Source of the DNA: Escherichia phage vB_EcoM_ACG-C40
Direction: 5' to 3' (one strand)
Length of the DNA stretch: 64,000 nucleotides
Sequence record: NC_019399.1
Shown: piece after piece, positions 1 to 64,000 of the stretch
How the letters are laid out: every line of letters begins with the position of its first letter
Numbering within the stretch: position 1 is the first letter of the stretch
Translations under genes and position numbers: made by a program
Notes under the pieces: generated by a model
The model's database searches: none
Told to the model about the DNA's origin: nothing
Seen by the model: the letters and a program-made list of their open reading frames with translations, nothing else

Positions 1-2178
1 TTAGGCCGCAAGGGCCTTCATAGTTTTAGCGATTTGAGAAACTTCATCATCACTTAAAGAGTTGCGATATCCGATGAAGTCGGAAACAATACGGAATTTC
101 TTGGTAAACTCAGCAACCATTTTATCACTGTTTTTTGAAGCATTATTTGATAATACATCAAAAAGATTAGTTACTGTCCAGATGTCATGACCGATGGTAT
201 CTTTTCCACCATTAAAATATACACCGCGCAATGAACTAACTATATTAGCGAGTCGTGTATATTCTTCAGAAACTTCATCTGTACTGAAGTACTTCATCAT
301 AAAATCTAGTTCAGGATACTTGATAATTTTATCAATATATCGTTGAGCTGAACTTGAATAACCTACGTACTTATCATAATCTACATCATCAAAAGCATCT
401 ACATATAAATCACGCAGAGTTTCAAAAATACATTGGCACTGACCGAGTTCTTTTACCTTTTTCTGCAAAAGCGGACGAATAACATAAAACTCATTAATGC
501 CAATAAGATTAGCCATACGAATCAAAATATTCATAGATGGATGACAAAGAGATGTAGTACCATCCATAGAGAAAATATCAGAACGATGCATATACGCTAC
601 ATACCCAGTAATTTCATCTGCTTCTGATGTGAGCGTAAATAATTCCTCTTTTTCCCAGCGCCCATCTTTAATTTCAAACTTAAATGCTGTAGCAGCTTTA
701 GGACGAGGAGCTTTACTTTTAACTACCTTTGGAATATAGCTTTTAACTAAAGCTTCGATTTCTGACAAATAATGAATGTTAACTTCATCACTTTCAAACA
801 TCGCCATAATATCAGGGAGTAAATCAATCTGCGATTCTACTTCTGGATTAATAAACAGAAGGCGTTCGTTGTGATGAATATTCAAAGTGTTATTAAATTC
901 ACTATCATCTAACGCATGTGCTAATCCACGGACAATATTAACACGATTTTTAATATTATCAATAACGATATTAATTTTTGTTGCATTAATACCAAACAGA
1001 CGATAACTTGATGCAACGGCTGAAGTTTCATGACTTTGCTTAATGCGCTTCAGTCGAGGGTCAAGATTTACTTCATACACAACTCCTGCATTGCATAACT
1101 TACTATCAGGTTCAAACATGCTTTGCATCTTCTTATATGACAGATTTTTAGTCGTAAATTTGACTGAATTACTAATCATATAATCTCGAGCAGAATACCC
1201 CATCTTCATCAATTCACGATATGTATGACGGGGAGATGTGGATTCTTTAAATCGTTTTACATCTTCATTAAATGCTTTCTCACTGAGTTCTTTAACTCGT
1301 TCAATAATATTTTTACGAGTACGATCATCCAGTGAAAGAGCCTCGCGAGATGGAGCAATATCAAGTGAACCCATTGGAAACTTAATGTAATTCACTTCAT
1401 TGCGAATGCTTAGCCAGTTACGGTCTCTAATAACACCATCGATAGGATAAACAATACCGCCATAGATAGCATATAATCCACCACGATCAGGCCAGTATCT
1501 TTCTGGATTTACACCGTAATAGTCATCAAAATCCGGAAAATAATCAATTTCGCGGTCAAGACCATTAATGATAGCCAAATCTTTGAACGGTCGCATGATA
1601 TAAGAAACTTCATAAGCAAAGTTTCTAAAGTCTTTTTCTTCAACTGGAACTACGATTTCAATACCAGTTTTATCATCTGGACCCATTTCTTTTACGAATG
1701 TAGGTTTAATCTGTGGACCATCACCATCCATGTAAGCTACATAACCACGAATTTCACCTTTATGATACGAAGTAATACTAAATGTATCAGTATAACTAAA
1801 CGGAGATTTAGAACCTAAACCAAATCCGCCAATAAAGTCATTAGATTCAGCTTTAGATGAACTGAAGTATGAATTATACAACCCAGGAGAATTATCATCA
1901 CCCTGAATATCAAAATCACTCATACCCGGACCAAAATCTCGACAAACAAATCGCGGATCTAATCGTCCTGGAACTTGTATGATAAATTTTTCAGGATTTC
2001 CATTAAGTGCATGGGCATCAATCATATTAGTAATTAATTCACGGACTACTGCACGAATCTTGTTTGTATACAAATCAGATGACAGAATTTTAAATACTTT
2101 AGGAGATGCTGTGATGCTAAATGCTTTTGATTTAGAACCATTGCCAAGAATTGTTTCTTTTTCAGTGGTGATAATCAT
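1..2178 (-). CDS. rIIA: rIIA membrane-associated protein (complete, 725 aa)
   Basis: ATG at 2178..2176, TAA at 3..1; N-terminal sequence and length match T4 rIIA as recalled. Confidence 0.93.
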
Positions 2179-2188
2179 AATTTCCTCA

Positions 2189-2392
2189 TTAATTCATATT
2201 ACGTTTAATAACTTCGGCAACTTCTAGTAATTCATCTTTAGTTGCGGTATCGGATTGAATTTTATCTCTAATATCCTTAAAGCGGTTTTTAAATTCTTCG
2301 GCTTCTCCCATATCGAAAAAGCGTTGAATGATTCTATATTCTCGATGAACTGCTTTATCAAAAAGTTCTAAATTTACTTTATATGATTTCAT
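2189..2392 (-). CDS. rIIA.1-like small protein (67 aa)
   Basis: ATG start; position immediately downstream of rIIA as in T4. Confidence 0.6.
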
Positions 2393-2417
2393 TTCAATAT
2401 CCTCATTTGCCCAATTA

Positions 2418-2447
2418 ATTATACCACATCCTTGTGGTAAAGTAAAC
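2418..2447 (-). promoter_or_regulatory. T4-type early promoter
   Basis: Minus strand GTTTAC -35, 18-bp spacer, TATAAT -10. Confidence 0.6.
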
Positions 2448-4264
2448 TACTGGCTCATCCATTCTTTACGAAGGTCAGCATTATCTCCCATGAGCATTTC
2501 AAAAAGCTCTTTCCAGTTCTCAGGAAGTTTAACAACATCATATACTGGATTTTGAATCATCTCACGATATTCAGATTTTTCCAAAGAGCCAAGTCCTTTA
2601 ATATAACGGATGCTATGTTTAGGTAGAGCATCTTTGGCACTCTCATATTCAGCGACTGTATAAAACCATTCTTGTTTTTTACCGACCTGAGCGATGATTA
2701 CAGGAGTTTTGACGAAGCGAATTCTTCCTTGTTCAAACAGTTCTGGCCAATTACTAAAAAATCCGAGCAGAGAAGGATAAATGCTTCCTAGACCATCATG
2801 GTCAGCATCAGTCATAATAGCGATATTATGATAATTCAAGTTTTCAGCTTTTTCACCGAGAACTAATCCAGTGATTGCGCAAATATCAAACAATTCTTTG
2901 TTTTTAAGCATATCAGCATATGACATACCCCAACTGTTGAGAACTTTACCGCGCAATGGATAACCACCATGAAGTTCTTTATCACGAACATCAATAAGAT
3001 ATCCGATAGCAGAATCACCCTCAGTCAAGAAAAGAGTAGTGTCAGCATCTTTACCGCAAAGATTCGCTTTAATGTGTTTATGAACCTTAGCTTTAGAAGC
3101 CTTTTTAGCTGCTTTAGTTTCTGCTGCCTTTTCTGCCGCCAATTTACGAGCCAAAGCAGCTTCAATAATCGGCATTAGAATTGCTTCATTATTTAGAATA
3201 GCACGTGAAATCTTTTTAGCATCAAGTTGAATATGACTACGGATTTCACCAAATGGAGAAGTCAAACGCTCTTTAGTTTGAGAATCAAATCGCATGTTTT
3301 TCATATCACGGACAAACATAACGATAGTCAAACATTCTTTAACGCGTGCTTTAGTCACATCAATTTTGAACTTACGTTTGATTTGTGGAATAAGGTCTTC
3401 ACAAATATCATCCATAACACAGTCAATGTGATGGCCACCATTCTTAGTGTGAATGTTATTCACATAAGTTAATTGACGAAAACCATCCGGTGAACGACCA
3501 ACCGCAATAGAGCAATTTTCTTGTTCTTGAACGATAGCATGTTCATCATATTGGCGTGCATATTTCTTAAAATTGCCCTGAACCTTTTTACCATTAAAGG
3601 TAAATTGAATATCAGGATAAACTACTGCAAGTGTCTGGAGACGATCTAGTGTAATGTCAAGATAAACTTGGGACAGCTCATTAGTTTCAAATGACATAAA
3701 ATCAGGAATGAAAGTAACACGAGTTCCTTTCCATTTTCCAGGAATATCTTCCCATGATTTATTTTCCATGCCATTTGAACAACGAACTACAATATTATTT
3801 TGACCATCACCAGTTTCACCGACAAACATCACAGAAAAAATGTTTGTCAAACTAGAACCAACACCATTCATACCGCCAGTGACACGTTCTTTATCATCAC
3901 CAAAGTTACCACCTGCTTTTGGAATAGTCCATGCAGCAACTGGACCAGGAATTTCTTCACCGGTAGGTGTTTTAACCATCGCTTGTGGAATACCGCGACC
4001 GTTATCTTCAACTGTTACCTGATTATTTTTAATGGTAACATTAATTTTATTTGCGAATTTAAACTTAGTACGAATACCTTCATCTACTGAGTTATCGATA
4101 ATTTCATCAATAAGCTTAACAAGACCAGGTACATACTGAACACTTTCCCATTTACCAAACAGAAAGCGCTCATGCATTTCATTAGCAGAAGAGCCAATGT
4201 ACATGCCACTACGCTTTTTGATATGTTCAATATCGCTCAGAATTTTAATTTCATTCTTAATCAT
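2447..4264 (-). CDS. 39: DNA topoisomerase II large subunit, fused gene 39+60 form (605 aa)
   Basis: Single ORF; C-terminal IAIMTDADHDGLGSIY...KEWMSQ is the part encoded by separate gene 60 in T4; ATG 4264 preceded by GAGGA; track start 4267 is GTG. Confidence 0.9.
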   Translation of the reverse strand: MIKNEIKILSDIEHIKKRSGMYIGSSANEMHERFLFGKWESVQYVPGLVKLIDEIIDNSVDEGIRTKFKFANKINVTIKNNQVTVEDNGRGIPQAMVKTPTGEEIPGPVAAWTIPKAGGNFGDDKERVTGGMNGVGSSLTNIFSVMFVGETGDGQNNIVVRCSNGMENKSWEDIPGKWKGTRVTFIPDFMSFETNELSQVYLDITLDRLQTLAVVYPDIQFTFNGKKVQGNFKKYARQYDEHAIVQEQENCSIAVGRSPDGFRQLTYVNNIHTKNGGHHIDCVMDDICEDLIPQIKRKFKIDVTKARVKECLTIVMFVRDMKNMRFDSQTKERLTSPFGEIRSHIQLDAKKISRAILNNEAILMPIIEAALARKLAAEKAAETKAAKKASKAKVHKHIKANLCGKDADTTLFLTEGDSAIGYLIDVRDKELHGGYPLRGKVLNSWGMSYADMLKNKELFDICAITGLVLGEKAENLNYHNIAIMTDADHDGLGSIYPSLLGFFSNWPELFEQGRIRFVKTPVIIAQVGKKQEWFYTVAEYESAKDALPKHSIRYIKGLGSLEKSEYREMIQNPVYDVVKLPENWKELFEMLMGDNADLRKEWMSQ

Positions 4265-4318
4265 CACTTATCCTCGTTTGGTTTCGGGAATATTATACTC
4301 CGGTAATCATAAAGCTAA

Positions 4319-4332
4319 AGGCCCGAAGGCCT
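4319..4332 (-). terminator. intrinsic terminator hairpin (UUCG loop)
   Basis: AGGCC-UUCG-GGCCU followed by U-rich tract. Confidence 0.55.
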
Positions 4333-4333
4333 T

Positions 4334-4594
4334 TTATTTAAAACGAATAGTTGAATCCTTAAAGAACAGCCCAGAACATACTGTTCCTTCTACTTTCTGC
4401 CCAGTAGGTCCAATAGCACGAAATCCAGTATGTTGGAAATCATTTTCAGAACAACCGAACCAGTTATATCCAGTGATTTCAATATTAGTAAAACCGCTTG
4501 AAGACAAAACTTTGGTTGCATTATCAGCATCAGTACATCCTACTAAAGACACTGCTAATACTAATGCCGCGATAGAACGATTAATATATTTCAT
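4334..4594 (-). CDS. putative lipoprotein
   Basis: ATG 4594 (track M at 4603 is GTG); signal peptide with LVGC lipobox. Confidence 0.55.
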   Translation of the reverse strand: MKYINRSIAALVLAVSLVGCTDADNATKVLSSSGFTNIEITGYNWFGCSENDFQHTGFRAIGPTGQKVEGTVCSGLFFKDSTIRFK

Positions 4595-4599
4595 AATTT

Positions 4600-4971
4600 T
4601 CACTTAAATTTAATGGCTTGAAGAAGACTAATAATTCTCAAGCGACTTCCTTCATCTTTAACTGTAAAAGAAAGAGGGTCACCAGATTTCATAGTGATAG
4701 TGCATTCAAAAGCAAAACCTTCGGGAACTTCTTCGAAGAAGTCAAATTCTTCATCATAAATTAGAACATTACTCTGAAAACTGTGAAGAATTTTTCCGTC
4801 ATTTCCAGATGCTGTACTAATCATTGTAACATTATTACCTTTCATATCTTCAACGATAAATTCGCTTGTAGATATTACAGCATTAATAGAACCATTCCTA
4901 TAAATAGCAGAAAATAGATATTTCTTTTCTTCACCTTCGCGAATGCGATATTTCTTACCGATTTTAAACAT
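4600..4971 (-). CDS. hypothetical protein (123 aa)
   Basis: ATG start, tightly packed in operon. Confidence 0.5.
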   Translation of the reverse strand: MFKIGKKYRIREGEEKKYLFSAIYRNGSINAVISTSEFIVEDMKGNNVTMISTASGNDGKILHSFQSNVLIYDEEFDFFEEVPEGFAFECTITMKSGDPLSFTVKDEGSRLRIISLLQAIKFK

Positions 4972-4973
4972 AA

Positions 4974-5156
4974 TTACCCTTTAAGTAAGTCGTAAAATCC
5001 GCCATTCACATGCTTAGGGGCAGAGACTAACCGAATAGCAATCCGATGACAATCAGGACATACATCAGTATCTCTTTCAGAAATTTTCTTGATTTTTTCG
5101 TATTCTTTTGCGCAGTCTTTTGATTGACATTTATAATCATAAAGCGGCATAATCAT
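4974..5156 (-). CDS. zinc-ribbon protein (two CxxC pairs)
   Basis: CQSKDC...CPDC motifs; ATGA overlap with upstream gene. Confidence 0.55.
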
Positions 5157-5566
5157 TCCTTAAAGTGAGCTTTCAACATCTGATACAAGGACCATGCCTG
5201 TTCATCATTTTCAATAGTAACTTTCATTACAGGGAATTTAGATTGATCAGTTATCGGTGCAGATTCTTCCTGCTCTTCAGCTGCCTGGTATGGATTTTCA
5301 ACTTCATTAAAGAATTCAGCTTCATTCGATGAAAGCCAAATAAAATCTTCATCCAAAATATCTTTACCAGAAGATAGTACTAAATTTCCAGCAAATGACA
5401 TAATTTTAATAGGACGCCCAAGAGCATCCACATCTAAAATTTTAAAAGGATGCATACCTAAACGGCGTGCATAGATTCCGTTATCAGTATGGTCTTTAAT
5501 AAAATTTTCTTGAGCTTGTTTATTTTTAAATTGATACCATTTATTAACTTCAAATTTAATAGCCAT
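5153..5566 (-). CDS. hypothetical protein (137 aa)
   Basis: ATG start; 1-nt overlap with upstream stop. Confidence 0.5.
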
Positions 5567-5781
5567 TAATAAATTTCCTTCCAGTAAGTTGTACCATCTT
5601 CAGTGATTTCACGAAATACACCGTAAATTGGTTGTTTATCCCCAACCTTTTCATACACATAAACCGAAGTCAAGTGAGTAAACTTAGCAGTGTGTTCCTT
5701 TTGAACTACTACCAAATCTGGATCGAATAACACATCTTCAAATTCGTCATTAGTGCAGTTCTGAACAATTTTACGTTTCAT
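5566..5781 (-). CDS. hypothetical protein (71 aa; size and position of T4 cef)
   Basis: ATG 5781; identity by synteny and length only. Confidence 0.45.
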
Positions 5782-5880
5782 TACAATTTCCTCGTTAATT
5801 GAACATTGGAGCGATGCGTTTCAGAAGAGTAGCAGCACCTTTGGCAAATTTTCCATTTTATTCTCCAAATTATTTTCTAT

Positions 5881-5923
5881 ATCAGTAGTTGATATTGATA
5901 TAGTACCATAATCAACTACTGAT
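5881..5923. repeat. perfect 13-bp inverted repeat with 17-nt loop
   Basis: ATCAGTAGTTGAT ... ATCAACTACTGAT; loop carries TGGTACTAT -10-like element. Confidence 0.7.
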
Positions 5924-5953
5924 GTATATAGTTTTATGAAAAAATTTTAAACT

Positions 5954-6445
5954 TTATGCATAGCGAGCTTTGCTGTAGTGTTTAATCCAACTTTCAGGAA
6001 TGACTTTGTATGTTCCTAAAAATACCACGTTGTATAACTTAACGCCATCTTCTACCCATTGATCAGTAATGTATGCACACATAGCACGAGTACGCCGAGG
6101 AAGTGGTTGTCCACCTTCGATAAATTCAAACTCATAAGGAGCAATGAACTTAATAGCTTGACCGAGTTTCCACTTAAAGTCTACACCTACATGCGAAGTA
6201 TCAATCGTTTCAATTCCTTTAGCGGGAACATCTTTCAAAAACGCAGATTCAAGAAATTTCGCGCGAACATAACCAAACTGAGGTTTAGACTTTCCATCTT
6301 TAGGAATGATACGCACTTTTACTTCAGAATCTTCATCTTTAACGCCGTGTTTAAGCTGAATGCTTACAATTTCGACCAATTTTCCTGCTGCTTTAGAACG
6401 GGATTTATCAGATACACGAGCAATTTCACCAATATTAATAATCAT
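5954..6445 (-). CDS. MotB-family protein, paralog 1 (163 aa)
   Basis: C-terminus ITDQWVEDGVKLYNVVFLGTYKVIP shared with next ORF; early promoter upstream. Confidence 0.55.
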   Translation of the reverse strand: MIINIGEIARVSDKSRSKAAGKLVEIVSIQLKHGVKDEDSEVKVRIIPKDGKSKPQFGYVRAKFLESAFLKDVPAKGIETIDTSHVGVDFKWKLGQAIKFIAPYEFEFIEGGQPLPRRTRAMCAYITDQWVEDGVKLYNVVFLGTYKVIPESWIKHYSKARYA

Positions 6446-6489
6446 AGTTATCTCTCACTTGTTAAAAAGATTTTATACTCCACAGGACC

Positions 6490-6519
6490 ATTATACTCTG
6501 GTCCCAAGAGTTTGTAAAC
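6490..6519 (-). promoter_or_regulatory. T4-type early promoter
   Basis: GTTTAC, 18-bp spacer, TATAAT. Confidence 0.65.
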
Positions 6520-7067
6520 TAGCTTACACGAACATTAATCACTGCGCTACGAGGAACTACAGAGTATTCTCCAGCATGAACTACGTTCAGAAGTTCAACG
6601 CCATCTTCAATCCACTGGTCTGTTACCCAACCACAGATAGGATTATCAAAAGGACGACGGATAGACACAGCAGCACACAACAGGTCTGTAGGGTCTTGTT
6701 CTTCAACTTCTTGGAACAGGATGAACTCATCTTCATAAACCAGGTTTTTCTTTATTTTGTTATTATCTAACCGGCGACCGTGGATGACGTAAGATTTGTC
6801 AAACCACTCACTTTTGGCAAATTCTTCAACAATAAATTCGCCTTCGCCAAAAACATCAGTCAGAGTTTTATGACCAGAAATCAAGGCATTAGTTTTAATT
6901 TTAGGTTCAACCAGTTTGTAGGTTTTGCCGATTTCAATAGCGGTAGTCATAGTAGGTTCCTTAATTTCCAGTGGTTTAACAGGGCATACATAAGTGCTTA
7001 CAACATCAAAATCAATCAGTTTAGCTACCGGATTTGGTATGTATTCAGGATTATAATTAAATTTCAT
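6519..7067 (-). CDS. MotB-family protein, paralog 2 (182 aa)
   Basis: C-terminus VTDQWIEDGVELLNVVHAGEYSVVP paralogous to 5954..6445. Confidence 0.55.
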   Translation of the reverse strand: MKFNYNPEYIPNPVAKLIDFDVVSTYVCPVKPLEIKEPTMTTAIEIGKTYKLVEPKIKTNALISGHKTLTDVFGEGEFIVEEFAKSEWFDKSYVIHGRRLDNNKIKKNLVYEDEFILFQEVEEQDPTDLLCAAVSIRRPFDNPICGWVTDQWIEDGVELLNVVHAGEYSVVPRSAVINVRVS

Positions 7068-7069
7068 AA

Positions 7070-7570
7070 TTATCTCATTTCAATAAAATCTACGAGTTCA
7101 GCATGCGATTTGCGGAACATTACTTGGTGCCCACCAATGATAACTTCATCTTCAGGAACTTCGTATACAGCGAGATAAAATCCTTTAGAAGATAATTCTT
7201 CCCGCTCTTCTCGTGTGAACCATCTCATCATATCATATTCACTAGCGAAAGCAAAATGATAAAGACCTATAAACCATCCTGGAATATGATATTCTACTCC
7301 AACATAATCTTTCTTGAACTTAGTATTAATTACTATATTAGCGTTTTTAACTAATAGTTTATCTTCGTGTGGTAAAGGAATTCTTTTATTATTATCGCTA
7401 TGATGCATAAAATTAGGTCTGTCATAACCTACGTGTAATAGCCACTCTTCGCTCCATGAATCTATTATACTCCTGTACGGCGTTATTTGAACACAAAGAT
7501 TTCGACGTATTGTTATAGCATCTTCATAATCAAGAATACTAAACGATGATTCAACACGATAAATTTTCAT
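7070..7570 (-). CDS. hypothetical protein (dexA.1/.2 position)
   Basis: Track start 7609 is TTG and lies inside the promoter; first ATG 7570 follows GAGGA. Confidence 0.5.
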   Translation of the reverse strand: MKIYRVESSFSILDYEDAITIRRNLCVQITPYRSIIDSWSEEWLLHVGYDRPNFMHHSDNNKRIPLPHEDKLLVKNANIVINTKFKKDYVGVEYHIPGWFIGLYHFAFASEYDMMRWFTREEREELSSKGFYLAVYEVPEDEVIIGGHQVMFRKSHAELVDFIEMR

Positions 7571-7597
7571 TTTATTATCCTCAGTAGCTATGGTGTT

Positions 7598-7627
7598 ATA
7601 ATACCACAACTAACCGAGGAAGTAAAC
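7598..7627 (-). promoter_or_regulatory. T4-type early promoter
   Basis: GTTTAC, 18 bp, TGGTATTAT; A-tract upstream. Confidence 0.6.
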
Positions 7628-7633
7628 AACTTT

Positions 7634-8317
7634 TTATCGTTTTGTTGGAAGAGATAGAGGATCGCATTCTTCCTCTGACGGAGCATCTTCAAGACCCATA
7701 GCATATCGCAAAGCATACTTCATCATCAGGATGTCTTTCGCACAGTCATGGATAGAATCATGCGCAACGAATCCATCTAAAGTTCCTTTTGGAAGAGGAC
7801 ACGTGGTCATATCACGAACAAGTAGAAGTGCTTCAATTCTGGTACGAATATCACGCTGATTCCAGAATTTACATGGTTCTAACTTAAATGTGTCAAGCTC
7901 ATTCTCAGAAACACCATTAAGACGTTGAATATCACGAATGAGATCGACTAAAATTGGAAAATCAAACGACATTCCACGGCACCAGCCTTGAGATTTCCAA
8001 GGATCGATATTATGTGCATTGATGTAATCATTAAATTTTGCAATACCATCGATAGTGCTTACATCTTCATCTGATGGTGCAATATTTTTTCGAGCTTCAG
8101 GAGATTGGTTCTTCCACCATTCAATAGTGCTTTTAGTAAAAAGACGATGTCCTTTTTGGCTTTTTAAATCAAATTTGATTTTAATGCCGCGTGAAACTAA
8201 TTCATCAAATGTTTCAACTACTTCTGGGTTAGGGTCAAAAGCAATTACAGCTAAATCAATAACAGCTGCCTTTTCGCCGCTTCCCATTGTTTCAAAATCT
8301 ATAATAAAATCAAACAT
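7634..8317 (-). CDS. dexA: exonuclease A (DnaQ-like 3'-5' exonuclease)
   Basis: 227 aa; N-terminal DFETMG exonuclease motif; T4 synteny. Confidence 0.8.
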   Translation of the reverse strand: MFDFIIDFETMGSGEKAAVIDLAVIAFDPNPEVVETFDELVSRGIKIKFDLKSQKGHRLFTKSTIEWWKNQSPEARKNIAPSDEDVSTIDGIAKFNDYINAHNIDPWKSQGWCRGMSFDFPILVDLIRDIQRLNGVSENELDTFKLEPCKFWNQRDIRTRIEALLLVRDMTTCPLPKGTLDGFVAHDSIHDCAKDILMMKYALRYAMGLEDAPSEEECDPLSLPTKR

Positions 8318-8559
8318 TAAATTTTCCTCGCTAAATCACGAATTTGACCTACAGTATAGTCTTGAATATAAACTTTATTGATAGGCTCATCAATAAATTT
8401 TGCCATAGATTCAATATCTTTTTGTATTTCTTCAAGACTGTATACTATCTTTAAAGCTTTTTCGCGAATAGTAATATTTTCAGGACCCGGATTTTCTTCA
8501 ATGACAGCTTTAACATTTGTCATAAGAGATTTAAATTGGTACCAACTTAATTCAATCAT
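8317..8559 (-). CDS. hypothetical protein (80 aa)
   Basis: ATG start; 1-nt overlap with dexA. Confidence 0.5.
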   Translation of the reverse strand: MIELSWYQFKSLMTNVKAVIEENPGPENITIREKALKIVYSLEEIQKDIESMAKFIDEPINKVYIQDYTVGQIRDLARKI

Positions 8560-8797
8560 TAATAATCGCCTTATAAAGATAGCTAATTTCGCCTAAAACG
8601 TAATCATTGATTGTAACAGTTTTAACTTCACCACAAAAGAATTCTAACGCAATTAAATCTCGTTCAATTTCTTCTAATTGAAGCATCAACTTACTAGATT
8701 CTATTTTTACAGTTTCACGATTTTTGCTATAAGCAATTTCATAAATTTCGCTTACTTTATCTTGAAGAAGATAAAACTGATCTTTAGTTATTTCCAC
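8552..8797 (-). CDS. hypothetical protein (81 aa, GTG start)
   Basis: Track start 8812 is TTG; GTG at 8797 sits 6 nt after GAGGAAG. Confidence 0.45.
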   Translation of the reverse strand: MEITKDQFYLLQDKVSEIYEIAYSKNRETVKIESSKLMLQLEEIERDLIALEFFCGEVKTVTINDYVLGEISYLYKAIIND

Positions 8798-8818
8798 GAA
8801 TAGCTTCCTCAAATTTAA

Positions 8819-10138
8819 TCATACATAAAACACATCATAACGACCACGGGTAACACCAACATAAAGAAGTTGTTGAGCCAATTCAGCATCTGCATAATGA
8901 ATACAAGGCGTATAAATGAAAGCACGGTCTACAGACATGCCCTGTGCTTTATGGAATGTTGATGCAGGAAGTGCTTTCACTTTACTAAACTGTGATTTAG
9001 CATCCCAAAAATCACTCCATGGAGCTTTTCCGCCTTTGTTCCAATTTTTATAAGTTTCTGCCGTTTTACCTAAAAATAGGTTAAACTTATACAGTTCTTC
9101 ATCAGATGAAATTATTTTAATCTTTTCACGATAATATTCATCATCGCCATAAGTTTCTACTGTTAAATCCCAATGACGAATTAAGTATTCTCCAGGAACA
9201 CCACGAGCTTTAACAAACGTCGATGTATACTCTGCTTCTATAATACGAACTAATTGTCCGTTATTAAAAATAATTTCTGACACAGGCTTTCCATCAATTT
9301 TATATGTTTTAATTAATGGTTCCTGCATTACAATAATTTCACCGACAATAAAATCTTTATCAGTTTCAAAAATCTTTTTACGAATAATGCTATTTAACTT
9401 GTCAACAGATTTATTCGTAAATGCCATTACGCGATTTTCAAACAAATCATCTAGTGATTTTACGATTGAAAAATAATTTACCATAAAATCGCGTAAAGCG
9501 GTATCACCTGTAAATCCACGTACTCCATGCCCGTCAACAATTTTATCATAAATCCACTTACCGTTACGAACGTCAGTAGCTACATCAATAATAGGAGCAT
9601 TACTGCGTTTAACTTCAGTAAGTTCACACTGATAAAAATCTTTGTGTGTAAAGAATGGACTGATATAAGCAGTGTTTTCTCCTGGGTCAACAGGTCTAAT
9701 CTGCTTATTATCACCTATTCCAATTATAGTACACCACGGCGGGATAGTTGAAAGCAGAATTTTAAATAGCTTTCTATCATACATTGACACTTCGTCGCAG
9801 ATTAATACCCTGCATTTAGCTAAATCTGGTACTTCCTTCTGTTCAAAAAGAACGTTTTCTTCATACGTAACTGGGTTAATTTTAAGAATGCTATGAATAG
9901 TACTTGCTTCTTTCCCTGATAGTTTTGAAAGAATCTTTTTAGCTGCATGTGTAGGAGCTGCCAAAATGATACCAGTTTCGCCTGTTGATATTAAAGCTTC
10001 AATGATGAACTTAGTAAGAGTAGTCTTACCAGTACCAGCAGGTCCATTAATAGTTACATGATGTTTCTTTTCTTTAATAGCCCTCATAACGATGTTAAAG
10101 GCATTTTTCTGGCCTTCGGTCAAATCATCAAATGTCAT
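8819..10138 (-). CDS. dda: Dda DNA helicase (SF1, 439 aa)
   Basis: Walker A GPAGTGKTT; length and N-terminus match T4 Dda. Confidence 0.9.
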   Translation of the reverse strand: MTFDDLTEGQKNAFNIVMRAIKEKKHHVTINGPAGTGKTTLTKFIIEALISTGETGIILAAPTHAAKKILSKLSGKEASTIHSILKINPVTYEENVLFEQKEVPDLAKCRVLICDEVSMYDRKLFKILLSTIPPWCTIIGIGDNKQIRPVDPGENTAYISPFFTHKDFYQCELTEVKRSNAPIIDVATDVRNGKWIYDKIVDGHGVRGFTGDTALRDFMVNYFSIVKSLDDLFENRVMAFTNKSVDKLNSIIRKKIFETDKDFIVGEIIVMQEPLIKTYKIDGKPVSEIIFNNGQLVRIIEAEYTSTFVKARGVPGEYLIRHWDLTVETYGDDEYYREKIKIISSDEELYKFNLFLGKTAETYKNWNKGGKAPWSDFWDAKSQFSKVKALPASTFHKAQGMSVDRAFIYTPCIHYADAELAQQLLYVGVTRGRYDVFYV

Positions 10139-10446
10139 CGTAAATTCCCTGCAATTGGTATACTAACAATACGCCCAGTATCTAAAATTCGCTGATATAA
10201 TCTTTGTGTGTCTACGTCAGGCTTAACATGTTTAACTTCTATTTTATTAAACCAAAACTTGCGTGGAGTCTCAACTAATCTTGGAATTCCCTTACCTAAA
10301 GCTAGTCGATACTGCTCTTTAAGAGTAGTAAATACTTTATCAGCAATATTCCATTCAAAAAATACAGCAGGACGATGTTCATCAAGCGGAACTGGCGCCG
10401 TAAATCCGTCTTTGTCTCGGTAAACTATCGCATATACATAAACCAT
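10135..10446 (-). CDS. hypothetical protein (dda.1 position, 103 aa)
   Basis: ATG start; 4-nt overlap with dda. Confidence 0.5.
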   Translation of the reverse strand: MVYVYAIVYRDKDGFTAPVPLDEHRPAVFFEWNIADKVFTTLKEQYRLALGKGIPRLVETPRKFWFNKIEVKHVKPDVDTQRLYQRILDTGRIVSIPIAGNLR

Positions 10447-10447
10447 A

Positions 10448-11194
10448 TTATCCTCGGATAAGTTTAAAAATTGAACAATTTAGCGGGTATCCTCTTTTTA
10501 ATTTGAGTTTATCAATAAATGACAAGTTTTGAAACCGCTCTACACCTTGAATAATTTTATCACACATATCATATTGCATTTCTGCTTCTGACAACTTTTT
10601 CACAGTTTTCCAATCCGATCCTTTAAGAAGAACGTTCAATTTAACAACTTCAGCGCCTTCTGCTATACGAGAACCATCAATACGAGCTTTGAGTGCTACA
10701 ATCGTTAGCTTAACGTCAGAGGTTTGTTTTGATTTAGAAAGCCGAGAAATGTGTTCAATTCGGTTTTCGCGTTTTTTCTGTATAGCTTTAATTTGATTAT
10801 AAGTCTTTTTGATTTTAGCCCATTTCTTTTCATCTAAATTTAGTTTATGAACTTTTTTCGCAGATGAACGACCAATTCGCAAAGCAAATAAATCACGCTT
10901 TTCAATCAGCTCTTCTAAAGTATAATCAGAACGAAATGTATTGTACTTTTTCTTTACTGCAATAACATTCCCTTTAATGTATCCAACGTTATTATCAAAA
11001 CGTTCTAATGATAATTTCTCTCCTTCAATACGATTATCAAAAGGTTCTCCCGAGTAAGCACAAACTTTTTGTTCTAAAATATTCTTAATATAATTGAAGT
11101 CTAAGTTAAAATCTTTAGAACGTCTTTTTGCAGATGCCTGAGTATGCTCTAGACGACGTTTAATTTTACGAATTTGGTTATTAGACAGCTTCAT
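10448..11194 (-). CDS. srd: Srd-like protein (248 aa)
   Basis: Position between dda and modA/modB and size; identity by synteny only. Confidence 0.4.
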   Translation of the reverse strand: MKLSNNQIRKIKRRLEHTQASAKRRSKDFNLDFNYIKNILEQKVCAYSGEPFDNRIEGEKLSLERFDNNVGYIKGNVIAVKKKYNTFRSDYTLEELIEKRDLFALRIGRSSAKKVHKLNLDEKKWAKIKKTYNQIKAIQKKRENRIEHISRLSKSKQTSDVKLTIVALKARIDGSRIAEGAEVVKLNVLLKGSDWKTVKKLSEAEMQYDMCDKIIQGVERFQNLSFIDKLKLKRGYPLNCSIFKLIRG

Positions 11195-11230
11195 ATTTTT
11201 CTCACATCTTACGGACGGTTAACTACTTAT

Positions 11231-11260
11231 ACTATAACATTTTTACCTTAACTTGTAAAC
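11231..11260 (-). promoter_or_regulatory. T4-type early promoter upstream of srd-like gene
   Basis: GTTTAC, 18 bp, TATAGT. Confidence 0.55.
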
Positions 11261-11317
11261 AACTTTATGTAAAAATGCTTTAAAACTTTCATGGTATAAT
11301 GAATCTAAGTCCTTCCA

Positions 11318-11920
11318 TTATAGATTAAATCCTTCAAAATCAAGAGTATAGATAGTGTATGTTGAATACTTTTTGTACTCATATCTATCTGCAATTCTAA
11401 ATACACTTCCAGCTGGTATCATTACTTCTTGTTCATCTGAAACTAATTCCATATTACGATAACGATGGCTATCCGGAAACTTAAAGTTTGGATTGTATTC
11501 TTTACAACGTAGAGCTTTTATAGCATACTCCTGGAAATTGAATACCATAGGAGCTTTGAATTCAAAAATAACTTGTGTGTTATACTCTAAACCGGAAGCA
11601 AAATGTAGAGCTATATTTTTATCATATGAAGCTGATACGACTTTATCAAATGTAATAATATCAATTCCTTGATTTAATACTTGCTTAGTCTCAGCTGGAA
11701 CACCTCTCCAAAGAGGTTTATCGTTTGGTTCCAAACGAGATTTGATTATTTCATTTAACCAAGTATGGTCATCTGGTTTATTAGTAATACAATGAATTAA
11801 AAGTTCAATTTCAGATAAATTAAACCCTTCAGAAAGTAATTCTTCACGAATAGAAGCACGCACCGATGCATCCATTGATTTTATTTTAAAATCTTTTAGT
11901 TGCATTACTGAGTATTTCAT
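11318..11920 (-). CDS. modA: ADP-ribosyltransferase ModA-like (200 aa)
   Basis: R...S-x-S...E-x-E ART motif pattern; size matches T4 ModA. Confidence 0.65.
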   Translation of the reverse strand: MKYSVMQLKDFKIKSMDASVRASIREELLSEGFNLSEIELLIHCITNKPDDHTWLNEIIKSRLEPNDKPLWRGVPAETKQVLNQGIDIITFDKVVSASYDKNIALHFASGLEYNTQVIFEFKAPMVFNFQEYAIKALRCKEYNPNFKFPDSHRYRNMELVSDEQEVMIPAGSVFRIADRYEYKKYSTYTIYTLDFEGFNL

Positions 11921-12540
11921 TCAACTACCTCAATATCATAAACTTTAAATGTTCCAAATGAATCGTGTAATTTTTCTTTTGAAATAGAAGTTATTCTATA
12001 CTTTCCAATTGGAATCATCCATTCTTGTTCACGCACAATCATCATTAAGTTATCAGTACGCTCTGAATCTAGCCCATCAGTATCTTCATACGTGTACTTA
12101 AACTCAGTATTAGGAGAAGAAAGTATAATATCGCTGATATGGTCAGAATAATTAAAAGCTTTATCAGTTTTTAAGCGAAATATTATTTCAGTGAAATACT
12201 CAACATAAGAAAAACCACATGCTGTGTGCAAACTAGTAGTAAATGAATCTACCCTATTCGTTGAAAACACTTCTCCAACTTGTAAATCTTTAATGAGTTC
12301 TTTTGTCGATTTTGATATACCACGATATAACTGATAAGGTGATTTAGTTAAATGCTTTTTAACGATTTTATTCAACTGCCGATGAAGAGCTTCATTCTTT
12401 TTAGCTTCCATACATTGCCAAAGAATTGACTGCTCAAAGTCAGTAAATTTTTCACAGACTTTTTTATACATATCATATTGAAAATCAACGCTTTCAGCTT
12501 TTATAGATAACTGTTCAACATCTGCAAGATTAATAATCAT
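11917..12540 (-). CDS. modB: ADP-ribosyltransferase ModB-like (207 aa)
   Basis: Paralog of preceding ORF; size matches T4 ModB. Confidence 0.65.
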   Translation of the reverse strand: MIINLADVEQLSIKAESVDFQYDMYKKVCEKFTDFEQSILWQCMEAKKNEALHRQLNKIVKKHLTKSPYQLYRGISKSTKELIKDLQVGEVFSTNRVDSFTTSLHTACGFSYVEYFTEIIFRLKTDKAFNYSDHISDIILSSPNTEFKYTYEDTDGLDSERTDNLMMIVREQEWMIPIGKYRITSISKEKLHDSFGTFKVYDIEVVE

Positions 12541-12566
12541 GATAGCCTCCGTATACTTCAGAAGCT

Positions 12567-12596
12567 ATCATATCATCGTTAGAAAGGAAAGTAAAC
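12567..12596 (-). promoter_or_regulatory. T4-type early promoter
   Basis: GTTTAC, 18 bp, TATGAT. Confidence 0.55.
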
Positions 12597-12607
12597 AACT
12601 TTTTGAA

Positions 12608-12790
12608 TTATTTTGCCCAGGGAGCCCAAGGCGGAGGGTCAAGATGGTATGAAGCTAGTTCTTCTAGAAGAGCATCTGGGGCTTCAATTCCATAATTCTG
12701 TAATACTATACGGTACTCTTTCTTATAATCACTAGAATCATTCTGGTTATTCGTAGAATGATTATCTTCTAACATCTCAAATAAATCCAT
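12608..12790 (-). CDS. hypothetical protein (60 aa)
   Basis: ATG start; early promoter upstream. Confidence 0.45.
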   Translation of the reverse strand: MDLFEMLEDNHSTNNQNDSSDYKKEYRIVLQNYGIEAPDALLEELASYHLDPPPWAPWAK

Positions 12791-12798
12791 ATTAATTC

Positions 12799-13269
12799 CT
12801 AGCGATAAAAACCAAATTGACGATTAGCTTCAATAATCTTTCTTTCTTCTTCGGACATTCTCCAACGTAGTCCAACATCAAAATGAGCCCAGACCATCTT
12901 AACAAATGCATTTATATCTTTAATATCTTCAATAATGAATGTTTTACTTTTAGAAGGTTGACTCACTAATTTAACTTTATCATCTTCAAACAGGTCAAAA
13001 AGACCATATTCATGAGCTCTTTTATAGCCTTTAATAGTTAAAGCTTCAGAAGAAGAAAACGGTGAATCTGTATTCTGCAAAATATCTTCAGTATGCTTTA
13101 TAATTAGAATAACATTTTCTGGATATTTTCTTTCTTTTATATCTTTAATTAAAAAATCCGGATTTTCTGCTAAAGGAATAATTAATGAGCATTTTTTACC
13201 AAGAGTATTTACTGATTTACCTTCTTTAGACATGAATTCTACTGAATAATGTTTTGCTACTTCAATCAT
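12799..13269 (-). CDS. hypothetical protein (156 aa)
   Basis: ATG start. Confidence 0.5.
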
Positions 13270-13426
13270 GTGATTTCCTTTTGCCTACTAATGGACCATC
13301 GGGAATTTTGTTTTCCTGGATATATTTCTCATTTTCTTCCATCATTTTACTGCCAATTTTAAGAAGCAAATCCAGTGCTTCATTTGCTTTTGCTTTAGCC
13401 TCTTCTAACGTTATATCTTTGTTCAT
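13262..13426 (-). CDS. small protein (54 aa), not in the ORF track
   Basis: ATG 13426 overlaps upstream TGA (ATGA); [25 protein letters not shown]...; fills a 150-nt gap. Confidence 0.5.
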
Positions 13427-13626
13427 GATTTATCACCATAGATGTCTCTCATCAATTTAAGCGCTGAGCGTTCTAATTTCTTTTCTTTCTCAGCACTAAT
13501 CATTGATTTCATCCATTCTTCCGATTCGTTCTGCATTTCTTTATTTGCTTGTTCAACCCAACCATCATCAATATACATCGAATTTGGTCTATTGAACCAT
13601 TCAAGCATCTTCTTCAGAGCTTTCAT
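13423..13626 (-). CDS. hypothetical protein (67 aa)
   Basis: ATG start. Confidence 0.5.
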
Positions 13627-14086
13627 TTGTTTTACCTAAAACAACAGTAGGAGCATCATCAAATTCATGAATTTTGAGCAAATTTGGATGTAAACTATTC
13701 CATACAGAAGAAATAAAGTATGATAAAGCATCTTCACTCGCAATTATAAATTTATTTCCTTTATCTATTTTCCAACTATATACTGAATCGTACGAATAAA
13801 AAGATAAAGGTTTATCATTATATTGTTCTGCGCTAACATTAATGTATTCTGATTTAGTAAATGCTTCAATTGCTCTAAACGGAATATTTGGTACAGTTTC
13901 AATAATACCAATCTTTTTAAGTTTTATTTCAGCATCTTCTGGAACTGGCATTGAAACGAAATTTTCTACGAGATACATTGGGTCACAATAACCCTTATCA
14001 ATCATTACTGCTACAGTAATTGGAACATCTTTAGCAAATGACAAACTATTACTGCTAATATACATTTCAAACAAAATCGCTTCCAT
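13601..14086 (-). CDS. hypothetical protein (161 aa)
   Basis: Track start 14098 is TTG; ATG 14086 follows GAGGAAA. Confidence 0.5.
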
Positions 14087-14094
14087 AATTTTCC

Positions 14095-14433
14095 TCAATC
14101 ACAAGATGTAGATGAACAACTAGAATCACAAGAACTTCCACATGAATCGCCCGTCCACACATGAACAGGAACATTAGTATCATATGAATCAGAACTAGAC
14201 TGTGTATTCTGCGTATTAGATGATGTAGGTGTTGACCAACGCCAAGGATTTTTATAATATTCCTGGGCTTCTTCATAAGTCATAGTAACTGCTTCTACTG
14301 TTCCATCTCCCATATAAACATATTCAACTACAGTTAAAGGAAGGTAGTCATTTGAAATAGGAACTACACCTTCTCCGGGAGTTGTAGAGAAAAAATCCGT
14401 AAAGAAACTTTTAAACCAATTAAAGATAAACAT
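14095..14433 (-). CDS. hypothetical protein with Cys/Ser-rich C-terminal tail
   Basis: C-terminus [18 protein letters not shown]. Confidence 0.5.
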
Positions 14434-14639
14434 TACAAAAAGCCTCTTTTGAATTCGACTTGCTTCTCGCCATAATCATATCGAATCTCTGCATTAAATT
14501 CGACAGAACCATCTGCGTACATCATAAATGAATGCACAACAACTTCTGTGGACCATGGCTGCAGTTCATATTTCTTCATTACATGCCGTGAAATGATAAT
14601 ATCTAAATCTTCATTTGGTTTAATCCAACGATTTAACAT
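14433..14639 (-). CDS. hypothetical protein (68 aa)
   Basis: ATG start; early promoter upstream. Confidence 0.5.
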   Translation of the reverse strand: MLNRWIKPNEDLDIIISRHVMKKYELQPWSTEVVVHSFMMYADGSVEFNAEIRYDYGEKQVEFKRGFL

Positions 14640-14665
14640 AGTGCTCTCCTCTATAAGATAATTCT

Positions 14666-14695
14666 ATTATACCATACTCATTTTGGAAAGTAAAC
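14666..14695 (-). promoter_or_regulatory. T4-type early promoter
   Basis: GTTTAC, 18 bp, TATAAT. Confidence 0.65.
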
Positions 14696-14710
14696 CGGTA
14701 AAATGAAAAA

Positions 14711-14730
14711 AGGACTCCCTAGGGAGTCCT
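14711..14730 (-). terminator. intrinsic terminator downstream of soc
   Basis: Perfect palindrome AGGACTCCCTAGGGAGTCCT, then UUUUUUCAUUU. Confidence 0.65.
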
Positions 14731-14737
14731 TGAATTA

Positions 14738-14974
14738 TTAACCACCTATTTTTGTAGGTGTAAACATTGCAGCATTCTTAGTTTTCCAAGTTGCTGCATC
14801 GGAAACTACATCAGAATAAGCTGCTTTTTCTGACGGAAAGATTTGATAATGAGAATCTGCAATACGGTGTTCATTTGAATATACATCAAATGCTACAGAA
14901 ACTTCCATACCTTTAACTTCTTTGCCTTCACCTGCTGGATGAGTAAAGGTCTTGATGTTAACGAAACCACCCAT
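14738..14974 (-). CDS. soc: small outer capsid protein Soc (78 aa)
   Basis: Motifs VNIKTF and YQIFPSEKAAYS match Soc as recalled; own late promoter, AAGGAG and terminator. Confidence 0.8.
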   Translation of the reverse strand: MGGFVNIKTFTHPAGEGKEVKGMEVSVAFDVYSNEHRIADSHYQIFPSEKAAYSDVVSDAATWKTKNAAMFTPTKIGG

Positions 14975-15005
14975 AATAAACTCCTTTATTGTTTAATTAC
15001 AATTG

Positions 15006-15013
15006 TATTTATA
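15006..15013 (-). promoter_or_regulatory. late promoter of soc
   Basis: Exact TATAAATA about 30 nt upstream of soc ATG. Confidence 0.7.
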
Positions 15014-15845
15014 AACCATTTTCAAACCTCTTTATCATATTTATATAGTTTTCATCGGGATAACCTAGACTAACTGCTAACTTTCTAAAATTGACATATT
15101 TAGGTTTGTTGTTATTAATCCATAATTCTCTAAGCTCTTTTTCATAATTCCATTTAAGTTGATTTCTGCGTGCAGTTTTGCTTAAAGTTTTTCCTTTAGC
15201 TTTTAAAGCCTTTTCGGATGACTGTTTTAATTTTTGAATATTTAAAACTTCTTCTATAGATAAATTATTTTCCTTTGAATACCTTATGCAAAAATCTTTT
15301 ACTACGGCTATTAGGCAATTTTTGTGAGTACCTAAAATTTCTGGATTATTTTCTTCAACTAAAATTCCCCAATATCTTCGGTAGCGAGGCATATCCCTTG
15401 AAATCCAGTCATTATACCAAAAATCAAAGTTGGAATACATGAAAGATTTTCTTTTGCGAAGAGTATCTTGGTTTATCCATTGCTCACGTTTATCAGCCCA
15501 TAACTTAATAGTAAAGTCTTTCTCTAAGTCAGAAAGCTTCTTAAATTGCAAGCTATTTACTGAGGTCATTCTCTGGAATGCATTCAGCAATCCAAATCTT
15601 CCAGTTGAACATAAGAGATAGTGAACATATATGTGTTGATATATTGGGAGATATACTCTATTCCAAGGATATATTTTAAAATCACTATACTCAGGAAATG
15701 CGCATTTAGGAAGTATATGATGGGCTTCTGTTTTAGATTTAATGTGAGTGTTTAACTTATACTTATCTATAATTTTTAAGTACTCATCTAAAAGTTCCCG
15801 CAATGGGAACTTTTCTTTAAGAGCAGATTTGAAATTAATATCCAT
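15009..15845 (-). CDS. HNH-type homing endonuclease-like protein
   Basis: EAHHILPK motif; very AT-rich; between soc and gene 56; ATG 15845 (track start 15860 is TTG). Confidence 0.5.
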   Translation of the reverse strand: MDINFKSALKEKFPLRELLDEYLKIIDKYKLNTHIKSKTEAHHILPKCAFPEYSDFKIYPWNRVYLPIYQHIYVHYLLCSTGRFGLLNAFQRMTSVNSLQFKKLSDLEKDFTIKLWADKREQWINQDTLRKRKSFMYSNFDFWYNDWISRDMPRYRRYWGILVEENNPEILGTHKNCLIAVVKDFCIRYSKENNLSIEEVLNIQKLKQSSEKALKAKGKTLSKTARRNQLKWNYEKELRELWINNNKPKYVNFRKLAVSLGYPDENYINMIKRFENGL

Positions 15846-16353
15846 TATCTTGACGTTCAAAATTATGTTTGTTCTTCAGATAATAAAGTTTAAAGATTTC
15901 TTCAGCTGTAAGACCAAGACCCTGGAACATATTCAGAACGAAATGAAGAATATCAATCATTTCAAATTTAATTTCTAACTGGTCTTGCGGAGACAAATCA
16001 GTAATCAGAGTTTCACGTCGTTCACCATGTTGAGCTTTCCAAGGCTTCCATACAGCAGATGCATCTTTTTCACCATTGCTCATACCACCAAGAGAAGTCA
16101 GAAGTTCGCGGAATTCATCATCAATATAATCTTTCTGATTACGCAGCCAATCAACAACTTCACCTGCAGTAGCCAAATCATCAGGATGACGGTTATATTC
16201 AGGTTTATCTTTAGCTAAACGAATCTGCAGAGATTTCTGCATGTCAAGCATTACCTGCAGCGGGTCTTTTTCATCACCGAGAATATCCCAATATTCATTT
16301 TGAGCTTTATCAGCGCCTTCGATCAGTTGACTACATTCGTTAAAGTAAGCCAT
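15835..16353 (-). CDS. 56: dCTP pyrophosphatase gp56 (172 aa)
   Basis: N-terminus MAYFNECSQLIEG as in T4 gp56; ATG 16353 after AAGGA; track start 16368 is TTG. Confidence 0.85.
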   Translation of the reverse strand: MAYFNECSQLIEGADKAQNEYWDILGDEKDPLQVMLDMQKSLQIRLAKDKPEYNRHPDDLATAGEVVDWLRNQKDYIDDEFRELLTSLGGMSNGEKDASAVWKPWKAQHGERRETLITDLSPQDQLEIKFEMIDILHFVLNMFQGLGLTAEEIFKLYYLKNKHNFERQDNGY

Positions 16354-16387
16354 TATTTTTCCTTTCAATTCATTAATAAGTTAAATA

Positions 16388-16413
16388 ATTATATCATTTG
16401 AGTATGTAAGCAA
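16388..16413 (-). promoter_or_regulatory. possible middle promoter upstream of gene 56
   Basis: TTGCTTAC box (5/7), 13-bp spacer, TATAAT. Confidence 0.3.
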
Positions 16414-17753
<1,340 letters not shown>

Positions 17754-17778
17754 TATATCATCCTCAGCAATTTATTTT

Positions 17779-17808
17779 ATAATACCATAACAAGCTGAGA
17801 AAGTAAAC
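17779..17808 (-). promoter_or_regulatory. T4-type early promoter
   Basis: GTTTAC, 18 bp, TGGTATTAT. Confidence 0.6.
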
Positions 17809-17852
17809 AAATTTATGAAATTTGTGATAAATATTAATTTAAAGGAGGACAT

Positions 17853-18053
17853 ATGGCACAAAAATTAATGGCACTTGTTAATGCCATCAAAGGTAATAAA
17901 AAGCGTATAGCTTTTACTATTTCTGCTATGGTAGGAATTTTACTCTGGAACTTTATTTTATCACCAATTGCAATTGCGCATGGTGTTAATATTCCAGTAG
18001 TTACTCTTGATACATTCGTAGATCTAGCATTTGCTTTAGTTGGGTTAATTTAA
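17853..18053 (+). CDS. small two-helix membrane protein (66 aa), plus strand
   Basis: AAGGAGG 5 nt before ATG; two hydrophobic segments; stop overlaps primase stop in TTAA. Confidence 0.5.
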   Translation: MAQKLMALVNAIKGNKKRIAFTISAMVGILLWNFILSPIAIAHGVNIPVVTLDTFVDLAFALVGLI

Positions 18054-19078
18054 ATCTTGGCATATTTAGATAACCGCATTTTAGCCATTAACCCCTGGGC
18101 AATATTATTTTTCATATATTCCATAATTTGTTCAGGGGTTGCACCTTCCTTTCTAATCATATCATTAACATCTTTTGATTTCCAGGGAGATTTATCCCAA
18201 AACATAACCCTTTCTCCTGCATCAACTAATTTAGTCATTCGCTTGATAGTGTCAGGGTGACGAGGTTCATTATCTAAAACCCACACTCGTCTATCTTTAA
18301 ATGGAACAACTTCTAGGTCTAATTGACCACCCGTAATAGCTATACCATTTTCAATAAAAAGTGAATCTATAGGTCCTTCTAGAACATATACATCACCATC
18401 TTTAACTCGTTCGACTCCATATATTTTTGTTGCCTCAGGATAAGCTTTGATGGTGATATATTTTTGAGGAGCATCTTTCTTTAATGCACGTCCTTGAAAA
18501 GACTCAGCTTTTCCGTTAGCATTATAAATTGGAATAACAAGACGAGGCTCAGGTGTTTCCTTTTTATATGTTCCTGGAGCTATACTATTAACTAATTTAG
18601 GCCATTCGGTTGTAAACCAAAGATATTTCCATTTATCCTTTGGAATACAACGAGCTTTTACATATTTTATAATTGGATGGTCTTCCGCCAGTTTATCTAA
18701 TCTAACACATGACGGAAGAGATTTAATTATTTTCTTCTCAGGATGTTTAGGAAGTTCTTTAGGTTTTTCTACTGGACGACTTTTACCTTTTTCTTTTCTT
18801 ATTTCAAAGATATACTCACGATATAAATCAGGTTCAAACTCCTTTAAATATATTCCGATTGGTGCATGATAGTTACAGTTATAACAATGAATATTTCCTT
18901 CATTATTATCGCCATAATACCATCCACGGGCTTTATTTTGATCGGTTTTTGAATCTCCACAAACGGGACATCTAAACCGTAATTTAAAAGTTGAACTATT
19001 ATTTACTTGTGTGAATTTAGGTAAATGAGCTAATGCACGATATGCAAACTCATTATCAATCCAAGCTATTGATGACAT
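18050..19078 (-). CDS. 61: DNA primase gp61 (342 aa)
   Basis: Zinc ribbon CPVCGDS...CYNC and length match T4 gp61. Confidence 0.9.
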   Translation of the reverse strand: MSSIAWIDNEFAYRALAHLPKFTQVNNSSTFKLRFRCPVCGDSKTDQNKARGWYYGDNNEGNIHCYNCNYHAPIGIYLKEFEPDLYREYIFEIRKEKGKSRPVEKPKELPKHPEKKIIKSLPSCVRLDKLAEDHPIIKYVKARCIPKDKWKYLWFTTEWPKLVNSIAPGTYKKETPEPRLVIPIYNANGKAESFQGRALKKDAPQKYITIKAYPEATKIYGVERVKDGDVYVLEGPIDSLFIENGIAITGGQLDLEVVPFKDRRVWVLDNEPRHPDTIKRMTKLVDAGERVMFWDKSPWKSKDVNDMIRKEGATPEQIMEYMKNNIAQGLMAKMRLSKYAKI

Positions 19079-19081
19079 TCT

Positions 19082-19246
19082 TTACTCTTCTTTTTCTTTA
19101 GATTCCTCTTTTTTCTTTTTAGGAATCTGTTCAGGACCTTTATTTACTACAGCACCTGATGTTGTTCCAGTAGAGATATTTTCAGGATTACCACCTGAAT
19201 CTCCAGCAACCATATCTTCTTTAATAAATTCTTTATATGTTTTCAT
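19082..19246 (-). CDS. small protein (54 aa) with capsid-targeting-like N-terminus, not in the ORF track
   Basis: MKTYKEFIKED...; GAGGT 5 nt upstream; fills the gap between 61 and next gene. Confidence 0.5.
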   Translation of the reverse strand: MKTYKEFIKEDMVAGDSGGNPENISTGTTSGAVVNKGPEQIPKKKKEESKEKEE

Positions 19247-19247
19247 A

Positions 19248-19874
19248 TTAACCTCTATTCATAAAAGCATTAAAAATTTGGTCATCAATAGAAACATCTA
19301 CTTTAGACTGTTTTTCTGATGGTAATTCATATCCACATATTACAATTTTGTGATCAATATCAAAATACACAGAAGCAATATGATTAATGATGTTTTCAGT
19401 AAAGTCTAAATCAACATCAATATCTTTTTGACCAAAGCCCAAAGGATAAATAATGCGAGTAATTCGATTATCTTTAACAAAGATTCCACCGACATACTCT
19501 GTACTGCGTTTAAAGTCTACACGCCGACGAAATGAAAAATATTCAGGCTCTTTATGAGCTCGGCTCATAGGGCACAACGAATAACTAGAATAAGAGATGT
19601 CAAATCCTACGCCTTCAATATGAGCCAAAGTATCATGATTAAACCAATTATAATCGTACGCCAAATCCATTAGATTATAATATGTGAAAGGCACCGGATT
19701 AACATCATTGGTCACAAGCATATAATTAGCAACTGCTATAATTTCATTATTTTTAACGAATACAAACCGTGATTGATGCGAATGGCCTGGACCTGCGTTT
19801 TCACGATTAATGATATAACACTGGGCACCTTTATATTTGTACGTGTCTTTACACTTGTGCATTTGATAGAGCAT
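19248..19874 (-). CDS. hypothetical protein (61.2 position, 208 aa)
   Basis: ATG start. Confidence 0.5.
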   Translation of the reverse strand: MLYQMHKCKDTYKYKGAQCYIINRENAGPGHSHQSRFVFVKNNEIIAVANYMLVTNDVNPVPFTYYNLMDLAYDYNWFNHDTLAHIEGVGFDISYSSYSLCPMSRAHKEPEYFSFRRRVDFKRSTEYVGGIFVKDNRITRIIYPLGFGQKDIDVDLDFTENIINHIASVYFDIDHKIVICGYELPSEKQSKVDVSIDDQIFNAFMNRG

Positions 19875-20167
19875 TATTCACCTACCACTTCAGCGATGAT
19901 ATTTTTATTATTAAAGTTTTTATCGCAATACAGAACATAATTATACTGCATTACACCACCAGATTTAAGTTGTTTTTGCACTTCAGCTTTCATTTCAGGA
20001 CGATCACGCTCAACGATATTCATAATATCCGCTTCAATTTGAATTTCAACTTCAGTCTGATCTGCAGTCATAGACCATTCGCACAAATCTTTGTCATAAC
20101 CCGCCATAGCAGGCTGAGCAGCGCAAGAAGATAAAGCAAAAATTGTAGCAAAGATAAATTTTTTCAT
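19874..20167 (-). CDS. sp: Spackle periplasmic protein (97 aa)
   Basis: Signal peptide MKKFIFATIFALSSCAAQPAMA; length and position match T4 Sp. Confidence 0.7.
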   Translation of the reverse strand: MKKFIFATIFALSSCAAQPAMAGYDKDLCEWSMTADQTEVEIQIEADIMNIVERDRPEMKAEVQKQLKSGGVMQYNYVLYCDKNFNNKNIIAEVVGE

Positions 20168-20195
20168 GATAATCTCCTCAGTAGTTTATGTTTAT

Positions 20196-20225
20196 ATAGT
20201 ATCTCAATTTCCAATAAAAGTAAAC
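20196..20225 (-). promoter_or_regulatory. T4-type early promoter upstream of sp
   Basis: GTTTAC, 18 bp, TACTAT. Confidence 0.55.
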
Positions 20226-20227
20226 AG

Positions 20228-20485
20228 TTATTTTAAAACTTCTGCATAATCACATGTTACAAACTGTTTCTCTAACTTGGCGATTTTACGAAAGTATCTT
20301 TTGCATTGACGAATCTGTCGCTTTGTAGGGCGCACAGCAAACTTAATAAATTCCACTCGACCAAATGGAGGGCTTTCTTCTGCCGGAATATCTAATACTA
20401 ATTCCCACGTATCTGCAATAAGTGCTTTGAATTGAGTATTTTTCCTGACATTATACGGAGTAGGTTTAAATAAAACGATATGCAT
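20228..20485 (-). CDS. hypothetical protein (61.4 position, 85 aa)
   Basis: Track start 20527 is TTG; ATG 20485 after GAGGA, 1 nt past dmd stop. Confidence 0.45.
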   Translation of the reverse strand: MHIVLFKPTPYNVRKNTQFKALIADTWELVLDIPAEESPPFGRVEFIKFAVRPTKRQIRQCKRYFRKIAKLEKQFVTCDYAEVLK

Positions 20486-20486
20486 A

Positions 20487-20669
20487 TTATCCTCGGCAAT
20501 CCACTTCACATACCTTCTTGTCATCAATGAAAGCTTTAACTAGTGCTTTATTAACTTCAGCATATTGAGTAGTAGCCCATTGAACGTCATCTTTCATCAT
20601 TGTGATCTCTTTAGTAAACATGCTTTCATTCTTAAACCACCCCATAAAAACTACCTTTACCAATTCCAT
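20487..20669 (-). CDS. dmd: Dmd-like antitoxin (60 aa)
   Basis: Size and position next to gene 41; sequence recalled as Dmd-like. Confidence 0.55.
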   Translation of the reverse strand: MELVKVVFMGWFKNESMFTKEITMMKDDVQWATTQYAEVNKALVKAFIDDKKVCEVDCRG

Positions 20670-20698
20670 AACAATCTCCTCATTTAACCAACAAGACT

Positions 20699-20728
20699 AC
20701 TATACCATAGTCTTGTCAGCTTGTAAAC
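20699..20728 (-). promoter_or_regulatory. T4-type early promoter upstream of dmd
   Basis: GTTTAC, 18 bp, TATAGT; overlaps gene 41 stop. Confidence 0.55.
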
Positions 20729-22155
20729 TAAAATTTTAATTCATTTGCCAAAGCATCTAACTGAGCTCGAGTCGATTCGTTTCTTTGATAGCGATTCTGC
20801 TCAGCTTGTATCTGTTGTGAACCTGCTACCTCACTCACTTCAGTTGGAGTAGAATCTTGTTCAATTTCTACCCATTTCTGATTTCCTTTTTGAACACCCA
20901 TCAAAAACTTATTCCATTTATTCTTATCACCGTATCGTGATTTGATTTGCTTAATGAGTTGTTGTTCAGCAGCTGCTAACTCCTCGGTTTCAATGACCGC
21001 AAGCATAAAATCAGCTGTTGCTGGAAGACCGGCAGATTCTGCAATATCGCTCATGTTAACATCAGAAGAATCCCAAGCTTGTTTACCAACCTGTGCTGCA
21101 GTCCAAAGAACAGTTTCGGTTTCAACAGCAAGAGCACGTAATTCCTCTGCAATGGCTTTAACAGTTGTGTAACTATTTTCTGAGTAAACTCTAATGCGGC
21201 AAGATTTACAAATACCCAGATAGTCGACAATAATGATTGTTGGAACAAAATTCTTCTTGAGCTTTAATTCGTTTAAAAGCGATCGAAATGTATTAGCATC
21301 TGCTCCACCAGTAGGATACTGTTTAACTATTAAACGACCGAGAGTAGATTTCTCGCGCCATTTTTCCATTTTTCCTTTATACTCAGCGTAAGAAATATGC
21401 CCGTCATCAATGTCATCAAGAGAAACATCAAGCATATTAGCATCAATACGTTTAGCACAGACTTCTTCTGCCATTTCCATGGAAATGTAAAGAACATTAT
21501 GTCCGAGCTGTAAATAATCTGCCGCTAATGAACACAATCCTAATGATTTACCAACGTTAACACCAGCCATTAAAACGTTCAGTGTTCCTGTCTCAGCTCC
21601 GCCTTTAGTAATTTTGTTTAGAATTCTGAGTTTAAATGGAACTTTACGAGCTTTATTCATATAAGATAGCCAGCGTGCTTCGTAGTCATCCATCCAATCA
21701 TGACCAACGTAGCTATCAAATGAAATTGATAATGCTTGACGCATGATATCAGGAATAGCACCTACATCTGGCATTTTCTTATTTCGTTTTTCCGGAGGAA
21801 GCTCAGCATTAGTTTGAATTTCGATTATTTTAGACGTAGCATTAAACATCGCCCTTTGCTGAACATATTTTTCTGTTTCTTTTACTAACCAACTGTGGTC
21901 TTCTGGAGAATCGGCTAGTTTTGAAATAAGTGTTTTTACACCAGAATATTCTGTTTCAGTAAATGAACTATTTTCTAATGCAACATTTAACGCATTAATA
22001 GATGGAACGCTATGGTACTCATTAACATGAGATTTAATTAATTTGAACGTATTTTTAGCTGGACCACTTTCAAAATATTCTGAATCCATATATGGCCAAA
22101 CTTTTGAAAAATAAGCTTGATCAAATATGAGATGAGAAAGAATAATTTCTACCAC
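20728..22155 (-). CDS. 41: replicative DNA helicase gp41 (475 aa)
   Basis: DnaB-family motifs; GTG start at 22155 preceded by AAGGAG. Confidence 0.93.
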   Translation of the reverse strand: MVEIILSHLIFDQAYFSKVWPYMDSEYFESGPAKNTFKLIKSHVNEYHSVPSINALNVALENSSFTETEYSGVKTLISKLADSPEDHSWLVKETEKYVQQRAMFNATSKIIEIQTNAELPPEKRNKKMPDVGAIPDIMRQALSISFDSYVGHDWMDDYEARWLSYMNKARKVPFKLRILNKITKGGAETGTLNVLMAGVNVGKSLGLCSLAADYLQLGHNVLYISMEMAEEVCAKRIDANMLDVSLDDIDDGHISYAEYKGKMEKWREKSTLGRLIVKQYPTGGADANTFRSLLNELKLKKNFVPTIIIVDYLGICKSCRIRVYSENSYTTVKAIAEELRALAVETETVLWTAAQVGKQAWDSSDVNMSDIAESAGLPATADFMLAVIETEELAAAEQQLIKQIKSRYGDKNKWNKFLMGVQKGNQKWVEIEQDSTPTEVSEVAGSQQIQAEQNRYQRNESTRAQLDALANELKF

Positions 22156-22164
22156 ACTTACTCC

Positions 22165-22509
22165 TTAAAAGAATTTAAACTTTTTCTTTGACCTTTTATT
22201 AAATGCATCTTGTAGTTGCATTGTAATACATTTTTCTACATGAGGAGCTAACTCAGCTTTTCTTTCTTGGTCAAGAACAGCAAAGTCCATTACGACTTTT
22301 CCATCAACCCAATCTAATTTTGTCACATACACAATGTGTGTAGAACCATCTTCTAGTTTAATGACAATCTCCTGGATAACATTTTCCATGGCAGATTTAA
22401 TTATCTTAAGAGATTCATTAAAAAGACGTTCTTTTCTTTCTTCTTCCCCCTCCGAAGAGGGGGATTCATCGATAATTTCTAGATCTAAGTCTAAATCATC
22501 TTTATTCAT
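22165..22509 (-). CDS. 40: gp40 head vertex assembly chaperone (114 aa)
   Basis: Position between 41 and uvsX; ATG 22509 (track start 22527 is GTG). Confidence 0.65.
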   Translation of the reverse strand: MNKDDLDLDLEIIDESPSSEGEEERKERLFNESLKIIKSAMENVIQEIVIKLEDGSTHIVYVTKLDWVDGKVVMDFAVLDQERKAELAPHVEKCITMQLQDAFNKRSKKKFKFF

Positions 22510-23683
22510 TAAATTCTTCCATATCACTTAACTGTTCGAGGTCAGTTTCTAAATCAGCAGCTGATTTACTTTTACTTTCTGGAGATTTAAATTTTTCAAC
22601 CTTTGAGTTAATCAATTCATCAACTTCAGCTTCAACAATTTCATTACTATCAATAGCACCTAACTGATAAGCACGTTTAATAGCATCTCGGAATGGTTGA
22701 TGCTTAAATAAAGGACCCCAGAATGTAGTGCAGTTAGTATCTTTTGCACGCCAAGATTTTTCTTCGCGAATCATCTCGCCGGTTTCTTCGTCAAGAAATT
22801 CACGAGCATACCAACCATTCTTAGGTTTTACTACAAATCCTAATTCTAGAGCCATATCTAACAATCCAGAATAAGGATCGATACCACCGTCAAATTTAAC
22901 ATCAATAAAGAATTTACTTTTTTCTTTAACGGTACGAGATTTTTCTACATTTAGAACAAATTGATACCCCTGAAGATCAGAACCATCTTTAATCTGACGT
23001 TTACCGATAATGAATACAGTATCAGCCGAATACATTACGCCTGTACCACCTGTCATCACGGTTTTACTAAACATTTCAATTGTTTCAATTGTATGGTTAA
23101 CCGCAACACACGGAATATTTTTAATGCTAAAATAAGGAGTAACGATACGGAATAATGACTTCAGTGATTTAGCACGAGTCATATCTGCCACAGATTTTTC
23201 ATTCAAGGCATCTTCCGTTTCTTTCTTAGAAGCCATATTACCAATTGAGTCGATGAATACTATAACCTTTTCACCACGCTCAATAGCTTCAAGCTGATTC
23301 ACCATATCAATTTTCAGCTGTTCAACTGATTGAATTGGCGTATGAATTACACGTTCCGGGTCAACTCCCATGGATCGCAAATAAGCTGGAGTAATACCAA
23401 ATTCGCTATCATAGAATAGACAAACCGCGTCAGGATATTTGTTCAAATATGCCGCAACCATAGTCAAAGACATATTTGATTTAAAGTGTTTAGAAGGCCC
23501 TGCGAAAATAGTTAAACCAGACTGCATACCGCCATCAATCGCACCAGAAATAGCAATATTCAGCATTGGAATTTTTGTACGGATTACATCCTTTTCATTA
23601 AAGAATTTAGATGTAGTCAGTTCAGCAGTCATTTTAGAAGTGGAAGCTTTAATCAAACGGGATTTTAAATCTGCAATAGACAT
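22502..23683 (-). CDS. uvsX: UvsX recombinase (RecA-like, 393 aa)
   Basis: Sequence matches T4 UvsX along its length as recalled. Confidence 0.93.
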   Translation of the reverse strand: MSIADLKSRLIKASTSKMTAELTTSKFFNEKDVIRTKIPMLNIAISGAIDGGMQSGLTIFAGPSKHFKSNMSLTMVAAYLNKYPDAVCLFYDSEFGITPAYLRSMGVDPERVIHTPIQSVEQLKIDMVNQLEAIERGEKVIVFIDSIGNMASKKETEDALNEKSVADMTRAKSLKSLFRIVTPYFSIKNIPCVAVNHTIETIEMFSKTVMTGGTGVMYSADTVFIIGKRQIKDGSDLQGYQFVLNVEKSRTVKEKSKFFIDVKFDGGIDPYSGLLDMALELGFVVKPKNGWYAREFLDEETGEMIREEKSWRAKDTNCTTFWGPLFKHQPFRDAIKRAYQLGAIDSNEIVEAEVDELINSKVEKFKSPESKSKSAADLETDLEQLSDMEEFNE

Positions 23684-23760
23684 TCATTTTTTCCATAGGC
23701 ATCATTATATTTTCCTCACTGGTTAAAGATAGAGTAATTATAACACAATAAATTTAGGCA

Positions 23761-24603
23761 TTAATCAACTGCTATTGGATGAATAGCATTAAACTTATGA
23801 AATGCTTCTGATTTTTCTTTACGTGAAACGCACATGCGAAGAACCTTTAATGGCTCGTCTTCTTCACCCAACGATTTTCGTTTTTCAATATTAGAAGTTT
23901 TCCAACGAGCTTGCTCTGGAAACTCTCTATTGATTTGCTCAAGCGCTCTATTATGTTTAGAATTACTACGAATTGAACTGCACCCGCCAGGAGCTTGTGC
24001 TTTTCCAGATACAACCAGATATTTGAACAAGGCCAAATGCGGATAACCTTGATTAATTAAATTGAGAAATGCATACATATCTTCGCACAAATCAATTTTT
24101 CCATACCCAATTTGTTCTGTCGTAAGTTTTCCAAGGTCATACCATGTATTCGTGAATCCATATGAATTTTCACGATAATTACCCCAAGATGAAGTAATTT
24201 TAAAAATAGGTAGACGAGCATGGCCATGATAATACCCGCAATCCATGGCATCTTCGACGTATTGAATCAATTCATAGAACTGTTCACGAGTTAATTGATT
24301 AATTTTATCTACGCGCCGTTTATCGTCTCTCTTTCGTATTGAACTCATACGGATAGTAGTATCATCGTCAATCATCCAGATTCGTTGACCTGCATACATA
24401 TCAGTAATTGCTTTACGAGTACCGGCAATTCCATTAACATCATCAGGAATAGTTACAATTTTAGCTCTAGACCCATAGGCATCATAATAAGCTTTTTCTT
24501 CGTGTTCACGCACTACAATATGGGGTTCATAATCAGTCGGAAACATATCAAGGGCAGAAACTGCCCCGACACGCTGATAACTTGGAATTACGAATTGAAT
24601 CAT
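23761..24603 (-). CDS. putative HMC-DNA glucosyltransferase at the beta-gt locus (280 aa)
   Basis: DXD motif WMIDDDTT; unlike 351-aa T4 beta-gt; T2/T6 ba-gt-like by locus. Confidence 0.5.
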   Translation of the reverse strand: MIQFVIPSYQRVGAVSALDMFPTDYEPHIVVREHEEKAYYDAYGSRAKIVTIPDDVNGIAGTRKAITDMYAGQRIWMIDDDTTIRMSSIRKRDDKRRVDKINQLTREQFYELIQYVEDAMDCGYYHGHARLPIFKITSSWGNYRENSYGFTNTWYDLGKLTTEQIGYGKIDLCEDMYAFLNLINQGYPHLALFKYLVVSGKAQAPGGCSSIRSNSKHNRALEQINREFPEQARWKTSNIEKRKSLGEEDEPLKVLRMCVSRKEKSEAFHKFNAIHPIAVD

Positions 24604-25241
24604 TTAAGTGCCTTACATTTGTCAAAATGGTATCTTGTCATATTTGGCCCACGTCCTTTTAGTCCGCAATGCGGACATATTTTTTCTATCAAATTATGAG
24701 GTTTTCCTTTACGATTTTTAGACATCGTTTCTTTAATTATTTTAGCTTTTTCTACGCCAAAAATTTCTTCATAAGTTTTACCAGAATTTTCCTTGGCTCG
24801 ATTTATAATTCCATATGCCTGCTCATTTTTACCATACATTGGATTACCTTCGCCTTTCATTCTTTTAGAATGATCAGGACGCTTGATTCCACGAAAGGCA
24901 TTTCCGCACTTATATCTTTCTTCTGGAGATAGTTTTTTACCGTACATTCCATTTAATTTGCCTGGAAAACTTCCTCCCCATGCTTCATTCTTTAAATTAT
25001 ATGAATCCGGACAATTAGCAGCATCTAAACAAGTTAAAATAATTTCTTCAACCTGTCTAAACATTGGTCCTTCATATAATATTTCTTTATTAAAGGATTT
25101 TATTCCATATTTCTTTTTAGCATGTTGCCAAACTACACCCGAACCATCATAATTCGGGTTGTGACCATCATGACTTCCTATATACCACTTTTTAGTTTTA
25201 GGATGTTTATACTTATAAACATGTGGCACATTTACTTCCAT
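24600..25241 (-). CDS. GIY-YIG homing endonuclease (Seg-like, 213 aa)
   Basis: VYKYKHP...KWYIGSH GIY-YIG motif, NUMOD-like repeats, C-terminal CPHCG...C zinc finger. Confidence 0.75.
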   Translation of the reverse strand: MEVNVPHVYKYKHPKTKKWYIGSHDGHNPNYDGSGVVWQHAKKKYGIKSFNKEILYEGPMFRQVEEIILTCLDAANCPDSYNLKNEAWGGSFPGKLNGMYGKKLSPEERYKCGNAFRGIKRPDHSKRMKGEGNPMYGKNEQAYGIINRAKENSGKTYEEIFGVEKAKIIKETMSKNRKGKPHNLIEKICPHCGLKGRGPNMTRYHFDKCKALK

Positions 25242-25972
25242 TTTCCAGTATAATCCTTTTTAGCAATATGAGTCTCACCGGTGTTCCACCAATGGTCAAC
25301 TAAATAAAACTGATTTTCGTACACATGAAGACTTCCAACGTTCCATATAATAGAACCTGCTTTATATTGCCGCGATGGGTCGCCTGCATTCAAATCAGAT
25401 ACTAATTTATCTAGTACGTATTTTTGCCAAGCATAATCATTACGATAGCCTGCCCAGCAATCATTGCTTCTCATGCTAACAACCGCATTGACTTTCTTAT
25501 CACGAATCAGGTACTGTACTGTATTAGTACACATGAAATCTGACATACCATCTTTATTGTAGTCAAATTGCATGGATGGACGAGTATAAATCATGATACC
25601 ACGTCGAGAATCAGGATTTTGACCAAGTTCAGCTAAACACATATCATACTGGGCATAGTTATCTTCTGACCAAATAGCCCAACCATAATTCGAGTTAATT
25701 TCGCCTTTAGAAGATGCTACCTGCTGCCAAATCTTTGGTGTTTCACCTGGAATATCTTTAACAAACAAGCTCTTAGATTTATACCATTCAAGTTCGCGCT
25801 GAATGTATTCATCATTAAGAGCGCCAAAAATAAACGGTTCATCTGCTATAAATGATGCGCCAATAATTTCAATAGTTTTAACGCCAGTTTTATCAACTAC
25901 GAAATCTTTTTCTTTTAATGCAAGCCCCAAATGAAGACGGATTTCTTCAACTGTCATAGAGTCATTAATCAT
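25232..25972 (-). CDS. 42: dCMP hydroxymethylase gp42 (246 aa)
   Basis: Thymidylate-synthase-like fold; length and sequence match T4 gp42. Confidence 0.9.
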   Translation of the reverse strand: MINDSMTVEEIRLHLGLALKEKDFVVDKTGVKTIEIIGASFIADEPFIFGALNDEYIQRELEWYKSKSLFVKDIPGETPKIWQQVASSKGEINSNYGWAIWSEDNYAQYDMCLAELGQNPDSRRGIMIYTRPSMQFDYNKDGMSDFMCTNTVQYLIRDKKVNAVVSMRSNDCWAGYRNDYAWQKYVLDKLVSDLNAGDPSRQYKAGSIIWNVGSLHVYENQFYLVDHWWNTGETHIAKKDYTGKWK

Positions 25973-25979
25973 TTAAACC

Positions 25980-26129
25980 TCAATTGATGCATTCATATTT
26001 AAATTGTAACAGTAATAAACCCCACCCTATGATAAGAGTTGGAATCATAGCAGGAACTGTTACGCTATAGTATATACTTATTATAACCATCAAGATTAAA
26101 AGCAATGCTGCTATAATTTTGCTTTTCAT
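25980..26129 (-). CDS. small membrane protein (49 aa), not in the ORF track
   Basis: ATG 26129 overlaps imm stop (ATGA); AAGGA upstream; MKSKIIAALLLILMVIISIYY... Confidence 0.45.
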   Translation of the reverse strand: MKSKIIAALLLILMVIISIYYSVTVPAMIPTLIIGWGLLLLQFKYECIN

Positions 26130-26377
26130 TCCTTCTCTCTGATGATAATTACCTGATTTGGCTGCGCAGACTTTTTAGTTTCACCTGCAATTGACCAAAT
26201 AAATGTAATAAACCAACCAATAATTGACCAGTTAAACAGCAAAGATGTGAAAAAGATTCCTACTGTCGATTTTGACCCACGCATCAAAGCAATAAACCAT
26301 GGAAGCATGTATATAATAATAGCCAACACACCTGAAACTAAAACCATAAAAATTGAACCTGCTACTAAAGTTTCCAT
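26126..26377 (-). CDS. imm: superinfection immunity protein Imm (83 aa)
   Basis: Two TM helices; size and position match T4 Imm. Confidence 0.75.
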   Translation of the reverse strand: METLVAGSIFMVLVSGVLAIIIYMLPWFIALMRGSKSTVGIFFTSLLFNWSIIGWFITFIWSIAGETKKSAQPNQVIIIREKE

Positions 26378-26384
26378 ATTTTCC

Positions 26385-26765
26385 TCACTTAGTCAAATTT
26401 TTTACACATGAATTATAAGAATTCACTACATACTCCATCGGAGCATTTTTACCAGTACGCCATTGGTAATTATTGGCCCAATTAGCCCAAAGCTCGGCGC
26501 AGTAGTTTTCAATTTTTTCTTCGCGTGTAATTACATCCGAATTACGATATGCTTGAGCAGATTCATCTGGACGAATAGCTTCGTCAAAATTCGCCTGCAT
26601 TTGTTCGACTGTTTGCTTTGGAGCTTCTTTATAACACTTGACATTAGGATTATAAAATTTGCTTGAACAGTTTACAATTTTTCCTGCATCAGACTGATTT
26701 ACTACCGGTCCTTGAGCTACACAACCAGTAAGACCTAATGCAATAACCAAAATAGCGATTTTCAT
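26385..26765 (-). CDS. putative lipoprotein (126 aa)
   Basis: Signal peptide with LTGC lipobox. Confidence 0.55.
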   Translation of the reverse strand: MKIAILVIALGLTGCVAQGPVVNQSDAGKIVNCSSKFYNPNVKCYKEAPKQTVEQMQANFDEAIRPDESAQAYRNSDVITREEKIENYCAELWANWANNYQWRTGKNAPMEYVVNSYNSCVKNLTK

Positions 26766-26775
26766 AATAATTTCC

Positions 26776-27012
26776 TCAAATGCAAGTAGTAATTACTCCA
26801 GTAGTGCTTATGCAGGTATTACCCATTTGCACACCTAAAGATCCATTTGTATTCACATGAAGATTATCATCAATTTTAACTGATATTTTACCATTAGTGT
26901 GAATAACAGTGCTAGATTCAATCACAGGTTGAGTATCATTTTCAACACTAACAAATGGAACTGCTGCTAATGCAACTAAACAAACTGCTAAGCAACCCAT
27001 AACAATTTTCAT
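26776..27012 (-). CDS. small secreted protein (78 aa)
   Basis: ATG 27012 after GGAG; track start 27069 lies between promoter -35 and -10. Confidence 0.5.
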   Translation of the reverse strand: MKIVMGCLAVCLVALAAVPFVSVENDTQPVIESSTVIHTNGKISVKIDDNLHVNTNGSLGVQMGNTCISTTGVITTCI

Positions 27013-27049
27013 TTTATTCTCCAAATCCGTATCAGTAGTTGATAGTTGT

Positions 27050-27079
27050 ATAGTACCATGGAAGAACATTCTTGTAAAC
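27050..27079 (-). promoter_or_regulatory. T4-type early promoter
   Basis: GTTTAC, 18 bp, TGGTACTAT; AAAATTTTCACAAAAC upstream element. Confidence 0.65.
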
Positions 27080-27166
27080 AGTTTTGTGAAAATTTTTTAG
27101 GGAATTCTAAATGTCCAGAATCATCTGTTTTTCATAAGTATAGATTTATATTACTTGTATGAAAAA

Positions 27167-27182
27167 GGGACCCGGAGGTCCC
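27167..27182 (-). terminator. intrinsic terminator downstream of gene 43
   Basis: GGGACC-UCCG-GGUCCC followed by UUUUUC. Confidence 0.6.
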
Positions 27183-27195
27183 TAGATTTATTCTA

Positions 27196-29892
27196 TCAGC
27201 CAAACAGGAAGTCTAACGAAGCTTTTTCTTCATAGTCCATACCAGCCGATTCACACATGCCCGCAAGCGGTTTAACAAACGATTTTTGGAACAAAGTTGA
27301 GTAGTCAATCCAAGATAGTACGTCAGAACGAATTTCTTTTGGAAGTTCTGTACCCGATGGCCAAGCAATGCACTTGTCACCAAATGGATTTCCTTCACGT
27401 AATGGAAGAACCATTACTTTATTTCCATCCAAAATTGGAGCTACACCCAGACCACTAACAGCTCGACGATAAGTTAGCACACCGCGAATATGGAACGGGC
27501 ATTTAAATCCTGGCCAACCTTTATCATCATATTTCGCTATATCGTTCGCAGTTTTTACTTCAGCAATAACTTTATAGTCGAGTTGACGATATTCTTTCTC
27601 GAAGTTCTTGTAATATTCTTGGACAGACTCTTCACCTTCCTGAAGAATACGACGAATACTTTCTTCGAGAGCTTCTTGTACTGCTTTTGGTGTTGAACTC
27701 TGTTGAGTTTCCATACCCATGATTTTTAGATGCGGTTCAGCAAATCGCTTATCTTCCATATCATAAACGTTCAGAGCATAACGCTTTTTCGCTTTCCAAA
27801 ATCCACCAACACCCTTTGAACCAAGTGGAGGGCAAGAAATAGCTTCACGGTCCATATGCATCAGATGCTCGCGGTTATTCATATAATCACATAACTCACG
27901 ATATGCAACATCAATCATAGGTTCCATCTTTTTCTTACCGAACTGATTCATAAATTCAACCAAATCGTTCTGCTCTTTGAATCGGTCAAGACCAACTTTT
28001 TCAATAACTTTATCTACACAAACATATACCGAATCAGTATCACCTGCTGCGATGAAATCTTCACCATTAGTTCCGCATACTTTATTCAGATATTCATTAA
28101 TTTTACGAGCAATCCACTGAATACCAACTTGGCCGAAAATTGTGATAGCAGTAGCATTTCGCAAATCATAGTAACGAAAATGAATATTACCAAGAGCACC
28201 GTAAAGACTGTTAATAAGAATTTTACGGTTCAGCTGATTTGTGTTAGCAAGTGTAGCTGCTTTTTCACATTCTTCAATCAAACTATTGAGAACAGATTCG
28301 GTGTAATTCGATAGTTCATTTAAGAAATCATCACTGAACTTAACATATCGTTCAACTTCAGGTTTAGTTGAACAAGACCCTGCGCCTTTCATAATAATCT
28401 TTTTAATAGCTTCGGCATTCATTTCTTCAGCGAACATTTTCTTTTTCCAGTCTTTACGCTGGAAAAATACTTTAGCGATTTCCTTTGGAATGATACCTTC
28501 TTGATGCTTATCATACATCCATCCATTCGGAGAACAAGAATATTCATCACTTGGTTTAGGAGCTGTTCCTGCGATATATTCATGAATTGGATGAACTTTA
28601 AACTGACCACGAATAGTCTCAGGACTAATGTTAACCTGACGAATAATGCTAGGATATAGAGACGTCAAGTCAAAACTCATAATATATCGACGAGCAATTG
28701 GTTTAGGTTCAAACACAAATGCACCCGGAAAACTCTGTTTAACGTGCGAACCTTGTTGAGGAATAACCTTATGTTCACCTTTCAATGAGTTAAAAATAAT
28801 AGCATCCCAAGTTTTAATAGGACTCATTACACCAGAAAAAGGCATTTTAGCATAATAAGACATACTTAAAACTAGATCGATAAACCCGCGAATTTTATCA
28901 ATTGCTTGAACTGATTCTACGTCAATGATGTTATAACTAATGTATCGTTGATGATTAGTCTCACGAAGTTTATTAATAGGACCATCATACGGTAATTTAC
29001 CTTTTTTGGTTTCATGTTGAGCAACTGATTCCAAAGAGAATGACGGCAAATTAGTAAAAGCGAATTTCTTGTACAAATCTAAATAATCAAGAATAGATAC
29101 GCCATCAATAGAATAAATTTCTTTGCTACCGTACATATTTTGAATTAGTTTAGATTTTACTCGACCGATTGGAGAGAAGCGTTTCATACTACGTTCACCG
29201 AGAACCATTTTAACACGATTCATGATATACGGAACGTCAAATCCCTCAATATTCCAACCAGTAAAAATAGCAGGTCGTTTCTGTTCCCAGAGATTGATAT
29301 ATTCCATGAGCATATCACGCTCATTATCGAATGGCATATAAATTACTCGGTCAAGAATTTCTTGAGGAACTTCATCACCACCTTCACAGTCAAGCTTAGC
29401 AGCTAACTTTGCATCCCATTTTGATACTGAACCGTACATTGAATTCAAAAGGTCGAAAACATAAAAACGATCATCAATTGAATCATAATGAGTGATAGCA
29501 TCAATTTCATATTCTGCTTTCATTGGGTCAGGAAATTTATCGCCAGTAACCTCAATGTCACAGTTAGCTACACGAACAAATTTTCGGTCATAAACAATTT
29601 CTGAACCGTATGTATCACTGATATAAGCGAGTTTAAAATCGTTCATACCGAGAGCTTCGAGACCGATGTCTTCCATTCGCTTCATCCAATCTCGAGCATC
29701 TTTCATTGATTGAAATTTTTGAGGAGCGCAGTTTTTACCATAGATGTCTTTGTATTTTGACTCTTCCTTACAATGTCTAAACATAGTTGGAAGATATTCT
29801 ACTTCACGAGTACGTTCCTTTCCGTTTTCATCAATATAACGTTCAACAATGTTATTTCCGACTGTTTCAATAGAGATATAAAATTCTTTCAT
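27196..29892 (-). CDS. 43: DNA polymerase gp43 (family B, 898 aa)
   Basis: Exonuclease and polymerase motifs (YGDTDS); length identical to T4 gp43. Confidence 0.97.
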   Translation of the reverse strand: MKEFYISIETVGNNIVERYIDENGKERTREVEYLPTMFRHCKEESKYKDIYGKNCAPQKFQSMKDARDWMKRMEDIGLEALGMNDFKLAYISDTYGSEIVYDRKFVRVANCDIEVTGDKFPDPMKAEYEIDAITHYDSIDDRFYVFDLLNSMYGSVSKWDAKLAAKLDCEGGDEVPQEILDRVIYMPFDNERDMLMEYINLWEQKRPAIFTGWNIEGFDVPYIMNRVKMVLGERSMKRFSPIGRVKSKLIQNMYGSKEIYSIDGVSILDYLDLYKKFAFTNLPSFSLESVAQHETKKGKLPYDGPINKLRETNHQRYISYNIIDVESVQAIDKIRGFIDLVLSMSYYAKMPFSGVMSPIKTWDAIIFNSLKGEHKVIPQQGSHVKQSFPGAFVFEPKPIARRYIMSFDLTSLYPSIIRQVNISPETIRGQFKVHPIHEYIAGTAPKPSDEYSCSPNGWMYDKHQEGIIPKEIAKVFFQRKDWKKKMFAEEMNAEAIKKIIMKGAGSCSTKPEVERYVKFSDDFLNELSNYTESVLNSLIEECEKAATLANTNQLNRKILINSLYGALGNIHFRYYDLRNATAITIFGQVGIQWIARKINEYLNKVCGTNGEDFIAAGDTDSVYVCVDKVIEKVGLDRFKEQNDLVEFMNQFGKKKMEPMIDVAYRELCDYMNNREHLMHMDREAISCPPLGSKGVGGFWKAKKRYALNVYDMEDKRFAEPHLKIMGMETQQSSTPKAVQEALEESIRRILQEGEESVQEYYKNFEKEYRQLDYKVIAEVKTANDIAKYDDKGWPGFKCPFHIRGVLTYRRAVSGLGVAPILDGNKVMVLPLREGNPFGDKCIAWPSGTELPKEIRSDVLSWIDYSTLFQKSFVKPLAGMCESAGMDYEEKASLDFLFG

Positions 29893-29930
29893 AGATATTC
29901 CTTAGTTTATAGCCCGAGTTATTAGGCTCT
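29893..29930 (-). promoter_or_regulatory. putative gp43 translational operator
   Basis: RNA AGAGCCUAAUAACUCGGGCU hairpin followed by AAGGAA and AUG, as in the T4 gene 43 operator as recalled. Confidence 0.5.
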
Positions 29931-29952
29931 TGATATATTATACTCCAAATAA

Positions 29953-29966
29953 GGGGCCGAAGCCCC
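29953..29966 (-). terminator. terminator-like UUCG hairpin
   Basis: GGGGC-UUCG-GCCCC followed by UUAUUUGG. Confidence 0.5.
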
Positions 29967-29970
29967 TTGC

Positions 29971-30192
29971 TTAAATTAGTACTATTTGCCGGGTGAAAAT
30001 TGTCAATCCATCTGCATTAATTGACTTAACGACTGTGGTAAAGTGTTTTTGTTCTGGATGAACTAGTTTTTGAAATTCTACCTGAAATTTTAGTTGGAGG
30101 TTTTCTGGTAAATCAAAAAGTGTTTCTGTTGCAGAAAGATTATATTTTTCTTTAAGAGACGCCATGTATTCTTGCGGAGTTATAGCAGTCAT
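29971..30192 (-). CDS. hypothetical protein (73 aa) between regA and gene 43
   Basis: ATG 1 nt after regA stop; no clear Shine-Dalgarno. Confidence 0.35.
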   Translation of the reverse strand: MTAITPQEYMASLKEKYNLSATETLFDLPENLQLKFQVEFQKLVHPEQKHFTTVVKSINADGLTIFTRQIVLI

Positions 30193-30193
30193 A

Positions 30194-30562
30194 TTAATTA
30201 CCAATCGTATATTTAGGAACGAGTTTCCATTCATGTTTTTGTTTAAAAGAAATAACTCGGAAGTTATTAGTTAAATCTTTCATAAAAGTTCTTTGACCAG
30301 GAACGATTTCAATCAGTCCCCAATCTTCTAATAGCCATGCAATCGAATCACGACGAACTTCATCTTCTTCTGTCATTTCAACTTGGCGACCATCCATACG
30401 AAGCATTTCTTTAAAATGAACGATATAGTATAGTCCTTTTTTCTGAAGAATATGACAGGACTGATACAGAACTTTATCTTTATTATTAGCAATTCCCATA
30501 CGAGTCAAAGTTTCTTTTACTTTCAGAAAATCTTCAGGTTTTTTAAGAGTAATTTCAATCAT
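30194..30562 (-). CDS. regA: translational repressor RegA (122 aa)
   Basis: Length and sequence match T4 RegA. Confidence 0.9.
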   Translation of the reverse strand: MIEITLKKPEDFLKVKETLTRMGIANNKDKVLYQSCHILQKKGLYYIVHFKEMLRMDGRQVEMTEEDEVRRDSIAWLLEDWGLIEIVPGQRTFMKDLTNNFRVISFKQKHEWKLVPKYTIGN

Positions 30563-30563
30563 T

Positions 30564-31127
30564 TTACCATTCCAATGCTAGTTTTTTGAGTTGTTTCTGT
30601 TCTTTTACGTTCTTAGTCACTTCTTTCAAAAAATCATCCGTGACTAAACCTTTTAGTTCTTTTAATACTAAAGGAAGTTTTCCATTTTTAGTAAGAATTG
30701 ATTTATAGTTAATTGCATCATTTGTATTAACTTGATACCGTTTAGCAAGTAACTTAATAATCAATACTTCAGTGGAATCTTCAACCAGTTTTGCCCATTT
30801 ACCATATCTTTTACCACGAGGAACTGCAGCCATCAGATAATTAAAATGAGCTTCATCACTTAAGCCTGATCCAATTAAATTCATAGCATATACAGCTGGC
30901 ATGCATTCAGGAAATTGTGATAATGCATTCTCAACCATGTATTTTGAATAATCTTTTTGAGCAATAGAGCATTTAGTTTTATTATTAATAGCTCCAATTA
31001 TTTCAAAAAATTCATTTTCAGCTTTTTCCTTGAAAGAATCAGCAGCGGATTGGACAGCTGTCCAATCTTTTGAATACCAAGCAACTTGATGCTCGTTTAA
31101 TTGAATATCATCTTCAAATAAGCTCAT
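30564..31127 (-). CDS. 62: clamp loader small subunit gp62 (187 aa)
   Basis: Starts MSLFEDD at ATG 31127; track start 31148 is GTG. Confidence 0.88.
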
Positions 31128-31128
31128 A

Positions 31129-32088
31129 TCACTTCCACTGCATTTCACATGCCAATTGAATGAAAAGATATGCTAAATGTAATTCAGTATTAGCCGCAAT
31201 TCCATGATACTGGTTATTTTCGCCGACAATTTCATACATACGAATAATACTTTGCGGAGTTACGCGTGTATAGATTTCTTCGGCAAGTTTACCTACGAAC
31301 CACGAATAATCAGCTGCATATTTTGGTGCTAAAGCTCTGAGTTGTTTAACATCTTTATTTTTGAGAGACTCAAGAACATCATCAATAGCACCACGATCGT
31401 TAGTAACCAGTGATAAAATACCAGCATCCAAAACACCTTTAGATGAATAACTATCGAGCTCGCCAATAGTTTTACGAAAATCAGGAAAATTCTTTTTAAC
31501 CAAAGCTGCTACAACTTTCATATCAGCTATAGCAATTCCTTCACGCTTGCAAATTTCAGTCAATCGACGAATCATCTGCTTCATCATTTCAATTTTATCT
31601 TCATCGGTCGGTTGACCGAATGTAATAACTCGGCAGCGTGACTGAAGCGGTTTAATAATACCATCAATATTGTTAGCAGTAATAATAATACTACAGTTTG
31701 AGCTATAAGCTTCCATAAAGGAACGAAGATGTCGCTGAGACTCTGCTAACCCTGAGCGGTCAAATTCATCAATAACAATTACTTTTTGACGACCATCAAA
31801 TGAAGCGGCGCTGGCAAAATTAGTCAAAGGACCACGAACGAAATCAATTTTACAATCTGATCCGTTCACAAACATCATATCAGCATTTACATCATGACAC
31901 AATGCTTTTGCTACAGTTGTTTTACCTGTTCCTGGAGAAGGAGAATGAAGAATAATATGTGGAATCTTACCTTTACTTGTAATAGATTTAAAGGTTTCTT
32001 TATCAAAGGCGGGAAGAATACATTCATCGATAGTAGATGGACGATATTTCTGTTCAAGAATGTGTTCTTTTTCATTTACGGTAATCAT
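31129..32088 (-). CDS. 44: clamp loader ATPase gp44 (319 aa)
   Basis: Walker [11 protein letters not shown]; starts MITVNEKEH at ATG 32088; track start 32103 is TTG. Confidence 0.93.
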
Positions 32089-32120
32089 AATTTCCTCATT
32101 CAAGTTTTAGTGTAAATTAT

Positions 32121-32138
32121 AAAGGGCCGAAGCCCTTT
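32121..32138 (-). terminator. intrinsic terminator downstream of gene 45
   Basis: AAAGGGC-UUCG-GCCCUUU followed by AUAAUUU. Confidence 0.6.
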
Positions 32139-32139
32139 A

Positions 32140-32826
32140 TTAAAAATCGTGGGTAGAATCAGCTTCAAGAGCTACCACATAATTCGCGTGTTCACCTTCA
32201 AATTTAGCAGCACCTTGTTTACCTTTTGCCCAGAGCAGAAGTTTATAATTTCCTGGTTGCATTTTCATATTTGCCATATTGATAATGAAATTAAATGTAT
32301 TTTCACCATCATAATCACCAAGAGTCAAAGAATATTTAACACGGGTCAGAGCAGAATCTTCTACTTTATTAAAACCGTTAATTACGATTTTACCTTCTTT
32401 TACCGTGATAGCAATTGTATCAATTTGCAGACCACGAGATACACGCAACAGTTGTTGAAGGTCTTCAGCTTTAATTTCAGTAACAACAGATGCTACCGGG
32501 AATGGAATTGGTTTATTAGGAGCAACTACTGTACTCGGATCGGCTGCTGGCCAAAAAATTGTTGAGCGGGCATCAGCAATTTTAATATTTCCATCTTCTG
32601 ACTGGGAAATTTCTGCATCATCATTAACTAGAGACAGAATACCGAGAAAACCGTTCAAATCGTAAATTGCTACATCAAAATCAATAACGTCAGAAATATT
32701 TGCTTCCGCATAAGTTGTACCATTAACTGCGCGAGTCATAATAAATTGACCGGATTTAAGCATAATGCCAGAGTTAATAGTAGCGAAATTTTTAAGCAGA
32801 GCAGTAGTATCTTTAGACAGTTTCAT
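32140..32826 (-). CDS. 45: sliding clamp gp45 (228 aa)
   Basis: Length and sequence match T4 gp45; middle promoter upstream, terminator downstream. Confidence 0.93.
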   Translation of the reverse strand: MKLSKDTTALLKNFATINSGIMLKSGQFIMTRAVNGTTYAEANISDVIDFDVAIYDLNGFLGILSLVNDDAEISQSEDGNIKIADARSTIFWPAADPSTVVAPNKPIPFPVASVVTEIKAEDLQQLLRVSRGLQIDTIAITVKEGKIVINGFNKVEDSALTRVKYSLTLGDYDGENTFNFIINMANMKMQPGNYKLLLWAKGKQGAAKFEGEHANYVVALEADSTHDF

Positions 32827-32855
32827 GTAATTTCCTTCAATTCAAATGAGATTTA

Positions 32856-32881
32856 ATTTTATAACTAATTAAATAAAGCAA
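32856..32881 (-). promoter_or_regulatory. MotA-dependent middle promoter upstream of gene 45
   Basis: MotA box TTGCTTTA, 12-bp spacer, -10 TAAAAT. Confidence 0.6.
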
Positions 32882-33271
32882 TTAACGATTAAAATCAGCT
32901 GCGATTGTTTCGGCAACAATTTGAGCAGCAACAATCAGACGTTCATCTGCATTGCCGCAATATTCATCTTCAAGGCGTTCACCACATGAAGTCATAATAA
33001 ATTTAGCACCGGCGTTTAGAGATTCTGTAGTATGTTTGCGCATTAGTTCAATCCATTTATTACTTACTTCACGATCGATAGCTTCATAATACGCATGACG
33101 AGCAGGTGCAGATTTAATTTTGTTCTGAATAACTTCCATTGCGTTATCAGAAAGAGACAAAACCCATGCTCGACGAATTTTATTTTGGTTTTGTGGATTT
33201 GATTCAGAACGCACGTGTTTTGGCTGAATATCTTTTACATCAACAGTATAATTCACAGTAATTTTAGTCAT
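32882..33271 (-). CDS. rpbA: RNA polymerase binding protein RpbA (129 aa)
   Basis: Size and position upstream of gene 45. Confidence 0.7.
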
Positions 33272-33280
33272 AATACACCT

Positions 33281-33469
33281 TTAGTCATAATAATCAGTAA
33301 CAGTCCAAGCTTCATTTCTATTGGACATTATTTTTGTATATTCTGATTTAAATGCATTCCTAAGCATAGATTCAGTAACTATATGCTCTTCATTAGAAAA
33401 ATTATTTCTCAGAATATATCGTTTTATTTCAGGAATAGTTAATAGATGCTGTCCAGTTGAATATTCCAT
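33281..33469 (-). CDS. hypothetical protein (62 aa)
   Basis: ATG after GGAGGA; middle promoter upstream. Confidence 0.5.
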   Translation of the reverse strand: MEYSTGQHLLTIPEIKRYILRNNFSNEEHIVTESMLRNAFKSEYTKIMSNRNEAWTVTDYYD

Positions 33470-33486
33470 GTTTTTCCTCCATAGAG

Positions 33487-33511
33487 ATTATACTCTAATA
33501 AATTAAAGCAT
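33487..33511 (-). promoter_or_regulatory. MotA-dependent middle promoter upstream of 33281..33469
   Basis: MotA box ATGCTTTA, 11-bp spacer, -10 TATAAT. Confidence 0.55.
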
Positions 33512-33524
33512 AATCTCTTATAAA

Positions 33525-35207
33525 TTAAACCATTACAGTAAATCGACCAACTTTCTTCATTTGAAGATGCTGACCATATTCTTGCGGGTCATGGTCTTTA
33601 TGCGAAATTATAAAAACATTAGTGTTTTTCATTGAATTTATAATATTAGCTACACCTTTAATACCTTCGGCATCAAATGACCCATCAAACACTTCATCAA
33701 GAATTAATGTACTAATACTAACACCAGATACGATAGAAGCAATATCACGCCAAGTAAATAAAAGAGCAATATCAATTCGTGCCTTTTCACCTTCACTAAA
33801 TGAAGCATAACTAAAATCTTCACGACCACGGGATTTAATTGTCTCATTAAATTCTTCATCTAATGTAAACACATAATCCGCTTCCATTATTTTAAGATAA
33901 TGGTTAATCTGCTTATTAAATAATGGAATGTACTTTTTAATAATAGCACCTTTAATACCAGAATCTTTGAGCATATCAGTCAAAATTCCTCGGTGGTATT
34001 TTTCCATTACTAAATTAGTTTTTGTCTTAACAATTTTATCAAGTTCTTCTTGAAGCAGTGCTATTTCATCAGCATGGTCAATAAACTCAGAAGATGCTTT
34101 TTCTATAGCCGCTTTAACCTTTTTAGCTTTATCTACTGCTGCGATCAGAGATTGCTTTTTATTGCGAATATCATTTGCCAACGACTGTTGGGTTTTAATA
34201 TTATCTCGGTATTCATCAACAAGAACTTTTAAATTATCACGGTGTGTTGAAAGCTGTTCAAACGAATGCGTACATTCAGAAACTTTATCTTTAATTTTAG
34301 AAACAACTTTATCACCGGAACTCAATTGTGACAAACAGGTTGGACATAATCCACCTTCGTGATACATATTAATGACTTTATTATACGAGTCAATTTTTGA
34401 TTTAATTAAAACTGCTTCTTGACCGATTTTATTAAATGCATCAGTCGGGTCTTCATCTAAAACAATATTAACTAATCTTTCATTAGCTTTTTCTATTTCC
34501 GATTTTAGCGTTCTAGCTTCTTTTGCCAAATCATCATACATATTTTGCAGACGAGTAAGATTGTCACCCGTTAATTTTTTCTGGCGTTCAACGTTATCAT
34601 TATATATTTTAATTTGTTGGATAATACTATCTTTTTTAACTTCAAGCACTTGGTTTTGTGAATTTAATTCACGTATTAGTGCTTTATTAAGCTTATCCAT
34701 TTCAGCTAATGTTCCTACCTCAAGCAGGTCTTCCACAAGCTTTCTTCGCGCAGGGGTCGACAAACCCATGAAAGGGGTATACCCTGCTGTACCAAGGACA
34801 ACAATCTGCTTGAAACTGGCATATGACATTCCGATAAGCTGTTCAAATTCTGCTTGGAAATCTTTACTGCTGGCAGATTCATTAAGACGTGTACCGTTAA
34901 CGGTGATTTCGAAAACGTTTGGTTTTTGTCCTCTTTTGATATAGTACTTTTTCTCATCATATTCCATCCACAGTTCAACTAAAAGTTCTTTCTTATTTGT
35001 GCTGTTTATTAATTGACCTTTCTTTACATCACGAAATGGCTTGCCAAAAAGCCCAAATGTGATGGCTTCTAGCATAGTAGACTTACCACCGCCATTTCGT
35101 CCAGTAATAAGAGTTTTTTGAACCTTATCTAATTGAATGTCAATCCCATTTTGACCAACTGACATTATATTTTTATATTTTACTCTATTAAGTTTAAAAT
35201 TCTTCAC
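33525..35207 (-). CDS. 46: recombination endonuclease subunit gp46 (Rad50/SbcC-like, 560 aa)
   Basis: Walker A GRNGGGKST, coiled coil, CPTC zinc hook; GTG start after AAGGAA. Confidence 0.9.
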   Translation of the reverse strand: MKNFKLNRVKYKNIMSVGQNGIDIQLDKVQKTLITGRNGGGKSTMLEAITFGLFGKPFRDVKKGQLINSTNKKELLVELWMEYDEKKYYIKRGQKPNVFEITVNGTRLNESASSKDFQAEFEQLIGMSYASFKQIVVLGTAGYTPFMGLSTPARRKLVEDLLEVGTLAEMDKLNKALIRELNSQNQVLEVKKDSIIQQIKIYNDNVERQKKLTGDNLTRLQNMYDDLAKEARTLKSEIEKANERLVNIVLDEDPTDAFNKIGQEAVLIKSKIDSYNKVINMYHEGGLCPTCLSQLSSGDKVVSKIKDKVSECTHSFEQLSTHRDNLKVLVDEYRDNIKTQQSLANDIRNKKQSLIAAVDKAKKVKAAIEKASSEFIDHADEIALLQEELDKIVKTKTNLVMEKYHRGILTDMLKDSGIKGAIIKKYIPLFNKQINHYLKIMEADYVFTLDEEFNETIKSRGREDFSYASFSEGEKARIDIALLFTWRDIASIVSGVSISTLILDEVFDGSFDAEGIKGVANIINSMKNTNVFIISHKDHDPQEYGQHLQMKKVGRFTVMV

Positions 35208-35467
35208 AAAAGATTCCTTTTAATGTATCTTTTAGACCATTCTATCATATCATCATAATCTAAAAAGTATTCATCAAATTCAGCCATGCAAACAACACCT
35301 TGTGCTGTTTTTGATGTAATATAAATTATTCCAACATATCTAGAATCTTCTTCGGTATAATCAATGTTTGCTATGAATTCATCGTTAATGTCAAATGTCG
35401 AAAACTTCACAGTATGCATCCTTAATACAAGATACAGCCATATCTCGTAATGATTTAGGTGTGTCAT
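35204..35467 (-). CDS. hypothetical protein (46.1 position)
   Basis: ATG start; overlaps next ORF by 77 nt, start uncertain. Confidence 0.4.
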   Translation of the reverse strand: MTHLNHYEIWLYLVLRMHTVKFSTFDINDEFIANIDYTEEDSRYVGIIYITSKTAQGVVCMAEFDEYFLDYDDMIEWSKRYIKRNLL

Positions 35468-35654
35468 TATCTAAAATGTTGAAGTTAAAAGATACAGCCC
35501 AGTCAGTGCAGACCGTGACCTTTTTAATACAATTATCTTCAACTTCTAGTGGTTCAAACCAATATTCAATAATTTCTTTATGCCCAATATCATCTTTTAC
35601 TTCGCATTCAAAATGCTGACTCATCATAACATTTTTAAATTCATCAAAAGTCAT
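35391..35654 (-). CDS. hypothetical protein (46.2 position)
   Basis: ATG start; 4-nt overlap with gene 47. Confidence 0.45.
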   Translation of the reverse strand: MTFDEFKNVMMSQHFECEVKDDIGHKEIIEYWFEPLEVEDNCIKKVTVCTDWAVSFNFNILDNDTPKSLRDMAVSCIKDAYCEVFDI

Positions 35655-36670
35655 TGTGTTGCCTCTACATATAACTGATTTGCATATTGAATAAGTGCTT
35701 CACGGTCAGAATCGGTGATGTCTGGAATTGCATTAATGTATTCTTCCATCAATGTCTGAAGCGATTGAACTTCAACTTCTTCACTGTCATCTGACTCGAC
35801 AGAGTTATCAATCTTTGACACAACTCGTAATGAATGCACAACTTTTTCTAGTTCAGATTCGAACTTCGTCAGATTTTTGTCTACTTCAGTTACTATAACA
35901 CGTACTGATAGATTTGTAAAATCTTTATAGTCAATTTTTCCTTTAAATGGATAATGAATTCTACGATGCCAGGTAGTATTGTTTGGAATAAATTCCATTC
36001 GTTCTGTTTCTGTATCAAACATCCAGAACCCACGAGGGTCATTCTCGTCACCTGCTGTTAGTGTCCATGGTGTCCCAATATATCTGACGTTAGCAGCCTC
36101 AGAAATAGTATGGAAGTGACCAGACCACACTTCTTTATAAGTCTTAAGGAAATCAGGTTCAAGACCATGAGATTTCATTCCTTTATAAAAATAAAATCCA
36201 TTCAGTTCCCAGTGACCAACACAAAAAGAAGCAGATGAAGTTTTGATATGCTCAAGAATTTCACCAGTATTTTCTTCGCACATCCAAGGAATCAAATCAA
36301 TCAAACATCCGTCAAAATCTACTGTAGTAGGCTTATCATATACTTTAACATTAGGATATTTAGCCAAAAGCTCAGTAGAGGCATTTGGATGCATTACATT
36401 TTTGTAGTGAAGATCGTGATTTCCTACAATAGTATGTAATGTGATTCCAGCACCATCAAGCATTTGAACTATTTCACGGGCAAACTCCATAGTTTTATGC
36501 GTGATTGCTTTTCGCACATCAAAAATATCACCGTATTGAATCCAGGTAGTAATTCCATTTTTCTTAGAATATTCTATTGCTTGTTTAATTCCATCAATTT
36601 GAATACCGCGAATCCACTCATCATCAGCTTTAACGCCTAAATGCCAATCACCTAAATTTAAAATTTTCAT
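35651..36670 (-). CDS. 47: recombination nuclease subunit gp47 (Mre11/SbcD-like, 339 aa)
   Basis: Phosphoesterase motifs GDWH, GNHD; length matches T4 gp47. Confidence 0.9.
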   Translation of the reverse strand: MKILNLGDWHLGVKADDEWIRGIQIDGIKQAIEYSKKNGITTWIQYGDIFDVRKAITHKTMEFAREIVQMLDGAGITLHTIVGNHDLHYKNVMHPNASTELLAKYPNVKVYDKPTTVDFDGCLIDLIPWMCEENTGEILEHIKTSSASFCVGHWELNGFYFYKGMKSHGLEPDFLKTYKEVWSGHFHTISEAANVRYIGTPWTLTAGDENDPRGFWMFDTETERMEFIPNNTTWHRRIHYPFKGKIDYKDFTNLSVRVIVTEVDKNLTKFESELEKVVHSLRVVSKIDNSVESDDSEEVEVQSLQTLMEEYINAIPDITDSDREALIQYANQLYVEATQ

Positions 36671-36807
36671 ATATCAAGAACCGTCATTGAAATGCAAAAT
36701 AAAATTATTGAAATAAATCCATCTGGAGTGCTAAAGAACCCAATCCAACATGCTCTAGTGAATAGATAAAATGCAAGAAAAAGTATCACATATCCAAGAA
36801 ATATCAT
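36667..36807 (-). CDS. small membrane protein (46 aa), not in the ORF track
   Basis: ATG 36807 after GGAG; TGA overlaps gene 47 ATG; MIFLGYVILFLAFYLF... Confidence 0.45.
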   Translation of the reverse strand: MIFLGYVILFLAFYLFTRACWIGFFSTPDGFISIILFCISMTVLDI

Positions 36808-36830
36808 TATATCAAACTCCGTATAAAGCT

Positions 36831-36848
36831 AAAGGGCCGAAGCCCTTT
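36831..36848 (-). terminator. intrinsic terminator downstream of alpha-gt
   Basis: Same 21-nt hairpin as at 32121; overlaps alpha-gt stop codon. Confidence 0.6.
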
Positions 36849-38049
36849 ATTTTGTAATAATGTCAAACTGTTCTTTAAAGCAGAAGCTTGAATCTTGATG
36901 CTGATACAAAAATTCATATGCTTTTTCTCGCTCACGGTCATAAAGAGCTCGGTCAGATGACAGTTCTTTAATACGTTCAAATGTTGATTCCATGTCATTT
37001 TCATCAAACCAAATGATACCGCTATCATGCGAGGTCAAAGGAGTATTATCAACACGGAATTTTAAATTTTCGCCAGTAGATTTCCAGAAAACAGGAATTG
37101 TACCGCAAGCACCTAATTCAAGATGAGTATATTCTAAAGAACGTTGTAGATATTTTTTATCCAACTTACTCAACTGATAACCAAAACCGGATTTACTCAT
37201 ACGTTCAAGCATTTCGCTATTTACATAACGGTCAAGAATTTGCGTTGGCAAATTAGGAGCAATTTTAATTTGGTCTACTTGATGAAGACGATAATACTCG
37301 TATGGAATTCCTTTTTCTTTAATAAGAATGAACGCTGGAGAACGTTCCAGACCTTCCATAATAGTACTTAGTCCTGCAGGTTTAAGATGTTTTTCATGAA
37401 AATCAAACATCTGATAAAAACCTTTCCATGTAGTCGTACGACCAATCCAACGGTTGATATTCATGTTAATTTCAGAAACATCTTTCCAGTAGGTTGACCG
37501 AACCTTCGCAATATCCATAGGAGGCTGAAAGTTATATACTGTCGGTGCTTCTTCAATATCATCAAACAGAGAAACAGTTTCTGGATACCATTCTTTCATC
37601 AGAACTTTATTAAAATCACCATTATCAGAATGACTAAAAATAACATCAGCTCGACGAACAGTTTCTTCTAATCCCAAATTTCGACGCAAAGAAAGAGAAG
37701 AATGGTCATGTTGATAAACTACAACACGAATAGAAGGTTTAATATTATCTAAAAGTTTTTTATAGTTATTAATCGTGGCTTCTTGAACGGAAGTAGCAGG
37801 AACAGAATTAATAATTAGAATATCACAATCATTAATCAGTTTAAGTGCTTTATCGTATTCTTTAGCTAAAATAACTGGAATTGAAAATGATTTGTGGTCA
37901 TGAGAACTTGTACGAGTAAATGATTTATCTTTAGCATAAACCAAAGTTACTTCATGACCATTTTTAATAAACCAATCACGTTGCTCGAGTGAGAATTTTG
38001 TTACACCACAACCTTCAAGACCCCGAGCCAGAAAAATGCATACTTTCAT
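36847..38049 (-). CDS. a-gt: HMC-DNA alpha-glucosyltransferase (400 aa)
   Basis: N-terminus MKVCIFLARGLEGCGVTKFSLEQRDWF matches T4 alpha-gt as recalled. Confidence 0.88.
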   Translation of the reverse strand: MKVCIFLARGLEGCGVTKFSLEQRDWFIKNGHEVTLVYAKDKSFTRTSSHDHKSFSIPVILAKEYDKALKLINDCDILIINSVPATSVQEATINNYKKLLDNIKPSIRVVVYQHDHSSLSLRRNLGLEETVRRADVIFSHSDNGDFNKVLMKEWYPETVSLFDDIEEAPTVYNFQPPMDIAKVRSTYWKDVSEINMNINRWIGRTTTWKGFYQMFDFHEKHLKPAGLSTIMEGLERSPAFILIKEKGIPYEYYRLHQVDQIKIAPNLPTQILDRYVNSEMLERMSKSGFGYQLSKLDKKYLQRSLEYTHLELGACGTIPVFWKSTGENLKFRVDNTPLTSHDSGIIWFDENDMESTFERIKELSSDRALYDREREKAYEFLYQHQDSSFCFKEQFDIITK

Positions 38050-38073
38050 TTAATATCCTCTTTGTTTTGGTTT

Positions 38074-38098
38074 ATTTTACCAAAAATTTATAAAGCAA
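38074..38098 (-). promoter_or_regulatory. MotA-dependent middle promoter upstream of alpha-gt
   Basis: MotA box TTGCTTTA, 11-bp spacer, -10 TAAAAT. Confidence 0.55.
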
Positions 38099-38102
38099 TA
38101 TA

Positions 38103-38116
38103 GGAGCCGAAGCTCC
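38103..38116 (-). terminator. terminator-like UUCG hairpin
   Basis: GGAGC-UUCG-GCUCC directly upstream of the alpha-gt middle promoter. Confidence 0.5.
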
Positions 38117-38292
38117 TATCCACATAATACGCCATACAAAGGCTCATTAGAGCTTCTAAATTTTCTGCGCCTATATGTTATAGTTCCTTCTGCTTTAGCT
38201 TTATCGTAAGACTCTTTAAAGCGTCTCATCATTTCTACTTTAGAGGAACGAATTTTATTATAATCTATTTCAGAAGTCTGGGTGTTCATCTT

Positions 38293-38496
38293 TCATAACT
38301 GCCACCATTTTTTGACTTGATAAGAATCAACCCACACTTTCATATTAGGGTCTGCTCTTACAATAGGAGGATTAACTTCTTTAATTGAACTATCATGGTA
38401 TTCTTTTTCAGAAATTTTCACACAAAGATGACCATTCAAAGATTCAGTAAATCCTGCATTAATTTTAAGACGCTTGAATTTTACGTGTGTAAGCAT
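38293..38496 (-). CDS. hypothetical protein (67 aa)
   Basis: ATG 38496 after GAGGA; track start 38499 is TTG. Confidence 0.45.
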   Translation of the reverse strand: MLTHVKFKRLKINAGFTESLNGHLCVKISEKEYHDSSIKEVNPPIVRADPNMKVWVDSYQVKKWWQL

Positions 38497-38782
38497 CAAT
38501 CATATCCTCAATTTGCGATCTAGTAGTCTTCCAAAGAATACTGATGAGTTCATCGTTATATGGCTGTTTTAGAATATCCCGACTTTTCTTGATAGCATAT
38601 TCGTATTGAGCAAAATTATTGTTTTCAGCTGCAATCTGAGCGTGCTTATAAAGACGATTCAGTTCGCGTTTGTTTTTAGACAATAACTTATTTGCTTTTC
38701 TTTCTGCTTCAAGACGGTTCTTTTCTTCAATAGAAGAAATAAGCTTTTCCACTTCATCATTAATTTCGGGTTTATCAGTCAT
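38465..38782 (-). CDS. hypothetical protein (105 aa)
   Basis: ATG start. Confidence 0.5.
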   Translation of the reverse strand: MTDKPEINDEVEKLISSIEEKNRLEAERKANKLLSKNKRELNRLYKHAQIAAENNNFAQYEYAIKKSRDILKQPYNDELISILWKTTRSQIEDMIDAYTRKIQAS

Positions 38783-38783
38783 A

Positions 38784-39002
38784 TTATTTCTCTAATATAA
38801 AATAAAAATCATCATCTGTTAAATGATACCGATAGTTTAATTCTACACCATTAGATTTAAAAGCGGTATCATACGGATTTTCTGGGTCAATATCAATGTC
38901 AAGAGCTAAAACTTCCCTGAGATACATTTTAAGTAAATAGGGAATAGCTTCAACTTCAGGTATTTCTTCCAAGAATCCGGAGAGGTTAATCGTTAGCCTC
39001 AT
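38784..39002 (-). CDS. hypothetical protein (72 aa)
   Basis: ATG start. Confidence 0.5.
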
Positions 39003-39543
39003 ATAAAAAATCCAAACTAGGAGAATCGTCTACAACACTTTTCTTTTCAGCCCCCGGTGTTCTATAGGTTGATTCTTCGTAATGCGTCATTTTATCGTAG
39101 ATGTCTTGAATAAAAGTTTCATCTACTAACGCAACCATATCGTCGTCACGACTGTCATAGACATTGTGAACGAAGTAACTATATTTCTTTGCAACTTCCT
39201 TACGTTCTTTTTTAATACGTTGGACGAATGCATTAAAACAAGCTTGAGTTATATATGCATGTGGGTTTTTATATTTCGTTTCATCAAAATTATGAAGCCC
39301 CTTAATAGAAGCTTCTATACCATCTGCAATCATTTCTTGTTTCCAAGACTGGGTGTATCCTGAAAAGTTGAAACGTTTAGATAAGCCTTCTGCAATAAGC
39401 ATAATGGCTAATCCGATAGTATCATTCTGACGAACTACTTTATTTGGGTCTTTATTATTTGCTAATTCTGTTTTCCAATCAATAATAGCTTGTAAAAGCT
39501 CTTTATTGTTTACGTAATTATATTTAGGCTTAGTTTCTGACAT
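38986..39543 (-). CDS. 55: late-transcription sigma factor gp55 (185 aa)
   Basis: Starts [20 protein letters not shown] at ATG 39543 as in T4 gp55; track start 39549 is GTG. Confidence 0.9.
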
Positions 39544-39621
39544 TTTCACCTCTTAGCTCAATTCATAGATCTATTATATCATAATATTTGAAGATCTATC
39601 TTAAAGCATAGAGGATATCAG

Positions 39622-39891
39622 TTATCTAAGTAAGCAGTATGCTTGGAACACTTTCTCCATCATCTTTTTAAATTCATGAATATCTATGTAATGATCAGTA
39701 ATATCAGCGCGACGTAAAAAGTCTAAAAACTTTTTATGGGTGTTAGAATATGCGCTTTCATTTAATTCAGAAACATGACTTTCCCAATATCCAACACCAG
39801 TCTTATTTGGGAAAAATGAAATTCTCATGTATTGGTTAACATAGAAAATACCAAAATTTTCAATAGCAATAGAAATATCAATTAATTTCAT
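39622..39891 (-). CDS. hypothetical protein (89 aa)
   Basis: ATG start. Confidence 0.5.
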   Translation of the reverse strand: MKLIDISIAIENFGIFYVNQYMRISFFPNKTGVGYWESHVSELNESAYSNTHKKFLDFLRRADITDHYIDIHEFKKMMEKVFQAYCLLR

Positions 39892-40103
39892 ACATTCATC
39901 AACTTAGCCGCTTCAAGAGCTGCATCTAGTGAATCAAATTGGTCAACATATTCAATCAATTCGCCATAATTGGCATATAACCACCATTGGCTAAATTCAT
40001 ACTCAAGGATGAATCCGTTTCCTTCAATTTGAGTTAAACCAATGCCATTTGTATTTACTTCATACCCAGCAAGACGTAAATCGTTAATAAGAGCTTCGTT
40101 CAT
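39888..40103 (-). CDS. hypothetical protein (71 aa)
   Basis: ATG start. Confidence 0.5.
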   Translation of the reverse strand: MNEALINDLRLAGYEVNTNGIGLTQIEGNGFILEYEFSQWWLYANYGELIEYVDQFDSLDAALEAAKLMNV

Positions 40104-40105
40104 AA

Positions 40106-40432
40106 TTATACCTTAGTAATTTTCAGGTCTGCAAATTTTTTCTTGCGTTGATTTTTCATACGACGAATAGTTTTATCGGAAATTTCATGCTTTTGATAAG
40201 CTTTAGATTCTACACCAAAAGCTTTAACATCAAATTCTGACAAGATATATTGAACCAACAATTCACGGACAGTATTGCGTCCAATCTTCTGATCATTCTG
40301 TTTCATCATTTGATGAAGATCTTTTTCCCATTTATCCAAAATTTGAGGAGTTACAATATCGCCTTTTTCTAGCAAAGAAACTACTTTATCATATGCGTAA
40401 GAATTAATGACGTTTTTAATTTGAATAGTCAT
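40106..40432 (-). CDS. hypothetical protein (108 aa)
   Basis: ATG start. Confidence 0.5.
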   Translation of the reverse strand: MTIQIKNVINSYAYDKVVSLLEKGDIVTPQILDKWEKDLHQMMKQNDQKIGRNTVRELLVQYILSEFDVKAFGVESKAYQKHEISDKTIRRMKNQRKKKFADLKITKV

Positions 40433-40470
40433 ACATTATCCTCAATTACGTTAAAATTTTATTATCCAAA

Positions 40471-40486
40471 AAGGGCCGAAGCCCTT
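40471..40486 (-). terminator. terminator-like UUCG hairpin
   Basis: AAGGGC-UUCG-GCCCUU followed by U-rich tract. Confidence 0.5.
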
Positions 40487-40685
40487 AGCTAAACTTTTTG
40501 GCACCCTTCCAGCCTTCGTACATCATTGCGGCTGATATTAATATTGCTCCTGAGCAACTTGAATATTTGTGATTCCAAAACCAGTTTAGAAAAACTTCGT
40601 CATCAATACCTTGTGCTATCATATTTTCAAAGAACTGACGACGAGCTTCAGCAATTCGCTGCGATAATTTAGATTCAGGATTCAT
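40485..40685 (-). CDS. hypothetical protein (66 aa)
   Basis: ATG start; last codons run through the terminator hairpin. Confidence 0.45.
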   Translation of the reverse strand: MNPESKLSQRIAEARRQFFENMIAQGIDDEVFLNWFWNHKYSSCSGAILISAAMMYEGWKGAKKFS

Positions 40686-40817
40686 TTAAATTTCCCAATT
40701 GCCATTTTCATCAATGAATTTAATCCAGTCATTTACTGACCACTTAGTTGTATCGCCTTTTGGAGTAACATTTAAAGTATATAGCCCTTGCTTAAAAAGC
40801 ATTCGTTTGATATTCAT
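40686..40817 (-). CDS. small protein (43 aa)
   Basis: Track ORF trimmed to ATG 40817 after GAGGAAA to remove overlap. Confidence 0.4.
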   Translation of the reverse strand: MNIKRMLFKQGLYTLNVTPKGDTTKWSVNDWIKFIDENGNWEI

Positions 40818-40824
40818 ATTTTCC

Positions 40825-41118
40825 TCAGCTGTAACGATAACACTCATTTGATTTACGTTTAGCAACTCGTTGAGAAGTATTATAATCAAAATCATCGTCA
40901 ATGTAAACAGATTTTTTCAACTTTCTTACTTCACCACGTAATTGACGATTTAGCTCATCTTTAACTTCTGAATCAATGCCTTTCATTCTACGCCATTTAT
41001 CTGAGCGAAAAATGTTTTCAACCATATCTTTATGACTTACCCCATCAGGAGCTTTACGCTTTCCGAAATAGTCATAATCACGCACTTTTAAGTCTTTACG
41101 ACGATACGTTTTACCCAT
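40825..41118 (-). CDS. hypothetical basic protein (97 aa)
   Basis: Track start 41157 is GTG; ATG 41118 after AAGGAAA. Confidence 0.45.
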   Translation of the reverse strand: MGKTYRRKDLKVRDYDYFGKRKAPDGVSHKDMVENIFRSDKWRRMKGIDSEVKDELNRQLRGEVRKLKKSVYIDDDFDYNTSQRVAKRKSNECYRYS

Positions 41119-41293
41119 GGAGTTTAATTTCCTTAGCAATTGAACTAAATGCAGCACGATCGCAAATCATGCGTTTATGTAACTTGAGTATAATATAGCA
41201 AACTTCAAAACTATTTACATGAGTAACACGAACAGCATTACCATTCACGAGATAATACTGTCCCTTTTTAATTTCTTTATCAACCACAACCAT
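41111..41293 (-). CDS. hypothetical protein (60 aa)
   Basis: ATG start; early promoter upstream. Confidence 0.45.
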   Translation of the reverse strand: MVVVDKEIKKGQYYLVNGNAVRVTHVNSFEVCYIILKLHKRMICDRAAFSSIAKEIKLHG

Positions 41294-41323
41294 ATCAATT
41301 CCTCAAAGGTAATTCATGTGTTA

Positions 41324-41353
41324 ATAATACCACAGTTTGAGCTCGTTGTAAAC
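41324..41353 (-). promoter_or_regulatory. T4-type early promoter
   Basis: GTTTAC, 18 bp, TGGTATTAT; A/T-rich upstream element. Confidence 0.6.
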
Positions 41354-41434
41354 AACTTTGTGAAAATTATTTTAGGGAATGATAAGAAGGGAACGATAGC
41401 TTAAAATGATAATATACAGAATGTAAGAAAGAAA

Positions 41435-41448
41435 GGCCCAGAGGGCCC
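41435..41448 (-). terminator. intrinsic terminator downstream of nrdH
   Basis: GGGCCC-UCU-GGGCC followed by UUUCUUUCUU. Confidence 0.55.
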
Positions 41449-41451
41449 GTC

Positions 41452-41760
41452 TTAGTCTTCTATGATATCCCTATCATATCCAAGTGAAATGAGAGTTTCT
41501 TTGAAGTGTTTAATGTTCTTTTGTCTAGAATCATTAATGAAAATGACTGGATAACGAATGTTAAGAGATGTGAATCCAGCGCGTTTAGCAAGAGATACAA
41601 TCAGTGGACGATCATACTCAATCTTACCATTATTTGTAAGAACCTTATAGAAAGTAAAAGGAGCATTGAGCTCCTTTAGAAGTTTTGTAACTGATTGACA
41701 TCCAGGACAACGACCAACTTCATCTGGAATTCCATAGACTTCAATCTTATTTTGTTTCAC
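41452..41760 (-). CDS. nrdH: glutaredoxin-like protein NrdH (102 aa)
   Basis: CPGC redox motif; GTG start after AAGGA. Confidence 0.8.
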   Translation of the reverse strand: MKQNKIEVYGIPDEVGRCPGCQSVTKLLKELNAPFTFYKVLTNNGKIEYDRPLIVSLAKRAGFTSLNIRYPVIFINDSRQKNIKHFKETLISLGYDRDIIED

Positions 41761-41762
41761 AA

Positions 41763-41975
41763 CTATTCCTTACTAAGAGCAGCATTCAGTTTGTTAGTAA
41801 TTTTATCCAGACGCTCATTGAACTCACTAGAAGATAAGCCCTTTTCTGGAGAAATTAAACTAATCACGAAAAATATAGCAATAAAAGGAATAAGGAAAAT
41901 AGCTCCAACTGCCATAAACAGAAAGAATGTTACAGTTGTAAGAAAATCAGCTAAACCTTTACGAAATTTATACAT
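41763..41975 (-). CDS. small membrane protein (70 aa)
   Basis: ATG start; central hydrophobic helix. Confidence 0.5.
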   Translation of the reverse strand: MYKFRKGLADFLTTVTFFLFMAVGAIFLIPFIAIFFVISLISPEKGLSSSEFNERLDKITNKLNAALSKE

Positions 41976-42090
41976 ATTTTACCCTTAATTGATTAACCAA
42001 GCATTGATAAGCACTAAACTATACTGCGAATAAAATTCTGGACCAAAATGAAAAATCATATCATTTATAGTATCCATAATGTAATTCAAT

Positions 42091-42561
42091 TTAATCATGT
42101 TTCCACACCCCATCGGTATTTGACCAAAGCCGCTGATTATCTGATCCTCGCCACAGCTTTTTGGTCGGAAGATTTTTCTCATACTTCCCATCAATAATAA
42201 CATCAACATATTTAAGCATTTCTAGTTGTTTAATATCTTCAAACTTATATCCTGTCCACAACCAAATGCTTTTATTGGGATAAAGATTTTTTACTGTTTG
42301 AACAATGCAATGAATAACATCTCGGTTATCAGGATAGAGAGGGTCTCCTCCAGTTATAGTTAATCCTTCTATATAATCATTATTCAAACATTCAATCAAT
42401 TGTTCTAGTGTTTCACCAGTGAATGGAATACCATTTCTAGCATTCCATGTTGATTTATTATAACACCCTTCACATTTATGCAAACAACCTGTAACGAAAA
42501 GAACTGTCCTGCATCCAGGACCATTAACAAAGCAGCACGGGTATATTCTGTCATAATTCAT
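42091..42561 (-). CDS. nrdG: anaerobic ribonucleotide reductase activase NrdG (156 aa)
   Basis: Radical-SAM cysteine motif CxxxCxxC; ATG 42561 (track start 42582 is TTG). Confidence 0.88.
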   Translation of the reverse strand: MNYDRIYPCCFVNGPGCRTVLFVTGCLHKCEGCYNKSTWNARNGIPFTGETLEQLIECLNNDYIEGLTITGGDPLYPDNRDVIHCIVQTVKNLYPNKSIWLWTGYKFEDIKQLEMLKYVDVIIDGKYEKNLPTKKLWRGSDNQRLWSNTDGVWKHD

Positions 42562-43388
42562 AATAATATCCAATTTTTCCAAGCTTCATCAGTAGAATTA
42601 CAGCGTTTTAGTATAAGATGTCTAGAAACTTTTATGGCATTTGAGCACTTTTTAATTGAATCATATTTAATACCGTCAACTGAAACGGTTTTGCTAGTTG
42701 GAGAAATTTTTCCATACATTGGATTTTTTGAACCAACTTGAAGTCCTTTTAAAGCTTTTGAAAGCTTTTGTCTAGATTCCAATGACATGGGAGAATTCTT
42801 TTTACCTTCAATAATTCGCTTGCGATGAAGTTCGCGTTCTTCTTCACTCAAAGAATTGTAATATTTTTTAACACCGTTTGATATAGATAATTTATCTTTC
42901 TCAGACCGCTCTCCAGCTAATTTACTTCTAACATCTTTTCGCTTCATAGCTATGCTTACGGCTTTATTTAAATTTGCTTGATGCTCTGGCGTACGTTTAT
43001 ATTTCTTTAAAGCACGTGAAATAGCTATTTTAGTTTCTTCTGTTCTCTTTTTACCTTTATTTGCTAAACTATTTTTGCGGCGATGTTCAAGTGTCTGTTC
43101 ATAGGCAGTTCCACCTTTTCCACCAGGTTTAATATTATATGTATTTTCTTTTAGACAATACTCTTCGGTTACAAGTTCAGCTTCTTTATCATACATCTGT
43201 TTTTCATTATCAAAAACATGTAAAATTTCTTTATTAAAATTTTTTCTACCATATTTTAATAAAGCGGCACGAATCAATGTTCCTGACCCCATATAACCGT
43301 CATTTATGTTATCGGTGCTATGCGCACCGATATATTCCTTTGAATTAATTATATTTGTTATTTTATAAATTATATAATACCTATGCAT
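42558..43388 (-). CDS. GIY-YIG homing endonuclease (276 aa) between nrdG and nrdD
   Basis: YIIYKITNIINSKEYIGAHS GIY-YIG motif plus NUMOD-like repeats; ATGA overlap with nrdG. Confidence 0.75.
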   Translation of the reverse strand: MHRYYIIYKITNIINSKEYIGAHSTDNINDGYMGSGTLIRAALLKYGRKNFNKEILHVFDNEKQMYDKEAELVTEEYCLKENTYNIKPGGKGGTAYEQTLEHRRKNSLANKGKKRTEETKIAISRALKKYKRTPEHQANLNKAVSIAMKRKDVRSKLAGERSEKDKLSISNGVKKYYNSLSEEERELHRKRIIEGKKNSPMSLESRQKLSKALKGLQVGSKNPMYGKISPTSKTVSVDGIKYDSIKKCSNAIKVSRHLILKRCNSTDEAWKNWILL

Positions 43389-45198
43389 GTTTTACTCGTT
43401 TTACCATTTCTTTCATTTTACCTAAATTCCATGGAACAACGCTAGGAGTTCCAAGATATCCGCATGTTCTTCTTATTGTATTCATCTTTTTAGGATCAGT
43501 TTCTCCACAAATAGAACAAATAAATCCGTTTTCAGTAGGAGTCATTTCATGGGTGCTTCCGCATGTAAAACATTTATCTACTGGCATATTAACACCAAAA
43601 TAATCTAAATGTTGTGCAGCATAATCCCATACGGCCTCAAGACCCTTTAAGTTATTTTTCATATCAGGAAGTTCAACATAAGAAATGTGACCACCTGTCG
43701 CAATGAAATGATATGGTGCTTCTCGAGAAATCTTTTCAAACGGAGTAATATTTTCTTCTACTGAAACATGGAAACTGTTAGTGTACCAGCCTTTATCAGT
43801 AACATCTTTTACACTTCCATATTTTTCAGTATCAAGTTTACAGAAGCGATAACAAAGGTTTTCAGCGGGAGTAGAATACAAGCTAAAAGCAAAACCGGTT
43901 CTTTCAGTCCACTGTTTAAGACGAGCATTCATTTTAGTTAAAATTTCCTGTCCAATATCACGACCGACAAGAATATTCAATTCGTGAATACCAATGTATC
44001 CTAGGGACACTGAACTTCTACCGTTTTTAAATAACTCAATTATATCGTCATCAGGTTTAAGACGAACCCCGAATGCACCTTCTTGGTAAAGAATAGGAGC
44101 AACAGTAGCTTTAACTCCTTTTAAGGAACTAATTCTACACATCAAAGCTTCAAAACACAAATCCATACGTTCATTGAATAATTCAACAAATTTCTGTTCG
44201 TTAAATTGTGTTCCAATATAAGAATCTAATGCAATACGAGGAAGATTCAGTGTTACAACACCAAGATTATTACGTCCATCAAGAATTTCATTACCAGTCG
44301 AATCTTTCCATACGCTCAAGAAACTACGGCAACCCATTGGAGAAACAGGAACAGATGAACCAGTGATAGCTTTATTGTTCTTAGCTGAAATAATATCAGG
44401 ATACATCCTTTTGCTTGCACACTCTAGAGCAAGCTGCTTAATATCATAGTTCGGATCGTCTTTGTAAAGATTAACACCTTCTTCAACGAACATAACAAGC
44501 TTAGGGAAAATAGGAGTTATCCCATCACGACCGAGACCTTTAATACGATTTTTCAGAATTGCTTTCTGAATCATTCGTTCAGTCCAGTCAGTTCCTGTAC
44601 CAAATGTAATTGTTACAAAAGGCGTTTGTCCGTTTGAACTAAAGAGAGTATTTACTTCATATTCATAAGCTTGGAATGCATCGTATACATCTTTTTCTGT
44701 TTTAGATTGAGCATAATTCAACGCATCAGCGATTTGCCATTTTTCTGCATCCTCAATATGTTTTGCATAGGTGCGTTTAACATAAGGAGAAAGTACTTTA
44801 TCTACATTCGCAAAAGTCGTTCCGCCGTATTGGTGGGAAGCAACTTGCGCAGTAATTTGTGCCATAATTGCAGTAGCAACACCGATTGATTTAGGAGTTT
44901 CAATCTGTGCATTACCGAGCTTAAATCCGTTCTCAAGCATTCCTTTTAAATCTACTAAACAACAATTAGTAAATGGAAGAGCAGGGGAATAATCAATATC
45001 GTGGAAATGGATAATTCCGCTTTCATGCGCTTTCATAATAAAAGACGGGACCATATTTTTGGCAATGTGTTTAGACACAATACCAGCCATAAGGTCCCGT
45101 TGAGTTGGAAAAACACGAGAATCTTTATTAGCATTCTCGTTTAAAAGGTCTTTATTAGTTTTATGAATCAATCCTTCAATTTCTTTTTCAATTGTCAT
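43381..45198 (-). CDS. nrdD: anaerobic ribonucleoside-triphosphate reductase NrdD (605 aa, uninterrupted)
   Basis: Glycyl-radical C-terminus RRTCGYLG; single ORF, no intron. Confidence 0.93.
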   Translation of the reverse strand: MTIEKEIEGLIHKTNKDLLNENANKDSRVFPTQRDLMAGIVSKHIAKNMVPSFIMKAHESGIIHFHDIDYSPALPFTNCCLVDLKGMLENGFKLGNAQIETPKSIGVATAIMAQITAQVASHQYGGTTFANVDKVLSPYVKRTYAKHIEDAEKWQIADALNYAQSKTEKDVYDAFQAYEYEVNTLFSSNGQTPFVTITFGTGTDWTERMIQKAILKNRIKGLGRDGITPIFPKLVMFVEEGVNLYKDDPNYDIKQLALECASKRMYPDIISAKNNKAITGSSVPVSPMGCRSFLSVWKDSTGNEILDGRNNLGVVTLNLPRIALDSYIGTQFNEQKFVELFNERMDLCFEALMCRISSLKGVKATVAPILYQEGAFGVRLKPDDDIIELFKNGRSSVSLGYIGIHELNILVGRDIGQEILTKMNARLKQWTERTGFAFSLYSTPAENLCYRFCKLDTEKYGSVKDVTDKGWYTNSFHVSVEENITPFEKISREAPYHFIATGGHISYVELPDMKNNLKGLEAVWDYAAQHLDYFGVNMPVDKCFTCGSTHEMTPTENGFICSICGETDPKKMNTIRRTCGYLGTPSVVPWNLGKMKEMVKRVKHA

Positions 45199-45668
45199 TT
45201 TAAACTCTTTCTAAGCTGCTTCTTAAATGAAGCTATTAATTGTGTTTTGGTGTCAGATTCATTATATTCAAATCCTCTTTGAAGCATCTCGGCCATCATT
45301 TCCTCTTTTCCTAAACGAGAAAATTCCTTTGATTTATCTCCAACGAAGTTAGGGTGAATATTATTTTGGGTGTAATCGGATTTTAAATAAGTAAGTAAAT
45401 TTTCTAACCATTCAAGATAATCAACACCTTGTCCCTTTAAGCCAGAACGATTAAATTTGTGCTTCATTTGACCTTCTGCGGCATTGCATAGATTACAAAG
45501 CAATCCACGTACCTTTCCTGCTTTTGGTCCATTTAATTCATGGTCATGATCGAGGTGATTAGCTTGAACATCAGGATTTAGTTCTCGTTGGCAAATTAAG
45601 CATTTACCATTTTGTGCATCATAAAATTTCTGTTTTTCTTCTTTATATAATTTGCCAGTCAATAACAT
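45195..45668 (-). CDS. 49: endonuclease VII gp49 (157 aa)
   Basis: Zinc and HNH-like motifs CLICQ...HLDHDHE...CNLCN; length matches T4. Confidence 0.9.
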   Translation of the reverse strand: MLLTGKLYKEEKQKFYDAQNGKCLICQRELNPDVQANHLDHDHELNGPKAGKVRGLLCNLCNAAEGQMKHKFNRSGLKGQGVDYLEWLENLLTYLKSDYTQNNIHPNFVGDKSKEFSRLGKEEMMAEMLQRGFEYNESDTKTQLIASFKKQLRKSLK

Positions 45669-45673
45669 AATAA

Positions 45674-45698
45674 ACCCTTACCTTAAATAGATAAGGGT
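45674..45698 (-). terminator. hairpin upstream of gene 49 (terminator or translation-control structure)
   Basis: 7-bp stem ACCCTTA/TAAGGGT with 11-nt loop, then U-rich tract. Confidence 0.35.
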
Positions 45699-45705
45699 AT
45701 TTATT
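45698..45705 (-). promoter_or_regulatory. possible late promoter upstream of gene 49
   Basis: AATAAATA, one mismatch to TATAAATA, next to a hairpin. Confidence 0.3.
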
Positions 45706-45709
45706 ATTT

Positions 45710-46195
45710 TCAAGTATTGTAAAACATTTGATTCAATCGCTTATATTGCCGAATCTTTTGGTCAGAAAAAGAAATTTGAGTTTCAAGCCATTCAATGTAC
45801 TCTGCGGCAGCTTGCATCAGGTTACCTTCATAGCCATCGTTATTTTCTTGTGCAGCTAATTTAGCTAATGCGTATGAAATACGTTCACCTTGAAAATCGG
45901 CTTTAGGTATTTGAACATCTTGACTAGTTCGCTCTACAACTTCTTCAATTTCGCCATTTTCGACTGATTCAGTATTCCACAAACACCAATACGTAATTGG
46001 CTTATCGTAGATGTTAATAATCTTTCCGTCGGAAAGTTCAATTTCAATAATTCCAGTATCAGGTTCTATATCATCTTCACATTCTTTTGCAAGTTCACGA
46101 ACTTTAAAGACAGTACCTGCACTAAGTTCCGGCCAGTAATTACACAGCCCTATATCAGCACGATTAATTCTAAACCACTTATCTACTGTAATCAT
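45710..46195 (-). CDS. pin: Pin-like protease inhibitor (161 aa)
   Basis: Position upstream of gene 49 and size; ATG 46195 after GGAG (track start is TTG). Confidence 0.5.
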   Translation of the reverse strand: MITVDKWFRINRADIGLCNYWPELSAGTVFKVRELAKECEDDIEPDTGIIEIELSDGKIINIYDKPITYWCLWNTESVENGEIEEVVERTSQDVQIPKADFQGERISYALAKLAAQENNDGYEGNLMQAAAEYIEWLETQISFSDQKIRQYKRLNQMFYNT

Positions 46196-46235
46196 GTCCC
46201 ATCTCCATATCAATTAAGTCATTTATTGTAGGTTC

Positions 46236-46265
46236 ATTATATACTGTTTCTTCATCAGTGTAAAC
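46236..46265 (-). promoter_or_regulatory. T4-type early promoter upstream of pin-like gene
   Basis: GTTTAC, 18 bp, TATAAT. Confidence 0.55.
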
Positions 46266-46285
46266 CGGTTCTTTCGGCTCTGGCT

Positions 46286-46489
46286 CTACAGTTTCCCATC
46301 TAACCGCCCACCAGGGTTTAACCCCCGAAGCTTATTAAGTTCTTCATAATCAATCCAGGATTCTAGTCCTGATGGCAAATCAGATTCAATTTCCCAAAGA
46401 AGTTCTTCAATTTTATGAAGACGATCTAATTCTTCAGCTGGAATAGTAACCATTGATGGAGTTCTTGATACACTAATATCGTAAATCAT
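46286..46489 (-). CDS. hypothetical protein (67 aa)
   Basis: Track start 46528 is GTG; ATG 46489 after GGAG. Confidence 0.45.
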   Translation of the reverse strand: MIYDISVSRTPSMVTIPAEELDRLHKIEELLWEIESDLPSGLESWIDYEELNKLRGLNPGGRLDGKL

Positions 46490-46491
46490 AT

Positions 46492-46707
46492 TTACTCCAG
46501 TTTGACCATACAATCGCCGTATTTCCACTTAGAAATAGACTTTTCGCCATTAGAATAATAAACTTCAAGTTTAGCACGGTTATTTTTAATTTGAATAACC
46601 TTGGCTGTCATCAAAGTTCCATACCCATAGTAAACTGCAACTTCATCACCTACATATACCGCGCTTCCGCGGTAGTCATGGATATAATCAGTTCCTTCGA
46701 GCATCAT
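46492..46707 (-). CDS. hypothetical protein (71 aa)
   Basis: ATGA overlap with nrdC. Confidence 0.5.
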   Translation of the reverse strand: MMLEGTDYIHDYRGSAVYVGDEVAVYYGYGTLMTAKVIQIKNNRAKLEVYYSNGEKSISKWKYGDCMVKLE

Positions 46708-46967
46708 TTGAAGTATTCCCGCAATTGGTCAAATCCACCAATATGACTTCTATCAGGAGCAAATACCTGAGGCATTGTCAAGCCGATTTGAGTATCACGA
46801 CCTAGTTTAGTCAGAAGCTCAGCAATTTTCTCATCATCAAAAACACCTTTTTCCGGCATAATGTTGATAAATTCAAATGGCTGTTTCTTCACGGTCAAAA
46901 GACGTTTTGCATTATCGCAATACACGCATTTATGGATGTTGCTATCATAACCATATACTTTAAACAT
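46704..46967 (-). CDS. nrdC: thioredoxin/glutaredoxin NrdC (87 aa)
   Basis: CVYC redox motif; size matches T4 NrdC. Confidence 0.8.
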   Translation of the reverse strand: MFKVYGYDSNIHKCVYCDNAKRLLTVKKQPFEFINIMPEKGVFDDEKIAELLTKLGRDTQIGLTMPQVFAPDRSHIGGFDQLREYFK

Positions 46968-46968
46968 A

Positions 46969-47211
46969 TTATTCCTTAATTCCTAGTACTTGTTTAAAAG
47001 TCTCGTCGTAATCAAGACTTTGGCCCGTTTGTTCTTTATGTTTGTATATAATATCACTTACTTCTGATAGCATATTTTTATATGAACGAGTTAAAGCAGA
47101 TTTAAGCACGCTGTATCTATCAGGAAATTTACCATGTTCATTATAATAAGCTATTGCTAATTCACGGACTGCCTTTTCAGCAGTCTCCATATATTCTTTA
47201 CGCTTTGTCAT
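46969..47211 (-). CDS. hypothetical protein (80 aa)
   Basis: Track start 47226 is TTG; ATG 47211 used. Confidence 0.45.
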
Positions 47212-47512
47212 TTTCTTCTCGGTCAAATCGGTGTTTACAATGGCGACATTTATAACGAAGAATACTAGTCTGCCAATGAATCAATTGAACCTGTTCAGTT
47301 CCACATTCAGGGCAATTAGGAACGTTTTTAGAAGCCCTTTCACGACGTTCAACCATGACCATTACAGAATCCCAATTAACAGGAGGGCTATAATCATCAC
47401 AACCATAAATCTTTCCACGCATTTCCAAATTGTCTTCTTCACCAGCCATAATAATTTTAATTAGACTAGAATTACTTGAAGCTGCAATGTCTTCTAATAA
47501 ACGCTTTTTCAT
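47198..47512 (-). CDS. zinc-ribbon protein (104 aa)
   Basis: CPECG...CRHCKH motif. Confidence 0.5.
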
Positions 47513-47739
47513 TTCAATACCTCAATAGCATTACGTAAACCATTTGCTTTTGCATTAAGAGCTTTTAACAATTTGGTGTGTTCTGCAATTTGGGCTTCAA
47601 CTTCAATCAAACGGGCATTGAGATATTCACGTTCTTCACTCAGATTATCAACCTTTTCTACTTTAGGCTCTTTTACAACTGTCTTATATGTATTAGGGTT
47701 CTTCAGTTTAATTAGAATGCGTGAGCTGTTCGCGAGCAG
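47509..47739 (-). pseudogene. start-less 76-codon ORF, probable frameshifted continuation of 47708..47923
   Basis: Open frame LLANSSRILIKLKNPNTYKTVVKEPKVEK... with no in-frame ATG/GTG/TTG; TGA overlaps next ATG. Confidence 0.35.
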
Positions 47740-47923
47740 TCATTTGCGTAATATATCCAGCTTTATCAAAATGTCGCAGCCATTCACTGCTATTCATATA
47801 CTTAAAGTGAATGGAACTATTAACTCTATCAGGGTCTAAATTATTTTCGCACAAAAATGTCATAGCATCACGAGTATAGCTGGCATTACGAACCATATCT
47901 TCAATTTGAGAACGAGTTTTCAT
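47708..47923 (-). CDS. hypothetical protein (71 aa), possibly N-terminal part of a frameshifted gene
   Basis: ATG start; followed in +1 frame by the start-less ORF. Confidence 0.45.
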   Translation of the reverse strand: MKTRSQIEDMVRNASYTRDAMTFLCENNLDPDRVNSSIHFKYMNSSEWLRHFDKAGYITQMTAREQLTHSN

Positions 47924-47931
47924 GGTGTTCC

Positions 47932-48819
47932 TTAAGATTTAAGTAAATCAACAATTTTAATTAACTTTTCACGCTCAGATTTAGCTTTACTACTCAATCC
48001 AGATAGTCTAAAAATTTCATCATCATATTGTTGAATAGAAATATTCAGCTCTTCAATCTGTTTATTAAAATAATCAATTTGTTCAGAATGTTTTTCGTTA
48101 CTACGAACTGGTACAGGTTTTGTAGGCAATGTAGTTGAACTGGATTCATTCGGGCGATAAATTAAAATACAACTTGAACCAATAGGGCATTTTGCACCAG
48201 ATGAATATTCTAATGTTCCAGCTTCTTTTAAAACTTCAAAAGCTAAACAGAGATGATGCCCCATATTAACATAATCTGTAGAGTGAGCTCTGATGTAATA
48301 ATCATCGCCACGAATACTAAATTTAAAGCATTTAAGGTCTTCTGTATTATTGGTCTTAAAAATCATTTGTTTATCTAGACCTTTAGCTAATCGAGCACCT
48401 AATGCTAATAATCGTCGTTGATTTTCCCACAAATCTGCGATCATTTGGTCAAATGATAATTTCGGCATTAGTCGACCATAAAGGTCATATCCTTTATTAT
48501 AATTGCGAAGGATTTCACTCGCATTAATACGAGACAACGCTCCAATTTTATTAAGGGCTTTCATGATGCGATTAGATAAAAGCATTCCAGACCCGTTTGT
48601 TCGTTGTAAATGTTTTTCTAATCCAAATCCAATATCAACTTTAAACTTATCTAAAATTTCGGCGTGAACATCTCTGTCAATAACATTCAAATCCAAAGTT
48701 GGGTTAAATCTATGAAAAAATTTATCTGGCTCTCCACGACGAAGTACAGTCCATTCATTTAATTTTTTATTAACTAAAGATTTAATTACTGCATTGACAT
48801 TATTAATTACTACTGACAT
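47932..48819 (-). CDS. hypothetical protein (295 aa)
   Basis: ATG 48819 (track start 48834 is TTG). Confidence 0.5.
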   Translation of the reverse strand: MSVVINNVNAVIKSLVNKKLNEWTVLRRGEPDKFFHRFNPTLDLNVIDRDVHAEILDKFKVDIGFGLEKHLQRTNGSGMLLSNRIMKALNKIGALSRINASEILRNYNKGYDLYGRLMPKLSFDQMIADLWENQRRLLALGARLAKGLDKQMIFKTNNTEDLKCFKFSIRGDDYYIRAHSTDYVNMGHHLCLAFEVLKEAGTLEYSSGAKCPIGSSCILIYRPNESSSTTLPTKPVPVRSNEKHSEQIDYFNKQIEELNISIQQYDDEIFRLSGLSSKAKSEREKLIKIVDLLKS

Positions 48820-48830
48820 ATTTTTCTCAC

Positions 48831-49235
48831 TCAATTTTCAATTTTACTAAATACACAGAATATGATGGAAAAGACTATATAAGCACCGCATACAGATTGA
48901 ACTAATACCATTCCAAAGAACCAAACAATATTATCAAACAATGTCTGTTTTACGTCGAAAGGACGTAAACTTACAGTAATATTATCGCCTTTTTCTATTG
49001 ATGAATACATCTCTGGTGAAATATATTCACTAAATCTATAACCGTCTTTGAGTTCATATACAGCAATAAATGATAAACTAGACCCCTTTCCTTGAGTTCC
49101 TGTAAGGGTATTAACTACAGTAACATCATAATCTTTATAATGCATATAATCATTAATTGCGTAATAACCATATGCAACTACTACACATAAACAACATATC
49201 AATAAATTCAATCTTTTAATTATCAACTGTTTCAT
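48831..49235 (-). CDS. membrane protein (134 aa)
   Basis: Two hydrophobic helices; middle-type promoter upstream. Confidence 0.5.
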   Translation of the reverse strand: MKQLIIKRLNLLICCLCVVVAYGYYAINDYMHYKDYDVTVVNTLTGTQGKGSSLSFIAVYELKDGYRFSEYISPEMYSSIEKGDNITVSLRPFDVKQTLFDNIVWFFGMVLVQSVCGAYIVFSIIFCVFSKIEN

Positions 49236-49264
49236 AATAATCTCAGTTAAAAGGGCTTAGAACC

Positions 49265-49288
49265 ATTATACCATCCTTGGTATAAAGC
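49265..49288 (-). promoter_or_regulatory. possible middle promoter (degenerate MotA box)
   Basis: CGCTTTA box, 11-bp spacer, TGGTATAAT extended -10. Confidence 0.35.
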
Positions 49289-49290
49289 GG

Positions 49291-49818
49291 TTATGCGAGT
49301 ACCGTCTTTAACCGTTCTTCAAACTTCCGAAGAGTATTTTGGCGTTCAGCTCTTTGCTTTTTGTAAGTTTCAATACGCTCTGAAATGAGAGCGTATCGTT
49401 CATTTACTGATTCTTTCATAAAATCAGGAATTTCACGAGAAGCTTTAATCTCGTCAAATTTATCAATAACAGCTTGCTCTTCAGCAATTAAGTTATCATA
49501 CATCAAAATATCTTTCTTGATGAACTCAATATCTTCTTGAGTTACACGAGATAATTTAGATGCTTTATCCTTTTTGTACTGTTCGTTAGTATCACGAGAC
49601 CAGTGTAATGTACGATTTTTATTCGTATTCTTGTAAATTTCTACAATACCAATCTCATCGATAATAACGATCCAATTCCAACGGGATTTGTAAATTTGTC
49701 CTCCATCAACAGTGATTTCACCTCCGATTGAGATGTCATTAAAGAACTTGCTTTGTGCTTCAGATTTAAATTTACCATCGTTGTAATTTACCAAGTTGAA
49801 AATATCTTTAGCGTTCAT
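49291..49818 (-). CDS. hypothetical protein (175 aa)
   Basis: ATG start; early promoter upstream. Confidence 0.5.
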   Translation of the reverse strand: MNAKDIFNLVNYNDGKFKSEAQSKFFNDISIGGEITVDGGQIYKSRWNWIVIIDEIGIVEIYKNTNKNRTLHWSRDTNEQYKKDKASKLSRVTQEDIEFIKKDILMYDNLIAEEQAVIDKFDEIKASREIPDFMKESVNERYALISERIETYKKQRAERQNTLRKFEERLKTVLA

Positions 49819-49845
49819 TTTTGTTCCTCCGTAGTTGATAGTTGT

Positions 49846-49875
49846 ATAGTACCACAGAGGAACGGTCTTGTAAAC
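49846..49875 (-). promoter_or_regulatory. T4-type early promoter
   Basis: GTTTAC, 18 bp, TGGTACTAT. Confidence 0.65.
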
Positions 49876-49877
49876 AA

Positions 49878-50192
49878 CTAAAAGAAACTTCTTTCACAAT
49901 TTTTTCCACTGAACCAAGCGCTCACTGCTTTCTTAGTCTCAGGAGCAGTGTTATCCATAAACCATTCAAAGGCAGCCTTTTTATGATTCTGGAGGGCTTC
50001 TCGGGCTTTAATCTGCTCACGGTCTATTAACACTAACATATGAGCCTTTCTTGTCACCATGGGCTTCTTATGATTTTTTGAATATTCCCAATCATTTGTC
50101 CATCGCATCGTTGTTGCGAATTGAAGTACAGCTTCTTTAATCTTAGTTTCGTAAATTTCACGAGCCTTTGAGTATAACATCATTACCTCCAT
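49878..50192 (-). CDS. hypothetical protein (104 aa)
   Basis: ATG start. Confidence 0.5.
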   Translation of the reverse strand: MEVMMLYSKAREIYETKIKEAVLQFATTMRWTNDWEYSKNHKKPMVTRKAHMLVLIDREQIKAREALQNHKKAAFEWFMDNTAPETKKAVSAWFSGKNCERSFF

Positions 50193-50282
50193 TTACCAGT
50201 TTAATTCTAGTCATCTTTTTGATGGCAGTCCATATAATCTATTTCTGAACTGCCTTTTTGTCTTAGAAGTCCTCTTATGAAT

Positions 50283-51251
50283 TTATTTCAGAAGAGTAAC
50301 CTCAGCAATTTCTTCCCAACCGTTTTTGTCGGTCATAATAAAGTCAGCAAGATAAAGAGCAGTACGCAGTGAAACATTACGTAAACGGTTAACATTGACT
50401 TTCATCCATGATAATGCTTTATAAGTTTCTTCATCAGAAAGACCGCGCTTTTGCATCATGTCGGTTGAAAGAATAACATCTTCAACCCTGACCATAATTT
50501 CTTCATTAGTGTGAACACCCAAATCTAAATAAACTGAGCGGGACACTAATGCTTGTAAATGTGGAGCAAGTTTAGTACCACGGTCTAATTCGCGGTCAAT
50601 GTCAACGTTTGTGATAAAAACAATCGTTCCTTTAAATTCAAACTCACGCTCAATGCCTTTTTCTTCTAAGTAAGAAGATGCAGTGCTCCAGCAGACTTTA
50701 CGGGTCTCTCCAGTGTCCAGAGCAGCTTTCAGAAGATTAAGAATGTCCATATCAGAGAAAACATCCACATCATCAATCAAAAGGACAGAATTCTCTTCAC
50801 GATTATTCCAAAGCTGCTCATAAAGACCAATACCAGAGATTTTACCATTAATGCTTTTATATTCAATGTATCCATTATCATTTGCTTTATTTAAAGCTTT
50901 ATCTAAAGAATACGTTTTACCAATACCCGCCGCACCAGAGATAATTAATGAACGAATGTTTCCGTTAATAATACCATTCGTCATCATTCCCATAACATTA
51001 AATCTTTTATTAATGCGGGTTTTCATATCTTCATATGATTCTTTAACTTCTTCAACTTTTACACCATCATATGAAATGTCTGATTTGTAAACCCAAACAC
51101 CGCGACGCTTACCGTCAATTTCAACAAAAACTTTACCATCTCCTTGTGCATCTACCGGAGCATTATCTGGGAACCATTCGCCTAAGAGCTCAAAAGTTCC
51201 AGAGATTTCTTTACCAAAGTAGATACCCTTATTGATAGTTACAGTTTTCAT
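50283..51251 (-). CDS. AAA-type P-loop ATPase (322 aa)
   Basis: Walker A GAAGIGKT, Walker B LLIDDVD; ATG 51251 after GGAG (track start is GTG). Confidence 0.6.
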   Translation of the reverse strand: MKTVTINKGIYFGKEISGTFELLGEWFPDNAPVDAQGDGKVFVEIDGKRRGVWVYKSDISYDGVKVEEVKESYEDMKTRINKRFNVMGMMTNGIINGNIRSLIISGAAGIGKTYSLDKALNKANDNGYIEYKSINGKISGIGLYEQLWNNREENSVLLIDDVDVFSDMDILNLLKAALDTGETRKVCWSTASSYLEEKGIEREFEFKGTIVFITNVDIDRELDRGTKLAPHLQALVSRSVYLDLGVHTNEEIMVRVEDVILSTDMMQKRGLSDEETYKALSWMKVNVNRLRNVSLRTALYLADFIMTDKNGWEEIAEVTLLK

Positions 51252-51287
51252 TTTATTCTCCAATTTCACATTTGTTTTGATAGGGTA

Positions 51288-51317
51288 ATAGTATCACACT
51301 ACTACCCTGCTGTAAAC
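51288..51317 (-). promoter_or_regulatory. T4-type early promoter upstream of ATPase gene
   Basis: GTTTAC, 18 bp, TACTAT; conserved leader CATTTTATTCTCCAA follows. Confidence 0.6.
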
Positions 51318-51320
51318 AAT

Positions 51321-51584
51321 TTATTTTAATGTTTGCCAAATTTTTACTGCTTCGCGACGAGATACTTCTACAGCTCCAAGTTCTACAGCTTTTTGGCGTC
51401 GCCGAGCGTGTAAGTCATAATGTTTAATGCGTTTATCTTGAAACCAAGAACGTTTCATTCCTATTGCTTCTGCCATTTCGTGAAGCTCTTCAATATCTCC
51501 ATCAGTGAACATATGACAATTTTTAGTTGGATGACCGCGAAGTTTCCATCCATGATTCATTAAAACATCTACGTAAACTGTCAT
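51321..51584 (-). CDS. hypothetical protein (87 aa), GC-richer than surroundings
   Basis: ATG start; compositionally distinct. Confidence 0.5.
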   Translation of the reverse strand: MTVYVDVLMNHGWKLRGHPTKNCHMFTDGDIEELHEMAEAIGMKRSWFQDKRIKHYDLHARRRQKAVELGAVEVSRREAVKIWQTLK

Positions 51585-51730
51585 TGATTCTTCTCCAAAT
51601 AAGTTTCGATAATTTTCTGGGCGAGATAAACCGCGTTATCTTCAGTTGCGTCTTCTAAGAAACTTTCAAAACACTCTGAAATTTCTTCTGTATCAATCAA
51701 CTTTTTTACTTCAATTGGTGTAATTTTCAT
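51581..51730 (-). CDS. small acidic protein (49 aa), not in the ORF track
   Basis: ATG 51730; TGA overlaps next ATG (ATGA); MKITPIEVKKLIDTEEISECFESFLED... Confidence 0.45.
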   Translation of the reverse strand: MKITPIEVKKLIDTEEISECFESFLEDATEDNAVYLAQKIIETYLEKNQ

Positions 51731-51766
51731 TTTGTTTTCCGTTTAAGTGTTTGTTTTGATAGTTGT

Positions 51767-51796
51767 ATAGTACCATAAAGCTTTATGCTTGTAAAC
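51767..51796 (-). promoter_or_regulatory. T4-type early promoter
   Basis: GTTTAC, 18 bp, TGGTACTAT; part of duplicated 37-nt cassette. Confidence 0.65.
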
Positions 51797-51825
51797 AATT
51801 TTGTGAAAAATTTTTGAAATAAAAA

Positions 51826-51845
51826 AGGGGACCTCTAGGGCCCCC
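51826..51845 (-). terminator. intrinsic terminator
   Basis: Imperfect GC-rich hairpin with A-run on plus strand upstream. Confidence 0.45.
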
Positions 51846-51854
51846 TTTATGCTT

Positions 51855-52340
51855 TTATTCCATTTCTATTATATGCATGCTCTTTTTGCTATCAAAATAT
51901 ATGTTTTTAACTGTTAACTCCGAATTAATTGGCAATAAAAACTCTCTTTCATAATCCACCATAGAAAGATTATCATAAAGCTTATTAAGCTTATCATCAT
52001 CAATCTGGCCAGATTCTTCAATTGCGATTAAATTTTCTAAAATTTCAATCATAGCAGTTGAATAGTCAAAAACGTTTGCATTTTTTAACACTATTAAAAC
52101 ATTAGTCATATAGCGTTCTGCTGCAAATGTTTCAGCTATATGAGATTCACTACTAAAGGAAGTTATTCTTTTAAATTTGATTCTCCTATTAACTTCAAAC
52201 TTATGAGATAGTACTTCCTCTATTGCAAGTCCTCTAAAAAGCATGTCTTTAATCTCAAGTTTGTCTTTAATGTAATCATTAACACGCTTATGATTAAAAT
52301 CATTAATTTTGTTGCCAAGGCATTTCATTAAAATATGCAT
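51855..52340 (-). CDS. hypothetical protein (161 aa)
   Basis: ATG 52340 (track start 52355 is TTG). Confidence 0.5.
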   Translation of the reverse strand: MHILMKCLGNKINDFNHKRVNDYIKDKLEIKDMLFRGLAIEEVLSHKFEVNRRIKFKRITSFSSESHIAETFAAERYMTNVLIVLKNANVFDYSTAMIEILENLIAIEESGQIDDDKLNKLYDNLSMVDYEREFLLPINSELTVKNIYFDSKKSMHIIEME

Positions 52341-52387
52341 TGTGTTTCTCTTCAATTTTTAAAGAACGATTAATTAACTACAAATAT

Positions 52388-52417
52388 ATTATAATATGCT
52401 TTATGATAGAAGTAAAC
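52388..52417 (-). promoter_or_regulatory. T4-type early promoter
   Basis: GTTTAC, 18 bp, TATAAT; part of duplicated 37-nt cassette. Confidence 0.65.
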
Positions 52418-52449
52418 AATTTTGTGAAAAATTTTTGAAATAAAAAAGA

Positions 52450-52463
52450 GAGCCCGAAGGCTC
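52450..52463 (-). terminator. intrinsic terminator downstream of nucleotidyltransferase-like gene
   Basis: GAGCC-UUCG-GGCUC followed by U-rich tract. Confidence 0.6.
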
Positions 52464-52467
52464 CCTA

Positions 52468-53481
52468 TCATTTATAATAACTTCGGTGGTTTTCAAGATA
52501 AACCCTCTCAAGGAAGTCATCCCAAAAACCCATGTCTACTTTTTGCTGCATACCGTTCTTAGAAGCTTCAGTAGATGCTGCTTCTACTTGATCGACCACA
52601 TCTTCCAAAAACTCTTGAACCGTTTTAAATGGATGTTTACCCAACTTCACGTCGAGAATAAATGGAGCATCTTGGAGTGGATAAACCAAGTCACCAGTTT
52701 TGTAAATTTCCAATAGTTGGAGTCCACCACGGCAAGCATGACTCAGAGCTTTCCAGTCAATACCTTCATTGGCTTCGGCCTTACGAGCACGTTCACCGTA
52801 TTCAGCATCTAATTTGTTCAGTGACTGCTTAAGCTCAATAAGAGAAAGCGTTGTCTGATATTTACGACCCAACACTGTGTAGAACGTCTGTGGGCCTGTT
52901 TTCTCATGATTATGGAACACCCATTCACAGAATTCGTTTTCTGGAAGACGATGCTTAATATCTTCAACTTTAGTACGACGCTGCTTAATAGAACCATCTT
53001 CTTGGTAATCAACCCATTGCTCAGGGATTTGATTAACTACTTTCAATACATCACGTAATGCAGCCAAACGAGAACCCTTAACGCCGTATTTAGAAGCTTG
53101 CTTACGGACATATCCTAAATAGGATTTCATGTTAGTCGTATAAAAACGAGAACGGTTGTCTTGAATAAACTTCCACACATCAGGCAAATCAGATTTAACC
53201 ACTAGTTCAGGTGGAGTGTGAAGCATATCCAATGCTACAGTTTCACCATCTGCTGCTAATTTAAAGAAATACTTAAGACTATACAATTCGTGGTCAATAT
53301 CATCTTTAGTGTTTTTAGATGATGTGTTGTTAGTGTTTTTACTCATGTGCTCTTTAACATTTCCGATAAGAATATCACGAGCAGGAGGAACAAAGATTTC
53401 TTTAAAATCTACATCAGATTCTGGGGTAGAAGTTCCATAAAGATGACTACCAAAATAGCTTTTCATTACTGTTTTCATCAT
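52468..53481 (-). CDS. pol-beta-superfamily nucleotidyltransferase-like protein (337 aa)
   Basis: N-terminal GSHLYGTSTPESDVD fits the GS-x(9-13)-DxD nucleotidyltransferase signature. Confidence 0.5.
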   Translation of the reverse strand: MMKTVMKSYFGSHLYGTSTPESDVDFKEIFVPPARDILIGNVKEHMSKNTNNTSSKNTKDDIDHELYSLKYFFKLAADGETVALDMLHTPPELVVKSDLPDVWKFIQDNRSRFYTTNMKSYLGYVRKQASKYGVKGSRLAALRDVLKVVNQIPEQWVDYQEDGSIKQRRTKVEDIKHRLPENEFCEWVFHNHEKTGPQTFYTVLGRKYQTTLSLIELKQSLNKLDAEYGERARKAEANEGIDWKALSHACRGGLQLLEIYKTGDLVYPLQDAPFILDVKLGKHPFKTVQEFLEDVVDQVEAASTEASKNGMQQKVDMGFWDDFLERVYLENHRSYYK

Positions 53482-53939
53482 TCAGCCTTATATTCAATAA
53501 CAGGACATACTTTAGCTTTACGAGCTTTTAAAAATTCAACGATAATCGATTTCTTGGGTTGAATAGGAGGTAAACCTTTATACGCCCTATCAATATTTTC
53601 TACGTGTAAAGCATAATCCTTTTTCCATTTATAATCTTTATATTTTTCACGCAGTTGTGCAGGAATAACAAATGAACCGATAATAAGTAAAACAAGCAAA
53701 ATGGCAAGTATAAATGCTGATGGAATAAGAGTCCATAAACTACCAAAAATAAGCCATTTCTGTATGATTTCTGCGCAGATGATAGTTAGACCTACGAGTA
53801 TAGTACATCCGAAAAAAGAAACGAAAAATGTAGGGATAACAATAGACCAAAAGTATGCGCACAGCGTCTTAGGTCGTTGCCATTCATCGTTAAACAATTT
53901 GAATAATTTATAGTGCCAAGAGTTTTCATTAATAATCAT
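53478..53939 (-). CDS. membrane protein (153 aa)
   Basis: Three predicted TM helices; ATGA-type overlap with neighbour. Confidence 0.5.
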   Translation of the reverse strand: MIINENSWHYKLFKLFNDEWQRPKTLCAYFWSIVIPTFFVSFFGCTILVGLTIICAEIIQKWLIFGSLWTLIPSAFILAILLVLLIIGSFVIPAQLREKYKDYKWKKDYALHVENIDRAYKGLPPIQPKKSIIVEFLKARKAKVCPVIEYKAE

Positions 53940-53941
53940 AA

Positions 53942-54463
53942 TTATCCTTTCATTGAAGGCGTAACGGTTGTTAAATACTTAATCATAGCTTCAGCTTCTG
54001 ATTTTGACAATGAAATTTCTCCATTGTTTTGACGAATAGAAATAAAATCCGGATGACGGTCACCACCAGCTTTTAAAACACACATATAAGTATCAACTTC
54101 GCCTTCAATATTTGAAATGATTGAAGCAGTTCCACATGAATGTGGTTTTTGATAAATCAATACAGCTTTTCTTCCACCGTTTGACTGTTCATAAACTTTT
54201 AATACATCAAACAAATCACTTCTTTTATCAATAGCTAAAATGTTATTTTCATCTTCAATGTTAAATCCTTCGGATACTTCATAAAGTGTCACCCATAAAT
54301 CGCCAATATCAATAACAGCGTTCACTTTTCCATGACTTTCAAGAGCATGACAAATTTTCTTGATTTCGTCATAACTCATTTTAATAATATCATCTCCTTG
54401 AATAAGGAAGATGTCATTTTTAAATTCAACACGAATTAAACCACTTCCACTTGAAATAAACAT
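53942..54463 (-). CDS. hypothetical protein, paralog A (173 aa)
   Basis: C-terminus SEAEAMIKYLTTVTPSMKG resembles next ORF. Confidence 0.5.
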   Translation of the reverse strand: MFISSGSGLIRVEFKNDIFLIQGDDIIKMSYDEIKKICHALESHGKVNAVIDIGDLWVTLYEVSEGFNIEDENNILAIDKRSDLFDVLKVYEQSNGGRKAVLIYQKPHSCGTASIISNIEGEVDTYMCVLKAGGDRHPDFISIRQNNGEISLSKSEAEAMIKYLTTVTPSMKG

Positions 54464-54469
54464 ATTTCC

Positions 54470-55003
54470 TCACTTTGAAATCATAGTTGGAATGACAGAA
54501 TCGAGATAAGTCTTTAGCGCAATAGCTTCGTCTTTGGTAAATGTGACAATATACGATCGAAAATCATCAATTTGACGAATAGTTAAGACATCACCATCTT
54601 CATAGCATTTTGATACGTTTAAAACAGTTTCATCATTCTGATTGCAAGCGTTAGTAATAATAGCATTGCAATTTTTGAGCCATTTTAAACTATGTTTTCT
54701 TTCATTAGAATAATAAAAATATTTAATCTTATCTATAAAACTATCCCAATGGATAACTGATAAACACATTGACTCACTTTTAATATTAAATCCTGGGCAT
54801 GAAGAATAAAAATGAATTTTGTGCTCATCATTGATGCTTACTATTTTATCAGTATAAGGATATTCAATTTGGGTTAAATGAATGATTTCACTAGGCGTAA
54901 AATATAGCATATCGTCTTCTTGCGTCAAACGATACATGTTATTTACTTTTTCTATAGCCAATTCACCAAAAAGCGGACTAACTTCTAATACTAATCGTTT
55001 CAT
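54470..55003 (-). CDS. hypothetical protein, paralog B (177 aa)
   Basis: C-terminus DEAIALKTYLDSVIPTMISK; ATG 55003 after AAAGGA (track start is GTG). Confidence 0.5.
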   Translation of the reverse strand: MKRLVLEVSPLFGELAIEKVNNMYRLTQEDDMLYFTPSEIIHLTQIEYPYTDKIVSINDEHKIHFYSSCPGFNIKSESMCLSVIHWDSFIDKIKYFYYSNERKHSLKWLKNCNAIITNACNQNDETVLNVSKCYEDGDVLTIRQIDDFRSYIVTFTKDEAIALKTYLDSVIPTMISK

Positions 55004-55004
55004 A

Positions 55005-55271
55005 TTAATCCTTTTTATTGGCACGAATTTGTTCTAAAATTTTAGAATATTCCTTTGTATCAGATTTACGTACAATTGATACACTATAAGGCATACTATC
55101 GGTGTCTTTTATAAAGCGTTCCAAATGACACTCTAACAAAATTTCTGGATTATAAATCGTGTACATCAAATTACCTGTTGCTCCACGATATTGGCAGATT
55201 TCTACTGATTGAACACCATTCCATAATTTTGTTAAAACTAAATCACCTACTTCTAATTTAGGAAAGCCCAT
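55005..55271 (-). CDS. hypothetical protein (88 aa)
   Basis: ATG 55271 (track start 55283 is TTG). Confidence 0.45.
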   Translation of the reverse strand: MGFPKLEVGDLVLTKLWNGVQSVEICQYRGATGNLMYTIYNPEILLECHLERFIKDTDSMPYSVSIVRKSDTKEYSKILEQIRANKKD

Positions 55272-55272
55272 G

Positions 55273-55458
55273 TTATTCACCAATTAAAGTTTCAATATAA
55301 GAATCAAGATTTACTTTAGCTTCTTCCATAAGAGTTTTGTATTTAATCTTGTTAGCATGTCCGGAGAAAGCTGATTCATCAATAATTGTTGATGTATGAA
55401 CAGCTTTACTATACGTCTCAATTAATTCTCTTAATTTAAAAGCCTGCTCACTTGTCAT
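55273..55458 (-). CDS. hypothetical protein (61 aa)
   Basis: ATG start. Confidence 0.45.
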   Translation of the reverse strand: MTSEQAFKLRELIETYSKAVHTSTIIDESAFSGHANKIKYKTLMEEAKVNLDSYIETLIGE

Positions 55459-55590
55459 TACATACTCCTTTGAATAATATCAATAATGTTGTTCACCAGA
55501 TTATAAGTAAACATTGGGTAATTATATTGAATCATCACATACACAACAAACAAAACTTTCATTCTCTTCTCCTTGGCAGTCGACAAGATT

Positions 55591-55620
55591 ACTATACCAT
55601 AACCTTGCCAACTTGTAAAC
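55591..55620 (-). promoter_or_regulatory. T4-type early promoter
   Basis: GTTTAC, 18 bp, TGGTATAGT. Confidence 0.55.
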
Positions 55621-55622
55621 CA

Positions 55623-55796
55623 TTAAATGACGTTTTCGATAAAATTCTGAAGCTTTGTATGAGCATCAACCATGATTTTCATTTCTTCCTTTGCGAAAGC
55701 TGTACCTCTTTCCCGAGCAGAATACTCATAGTCAGAAACTGCATTAGCATATTCTTCAATTAGCTTCATTAAAAACATCTGCTTTTCAGTTTTCAT
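55623..55796 (-). CDS. small protein (57 aa), not in the ORF track
   Basis: ATG 55796 after AGGTGG; MKTEKQMFLMKLIEEYANAVSDYEYSARERG... Confidence 0.45.
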   Translation of the reverse strand: MKTEKQMFLMKLIEEYANAVSDYEYSARERGTAFAKEEMKIMVDAHTKLQNFIENVI

Positions 55797-55980
55797 TATT
55801 CCACCTAATCATTTCAAGATATTGAACTAACTTAGCTTTGGATTTATCCAAATCCTTTTTAGCTGCTTCTATACCGTCGTATGAATATCCTTCACAATGC
55901 TCAACTGCTAATTGGTATGAATCTATTTCAATATCACGTGCTAATTTAATAATTTTTTCAAACTGTTCACGTGTTAGCAT
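55786..55980 (-). CDS. hypothetical protein (64 aa)
   Basis: ATG start. Confidence 0.45.
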   Translation of the reverse strand: MLTREQFEKIIKLARDIEIDSYQLAVEHCEGYSYDGIEAAKKDLDKSKAKLVQYLEMIRWNNEN

Positions 55981-55982
55981 AA

Positions 55983-56186
55983 TTAAACTCTCGTATTATG
56001 ATCGATAATTTCATCAAGAAACATATCTAACGCTTCTAAAGCATTATCAACTTTAGCTTCAAATTTTTCAATACCTTTATTTGCAATGCCTGCCGAAAAC
56101 CAAGCAAAGTCACTAAGTTCCTCATCTGCTTTGCGAATTAAAGCTACCAATTCTTTAATTTTATCTGCTTGTTCAATTCTAGTCAT
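55983..56186 (-). CDS. hypothetical protein (67 aa)
   Basis: ATG 56186 after GGTGG (track start 56222 is GTG). Confidence 0.45.
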   Translation of the reverse strand: MTRIEQADKIKELVALIRKADEELSDFAWFSAGIANKGIEKFEAKVDNALEALDMFLDEIIDHNTRV

Positions 56187-56374
56187 TATTCCACCACATA
56201 TGAAAGAGAGAATATTGCACACGCCATATGAGTTGCAGCTTCATCACACATATCATAACGTTTCTTAAGAAGTTCTACAAGTTCTTCACTAGTAACTTCA
56301 TCCATGTCGACGAAAAAATCACCATTAATGATGACGTAGATATTTCCTTCTTGATTAAGTGCTTCAATTTTCAT
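56186..56374 (-). CDS. hypothetical protein (62 aa)
   Basis: ATG 56374 after AGAGGAGAA, downstream of the promoter (track start is TTG). Confidence 0.45.
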
Positions 56375-56402
56375 GATGTTCTCCTCTTTATCCGATAGTT
56401 GT

Positions 56403-56432
56403 ATAGTATCACAGCTCAAATGGAAAGTAAAC
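56403..56432 (-). promoter_or_regulatory. T4-type early promoter
   Basis: GTTTAC, 18 bp, TACTAT. Confidence 0.6.
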
Positions 56433-56447
56433 CGGTAAAATGAAAAA

Positions 56448-56465
56448 AGTCTCCCGAAGGAGACT
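56448..56465 (-). terminator. intrinsic terminator
   Basis: AGTCTCC-UUCG-GGAGACT followed by UUUUUUCAUUUUACC. Confidence 0.6.
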
Positions 56466-56469
56466 AATG

Positions 56470-56856
56470 TTATTCGAGGGAAAGAAGATACTTACTCTGG
56501 TAAAACATTCCAGTAATATCATCTATCGTGCTTTGAATAGCTGGAGGCATTTCTTTGTAAATTCTGTTAGATTGGTCTAGTATGCGATCAATCATTTTAA
56601 TTGTGTCGGTAGGAAGTTTACTGGCATCTGGAATTGAAGGTGTGTATTTTCTACCAGAATACCCCAAATATTGCTCACCAAATTTATCAATCAAATCTGG
56701 CAACTCGGAGAAAATAAAATCGTATGCTTTGTGTCTAGCATAACTTTTAGTTTCAAAATGTGCAGAATGAAAATAAGCTTGTGCAGCCATTAATAAACCC
56801 AAGTATTCATCTGCCTTTGAAGGTTTTCCACTTTGTGAAAAGTCGCTGAATTTCAT
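56470..56856 (-). CDS. hypothetical protein (rI.1 position, 128 aa)
   Basis: ATG start; terminator downstream. Confidence 0.5.
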
Positions 56857-57146
56857 TCAGTCTCCAATTTAATGTTCATAATTCTAGCGTATGATTGTGC
56901 CATCTCCGCGCCTCGTTCTATACATTCAAAATCAGAAGAGCACGGGTCATTTTTATAGGTCGTTCTCATAAAACTATAGAATTGTTCAGACGATTCTACG
57001 CTTTTATTTTCAAAAAGCATATAAACGCGCCTAATACCAGATTCCATAAATTTATCAAAATGAGGATCGACATTCGCTTCAATCGATGGAGATAAAACAA
57101 ATGACAATCCTAGCATGGCAAATAGTGCCGTTGCTTTTAAGGCCAT
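56853..57146 (-). CDS. rI: lysis inhibition regulator RI (97 aa)
   Basis: N-terminal signal-anchor; size and position upstream of tk side; AGGAGG RBS. Confidence 0.7.
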   Translation of the reverse strand: MALKATALFAMLGLSFVLSPSIEANVDPHFDKFMESGIRRVYMLFENKSVESSEQFYSFMRTTYKNDPCSSDFECIERGAEMAQSYARIMNIKLETE

Positions 57147-57158
57147 AAAGGCCTCCTA

Positions 57159-57371
57159 TCATTTTTGCCCTGTATTTACTTTATGCCGATGCACGGCCTT
57201 AACTTTATCAAGGTATTTTTCAAAATTTCGCAATCTAGTATAGTCTGCCGGAGATTGGTTGAGTGATACTTCTCGACGCAAAGCTGAAATGATATTTCCA
57301 ACTTCCCTACGAATTTCATCTAATTGAAGAACAGTAAGATTGCGAAGTTGCTTTTCAGTTAATTGTAGCAT
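57159..57371 (-). CDS. hypothetical protein (rI.-1 position, 70 aa)
   Basis: ATG start; late promoter and AAGGGG upstream. Confidence 0.5.
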
Positions 57372-57396
57372 ATATACCCCTTTAGTTAGATAAACC

Positions 57397-57404
57397 TATT
57401 TATA
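57397..57404 (-). promoter_or_regulatory. late promoter
   Basis: Exact TATAAATA about 25 nt upstream of ATG 57371. Confidence 0.55.
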
Positions 57405-57413
57405 ACTTTTGCA

Positions 57414-57995
57414 CTAACCAAGCTTTTTAGTTAATTCATTCCAATGTTTTCTACACAAAGAAACATAAATTTCATCACCAATACAGATTTGATTACCTTC
57501 TTTAACTGGTGTTCCATCTTCCATTAATCGAGCTGTCATAATCGCTTTTTTACCACAATGACAAACTGCCTTTAGTTCAATAAGTTTATCTGCAATCGCT
57601 AAAAGTTCTTTAGAACCTTCAAACAATTTTCCGGCGAAATCAGTCCTTAATCCATAAGCCATAACAGGAACATTATATGTATCAACAATTCGACTCAATT
57701 GATGCACTTGTTCAGTTTTTAAAAACTGAGCTTCATCTACAAATACGCAATGAATATCTTTTTGTGCTTCAGCCCATTTATAGAACTCGAAAATATCCAT
57801 ATCATCTGTAATAATATTCGCTTCCTGTTTAATTCCAATGCGAGAAACGACTTCGCAGACAGAATCGCGAGTATCAATAGCAGGCTTAAGAACTAATACA
57901 CTCATTCCACGTTCTTTATAATTATGTGCAGCAGTCAAAAGAGAAGCAGATTTTCCAGCATTCATTGCTGCATAAGTAAAAATTAAACTCGCCAT
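57414..57995 (-). CDS. tk: thymidine kinase (193 aa)
   Basis: P-loop MNAGKS, C-terminal CxxC...C zinc site; matches T4 Tk. Confidence 0.93.
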   Translation of the reverse strand: MASLIFTYAAMNAGKSASLLTAAHNYKERGMSVLVLKPAIDTRDSVCEVVSRIGIKQEANIITDDMDIFEFYKWAEAQKDIHCVFVDEAQFLKTEQVHQLSRIVDTYNVPVMAYGLRTDFAGKLFEGSKELLAIADKLIELKAVCHCGKKAIMTARLMEDGTPVKEGNQICIGDEIYVSLCRKHWNELTKKLG

Positions 57996-58004
57996 ATCAC
58001 CTTC

Positions 58005-58190
58005 TTAAAGCGTATTCACATAAGCTATTAATTCATTTTCTTTCTTATCAAACCGATCAGCAAATTCTTCCTGCTGTTCGGGAGATAACGGGCCGTATTC
58101 ATCATAAAAGGTGTTTGCTTCTGTATGCTCATCTAGAAGTTCATGGATAAGCTCAAATAATTTATCTTTTTGTTCTTTACTCAGACTCAT
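58005..58190 (-). CDS. hypothetical protein (61 aa)
   Basis: ATG start. Confidence 0.45.
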   Translation of the reverse strand: MSLSKEQKDKLFELIHELLDEHTEANTFYDEYGPLSPEQQEEFADRFDKKENELIAYVNTL

Positions 58191-58360
58191 ATATTAATTT
58201 CCAAAAGTTTTAAAATAATTCGCTTTTGCTTAAATATTTCCACAGTTAAATGATCAGTATCTTTTTGACCAATTCCAATGGCAAAACCTTTATTAACAGC
58301 GAGTTCAATTAAATTATCAAGCTCACGTAACACTTCATACTGTAACTCAAAACTATTCAT
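58187..58360 (-). CDS. small protein (57 aa), not in the ORF track
   Basis: ATG 58360 overlaps upstream TGA; own TGA overlaps downstream ATG. Confidence 0.45.
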   Translation of the reverse strand: MNSFELQYEVLRELDNLIELAVNKGFAIGIGQKDTDHLTVEIFKQKRIILKLLEINI

Positions 58361-58563
58361 TTCGGTTTACCTTCTTTAACGAAATCTGGATAAGGATAAA
58401 ATCCCGAATAAAATCCTTCACCTTTATGATTGATGCATCCTTTATTAGAACAATAGCACCAATAATCGAAATCACAAGCCATTTCATCGTTGCATAAAGC
58501 AAAAACAACTGGCCATTTACACTTTTCACAATGGGCATTTTTAAGAATACTAGTTTGGCTCAT
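58357..58563 (-). CDS. cysteine-rich small protein (68 aa)
   Basis: ATG 58563 in ATGA overlap with upstream gene; 10 Cys. Confidence 0.45.
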   Translation of the reverse strand: MSQTSILKNAHCEKCKWPVVFALCNDEMACDFDYWCYCSNKGCINHKGEGFYSGFYPYPDFVKEGKPK

Positions 58564-58772
58564 AACCATGTAACCTTTAAGCAGTATTCTTCTACATGCT
58601 GTTTACGACCTTTCTTATCAATAAAGGTATATTCAACGAATGTTCCAATGTAGTCTTTATCTACATCATGTAGGCTATTAATTGGGCATTTAGTACGGCA
58701 AATGCGTTCCCATTGACGAATAATTACTGCCTTATTCTTTGGGTCATATGGATGTGGATAATGTATATTCAT
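58560..58772 (-). CDS. hypothetical protein (70 aa)
   Basis: ATG 58772 in ATGA overlap with macro-domain gene (track start is TTG). Confidence 0.45.
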   Translation of the reverse strand: MNIHYPHPYDPKNKAVIIRQWERICRTKCPINSLHDVDKDYIGTFVEYTFIDKKGRKQHVEEYCLKVTWL

Positions 58773-59236
58773 AATAACGGTTCCCAATCAACAATCACAA
58801 TTTCTAATTTAGAGGAATATGTATCTAAAATCCCCTCAATAATATCCCAGTTCCCTTTACCTATGCCTGCACCAATCCTAGGCATATAGATTGTAGGTTT
58901 AATCAGTTTATTTTCACCAAACTCATTTAATTCTAACATACAATTCATTAAAGCGGAATACTCAAAATTTGGCCCTGGTTGAAATTGAGTATAAAGGTTG
59001 AAGCAATACGCTTTATGAGTCCTAAAGTATTTTTCATAGACTGAGTAAGAACCGAGTTTAGTTACATCACCCCATTCAGTCTGTAATTTATCAGCTTCCA
59101 AAATTTTAGGGAAAGCTTTGGTTAATTGACCCGCTACGCCTGAACCCATAGTATGAAAACAATTGCATCCATGCGCAATATTTTTACCTTCAGCGAAAAG
59201 GGCGACAATATCGCCCTTGATATATTTTACAATCAT
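58769..59236 (-). CDS. macro-domain protein (155 aa)
   Basis: GDIVALFAEGKNIAHGCNCFHTMGSGVAGQL resembles the macro-domain ADP-ribose-binding core. Confidence 0.55.
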   Translation of the reverse strand: MIVKYIKGDIVALFAEGKNIAHGCNCFHTMGSGVAGQLTKAFPKILEADKLQTEWGDVTKLGSYSVYEKYFRTHKAYCFNLYTQFQPGPNFEYSALMNCMLELNEFGENKLIKPTIYMPRIGAGIGKGNWDIIEGILDTYSSKLEIVIVDWEPLL

Positions 59237-59574
59237 CTAGTACTCAATCCTCGATTATAAGAATCTACCAAACGGTCAACCATTGAATGACAAGCGGCTT
59301 TATCTTTCTCCTCCGCAACTGAACATTCTAAGGTATTCCACTTTTTAGCATATCGTTTTAATAATGTATCGTTTTTGTATCTGCTTGATTTATCTCTTTC
59401 TCCGTCTTTATATGCATATATTAATTTCTGTGCAAATTCAGCTTGGCATGCTTTATTTTTCCCACAATAATCTGCCGCAGTGCGGTTTACATATTCTCTA
59501 ATTTCAGTATATGATGTATCTGCTAACGCAGAAAATGAAATTAATCCTATACATAAAACCAAAATTTTAGTCAT
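59233..59574 (-). CDS. secreted protein (113 aa)
   Basis: Signal peptide MTKILVLCIGLISFSALA. Confidence 0.5.
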   Translation of the reverse strand: MTKILVLCIGLISFSALADTSYTEIREYVNRTAADYCGKNKACQAEFAQKLIYAYKDGERDKSSRYKNDTLLKRYAKKWNTLECSVAEEKDKAACHSMVDRLVDSYNRGLSTR

Positions 59575-59577
59575 TTA

Positions 59578-60111
59578 CTATTCCAAAAGTTTATTATTTT
59601 TAAGGTAATTAGCCTTTTCTAGGACTTCAGAAGCATATTTAGAACCTGCTTTAACATTCCATCCCGAATTATAAGAGGATATTGCTTTTCTTATATCGCC
59701 CTTATGTATATTTAACCAATAAGAAAGTTCAATGTACGCCCAGGAAGCTGAATTGGATCGTTTATTCAACATTCTTTTTATTTCAGCATCGGTCATATTA
59801 TAACCAAGTTCCTTAACTCTTGCTCGCATAGTAGGCAAATAATTTTGGAACATTCCATAAGCGTGATGCTTTGGTTTAGATTTTAAATTAACTCCGCCAG
59901 AGCTTTCTTGCCATAAAATAGCAGCCATTATATGACCTAATCCGCTCTTGTGGATATTTTTGTGTGTTTTATATTTTCCATCCTTAGAAAATTGTTCCCC
60001 GAATTGATACGCGTAACGCATGTTATCGAGTTGGACATTACTGAAAGTATGCTCGGAGCTATGTGCCATCATTGAAATGGCCAATAGACCAGCGAGTAGT
60101 GCTTTTCTCAT
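59578..60111 (-). CDS. lytic transglycosylase-like secreted protein (177 aa)
   Basis: Signal peptide; SLT-like motifs WQESSGG, AYGMFQ, YNSG. Confidence 0.55.
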   Translation of the reverse strand: MRKALLAGLLAISMMAHSSEHTFSNVQLDNMRYAYQFGEQFSKDGKYKTHKNIHKSGLGHIMAAILWQESSGGVNLKSKPKHHAYGMFQNYLPTMRARVKELGYNMTDAEIKRMLNKRSNSASWAYIELSYWLNIHKGDIRKAISSYNSGWNVKAGSKYASEVLEKANYLKNNKLLE

Positions 60112-60118
60112 GCTTACC

Positions 60119-60580
60119 TCATTGAGTTTTAATTACTGCTTTAGAAGCCTTTCCTGGTAAACGACGACTGTTGATAATTGCCATCCTGCATTGAAGTGAC
60201 GGGTTTTTGAACTTCTCATTAGGCTTACAAACCGTAAATCCAAGCCAAAGATTTCCATCTGTGATTTCTAAACGTCCAGGACGATATTCAACCCCATCAA
60301 TAAAATCCTCGTCAATGTCAGGACGCGGAGGCATACTCAGGAATTCATTAACTTCTAAAACATGGTCTTTTATTTTATGGAATAATTCAAAAACATATGT
60401 CTCATCAATCTCCCGTTGAATTGCACGATCAAGAAGATGCTGAGAATATTTTAGATGAAACGATGAGACCCCTGCTGCTTTTGATGCCTCACGAATCTCA
60501 TTGTTAATTTGACGAAACTCCGACTCAAAGTGACGACGAAGCTTATTTCTACGGATAAAAACTTCTGTATTGATAGTCAT
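60119..60580 (-). CDS. regB: endoribonuclease RegB (153 aa)
   Basis: Length and sequence match T4 RegB as recalled. Confidence 0.85.
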   Translation of the reverse strand: MTINTEVFIRRNKLRRHFESEFRQINNEIREASKAAGVSSFHLKYSQHLLDRAIQREIDETYVFELFHKIKDHVLEVNEFLSMPPRPDIDEDFIDGVEYRPGRLEITDGNLWLGFTVCKPNEKFKNPSLQCRMAIINSRRLPGKASKAVIKTQ

Positions 60581-60607
60581 GTTATTCTCCTCTTAACTGA
60601 TAGAAAA

Positions 60608-60637
60608 ATTATACCACAGTCAAGAGGAAAAGTAAAC
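60608..60637 (-). promoter_or_regulatory. T4-type early promoter upstream of regB
   Basis: GTTTAC, 18 bp, TGGTATAAT. Confidence 0.65.
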
Positions 60638-60639
60638 AG

Positions 60640-60918
60640 TTATTCTTTAAATCTAATCAATTTATTCATAGACTTTGTAACTTCTGCACGAACCTCATGT
60701 AAGTTTTTAAGCTGTTCAAGACGTTGCTCATAGTAAGCAATTTCATCTTCTTCGAGGCAGTCCTGTGAATCTTCTTTAAGATAACGTGCATAGTCCTGGA
60801 AAGCTTTACGGACTACTTCCTGGAAGTCATCAAGACTTTGAATTTTCTTAGGAGCAACAGATACACGACGAGGGGCAGTATAATACTCATAACCAAACCC
60901 TGCGCTTAATTGAGCCAT
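60640..60918 (-). CDS. hypothetical protein (92 aa)
   Basis: ATG 60918 after GAGGAAAA (track start 60960 is GTG). Confidence 0.45.
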
Positions 60919-61184
60919 TAGTATTTTTCCTCTGGTTGGAACACTGCGCGACAAGCCCACATACTGGCTTCTTTGAGTTTCATTTTAGCAATAGTTAACT
61001 GATCGAGGCTTTCGGCGTAATTCTTCGCGAGTTCATCATCTTCACAGCTATCAAATGCTTCCCAGAATTCATCATATAAAGCATCAAAGATAAGCCCTAA
61101 ACGAACTTCAGCATCTTTGATAGCATTCACTTTACTGATTTTATCGTCAGTATGTGGTTTATAACCTTTAATGTCTTCAATCAT
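60918..61184 (-). CDS. hypothetical protein (88 aa)
   Basis: ATG start. Confidence 0.5.
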
Positions 61185-61398
61185 ATTTTACTTCCTCACC
61201 TGTTCCCAAATCATATTCAACTAAACGAATAGGTTCATGAATGCCATATCCTTGAACAGAAATTTCTGTCGTAGGATAAATTCCATTAATATCACCCATG
61301 TTCCATGCTTCGTTAAATTGCTGTTCGCCTGAATTACTAAACCACTCGGCGAAAGCATTTAGCACATCTTCAGAACCTTCAATAATTATCTTTGCCAT
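61177..61398 (-). CDS. hypothetical protein (73 aa)
   Basis: ATG start. Confidence 0.5.
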   Translation of the reverse strand: MAKIIIEGSEDVLNAFAEWFSNSGEQQFNEAWNMGDINGIYPTTEISVQGYGIHEPIRLVEYDLGTGEEVKYD

Positions 61399-61760
61399 TA
61401 CAAACTCTCGGTGAAGGTACGAGCGATAACGTCGCGCTGCTGTTCCGGAGTCAGAGAGTTAAAGCGAACTGCATAACCGGATACACGGATGGTCAGCTGC
61501 GGATATTTTTCCGGATGCTTAACTGCATCTTCCAGAGTTTCACGACGCAGAACGTTAACGTTCAGGTGTTGACCACCTTCAATTTTAACTGTAGGCTGTT
61601 GCTCAATTTCAATTTCACGGGCATGCAAACCATAGAAAATTTCTGGGTCTACAAAAGAGTCCTCTTTAAAGGTTTTAGAGACAATAATTCGTGCTTGAAT
61701 ACCATCTTCAAAATAAATAGTACCTTTATGTGTGCCTTCAAGAATTTGATATGCTTTCAT
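61398..61760 (-). CDS. autonomous glycyl-radical cofactor, GrcA/YfiD-like (120 aa)
   Basis: C-terminal [29 protein letters not shown] glycyl-radical motif; GC-rich, host-like composition. Confidence 0.85.
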
Positions 61761-61766
61761 ATAACC

Positions 61767-62147
61767 TCAATTAGAAAATAAATTTATCCAAGATTGTTCT
61801 TTAATTAAAAATGGCTCAGAATCATATGCCATTAAACTCTGTGTGATTAGTCCTTTAAAAGGCCCATCAATAAATTCCATGGTAAAATATGGAATTTTAT
61901 TCATTAGCCGTGCATTAGGAGCCGTGCACAAAACTCTGCATCCTTTGAATACGCCTTTTTGTAATTTGTATTGCTTGGGATAAAATTCGCTCAAAATGTT
62001 ATTATTTGCTAAAATTTCAAAATGATTCACCAATTTATTTTTAATAGTTTTTGGTGAAAAATAAAGATATTCGAAAAGCTGAGTGTCTGTCATCATTGCA
62101 TTCCAATCACAAAAAATTGAGGACGAGTAATACCACCAATACAGCAT
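61767..62147 (-). CDS. hypothetical protein (126 aa)
   Basis: ATG start. Confidence 0.45.
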   Translation of the reverse strand: MLYWWYYSSSIFCDWNAMMTDTQLFEYLYFSPKTIKNKLVNHFEILANNNILSEFYPKQYKLQKGVFKGCRVLCTAPNARLMNKIPYFTMEFIDGPFKGLITQSLMAYDSEPFLIKEQSWINLFSN

Positions 62148-62683
62148 TTACTATTGCAGCAATATTGCACAGTTTCAATATGGACACTATAAATCTTATC
62201 CATATCAGGAGATTTAACAGGCTCATCGATTATATACAAAATTCGAGAAAGCGATAAACCTCTGAACTTGCTACCTCTATTACCAACAAAACTACGGACA
62301 GAATCAGTAAATAAACGGAATCGAATATCATCGCTAGAATAACGAGAAAATTCTTTTTTAATGCGGCCCACAGAAATTTTAGCGTAAGCTGAAGTATTAG
62401 AAAGAACAATAACTGTTCCACCATCATACAACCAATTAGCGGCAAAATTAGTTACTGCAGTTGATTTACCGGATTGTCTGCCACCATCTAAACGAAGTGT
62501 ACAATATTCTTTAAATAAATACGACGAATCAGGTACATAAAATCCACTATTACAAATTTCTTCTACTCTAGCGTCAGAATGGTGTGTAAAAGCATTCATC
62601 AGGGATAGATAAGGACCAGTTAAAAATGTTCTCATTTTATTCTCTCTAAATTTGGGCCATTCCATGGCGCATGAATTGTCCAT
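62093..62683 (-). CDS. P-loop NTPase-like protein (196 aa)
   Basis: Walker A GGRQSGKST; start uncertain (ATG 62683 or 62635); overlaps previous ORF. Confidence 0.45.
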   Translation of the reverse strand: MDNSCAMEWPKFRENKMRTFLTGPYLSLMNAFTHHSDARVEEICNSGFYVPDSSYLFKEYCTLRLDGGRQSGKSTAVTNFAANWLYDGGTVIVLSNTSAYAKISVGRIKKEFSRYSSDDIRFRLFTDSVRSFVGNRGSKFRGLSLSRILYIIDEPVKSPDMDKIYSVHIETVQYCCNSKCCIGGITRPQFFVIGMQ

Positions 62684-62776
62684 TTCTGTATTTACCCATT
62701 ACCGCACTTGGGCTCGACCTTATTACAGGTTGGCGGGAATCCCTCACAGAATCATGAGGTCCAGCTTGTTCCCATA

Positions 62777-63250
62777 TTATTTGAACGATTTAACGTACTG
62801 AATAGAACCTTTACTATTTACAAAGGCAATTTTACCATTTTTATTATACATGGTAGCAGTACGCTGATAGCCATAAGTTTGCTTACCAGATTGATAACCA
62901 ACTAATGCAAAATTATCTTCACCCATTTTATTCTGTTTAGCGCGAATGCGTTCATGACCATGTGCCATAAGAACCTTAGCATCACCAGTTACAATGGATC
63001 GACGAGTTTTTTCATCTTCAACTGTATTAACAAAGTCGTCAAATGAATCAAATTTAGCATGAGATTTATTATACAGTTTTCCATCTACTGCATAATTATA
63101 TCCCTGTACATCCATCTCAACTTCTGTACCATCATCCAATACAGCAGTAATTTTCTGTCCTTTTTTAAATTTCAAAAGATCAGTAAAAGATTCAGCAATA
63201 ATTTGAGAATTAATAGCTGCTTCAGTGATAAATTCTTGATATGTTTTCAT
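62777..63250 (-). CDS. internal protein family member with capsid-targeting sequence (157 aa)
   Basis: N-terminus MKTYQEFITEA matches the T4 internal-protein targeting sequence as recalled. Confidence 0.65.
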   Translation of the reverse strand: MKTYQEFITEAAINSQIIAESFTDLLKFKKGQKITAVLDDGTEVEMDVQGYNYAVDGKLYNKSHAKFDSFDDFVNTVEDEKTRRSIVTGDAKVLMAHGHERIRAKQNKMGEDNFALVGYQSGKQTYGYQRTATMYNKNGKIAFVNSKGSIQYVKSFK

Positions 63251-63304
63251 ATGTTTCCTTTAAATATTTTAATTAGTAATTTGTCTCTTCAAGCAACTGT
63301 GAAT

Positions 63305-63334
63305 ATACTATCACAATTCTAGGAGAAAGTAAAC
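63305..63334 (-). promoter_or_regulatory. probable early promoter
   Basis: GTTTAC present; -10 region TAGTAT is a poorer match. Confidence 0.4.
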
Positions 63335-63338
63335 AACT

Positions 63339-63884
<546 letters not shown>

Positions 63885-64000
63885 TCATTATTCGGTAAAG
63901 TGAAGGACCCATCACATATTGCCACTGAGTACGAGGAATAAGAGCAAAAGCATCCATCTCTGGAATCATGACGCCATCTTTATTTTCAAAATAAGACTCG

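Follow-up and report, generated by a model that had tools for sequence, protein, structure and literature searches.

Gene order and expression signals at the nrdD/nrdG junction

We analyzed a 64,000-nt stretch of the Escherichia phage vB_EcoM_ACG-C40 genome (NC_019399.1; hereafter, the window), in which gene 49, nrdD, segH, and nrdG follow one another on the minus strand (Table 1). The gene 49 stop codon overlaps the nrdD start, and the nrdG ATG overlaps the segH stop codon (ATGA; TTATGA). The nrdG ORF was called as 42091..42582 (-), but its real ATG lies at 42561, so that the gene measures 471 nt, the length it has in T4 and T6. The Pfam NRDD model matches the nrdD product over 1-562/562 (E=1e-171), and Gly_radical is also present. 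The whole nrdD-segH-nrdG locus is 97-98% identical to that of PP01, T6, RB3, and others, in which the ORF is annotated as SegH or homing endonuclease. The window genome itself has no identical deposited phage; its best match is 96-97% over 24 kb.

Table 1. Features of the nrdD-segH-nrdG locus, in window coordinates
Feature	Position	Strand	Evidence
nrdG (anaerobic ribonucleotide reductase activase, 156 aa)	42091..42561	-	Pfam Fer4_12, E=5e-48
First 30 nt of nrdG, linked to segH	42532..42561	-	Common to all segH+ loci including Moonvirus KM16; differs in T4 and RB27
segH, 276 aa, predicted free-standing GIY-YIG homing endonuclease	42558..43388	-	98% protein identity to T6 SegH; family and fold evidence
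836-bp core segH cassette	42570..43405	-	BLAST breakpoints versus T4 and RB27
10-mer CATGCATAGG	43380..43389	-	Unique in the 64-kb window; once per T4-type locus; gapped alignment
Recoded segH-linked nrdD 3' end	43381..43462	-	Mismatch counts, dS/dN, presence in KM16
nrdD (anaerobic ribonucleotide reductase large subunit, 605 aa, uninterrupted)	43381..45198	-	Pfam NRDD and Gly_radical
16-nt insertion GGTAAAACGAGTAAAA versus empty-site allele	43390..43405	-	Gapped alignment versus RB27 and tail translations
Vacant group I intron insertion site (I-TevII homing-site region)	44660..44661	-	BLAST breakpoints and junction alignments
Gene 49 (endonuclease VII), upstream neighbor of nrdD	45195..45668	-	Pfam Endonuclease_7 and dimerisation domain; T4/T6 annotation

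No T4 late promoter (TATAAATA) was found anywhere in 41-47 kb, and the region upstream of segH gave no MotA-box middle promoter whose -10 was correctly spaced. Sigma-70-like matches were below the shuffled expectation (10 versus 18.7). We also observed no RBS-sequestering hairpin at segH, and the fold of 43290-43440 was not significant (z = -1.8). Because neither a promoter nor an RBS hairpin was found, we can only infer when segH is expressed. A 9-bp perfect palindrome at 43310-43332, within the YIG-coding codons, is reduced in distant homologues to a 5-bp stem driven by the codons and was therefore treated as incidental.

SegH is a predicted GIY-YIG endonuclease

A protein identical to the 276-aa product is on record as P0001. 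SegH of T6, LZ2, and the U5-type T-evens (AY262137 and AY262139) is the same gene in the same position (nrdD-segH-nrdG), with the same overlaps and the same length. Over all 276 aa, the window protein is 98% identical to T6 SegH, and none of the five substitutions (A42S, R104H, R115K, E118K, and A158V) falls at a conserved catalytic position.

Among family models, PHROG 314 (homing endonuclease) matched SegH with E=2e-60, and NUMOD3 scored above the Pfam cut-off. The Pfam models of the catalytic domain remained below threshold on SegH (SegE_GIY-YIG, 18.6 bits versus a cut-off of 25; PF01541, no match), as did TIGR01453, group I intron endonuclease, which matched residues 7-274 with E=3e-13 (50.2 versus a cut-off of 56.05). 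Membership of the GIY-YIG family is instead supported through a full-length homologue that is 47% identical to SegH (E=6e-62), because this relative passes the Pfam cut-offs for SegE_GIY-YIG (PF19835) and I-TevI_DNA-bd (PF20987), as well as for NUMOD3. Further support comes from homologues that carry PF01541 or PF19835.

The GIY-YIG superfamily is defined by an N-terminal GIY...YIG pair 10-11 residues apart, and SegH has IIY at residues 6-8 and YIG at residues 19-21. In a BLASTP alignment this pair falls on Y6 and Y17-V18-G19 of I-TevI, with Y8/Y6, Y19/Y17, G21/G19, and N85/N90 as the paired residues (SegH/I-TevI). The catalytic Glu and Asn are thus both present: N85 aligns with N90, and E69 lies within one residue of I-TevI E75. 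SegH Y8, Y19, G21, E69, and N85 are invariant in an alignment of 36 homologues. The conserved Arg that follows the motif hairpin in canonical GIY-YIG enzymes (R27 in I-TevI) has no clear equivalent in SegH: the R27 segment of I-TevI falls in a 10-residue gap of the pairwise alignment, no Arg is invariant among the homologues, and R40 is Q in KM16 SegH. In place of this segment SegH has DGYMGSG, a motif typical of Seg proteins.

A PDB sequence search with SegH returned nothing significant (best E-value, 0.14), and so the link to I-TevI needed both pairwise BLASTP and a fold search. Residues 1-90 of the AlphaFold2 model have a pLDDT of 93-98. With this N-domain as the query, the top three PDB matches in Foldseek were the I-TevI catalytic domain (1MK0 and 1LN0) at a probability of 1.00, with a TM of 0.62-0.65 (normalised to target), an rmsd of 3.2-3.6 Å, and E-values of only 6e-3 to 3e-2. 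From N- to C-terminus, SegH consists of a catalytic domain (~residues 1-95), helical linker repeats of the NUMOD3 type, and a DNA-binding domain resembling that of I-TevI (~224-276). I-TevI, from the td intron of T4 (1MK0/1LN0, catalytic; 1I3J, DNA-binding), shares this three-part layout and the fold; it was the best match in the structural comparison and aligns with SegH residues 7-101 in the catalytic part and 224-276 in the C-terminal DNA-binding part. However, the two proteins are only about 29% identical, and I-TevI is intron-encoded, whereas SegH is free-standing and has neither the zinc finger nor the R27-containing segment of I-TevI. Overall, the sequence and the structural model indicate that the segH ORF encodes a GIY-YIG endonuclease.

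The junction is occupied by different elements in T4 and its relatives

In T4, the order is nrdG, mobC, a two-exon nrdD with I-TevII inside a 1033-nt intron, and gene 49. T4 mobC, a putative HNH homing endonuclease gene, is an alternative allele at the same nrdD/nrdG junction, co-oriented with the operon. Its product scores 27.6 bits against the Pfam HNH model (cut-off, 21.4), and its activity is entered as not determined in a 2010 review. MobC (210 aa) is unrelated to SegH, being HNH rather than GIY-YIG, with 24% identity in a forced alignment. The insertion points also differ: segH follows nrdD codon 601, whereas mobC is inserted some nucleotides beyond that point, behind nrdG codon 7. The first-pass annotation had placed a GIY-YIG endonuclease at the nrdG-nrdD junction and a different endonuclease type there in T4, and both parts of this claim held.

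The 836-bp cassette has no BLAST homology to T4, which has mobC there, or to RB27, in which the site is empty. It is present in 71 phage records, in 48 of them at an identity of at least 99% (best, 99.9%). Its nucleotide identity to the segH-annotated AY262137, AY262139, and PP01 is 98.8-99.9%, and that of segH itself to the PP01, EC121, and RB3 copies is 99.8-99.9%. We observed segH at the same position in T6, LZ2, RB3/5/6/7/9/10, PP01, and about 60 other deposited genomes; GenBank names the ORF segH in T6, LZ2, and PP01. Among about 690 close records, ~70 have segH, 32 have mobC, and 25 have the T4-type nrdD intron. EC128 holds both segH and the T4-type intron; the two sites are therefore filled independently.

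The element thus shows presence/absence polymorphism at a fixed site (empty in RB27) and is less diverged than its flanks. segH and nrdD each end at their own stop codon, segH has its own start, and Rfam detects no intron, as is the case for a free-standing gene. We conclude that the 276-aa ORF is very probably segH, a free-standing GIY-YIG homing endonuclease gene that sits at the nrdD/nrdG junction as an alternative to mobC.

Divergence points to recent spread of the cassette

Against PP01, SP21535, and BYEP01, the cassette differs by 0-1 mismatches per 836 bp while the flanks differ by 2-6%. For segH, dS is 0.006-0.024, versus 0.145-0.175 for nrdD. The cassette of Moonvirus KM16 is 92% identical to that of the window, with flanks just 78% identical, and is absent from the related phage Moon. 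The comparison indicates that the segH cassette has crossed into the genus Moonvirus. So little divergence between phages whose flanks differ by 2-6% (Tequatrovirus) or 22% (Moonvirus) requires recent transfer.

We considered whether segH might be a dead or dying passenger that neither cuts nor moves and stays intact merely by its overlapping stop and start codons in the nrdD-nrdG operon. Decay does occur at this site: the PD112 copy has a 577-bp internal deletion, and phage sutha differs in length by 4 bp here, with two HEG CDSs in its annotation. Such a reading would also suit the failure to find a promoter for segH and to identify the canonical catalytic Arg. Against it, segH has a dN/dS of 0.18 over a dS of 0.26 between the window and KM16 alleles, and the positions of the catalytic Tyr, Glu, and Asn are invariant. 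The low divergence of the cassette amid diverged flanks likewise speaks for movement, and SegH of related phages reportedly homes, with site-specific cleavage of the HEG-less allele and super-Mendelian inheritance in crosses. We therefore regard a dead passenger as very unlikely. A homing endonuclease gene is the reading that we retain: the divergence pattern, the dN/dS, the decayed copy, and the Moonvirus transfer fit the signatures of an active and recently spreading element.

Flanking tracts of nrdD and nrdG travel with segH

The 10-mer CATGCATAGG contains both the segH start, ATG CAT AGG (M-H-R), and, in a frame shifted by one base, the end of nrdD, CAT GCA TAG. T4 and RB27 have this 10-mer as well, in their native nrdD tail, where it encodes (I)M599-H600-R601. 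SegH relatives begin with MFYTIY, without MHR. The segH start codons M-H-R appear to have been captured from nrdD codons 599-601. T4 MobC also borrows host codons for its start, as it begins with MNYDRIY, a copy of the NrdG N-terminus, in a mirror image of segH and nrdD.

Next to the 10-mer, the insertion GGTAAAACGAGTAAAA shifts the nrdD frame, and the rebuilt C-terminus reads ...VKRVKHA* with the length still at 605 aa. The recoded nrdD 3' end begins in the codons of the glycyl-radical motif (RRTCGYLG), and the resulting tail is TPSVVPWNLGKMKEMVKRVKHA in the window versus NPNERGFNLGKNKEIMHRVKHQ in T4/RB27. It has 21 mismatches per 95 nt against T4/RB27, versus 3-4 per 100 further in; dS is 1.7 and dN 0.37 over the last 30 nrdD codons, compared with 0.14 and 0.0015 over the remaining nrdD. 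The variant tail is also found in KM16 and is absent from the segH-less Moon. We rejected Moonvirus as its native donor, since segH-less Moon has the common tail. On the other side of the cassette, the segH-linked nrdG start encodes I6 and C10 (MNYDRIYPCCF), versus MNYDR(F/I)YPCDF in segH-less phages. The co-conversion tracts end between nrdG nt 30 and 36 in PP01 and PD112.

These tracts raise the alternative that the cassette owes its retention mainly to a benefit for the phage rather than to selfish spread, either by excluding markers of competitors or through an advantage of the variant NrdD tail and NrdG N-terminus. Every segH+ genome has the alternative NrdD tail, in which 10 of the last 22 residues are changed right after the glycyl-radical motif, together with NrdG I6/C10; seg genes can exclude markers, as is established for T4 x T2 according to the review. 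However, a tail with a dS of about 1.7 looks like hitch-hiking foreign sequence and not like an adaptive change within the lineage, and about 85% of relatives thrive without the cassette. Phage benefit is moreover an addition to homing more than an alternative to it, and we consider it highly improbable as the main reason for retention.

Returning to homing, we propose tentatively that the cassette is a composite mobile unit, made up of the captured M-H-R codons, the 16-nt frame-restoring insert, and the diverged last ~27 nrdD codons, with a possible masking or modulation of SegH's own target; we rate this proposal as less likely than not.

nrdD in the window has no intron

Rfam reported no intron in 41500..46500 of the window, even at E<=1, while the positive controls were recovered (Intron_gpI in T4, at 105 bits, and in SP21535 and BYEP01). 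A weak match to ohsC_RNA at 45667-45738 (E=0.64; 26.7 bits versus a gathering score of 50) was put down to chance. The window nrdD is colinear with the intronless nrdD of T6, RB27, and PP01. The T4 intron (1033 nt) and the variant introns of SP21535 and BYEP01 are inserted exactly at window-equivalent 44660/44661, and the intronless allele around this position is identical in the window, T6, RB27, PP01, and PD112. Near the insertion site, the window and the T4 exons show 7 mostly silent differences within about 25 nt. The T4 sunY-type group I intron with I-TevII, the other mobile element that targets nrdD and one whose RNA core interrupts the gene after the GAGT/GAAT codon, is hence absent from the window. 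An intronless nrdD is the commonest state among T4 relatives, independent of segH.

The T4 annotation, the colinearity, and the Rfam results together bear out the earlier statement that nrdD is interrupted in T4, but not in the window, by a group I intron that encodes an endonuclease of its own (I-TevII). T4 has the HNH gene mobC and an nrdD intron, and the window has segH and no intron; mobile-element occupancy of the locus therefore differs from that of T4, as the first-pass annotation had proposed. The alignment with the T4 region, which that annotation had named as the test that could refute it, shows a different gene content.

A further reading, in which the endonuclease is not free-standing and is part of an intron or intein that has escaped recognition at the nrdD 3' end, might be suggested by its best curated-family match (TIGR01453, "group I intron endonuclease") and by the overlap of its ORF with the nrdD end. 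This reading has almost no chance of being right and was rejected: Rfam was negative where its controls were positive, nrdD reaches its own stop codon after the usual 605 aa, segH starts at an ATG of its own and has a separate stop, and the RNA around the junction shows no significant fold (z = -1.8).

Discussion

The segH locus is real but already known: segH itself, the exchange of mobC for segH, and the variable nrdD intron were published ~20 years ago. According to reference lists, a 2005 paper (Sandegren, Nord & Sjöberg, Nucleic Acids Res 2005; 33:6203) has this exchange as its title subject, and the review cites that paper for nrdD/nrdG targeting and co-conversion tracts. T4 is the outlier, not ACG-C40: in most relatives the junction is empty and nrdD lacks the intron, a point for which we also drew on the review text. 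Two corrections to the annotation follow from our analysis: the ORF is segH, not segD as in the RB3-group records, and nrdG starts at 42561.

Under the homing explanation, SegH would be translated from an nrdD-segH-nrdG message, given that the ORFs overlap stop-to-start on both sides and that a late or middle promoter of its own was not found. During a mixed infection, SegH would make a site-specific double-strand break near the nrdD/nrdG junction of the co-infecting phage, an activity taken from the literature on related SegH. T4-type recombination would repair the break from the segH+ genome, and the repair would copy segH along with short flanking tracts, ~80 nt from the end of nrdD and ~30 nt from the start of nrdG.

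The details of the junction, namely the apparently captured M-H-R, the 16-nt insert, and the recoded NrdD tail, are a small point. If the composite-unit reading is true, each homing event would rewrite the C-terminus of an essential anaerobic enzyme, and the SegH-like genes that immediately follow nrdD in unrelated phage contigs of ~175 kb would point to an old line of endonucleases that specialise in the glycyl-radical-coding nrdD 3' end.

More broadly, the locus is a compact textbook case of the homing-endonuclease life cycle. Taken together, the relatives show an empty site, two alternative invaders (the GIY-YIG segH and the HNH mobC), a decayed copy, cross-genus transfer, and, 1.3 kb away, an intron site that is filled independently.

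segH occupies the nrdD-nrdG junction and the nrdD intron site is vacant

Every gene in the locus region lies on the minus strand, in the order gene 49, nrdD, a 276-aa ORF and nrdG. We placed the nrdG start at ATG 42561 (471 nt, as in the T4 and T6 annotations); the ORF listing gave TTG 42582. The nrdD, 276-aa and nrdG ORFs overlap end to start: CATGCATAG holds both the nrdD stop and the start of the 276-aa ORF, and TTATGA both the stop of the latter and the nrdG start. In RB27, a phage with an empty junction, the nrdG start overlaps the nrdD stop (CAATGAATTATG).

Genes of the nrdD-nrdG locus in the window
Feature	Position	Strand	Evidence
Gene 49, endonuclease VII	45195..45668	-	Pfam Endonuclease_7
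nrdD, 605 aa	43381..45198	-	Pfam NRDD 1-562/562, E=1e-171, and Gly_radical
segH ORF, 276 aa	42558..43388	-	ORF listing
nrdG	42091..42561	-	Pfam Fer4_12, 5e-48

The locus is 97-98% identical to that of Escherichia phages PP01, EC121, ECO4, T6, RB3/5/6/7/9/10 and many others. The 276-aa ORF is labeled 'segH: SegH homing endonuclease' in PP01 and T6 MH550421 and 'homing endonuclease' in other records, and two short GenBank records, AY262137 (T6) and AY262139 (LZ2), bear the title nrdD-segH-nrdG and list segH as a homing endonuclease. Its product is 98% identical to T6 SegH, and an identical protein is already recorded (P0001). SegH is reportedly a site-specific endonuclease that acts near its own gene, cutting segH+ and segH- DNA alike, and is said to home in mixed infections. 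The ORF is a known gene, segH, in a known arrangement, and the locus contributes nothing new in kind; segH replacing mobC is the subject named in the title of Sandegren, Nord & Sjöberg (Nucleic Acids Res 2005; 33:6203). No deposited genome was identical to that of our phage, the best match being 96-97% over 24 kb. We also observed that the RB3-group records KM606994-KM606999 name the segH gene segD, that feature names in AP018814 (T6) do not line up with the sequence, and that the cassette of phage sutha (PV245934), 4 bp longer and annotated as two endonuclease CDSs, is possibly a frameshifted copy.

In the T4 RefSeq record, the order is nrdG, mobC (HNH), nrdD in two joined exons with I-TevII inside, and gene 49. 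BLAST of the window against T4 gave two breaks. At the first, window 42570..43405 (836 bp, the segH cassette) has no T4 counterpart, and T4 instead carries 635 bp of mobC, whose product matches Pfam HNH above threshold. At the second, the 1033-nt T4 intron maps to window 44660/44663. An Rfam scan of window 41500..46500 detected no intron, even at E<=1, whereas the control detected Intron_gpI in T4 (105 bits) and two other phages. These results bear out the first-pass annotation, which had proposed a GIY-YIG endonuclease at a junction where T4 has another type, a 605-aa nrdD uninterrupted where that of T4 contains an intron and endonuclease, and a mobile-element occupancy unlike that of T4; alignment to the T4 nrdG-nrdD region, the check it had suggested, showed that gene content differs.

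The intronless allele, at window 44660/44661, is identical over ±40 nt to those of T6, RB27, PP01 and PD112, and the T4 exons differ from it by seven mostly silent changes within ~25 nt of the insertion site. Phages SP21535 and BYEP01 have another version of the intron, 66% identical to that of T4, exactly at the T4 insertion site; both copies match Rfam Intron_gpI and both occur alongside segH. The SP21535 intron (comparison locus L006, 4162-5208) contains a 256-aa I-TevII-like GIY-YIG ORF, and that of BYEP01 (L007, 4162-4508) is an ORF-less derivative of ~345 nt. Phages of this type have their own cluster of exon changes at the insertion site; clusters of this kind are expected when intron homing co-converts the exon flanks.

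Elsewhere in the window, at 36847-38300, a-gt (400 aa) is directly followed by a-gt.2-like small ORFs. The HNH gene mobB, located between these in T4, seems to be missing, a further difference in homing-endonuclease occupancy from T4. In the region of ~47650-47930 and 47932-48834, the window lacks ~2.7 kb of T4 sequence that spans the bulk of nrdC.3 through nrdC.5; nrdC.3 and nrdC.4 are retained in T6 and PP01, and the 300-aa ORF adjoining the gap has no Pfam match.

SegH resembles I-TevI at both ends

Direct Pfam matches give weak support for the catalytic domain: SegE_GIY-YIG scored 18.6 bits (cut-off 25) and I-TevI_DNA-bd 21.1 (cut-off 27), both below threshold, and NUMOD3 passed. Stronger support comes from other sources. 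TIGR01453 'group I intron endonuclease' aligned with residues 7-274 (E=3e-13, just short of its cut-off), PHROG 314 'homing endonuclease' matched at 2e-60, and many of the 546 database homologues of SegH contain PF01541 or PF19835. BLASTP against T4 I-TevI aligned SegH in its N-terminal domain (residues 7-101, E=0.002) and again in its C-terminal DNA-binding domain (residues 224-276, E=3e-4), pairing Y8/Y6, Y19/Y17, G21/G19 and N85/N90. An alignment of 36 homologues showed no variation at Y8, Y19, G21, a DGYMGSG block, E69 or N85; a counterpart of I-TevI R27 was not found in the I-TevI alignment, the 36 homologues or the allele of Salmonella phage KM16. In an AlphaFold2 model built from the 36-homologue alignment, confidence was high for the N-terminal domain (pLDDT 93-98). 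The top three PDB matches to the model were the I-TevI catalytic domain (probability 1.00, TM 0.62-0.65), and the fourth, a weak one, was the I-TevI DNA-binding domain.

The segH codons for YIGAHSTD contain a perfect 9-bp palindrome with a 5-nt loop (43310-43332), which is probably incidental, as distant homologues keep only a 5-bp, codon-driven stem. Besides segH, only the ORF at 24603-25259 (-) (219 aa) in the window matched the SegH-homologue profile (E=7e-13, with weak NUMOD3); it probably represents a further seg-type GIY-YIG gene, by its position possibly segA-like.

segH may have captured a start codon from nrdD

Gapped alignment with the empty-site allele revealed a 16-nt insertion in the window, GGTAAAACGAGTAAAA (43405..43390, -), followed immediately 3' by a shared 10-mer, CATGCATAGG (43389..43380, -), that occurs once in the 64-kb window and once each in T4 and RB27. 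In T4 and RB27, ATG CAT AGG within this 10-mer encodes NrdD M599-H600-R601. In the window it is used twice, as the start of segH (M-H-R) and, one base out of frame, as the end of nrdD (CAT GCA TAG). Distant SegH relatives start with MFYTIY and lack MHR. A plausible reading of these sequences, and the simplest, is a two-step codon capture: segH would have inserted after nrdD codon 601 and taken over the host ATG, and the 16-nt insert would then have restored a stop codon and a C-terminus of the same length (VKRVKHA versus MHRVKHQ). Alternatively, the 10-mer could be part of the SegH recognition site, which would fit the reported cutting by SegH of its own genome.

The codon-capture reading has a mirror image in T4 mobC (T4 locus L001, 4876-5560): its MNYDRIY start duplicates that of nrdG at 19/21 nt, and its stop is followed by a fresh nrdG start. 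We also observed 18-37% divergence between T4 nrdG, over its first ~370 nt, and every other phage compared. By analogy with the segH-linked nrdD tail, this segment looks like a mobC-linked foreign tract.

Searches of the segH locus found no late promoter, no well-formed middle promoter for segH and no RBS-sequestering structure. We infer that segH is expressed, as a promoter-less cassette, from the nrdD-nrdG message, a pattern that a review describes for several T4 seg and mob genes.

Flanking tracts travel with segH

Two flanking tracts are common to all segH+ genomes, KM16 included. The first is a variant of the last ~27 nrdD codons, from the RRTCGYLG glycyl-radical codons onward, giving the NrdD tail TPSVVPWNLGKMKEMVKRVKHA in place of the NPNERGFNLGKNKEIMHRVKHQ of T4, RB27 and, nearly, Citrobacter phage Moon. 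The second is the first 30 nt of nrdG, which encode MNYDRIYPCCF rather than the ...PCDF found without segH. Compared with RB27, the last 30 nrdD codons have dS 1.7 and dN 0.37, against 0.14 and 0.0015 in the remainder of the gene, which identifies the NrdD tail as foreign sequence that the segH element carries. This tail is native to neither Tequatrovirus nor Moonvirus.

On unrelated contigs as long as 175 kb, a 705-aa nrdD is directly followed by a full-length SegH relative (47-48% identity), and nrdG lies six genes farther on, which suggests that the SegH lineage may be tied to the nrdD 3' end rather than to nrdG. In the metagenomic large phage contigs (L010-L013), the 705-aa nrdD is of the ATP-cone type, and two of them (L010, L011) have a second SegE-type GIY-YIG gene upstream of nrdD.

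The cassette has spread, decayed and crossed genera

The cassette was found in 71 records of the phage collection (69 near full length, 48 at >=99% identity, best 99.9%), full-length mobC in 32 and the T4-type nrdD intron in 25. At >=90% identity, ~690 records have a match to the locus; most relatives therefore have an empty junction and no intron. EC128 carries both segH and the T4-type intron; junction and intron site are therefore filled independently.

Against PP01, SP21535 and BYEP01, the window shows 0-1 mismatches over the cassette and 2-6 per 100 bp in the flanks; segH dS is 0.006 (PP01) and 0.024 (T6), compared with 0.145-0.175 for nrdD. Against the more distant KM16 allele (dS 0.26), dN/dS is 0.18, and the SegH protein is therefore under purifying selection. 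In PD112 (phage vB_vPM_PD112; L005, 3093-3104 and 5032-5853), only the two ends of the decayed segH are left around a 577-bp internal deletion (window 42673-43249 missing). Between its nrdD and gene 49, PD112 carries another, different homing endonuclease that contains NUMOD3, and the nrdD 5' end beside that gene is strongly diverged, with 15-37% mismatches over window 44901-45100.

The cassette has crossed genera: KM16, which belongs to another genus, Moonvirus (L014, 2487-3374), carries it at 92% identity to the window's copy, against 78% for the flanks, and the related phage Moon (L016) has an empty site and the common NrdD tail. Overall, the distribution, divergence, selection, decay and KM16 allele are the expected marks of a homing endonuclease gene that has invaded, spread, decayed and transferred across lineages.

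Follow-up and report, generated by a model that had tools for sequence, protein, structure and literature searches.

Remnants of nrdC.5 and nrdC.3 at a probable deletion scar in the nrdC accessory gene cluster of a Tequatrovirus

The locus belongs to the early nrdC region of a T4-like phage (Tequatrovirus), where the genes are carried by the minus strand of the window, i.e., the whole stretch of 64,000 nucleotides that was analyzed. Gene names were taken from the T4 and RB3 annotations, and nrdC, nrdC.1, nrdC.2 and nrdC.6 keep the T4 order (Table 1). The nearest genomes in the phage collection are about 96–97% identical over 24 kb. Upstream of the locus, the nrdC.6 homolog is intact, with 97.6% identity across all 296 residues of ASO78A nrdC.6 in tblastn and a match to phrog_2257 at E = 2.5e-152, and its TAA stop codon (47934..47932) shares nucleotides with the AAGGA ribosome-binding site of the reading frame that follows. 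Further upstream, a promoter scan identified a T4-type early promoter (TTTACA-17-TACTAT with an upstream TG) at the position of a promoter annotated in ASO78A (L004 1126..1155). On the downstream side, nrdC.2 possesses a ribosome-binding site of its own, GAGG at 47523..47520, located 7 nt before its ATG. Neither tRNA genes nor Rfam families at gathering threshold were found in the whole window (1..64000), and the absence of tRNA genes indicates that the window stops short of the T4 tRNA cluster. In GenBank, many deposited Tequatrovirus genomes call nrdC.1 to nrdC.11 “thioredoxin”, e.g., “thioredoxin (x11)”. This label has spread from the gene designation nrdC.N, the proteins in question matching DUF or unknown-function families and not thioredoxin.

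Table 1. Features of the nrdC.8–nrdC interval, in window coordinates.
Feature	Position	Strand	Evidence
nrdC thioredoxin	46704..46967	-	T4/RB3 naming
nrdC.1	46969..47226	-	T4/RB3 naming
nrdC.2, intact, 104 aa	47198..47512	-	98% identity over 104 aa to ASO78A nrdC.2
nrdC.3 3' remnant ('nrdC.3), codons 238-309 + TGA	47509..47727	-	tblastn, PHROGs
Truncated nrdC.5 (nrdC.5')	47708..47923	-	tblastn, Pfam, PHROGs
Putative deletion junction, ACAGCTCAC	47721..47729	-	Overlap of two BLAST blocks
nrdC.6 homolog, intact, 296 aa from ATG at 48819, upstream of the scar	47932..48819	-	tblastn, phrog_2257
T4-type early promoter, retained, upstream of nrdC.8	49846..49874	-	Promoter scan

Two other differences from relatives were observed elsewhere in the window. 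A 166-aa open reading frame (51855..52355, minus strand) lies between a nrdC.11-like nucleotidyltransferase gene (52468..53481) and nrdC.10, and is missing in CE1, with respect to which the window has about 580 extra bp. It has no Pfam match, resembles phrog_832 “RNA polymerase ADP-ribosylase” at E = 4e-24, and occurs at 90% identity or more in only about 42 phage records. These matches point to a small accessory gene similar to an ADP-ribosyltransferase. At about 44663..44667 (minus strand), in nrdD, the window is devoid of about 1,040 bp present in CE1 (L005 17437..18478). In CE1, this segment splits nrdD, carries a homing-endonuclease gene and occupies the position of the I-TevII intron in T4. 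Judged from this comparison, the nrdD gene of the window appears to be free of the intron.

Between nrdC.6 and nrdC.2 (47509..47923), two overlapping reading frames are found. The first one starts with an ATG, encodes 71 aa (MKTRSQIEDM...REQLTHSN) and ends with TAA. The second one (47739..47509) is in the +1 frame relative to the first, which it overlaps by 32 nt. It follows a TGA at 47742..47740, remains open for 76 sense codons (LLANSSRILIKLKNPNTYK...NAIEVLK) and ends with a TGA at 47511..47509, which overlaps the ATG of nrdC.2 (47512..47510) in an ATGA motif. This frame contains neither ATG nor GTG. It holds three in-frame TTG, at codons 44, 57 and 75, none of them with a usable Shine-Dalgarno sequence, the GAGG located just 5' of codon 75 being the ribosome-binding site of nrdC.2. 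A preliminary description of the locus had pointed out the 76 open codons, the overlap with the next ATG, the lack of an initiation codon with a ribosome-binding site, the +1 relation and the 32-nt overlap, and each of these points was found to be correct when the sequence was re-read. Because runs of 76 codons or more without a stop occur about 30 times in a shuffled version of the window (34% G+C), the length of the start-less frame alone is unremarkable, and its status was assessed by homology.

The upstream frame corresponds to the beginning of nrdC.5. In tblastn, the 71-aa sequence matched 494 phage records, and in 492 of them its residues 1–68 align with the N-terminus of nrdC.5, at up to 97% identity. 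Profile searches gave the same limits, with a match to positions 1–69 of 307 of the Pfam family DUF7235 (PF23882; E = 3.9e-19, 69.6 bits for a cut-off of 30) and to positions 1–68 of 329 of phrog_2351 (E = 3.4e-31). NrdC.5 is 340 aa long in T4 and 339 aa long in ASO78A, so that only the N-terminal 20% or so of the full-length profile is covered. From these partial matches, the 71-aa frame is best described as a truncated fragment and not as a functional member of the NrdC.5 family. It is composed of the native ribosome-binding site and ATG, 68 native codons, three out-of-frame codons (HSN) derived from nrdC.3 DNA, and the TAA. At the DNA level, the nrdC.5 remnant is identical to ASO78A at 196 of 198 positions.

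The downstream frame corresponds to the end of nrdC.3. Its sequence is 100% identical to residues 238–309 of ASO78A NrdC.3 over 72 aa (tblastn E = 4e-40) and near-identical to the tails of the 309–310-aa proteins of RB3 and G2540-3, while the DNA matches ASO78A at 218 of 219 positions. The 76-codon frame as a whole matched positions 229–334 of 334 of phrog_1435, which is the NrdC.3/NrdC.4 family (E = 7.4e-15). By this homology to ASO78A NrdC.3 and to phrog_1435, the start-less frame is a genuine coding sequence. Its first four codons (47739..47728) are nrdC.5 DNA read out of frame. The remnant has neither a start codon nor a ribosome-binding site, whereas intact nrdC.3 genes comprise 309–310 codons. 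The ATGA overlap between the nrdC.3 stop and the nrdC.2 start is, by comparison, an ancestral arrangement, the same 4-nt overlap being annotated in RB3, T4, G2540-3 and ASO78A.

These matches assign the two frames to two different genes of different protein families, each frame being a fragment. The preliminary description had suggested a single gene of about 137 codons split by a +1 frameshift, which does not hold for the assignments made here (phrog_2351 positions 1–68 for nrdC.5, phrog_1435 positions 229–334 for nrdC.3). The comparison with homologs that it proposed leads to the same answer, as relatives show two genes, each with its own start, with 2,646 bp between the two break points. 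BLASTP gave no significant similarity between NrdC.5 and NrdC.3 (E = 0.1). A distant paralogy does link NrdC.4 to NrdC.3 (25% identity, E = 5e-6), a relationship which is irrelevant to a junction between nrdC.5 and nrdC.3.

Very probably, one deletion of about 2.65 kb took place at a short direct repeat in the nrdC.6–nrdC.2 accessory cluster, and the locus is its scar. Alignment of the window from 50500 to 46000 with ASO78A by BLAST gave two colinear blocks with about 97.5% identity. The first one pairs window 50500..47721 with ASO78A L004 501..3283, and the second one window 47729..46000 with ASO78A L004 5921..7649. The blocks share 9 nt of the window (47729..47721), and 2,646 bp of ASO78A are missing between them. 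As annotated in ASO78A, this segment comprises nrdC.5 codons 69–339, all of nrdC.4, nrdC.3 codons 1–237 and a T4-type early promoter, the second annotated one (nrdC.4 early promoter, L004 4100..4129). Colinear flanks with an absent internal segment were likewise obtained against CE1, and no other copy of nrdC.4 or of the missing parts of nrdC.3 and nrdC.5 was found by tblastn within the 64-kb window.

The junction itself could be placed by a three-way alignment. In ASO78A, ACAGCTCAC occurs in nrdC.5 (L004 3275-3283, codons 65–68), where it is followed by CG, and ACAGTTCAC occurs in nrdC.3 (L004 5921-5929, codons 236–239), where it is followed by GC. The window keeps one copy of the repeat, namely ACAGCTCAC followed by GC. 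The C at 47725 can only come from nrdC.5 and the G at 47720 only from nrdC.3. Four nucleotides of the repeat match perfectly (TCAC, 47724..47721), and 8 of 9 positions match when it is extended. A parent phage with a perfect 9-nt repeat was considered and rejected, since a C-carrying version of the nrdC.3 stretch gave a perfect match in none of 402 phage records and was absent from the viral contigs searched. The four relatives inspected directly carry T at this position (ACAGTTCAC). From these comparisons, the crossover would fall within TCAC, and the perfect repeat is probably limited to these four nucleotides. We calculated that a microhomology of at least 4 nt arises at a random junction with a chance of about 0.02. 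Taken alone, the 4-nt perfect microhomology is modest evidence for the deletion mechanism. Although the number of deleted base pairs (2,646) is divisible by 3, nrdC.5 and nrdC.3 lie in different genomic frames, and the join is therefore out of frame. This accounts for the “+1 overlap” that drew attention to the locus.

Two other routes to the join were examined and rejected. The first one is a simple internal deletion within nrdC.3, as suggested by G2540-3, in which nrdC.3 comes right after nrdC.6; in the window, the 71-aa frame matches nrdC.5 and not the N-terminus of nrdC.3. The second one is homologous recombination between paralogs, which is discarded by the lack of significant similarity between NrdC.5 and NrdC.3, residues 68 and 238 that are joined here not being equivalent.

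Compared with the intact genes of ASO78A, the remnants show 2 differences in 198 nt and 1 in 219 nt, without any stop or indel. With such an identity to intact genes (99% or more for both remnants), the deletion is recent relative to the divergence among these phages. All 39 relatives of a spread sample that cover the 4.5-kb interval have 6,087–8,276 bp there, vs. 4,501 bp in the window, and most of about 470 relatives, T4, T2 and T6 among them, have the full cluster. A 601-nt query spanning the junction was searched against 50,697 phage records (INPHARED), none of which had one place covering 80% of it or more. The junction sequence was not found in IMG/VR, JGI metagenome contigs or GTDB genomes, nor did the gene index contain the exact 71-aa product. 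The junction is private to this one sequence among the collections searched.

This uniqueness is also what would be expected from an assembly or library artefact, or from a minority variant, the phage then carrying an intact nrdC.5–nrdC.4–nrdC.3 cluster and the join being a chimeric template switch or a deletion sub-population. Template-switch chimeras form at microhomologies too, and deletion variants are known in T4 stocks (PMC9391042). However, a repeat of 4–9 nt is far shorter than assembler k-mers, which makes a collapse of paralogs implausible, the flanks are colinear with relatives over the whole 4.5 kb, and analogous deletions are present in the finished genomes of independent isolates. 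We consider this explanation improbable. The preliminary description had itself proposed a pseudogene, an assembly error or recoding. Of these, the notion of a broken, non-functional gene remnant was borne out and pseudogene is the closest term, while a 1-nt indel is contradicted by the two genes located 2.6 kb apart in relatives, and recoding has neither a motif nor a structure in its favor, in an arrangement that occurs in no relative.

A 1-nt frameshift within one gene of about 137 codons, whether a sequencing error or the mark of a recent pseudogene, would explain the +1 relation and the 32-nt overlap, both of which are real. The two halves nevertheless match different families at non-contiguous profile positions (1–68 of 329 and 229–334 of 334), and none of the 50,697 records covered at least 80% of the junction query at one place. 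Since the halves come from two genes, correcting a 1-nt error in 47700..47745 could not restore a gene. The comparison with homologs excludes this explanation.

Programmed +1 ribosomal frameshifting leading to a NrdC.5(N)–NrdC.3(C) fusion is even harder to accept, its probability being close to nil. The geometry is the only point in its favor, with a +1 overlap ending in ...UCU AAU UAA A, and the likeness to prfB (RF2) is likewise restricted to geometry, i.e., a downstream +1 frame overlapping an upstream stop. Unlike prfB, the locus has no CUU-U-type slippery codon, no conservation, and frames which come from unrelated genes. No known +1 slippery motif occurs in 47739..47708, the P-site AAU would re-pair poorly on AUU, and no Shine-Dalgarno-like stimulator is present upstream. 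Folding of the RNA at this site does not exceed that of shuffled sequences (z = +0.89), and no Rfam element was found. Besides, a site made by a private deletion could have no conservation in support of recoding. Equally negligible is the possibility that the short form is ancestral and that relatives gained 2.6 kb by insertion, given remnants that are partial matches to full-length families (N-terminal 20%, C-terminal 23%), a tail devoid of a start codon, and a full cluster in most relatives.

The deletion reading, which we retain, is in line with other deletions in this gene cluster. In G2540-3 (MK327944.1), nrdC.6 is directly followed by an intact nrdC.3, and 2,131 bp comprising nrdC.5 and nrdC.4 were lost between 12-bp repeats, ATGAAAACTCGT, which begin both nrdC.5 and nrdC.3 (site at L001 1540..1620). 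The nrdC.3 gene of G2540-3 is now under the nrdC.5 ribosome-binding site. Judging by the pattern of matches, fPS-2, N2 and SYGD1 have the same arrangement. In CE1 (ON229909.1; L005 13497..14453), nrdC.4 was lost at an 8-bp repeat, ACTCGTAA, adjoining the nrdC.4 and nrdC.3 starts, and the nrdC.3 body now stands behind the nrdC.4 start region. A similarly shortened interval was seen in about 4 of the 39 sampled relatives (Elenatom, CE1, G10400, LF73P3). In ASO78A and CE1, the ATG annotated for nrdC.4 (MFLLSTEEIN...) probably precedes the true start by 10 codons, a misplacement suspected because a GAGGAG ribosome-binding site precedes an internal ATG. The G2540-3 and CE1 types resemble the window in that the deletions fall within the nrdC.6–nrdC.2 cluster at short direct repeats. 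In those phages, the junctions lie at start codons and an intact nrdC.3 is kept under the translation signals of a neighbor, whereas the junction of the window lies inside both genes and out of frame, with the inactivation of nrdC.5, nrdC.4 and nrdC.3 together.

A comparable process has been described in the laboratory. T4 readily forms deletions of 0.7–6 kb between microhomologies of 2–10 bp, and one of them removed nrdC.5 (Srikant, Guegler & Laub, eLife 2022, PMC9391042). Experimentally evolved T4 and the window thus share the phage group, the short-repeat deletions and the non-essential early accessory genes affected, including the loss of nrdC.5 in one clone. The laboratory deletions compensated for dmd-tifA amplification, which sets them apart from the present case; the window phage is another Tequatrovirus, and no compensating amplification is visible in its 64 kb. 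Classical T4 rII deletions (Kumagai et al. 1993, Mosig 1987, as cited in PMC9391042) also have their ends in short repeats with one copy retained, but they concern another locus and were selected in the laboratory by phenotype.

The most plausible route would be illegitimate recombination or replication slippage at the short direct repeat ACAGCTCAC/ACAGTTCAC, which would have joined nrdC.5 to nrdC.3 with the loss of the coding segments listed above and of the early promoter that accompanies nrdC.4. As the start signals of nrdC.5' are intact, translation would proceed three codons into nrdC.3 DNA before reaching the stop, and the truncated gene is probably translated into a 71-aa fragment, i.e., a stub without 80% of the protein. 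The nrdC.3 tail is still open only because it was coding until recently; with no means of initiation, it is presumably transcribed but not translated. The nrdC.2 gene would still be initiated from its own GAGG and ATG. After the loss of the nrdC.4 promoter, the promoter at 49874..49846 is likely the nearest source of transcripts running through the scar, nrdC.2, nrdC.1 and nrdC.

When a T4 deletion has removed nrdC.5, plating on E. coli with the sirtuin defence gene dsr1 of ECOR17 is recovered if nrdC.5 is provided in trans (PMC9391042, the only study from which this activity is known), and T4 NrdC.5 is 91% identical to the allele of the close relatives of the window. Because T4 nrdC.5 counteracts Dsr1 and 80% of NrdC.5 is lost here, the phage is predicted, by analogy, to be sensitive to Dsr1 and to fail on E. 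coli strains with this defence (e.g., ECOR17) in the absence of nrdC.5 in trans. Phages of the G2540-3 type would, by the same analogy, also be devoid of the anti-Dsr1 gene. A literature search returned no functional information on nrdC.3, nrdC.4 or DUF7235. An adaptive rather than neutral loss appears unlikely. It would suppose that NrdC.3, NrdC.4 and/or NrdC.5 are a liability on some hosts (e.g., as a defence trigger), or that 2.6 kb were shed under the headful-packaging limit to pay for DNA gained elsewhere, in the manner of the T4 evolution experiment of the Laub group; in a weaker variant, the 71-aa stub would have its own activity. The idea of a liability comes from the at least three independent deletions that hit the cluster in natural isolates.

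For annotation purposes, truncated nrdC.5 is the proper label for the 71-aa open reading frame, and nrdC.3 remnant that for the start-less frame; neither should be presented as a new or frameshifted gene, or as a site of recoding. The allele was previously unrecorded, although the kind of event it probably represents is well known and ordinary in T-even phages. It would provide a natural example of a process observed in the laboratory evolution of T4, in which accessory counter-defence genes are lost by deletion at a short repeat. Together with the G2540-3 and CE1 types, it would bring to three the deletion alleles in one cluster, marking nrdC.3–nrdC.5 as a dispensable and often remodelled part of Tequatrovirus genomes.

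Follow-up and report, generated by a model that had tools for sequence, protein, structure and literature searches.

Promoter-early stem-loop (PeSL) cassettes of T4-type phages combine in one composite element a terminator that forms a stem-loop, an A/T-rich stretch, an early promoter of the sigma70 type, and an SD with the start codon (Arbiol et al. 2010, PMC2839356; Comeau et al. 2014, PMC4122927). For phages RB49 and phi1, recombination between flanking PeSLs was shown experimentally, with crossovers inside the cassettes and with mini-circles (PMC2839356). The elements were extended to the T4/PST pair, with the consensus TTTACW-N17-TAYWAT (PMC4122927, PMC2839356).

The DNA analysed (the window) is a 64-kb stretch of Escherichia phage vB_EcoM_ACG-C40 (NC_019399.1), a Tequatrovirus, and all positions are + strand coordinates of this window. 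An initial annotation had pointed to an exactly duplicated 37-nt piece of an early-promoter cassette and had likened it to the cassettes proposed for modular shuffling in T4-type genomes. This likeness was borne out by the PeSL definition, including the T4/PST consensus. At the locus, a stem-loop terminator directly upstream of the promoter, an A/T-rich region, a sigma70-like promoter (TTTACT-17-TATAAT at 52416-52388 and TTTACA-17-TACTAT at 51795-51767) and an SD with start codon are all present. The two 37-mers are very probably the common core of two tandem PeSL-type cassettes, at which homologous recombination adds or removes a module.

Anatomy of the interval between nrdC.10 and nrdC.11

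The locus is the interval between two conserved flanks, nrdC.10 (50283..51251, minus strand; AAA/STAND-like NTPase, start at the ATG used in T2 and G29) and nrdC.11 (52468..53481, minus strand; nucleotidyltransferase). All genes of the region are on the minus strand. In order of transcription, the nrdC.11 stop is followed by hairpin R (52466-52447), the right 37-mer, a 17-nt spacer and the -10 TATAAT (52393-52388). Next are a 5'UTR with SD, a 161-aa gene (52340-51855), hairpin M (51848-51824) and the left 37-mer. A spacer with TG, the -10 TACTAT (51772-51767), a 49-aa gene, a DUF4031 gene, promoter P1 (51316-51288) and nrdC.10 complete the array. Upstream of nrdC.11, two tandem paralogues resembling the putative transcription factor y05I of T4 are located (53942-54463 and 54470-55024, both minus strand), which match Pfam T4_y05I_N and T4_y05I_C.

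The 37-mer GTAAACAATTTTGTGAAAAATTTTTGAAATAAAAAAG occurs at 51791-51827 and 52412-52448, with a start-to-start spacing of 621 nt. The initial annotation was right in calling the copies identical: they match exactly, occur only twice, and no exact direct repeat of the 64-kb window is longer. No further copy was found in the window when up to three mismatches were allowed, and none in 100 shuffles. Ungapped similarity of the two copies extends to 54 nt with 85% identity, because both continue into G+C-rich hairpins. The A at position 52449 occurs only in the window; the relatives examined all have G. The ancestral repeat was therefore probably 39 nt long and was cut to 37 nt by a G->A change at 52449, through which one G-C pair in the stem of the nrdC.11 terminator became G-U.

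Besides the 37-mer, just one exact direct repeat of at least 25 nt is present in the window, a 29-mer common to two other cassettes. Its core TGGAAAGTAAACCGGTAAAATGAAAAAAG is located at 14684-14712 and 56421-56449, 41.7 kb apart, and consists of -35, upstream region and T-tract, with a G+C hairpin adjoining each copy. Recombination between these copies would take out a long segment that is presumably essential; the pair may therefore reflect no more than common descent or conversion.

Read in the direction of transcription, the 37-mer contains the last stem base and U-tract CTTTTTTATTTC, an A/T-rich UP region AAAAATTTTTCACAAAATT and the -35 GTTTAC. The hairpin proper and the -10 are both outside. 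The -35 and the A/T-rich element had been correctly assigned to the repeat in the initial annotation; the 'start of a terminator hairpin' was not, since on the minus strand the repeat holds the end of the hairpin and the U-tract. ATTTCAAAAATTTTTCACAAAATT stands directly before GTTTAC in both copies and is the A/T-rich feature known from PeSLs. Each 37-mer thus joins the terminator tail of the upstream gene to the UP region and -35 of the downstream promoter. The right copy (52412..52448, minus strand), which is upstream in transcription, combines the U-tract of the nrdC.11 terminator with the UP region and -35 of promoter P3. The left, promoter-distal copy (51791..51827, minus strand), which is downstream in transcription, combines the U-tract of the terminator of the 161-aa gene with the UP region and -35 of promoter P2.

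P3 (52388..52416, minus strand) is the predicted promoter of the 161-aa gene and has the -35 TTTACT (52411-52416), a 17-nt spacer and the -10 TATAAT (52388-52393). P2 (51767..51795, minus strand) has the -35 TTTACA (51790-51795), a 17-nt spacer with TG and the -10 TACTAT (51767-51772), and is predicted from sequence to drive the 49-aa, DUF4031 and nrdC.10 genes. P2 is a resident promoter, which in T4 and T2 is directly upstream of nrdC.10. A -35, a -10 and an A/T-rich upstream region are found in both promoters; a TGn element is present in P2 and missing from P3. P1 (51288..51316, minus strand; TTTACA-17-TACTAT), upstream of nrdC.10, is the third cassette of the array. SD and start codon are GAAGAGAAACACAATG for the 161-aa gene and ACGGAAAACAAAATG, with a weaker SD, for the 49-aa gene.

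Both terminator hairpins are on the minus strand, are stable as RNA and are followed by a T-tract. The hairpin behind the 161-aa gene (GGGGGCCCUAGAGGUCCCC, 51824..51848) has a folding energy of -16.4 kcal/mol (z -2.4) and belongs to the mobile block, and the nrdC.11 hairpin (52447..52466; -13.4 kcal/mol, z -3.4) is resident and outside it.

The gene between the copies (51855..52340, minus strand) had been noted initially and proved to be real, with its own -10, 5'UTR and terminator; its length of 161 aa is counted from the ATG used in annotated relatives. Its product (the cargo) had no match in Pfam, NCBIfam or PDB sequence searches and matched PHROG 832, 'RNA polymerase ADP-ribosylase'. BLASTP against proteins of the same window gave ModB (11917-12540, minus strand) with E 2e-13 and ModA (11318-11920, minus strand) with E 2e-12, at 27-28% identity. 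ModA and ModB themselves had no Pfam ART match either. The catalytic R, S and E-x-E positions of the cargo (LFRG, TSFS and EREF) are aligned with those of the two paralogues (LFRG/LYRG/LWRG, SFS/SFT/SAS and EREF/EQEW/EQEV, cargo first). By paralogy and PHROG 832, the cargo is a putative third ModA/ModB-like ADP-ribosyltransferase that is variably present. Like T4 ModA and ModB, it has the R, S and E-x-E positions in its sequence. Unlike them, it lacks about 40 residues at the N-terminus, is encoded 40 kb away from modA-modB and is only variably present. In Escherichia phage BW-1 (locus 1501-1985), the annotation splits the Mod-like gene into two ORFs, and the gene is short of one base, which points to a frameshift. 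The BW-1 copy is apparently decaying, which is consistent with a dispensable accessory gene.

Distribution of the modules among related phages

The comparison across T4-like genomes that had been suggested as a check in the initial annotation revealed both presence or absence of the gene and a repeat-bounded indel (fFiEco06, CT01, P922). Between 51735 and 53229, phage fFiEco06 differs from the window solely by deletion of 51829-52449 (621 nt, i.e. one repeat period), a gap that can be placed anywhere within the repeat. The 874 nt around the site are otherwise 100% identical. CT01 and P922 have the same 621-nt indel, and all three phages carry one exact 37-mer where the window has two and the gene.

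Four architectures were found at the site. Both modules are present in the window, G29, G4500, SYGD1, VEc20, AV121, FT, 215Ecol030PP and LF73P3; fFiEco06 and many others have only the DUF4031 + 49-aa module (51321..51730, minus strand; DUF4031 gene 51321-51584, 49-aa gene 51581-51730); T2 and relatives have only the 161-aa gene; and T4 has neither, with a single cassette. The two modules assort independently at the site. In T2 and T4, which are both without the DUF4031 + 49-aa module, the deletion junction is inside a weaker 5'UTR/-10 repeat (51245..51296, minus strand), which pairs with 51724-51775 at 73% identity.

Two further rearrangements were observed nearby. Between nrdC.10 and P1, Escherichia phage vB_EcoM_FT carries an additional module of 259 nt with an ORF of 201 nt (locus about 660-920, window about 51261). 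It is bounded by repeated 5'UTR/-10 sequence and is a third independently inserted module between nrdC.10 and nrdC.11. In Shigella phage CT01, a 150-nt tandem duplication resulted in two copies of the 49-aa gene (locus 2644-2939, window about 51479-51730). The nrdC.10-nrdC.11 interval is a hot spot made of a cassette array.

The 161-aa gene was found in 42 phage records of three genera, all with at least 94% nucleotide identity, as compared to about 143 records for the DUF4031 + 49-aa module and about 490 for nrdC.11 (both at least 90% identity); these counts include GenBank/RefSeq duplicates. The 37-mer was matched at 99% identity or more in 56 records and is single-copy in most of them. Second copies in genomes that lack the cargo (P922, CT01 and others flagged with two places) were considered and rejected, as only one copy is present within 3 kb on either side. 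Likewise, no further module flanked by the 37-mer was found in such genomes within 3 kb on each side of the locus. A scan of IMG/VR with a degenerate 37-mer yielded two contigs with one copy each, and the one examined has the empty, T4-like arrangement.

The affinities of the window change at the cassettes. In the adjacent nrdC.11 half (507 positions), 17-23 differences separate the window from the carriers G29, VEc20, SYGD1 and AV121, and none separates it from the non-carrier fFiEco06. Over 51268-51798, immediately to the left of the left repeat, VEc20 matches the window without a single difference. From the identity to fFiEco06 on the right and to VEc20 on the left it follows that the affinities switch at both cassettes.

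Outside Tequatrovirus, copies of the cargo gene with 97-98% identity are found in the Moonvirus phages Moon and CF1 (both Citrobacter phages) and KM16 (a Salmonella phage) and in the Gelderlandvirus STML-198 (also a Salmonella phage). Viral contigs searched with the cargo protein gave CF1, Moon and STML-198 once more and no others. In all four phages the gene is at the syntenic site, with nrdC.10 74-76% and nrdC.11 67% identical to the window. Segment by segment, the identities of these carriers to the window are 21/23 for the spacer and -10 in front of the gene, 45/47 for the 5'UTR, 479-482/492 for the gene and 19-20/21 for hairpin M. They are 14/19 for the UP region of the right copy just upstream of the -35, 8/12 for the T-tract of the right copy and 10/18 for the nrdC.11 hairpin. 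The spacer, -10 and 5'UTR of P3 thus move together with the cargo gene across genera. On the downstream side, the identity of Moon and KM16 is lost within the T-tract or UP region, that of CF1 continues through a P2-type promoter, and that of STML-198 stops in a degraded cassette. Upstream, the same -35 is abutted by three different resident sequences in different lineages. These segment identities indicate that the transferred unit comprises -35, promoter, gene and hairpin up to the U-tract, i.e. the interval between the 37-mers. Just downstream of the Mod-like gene of STML-198, half a terminator hairpin is fused directly to the -10-like TACTAT, and this degraded cassette resembles the 'half PeSLs' of Comeau et al. 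2014 (PMC4122927).

The longest exact string common to both flanks of the gene ranges from 8 to 37 nt among 19 genomes that carry it, the window having the longest. For the HY01, N2, G2133 and F13076 group, and likewise for the carriers in Moonvirus and Gelderlandvirus, this string measures 8-9 nt. Since these carriers have only 8-9 nt in common, the 37-nt repeat is not required for carriage, and their acquisitions would have occurred via shorter homology or other crossovers.

Recombination at the shared core and competing explanations

The proposed mechanism places the crossover in the part that the early-promoter/terminator cassettes of the nrdC.10-nrdC.11 hot spot share, namely terminator U-tract, UP region and -35. 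The module between two such cores would be self-contained for transcription, as it includes a -10, a 5'UTR, the Mod-like ADP-ribosyltransferase gene and a terminator hairpin. Recombination within the core by the phage's own machinery would then gain or lose the 621-nt unit. A crossover between the two copies would delete 621 nt, leave one copy behind and release a circle with one chimeric cassette. In the opposite direction, integration of the circle, or unequal or double crossover with a co-infecting phage, would insert the module and duplicate the core. Either way, both products would still be correctly terminated and promoted. We infer that recombination is driven by homology at the core and that a circular intermediate is involved. 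The exchange put forward in the initial annotation is supported by sequence comparison, that is by the 621-nt indel of fFiEco06, the four module combinations and the cross-genus boundaries inside cassettes. As to direction, insertion into the abundant fFiEco06-like backbone with its single cassette seems somewhat more parsimonious than deletion, because the 37-mer is single-copy in most of the 56 records.

Position 51799/52420 within the repeat is polymorphic. The window is T/T, T being the allele of the empty site, and every sampled carrier has C at 52420; G29, AV121, FT, SYGD1 and VEc20 are C/C and T2 is discordant. Given C at 52420 in all sampled carriers, a simple exchange with one of them would need its crossover in a stretch of about 8 nt (52412-52419) at the -35; alternatively, the donor is unsampled or gene conversion between the copies took place afterwards. 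The concordant T/T and C/C states are suggestive of concerted evolution, i.e. homogenisation of the copies, with only two independent states being compared. T-even genomes are highly mosaic, and breakpoints near any given site are therefore not rare, which counts against core recombination as the best explanation.

A further-reaching version, which we regard as possible and rather doubtful, would have an active, self-expressed Mod-like cassette moving as a circle among Tequatrovirus, Moonvirus and Gelderlandvirus. The U-tract/UP/-35 core would serve as an integrase-free, promoter-borne attachment site, and the flanking cores would then be homogenised by gene conversion. If so, T/T versus C/C at 51799/52420 would be the trace of this homogenisation.

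The repeat could also be a passive by-product of one old insertion, with presence and absence spread by recombination in the flanking genes nrdC.10 and nrdC.11 and with no crossover in the 37-mer. Among Tequatroviruses, these flanks are 93-99% identical, so that homology of about 1 kb is available on either side, and mosaicism along the locus is extensive. Such a history is nevertheless improbable in view of three observations. The affinity switch in the lineage of the window is confined to the cassettes, with fFiEco06 identical up to both repeat edges. In the adjacent half of nrdC.11, the carriers have diverged from the window by about 4%. Across genera, the flanks (67-76%) are too diverged for flank-mediated exchange, and the limits of identity are the -35 and the T-tract or UP region.

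Still less likely is that the identity of the copies is kept purely by selection on regulation, for an optimal UP region, -35 and terminator tail, with recombination being irrelevant. An extended conserved UP/-35/TGn/-10 architecture is known for T4 early promoters (PMC2988021), and other promoters of the window share parts of the motif, e.g. aattttcacaaa at 41352 and 27078. Sites matching the early-promoter consensus of T4/PST with a spacer of 16 to 18 nt (TTTACW-N16-18-TAYWAT) were compared pairwise over the whole window. There are 16, all on the minus strand (0 on the plus strand). The longest common substring of the 120 pairs has a median of 9 nt, and the other 119 pairs share at most 29 nt, as against 37 nt for the pair 51791/52412. 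In the other carriers, the flanking cassettes have only 8-35 nt in common, and the same promoter is preceded by three unrelated UP sequences. Identity at 37 of 37 positions is thus not explained by functional constraint, on the evidence of the cassette-pair statistics, the range found among carriers and the three unrelated upstream sequences. Selection would also leave the precise one-period indel in an otherwise identical context unexplained.

Least credible is a dedicated site-specific system, in which a recombinase, a homing endonuclease or a protein recognising the GGGG...CCCC stem would use the 37-mer as attachment site: the PeSL authors considered that a helper protein might target the stem-loop (PMC2839356), the upstream junction is at the same nucleotide (-35) in three different contexts, and mobD adjoins nrdC.11 in T4 as an endonuclease gene adjoins nrdC.10 in phage N2, but the module itself encodes only the ART-like protein and the downstream junctions vary (T-tract/UP in Moon, further downstream in CF1, degraded in STML-198). 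No integrase, recombinase or homing endonuclease domain (HNH, GIY-YIG, LAGLIDADG) was detected in the ten largest neighbouring ORFs, over ~4-6 kb, and mobD is absent from this genome. Mobility of the integron type or driven by a homing endonuclease was rejected, as no such gene was found nearby.

Comparison with described systems

Recombination at the core of tandem cassettes, the reading preferred here, was compared with three described systems. At the internal-protein (IP) loci of T-even phages, PeSL-like elements flank interchangeable small genes, according to the accounts of Repoila et al. 1994 given in PMC2839356 and PMC4122927. As far as these accounts describe them, both systems have early promoters with adjacent stem-loops that bound small genes, and T-even polymorphism maps there. 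The locus and the cargo are different.

Deletion between short direct repeats, by recombination or replication slippage, is summarised in the same two papers (PMC2839356, PMC4122927) from Singer et al. 1982 and Albertini et al. 1982. As in the deletions summarised there, a one-period indel leaves one copy and the homology is below 50 bp. Unlike in those summaries, the repeats are regulatory cassettes, both products would be correctly expressed and terminated, and insertion and cross-genus spread are implied.

The nrdC.10-nrdC.11 locus with a Mod-like ART cargo is not described in the literature searched, which contains only general mentions of nrdC.10/nrdC.11 domains and of the nrdC.11 terminator. 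With its one-period indel, independent assortment and transfer among three genera, the locus illustrates the PeSL model in natural genomes with unusual clarity. A 621-bp unit between 37 identical bases is a convenient system for measuring excision, circle formation and the recombination functions needed. A variable third Mod-like ADP-ribosyltransferase also bears on the diversification of host-takeover enzymes in T-even phages.

The closest match is to the published PeSLs. The locus likewise is a variable region of small non-essential genes, in which an ORF is present or absent between close relatives and a single chimeric cassette occupies the empty site. Indel and replacement junctions are likewise inside the cassette, as seen in the 621-nt indel, the four module combinations and the cross-genus boundaries. 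Two features distinguish it from published PeSLs: its two cores agree at every one of 37 nt (probably 39 in the ancestor), and one and the same module is found in three genera. As the mechanism is already published, the locus and its cargo are a clean new instance of a PeSL and no new concept.

Follow-up and report, generated by a model that had tools for sequence, protein, structure and literature searches.

The window analysed here, a 64,000-nucleotide stretch of the genome of Escherichia phage vB_EcoM_ACG-C40 (NC_019399.1), belongs to a T-even (Tequatrovirus) phage and carries on its minus strand the vs.6 (Y06I) coding sequence (61398..61760). The reading frame runs from ATG to TAA and encodes a 120-residue product of 13.7 kDa, an autonomous glycyl-radical cofactor of the GrcA type. 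At the sequence level and at the ORF junctions, the GAGG Shine–Dalgarno sequence of vs.6 (61765..61768, minus strand) overlaps the TGA stop codon of vs.7, and the vs.6 stop codon overlaps the start codon and ribosome-binding region of vs.5 (TAATG). These overlaps at both ends place vs.6 within a tightly packed vs.8-vs.7-vs.6-vs.5-vs.4 cluster, in which all genes are co-oriented. A scan for promoters and terminators around vs.6 gave nothing above shuffle expectation and no distinctive promoter directly upstream of the gene. The ORFs that flank vs.6 are small, unrelated phage ORFs, and the surrounding region comprises regB (60119-60580, Pfam REGB_T4), the Acb2/Tad1-type vs.4, vs.5, vs.7, vs.8, an internal-protein gene and the e lysozyme gene. 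This gene order is the same as in T4 and RB69, where the corresponding ORF is vs.6 and is annotated in RefSeq as "autonomous glycyl radical cofactor GrcA".

Two further features of this neighbourhood were observed. The vs.4 ORF (60918-61184, minus strand), located two genes downstream of vs.6, matches the Pfam Acb2/Tad1 hairpin domain (E=3e-18), a family of anti-CBASS/Thoeris cyclic-nucleotide sponges. Additionally, unlike in T4 and RB69, denV is absent from the interval (62683-63339) between vs.8 (62093-62683) and e (63339-63833), which instead holds a single internal-protein-like gene (62777-63250, DUF7412) whose product starts with MKTYQEFITEA.

The vs.6 protein of the window is identical to T4 vs.6 (Y06I; NP_049730) at 118 of 120 residues, and at the DNA level identity is 100% with phages Pinarejo and REP3 and 99.2% with T2. 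The gene is present in 1,505 phage records. Searches with the protein gave a match to Pfam Gly_radical (PF01228, E=2.5e-18) and a full-length match to phrog_1209 (T4 vs.6-like, E=5.7e-63), in which residues 1-120 align with profile positions 1-121. Among PDB entries, the best match is E. coli GrcA (6OWR, E=9e-42), followed by pyruvate formate-lyase (PFL; E=5e-26), and the vs.6 domain shares 49 of 63 residues (78%) with PflB 697-759. Specifically, residues 61-120 of vs.6 are identical to residues 68-127 of E. coli GrcA at all 60 positions, including the glycyl-radical motif RVSGYAVRF, so that the near-identity to GrcA proposed by a sequence-only reading of this DNA is borne out. By comparison with GrcA and PflB, the motif spans residues 92-100 (61461..61487, minus strand), and the codon of the radical glycine, Gly95 (61476-61478, minus strand), is equivalent to Gly102 of GrcA and Gly734 of PflB. 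The NCBIfam equivalog model for GrcA (TIGR04365) scores vs.6 at 154.9 bits over profile positions 25-126, under its curated cutoff of 170, whereas E. coli GrcA scores 233.9; the lower score of vs.6 is due to its divergent, phage-type N-terminal half. Taken together, the identity to a solved and characterised protein settles the family and fold of vs.6. In structural terms, the protein is an autonomous glycyl-radical cofactor, best filed in the vs.6/Y06I phage branch of the GrcA proteins. Neither the gene nor its family nor its in vitro function is thus new.

Comparison with the two closest characterised proteins clarifies what is particular to this copy. T4 Y06I occupies the same locus (the interval between vs.7 and vs.5), has the same length and is the same kind of mosaic with E. 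coli grcA; it differs by two substitutions (Q54P and R73H in T4), and its host-identical run reaches 9 nt further 3'. E. coli GrcA (YfiD) is likewise a small stand-alone protein, and the C-terminal 60 residues that it shares identically with vs.6, radical glycine included, account for practically all of the structured domain that takes the place of PFL 693-759. However, the N-terminal half of vs.6 is 7 residues shorter than that of GrcA, is only about 35% identical to it and is of phage lineage. Host grcA has its own promoter, whereas vs.6 is expressed from a gene cluster of the phage early region.

Biochemical work from Knappe's group showed that T4 Y06I and E. coli YfiD restore oxygen-cleaved PFL, with the radical supplied by the PFL-activating enzyme (Wagner et al. 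2001, pmid 11444864, as related in PMC8683613), and Y06I counts as one of two biochemically validated PFL spare-part proteins. In GrcA, a disordered stretch (residues 1-60) precedes a domain (residues 61-127) that is folded like PFL 693-759; the disordered half aids binding and radical installation, and the C-terminal domain stands in for the PFL residues that are lost or displaced after cleavage at Gly734 (PMC8683613). The window protein has the C-terminal domain of GrcA unchanged and departs from Y06I at two residues overall, and it is therefore expected to work in the same way. In this mechanism, oxygen would cleave active host PflB at Gly734, the small vs.6 protein would bind the damaged enzyme, the host PFL-activating enzyme would put a radical on Gly95 of vs.6, and the resulting PflB-vs.6 complex would regain PFL activity. 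The infected cell may thereby keep its supply of acetyl-CoA, hence ATP, and of formate in the microaerobic or fluctuating-oxygen gut.

Class III ribonucleotide reductases use formate as their reductant. It may accordingly serve the phage's own anaerobic ribonucleotide reductase, NrdD/NrdG, both genes of which lie in the window (nrdD at 43381-45198).

The sequence-only reading had proposed that vs.6 could repair oxygen-damaged NrdD or host PFL. The PFL part of this proposal stands on the biochemistry reported for the T4 ortholog Y06I. The NrdD part does not: in BLASTP, the vs.6 protein and the NrdD of the window align with E=2.3 and away from the radical site, and with no significant similarity to NrdD, repair of NrdD as the primary role was rejected. 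The idea that vs.6 mainly replaces the oxygen-cleaved radical tail of the phage's own NrdD, rather than serving host PFL, draws on the facts that NrdD is also a glycyl-radical enzyme cleaved by oxygen, that the phage encodes both nrdD and nrdG, that an Aeromonas phage copy adjoins nrdG, and that a role in nucleotide metabolism was suggested by Nolan et al. 2006. We nevertheless consider it very unlikely, since the domain shares 100% of its residues with GrcA and 78% with the C-terminus of PflB, experimental support is limited to rescue of PFL, and conversion by host grcA preserves the fit of the domain to the PFL system.

Two observations touch on the anaerobic ribonucleotide reductase genes themselves. 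In Aeromonas phage ZPAH1, nrdG and a thioredoxin gene directly flank a grcA-like gene (L092, 226-612) whose product is extended by 9 residues at its C-terminus, and this arrangement constitutes a genomic link to anaerobic ribonucleotide reductase. In the window, a 276-residue ORF (42558-43388, minus strand) with NUMOD3 and I-TevI DNA-binding motifs lies between nrdD and nrdG (42091-42582) and resembles a free-standing homing endonuclease.

At the nucleotide level, the domain that would carry out PFL rescue contains a patch of host DNA. Alignment with E. coli grcA reveals a 169-nt exact match (61414..61582, minus strand), the longest between the two genes, in which nt 179-347 of vs.6 correspond to nt 200-368 of grcA (codons 60-115). 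The patch encodes nearly all of the structured glycyl-radical domain, and its boundaries fall where the structured and the disordered domain meet. Its dS relative to E. coli grcA is 0, and with a GC content of 0.497 and a GC3 of 0.44 its composition is the same as that of the corresponding E. coli grcA block. In BLAST searches, nt 179-363 of vs.6 match grcA at 97.3% identity in each of the 5,426 E. coli genomes, and when the whole 64 kb is compared by megablast with these genomes, the patch is the sole match, accompanied by an 80% echo on pflB. The patch is also the most GC-rich 169-nt stretch of the window, its GC content being reached in 0.036% of the 169-nt windows across the 64 kb. The remark that vs.6 is visibly more GC-rich than its neighbours is confirmed by the gene as a whole, which at 0.416 (window mean about 0.342) has the highest GC content of the 68 ORFs and the second-highest GC3, yet the excess is confined to the 3' patch. 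The highest GC3 (0.39) belongs to a 104-residue DUF7203 ORF (49878-50192, minus strand), which has no E. coli megablast match.

The remainder of the gene is of a different descent. The 5' part (gene nt 1-178, residues 1-59; 61583..61760, minus strand) has a phage-typical GC content of 0.337 and GC3 of 0.20, so that the host-like composition noted for the gene holds in the patch and fails upstream of it. These 178 nt have no BLASTN match in any of the 5,426 E. coli genomes, and the N-terminal 60 residues show distant homology to the N-terminal half of GrcA (BLASTP E=5e-6, 35% over 40 residues). The start MKAYQ is found in copies from Tequatrovirus, Mosigvirus, Jiaodavirus, Pseudotevenvirus (RB43, Miller) and T5-like phages; other starts are MKAYM in the Aeromonas phage copy, MNAYQ in the Karamvirus type and MITGIQITKAAND in host GrcA. 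The N-terminal half of vs.6 is fast-evolving and specific to phages. On the other side of the patch, the 3' tail (last five codons and stop; 61398..61413, minus strand) encodes the same amino acids as E. coli with five synonymous differences, and its signature GAG-AGT-(T/C)T(G/A) (GAG AGT CTA/TTG) is common to RB69, Mosigvirus, Slopekvirus and Roth41.

The phage-wide N-terminus, the full-length phrog_1209 match and the 3'-tail signature together point to a long-resident phage gene whose interior was replaced by host DNA. The sequence-only reading had instead taken the whole gene to be acquired from the host. What remains of that proposal is the patch; the gene around it is phage-lineage. The 97.3% DNA identity and host-like GC of the 3' half are what recent capture of the whole gene from E. 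coli would predict, but the same event would not leave a 5' part with phage GC and GC3, without an E. coli nucleotide match and with about 35% amino acid identity to GrcA. Nor does it account for an MKAYQ N-terminus common to T4-like, T5-like and Aeromonas phages or for the phage-lineage synonymous signature in the 3' tail. With both the 5' half and the 3' tail of phage lineage, whole-gene capture was rejected and retains hardly any probability. Thus, vs.6 is an old phage gene with a host-derived interior patch and not a recent whole-gene capture. The combined explanation, in which vs.6 is a PFL spare part encoded by an old phage gene whose structured domain has been overwritten by host grcA, is in our judgement highly probable.

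To place the patch among its relatives, the 177-nt conserved-domain region was compared among 19 copies from phages and 82 grcA genes from bacteria. A scan of genome contigs gave 80 enterobacterial grcA loci, K. pneumoniae not among them; its grcA was taken from a chromosome filed as a plasmid in PLSDB, and the K. aerogenes gene (LR134122.1) was left out owing to a frameshift. In the two PLSDB records concerned, CP125156.1 and LR134122.1, what is filed as a plasmid is Klebsiella chromosomal DNA, whole or in part (5.37 Mb and 568 kb). Identity of the T-even copies is 94-98% to E. coli grcA and about 86% to that of K. pneumoniae, which places them nearer to E. coli than the closest other bacterium is (Citrobacter, 92.7%). 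In the Klebsiella Jiaodaviruses, the block has a GC content of 0.57-0.58, carries the Klebsiella-type residues LLDAVEH and has 92% identity to K. pneumoniae grcA, or 94.8% when the tail is left out, versus 84% to E. coli. At 92-95%, this best match points to a Klebsiella-type donor of the Jiaodavirus block and not to one exact allele.

A quartet of the window phage, Jiaodavirus 5N, E. coli and K. pneumoniae separates the two parts of the gene. In the 5' part, site patterns favour the split between phages and hosts at 60:2:2, whereas in the block they run 1:17:0, each phage being paired with its own host (Fisher p=3e-14 versus the 5' part). The copies of Slopekvirus, Pseudotevenvirus, Karamvirus, Krischvirus, T5-like and Aeromonas phages reach at most 85% identity with any of the sampled host genes, and the GC contents of their blocks are 0.36-0.50, under that of the Jiaodavirus block; these copies look like unconverted or long-decayed alleles. 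The patch is of Escherichia type in Tequatrovirus and Mosigvirus and of Klebsiella type in Jiaodavirus. It is possible, although in our judgement somewhat short of probable, that the structured domain is repeatedly overwritten by the grcA of whichever host is current.

Several individual copies in this set are unusual. Tequatroviruses named for other hosts, "Hafnia" phage IsaacDaniel and "Yersinia" phages PST and fPS-2, carry the E. coli-type patch at 99-100% identity to E. coli grcA, which suggests that their recent natural host was Escherichia. The RB49 (Krischvirus) copy (L091, 170-583) has a longer N-terminal half and PflB-like residues, REMLLDA, in place of the GrcA-like ones, a pattern that hints at exchange with pflB or a different origin. 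Slopekvirus CPRSA, a Klebsiella phage, has a copy (L086, 335-583) without the phage-type N-terminal start; its annotated CDS of 61 residues covers the radical domain alone and is possibly truncated or split. In Escherichia phage vB_Eco_Some (L102, 323-763), a 79-nt tandem duplication inside the host-identical vs.6 block frameshifts the final residues and represents either a real disruption or an assembly artefact.

Within the T-evens, the gene conversion by which the domain was overwritten from the grcA of the current host probably occurred more than once. Between the window and RB69, the 5' half has a dS of 0.41 and the block one of 0.02 (p=4.6e-4). For RB69 and EP32a, two nearly identical Mosigviruses, the order is reversed, with 0.03 for the 5' half and 0.22 for the block (p=0.03). 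No better donor for the divergent EP32a block was found among the 5,426 E. coli genomes, where the top match is 95.9%, and several of the EP32a differences are states found in unconverted phage lineages. Additionally, the 3' end of the host-identical run differs among T4, the window phage and IsaacDaniel. The simplest reading of this pattern, which draws on few synonymous sites and seven phage sequences, is that several conversion events with different end points occurred among the T-evens, and phage-to-phage recombination could be part of its source.

A single acquisition of the host block by the ancestor of Tequatrovirus and Mosigvirus, followed by slow evolution without repeated conversion, would account for the left boundary and E. 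coli-type block shared by all sampled T-even copies, and it is favoured by the strong purifying selection on the amino acid sequence. We regard it as improbable, because slow evolution leaves unexplained why the block differs so little between the window and RB69 when the adjacent 5' half differs so much, why RB69 and EP32a show the reverse, and why the window block matches a living E. coli allele without a single difference while dS exceeds 1 in other phages that encode the same protein sequence. The latter point rests on RB43 and Roth41, whose blocks have 97-100% amino acid identity but 80-83% nucleotide identity; that they keep nearly the same domain at dS above 1 relative to the window shows that its synonymous sites are free to change. 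The same comparison bears on whether the nucleotide identity could have arisen by selection or convergence, as the extreme conservation of the domain at the protein level might suggest: in RB43 and Roth41 nearly the same amino acids are kept without the DNA being held alike. Transfer from phage to host meets a different obstacle, since the E. coli block is nested in enterobacterial grcA diversity (92.7% identical to Citrobacter, dS 0.40), has host GC content and is continuous with a host-type 5' half. Selection, convergence or phage-to-host transfer as the source of the identity is therefore extremely improbable, and we favour conversion of the phage gene by host grcA.

Exchange of this kind has a parallel in cyanophages, where psbA reportedly undergoes intragenic recombination between host and phage. 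In both systems, a phage auxiliary metabolic gene swaps internal segments with its host homolog, which leaves patches of host-like composition and conflicting phylogenies. Unlike psbA, vs.6 is a 363-nt gene of enterobacterial T-even phages, and 169 nt of it form the patch, with patch boundaries at the structured/disordered domain border. The searchable literature holds no description of a mosaic or of conversion in vs.6, and older T4 papers outside it may mention the DNA identity; nor was a paper on the importance of vs.6 for phage growth found in it. The host-tracking patch is thus a modest nuance, possibly unreported.

As a textbook-level phage auxiliary metabolic gene, vs.6 itself adds nothing new; one candidate benefit in vivo is that anaerobic dNTP synthesis, and phage growth in the gut, are kept supplied with formate and ATP. 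The patch, on the other hand, a sharply bounded conversion tract, is a clean enterobacterial counterpart to the cyanophage-host exchange of psbA, and it shows that hydroxymethylcytosine-containing T-even phages, which degrade host DNA, do nonetheless recombine with the host chromosome at homology. If host tracking is true, conversion would keep the phage copy matched to host PFL and its activating enzyme, PFL-AE, and the patch would be a molecular record of the recent natural host of a T-even phage.
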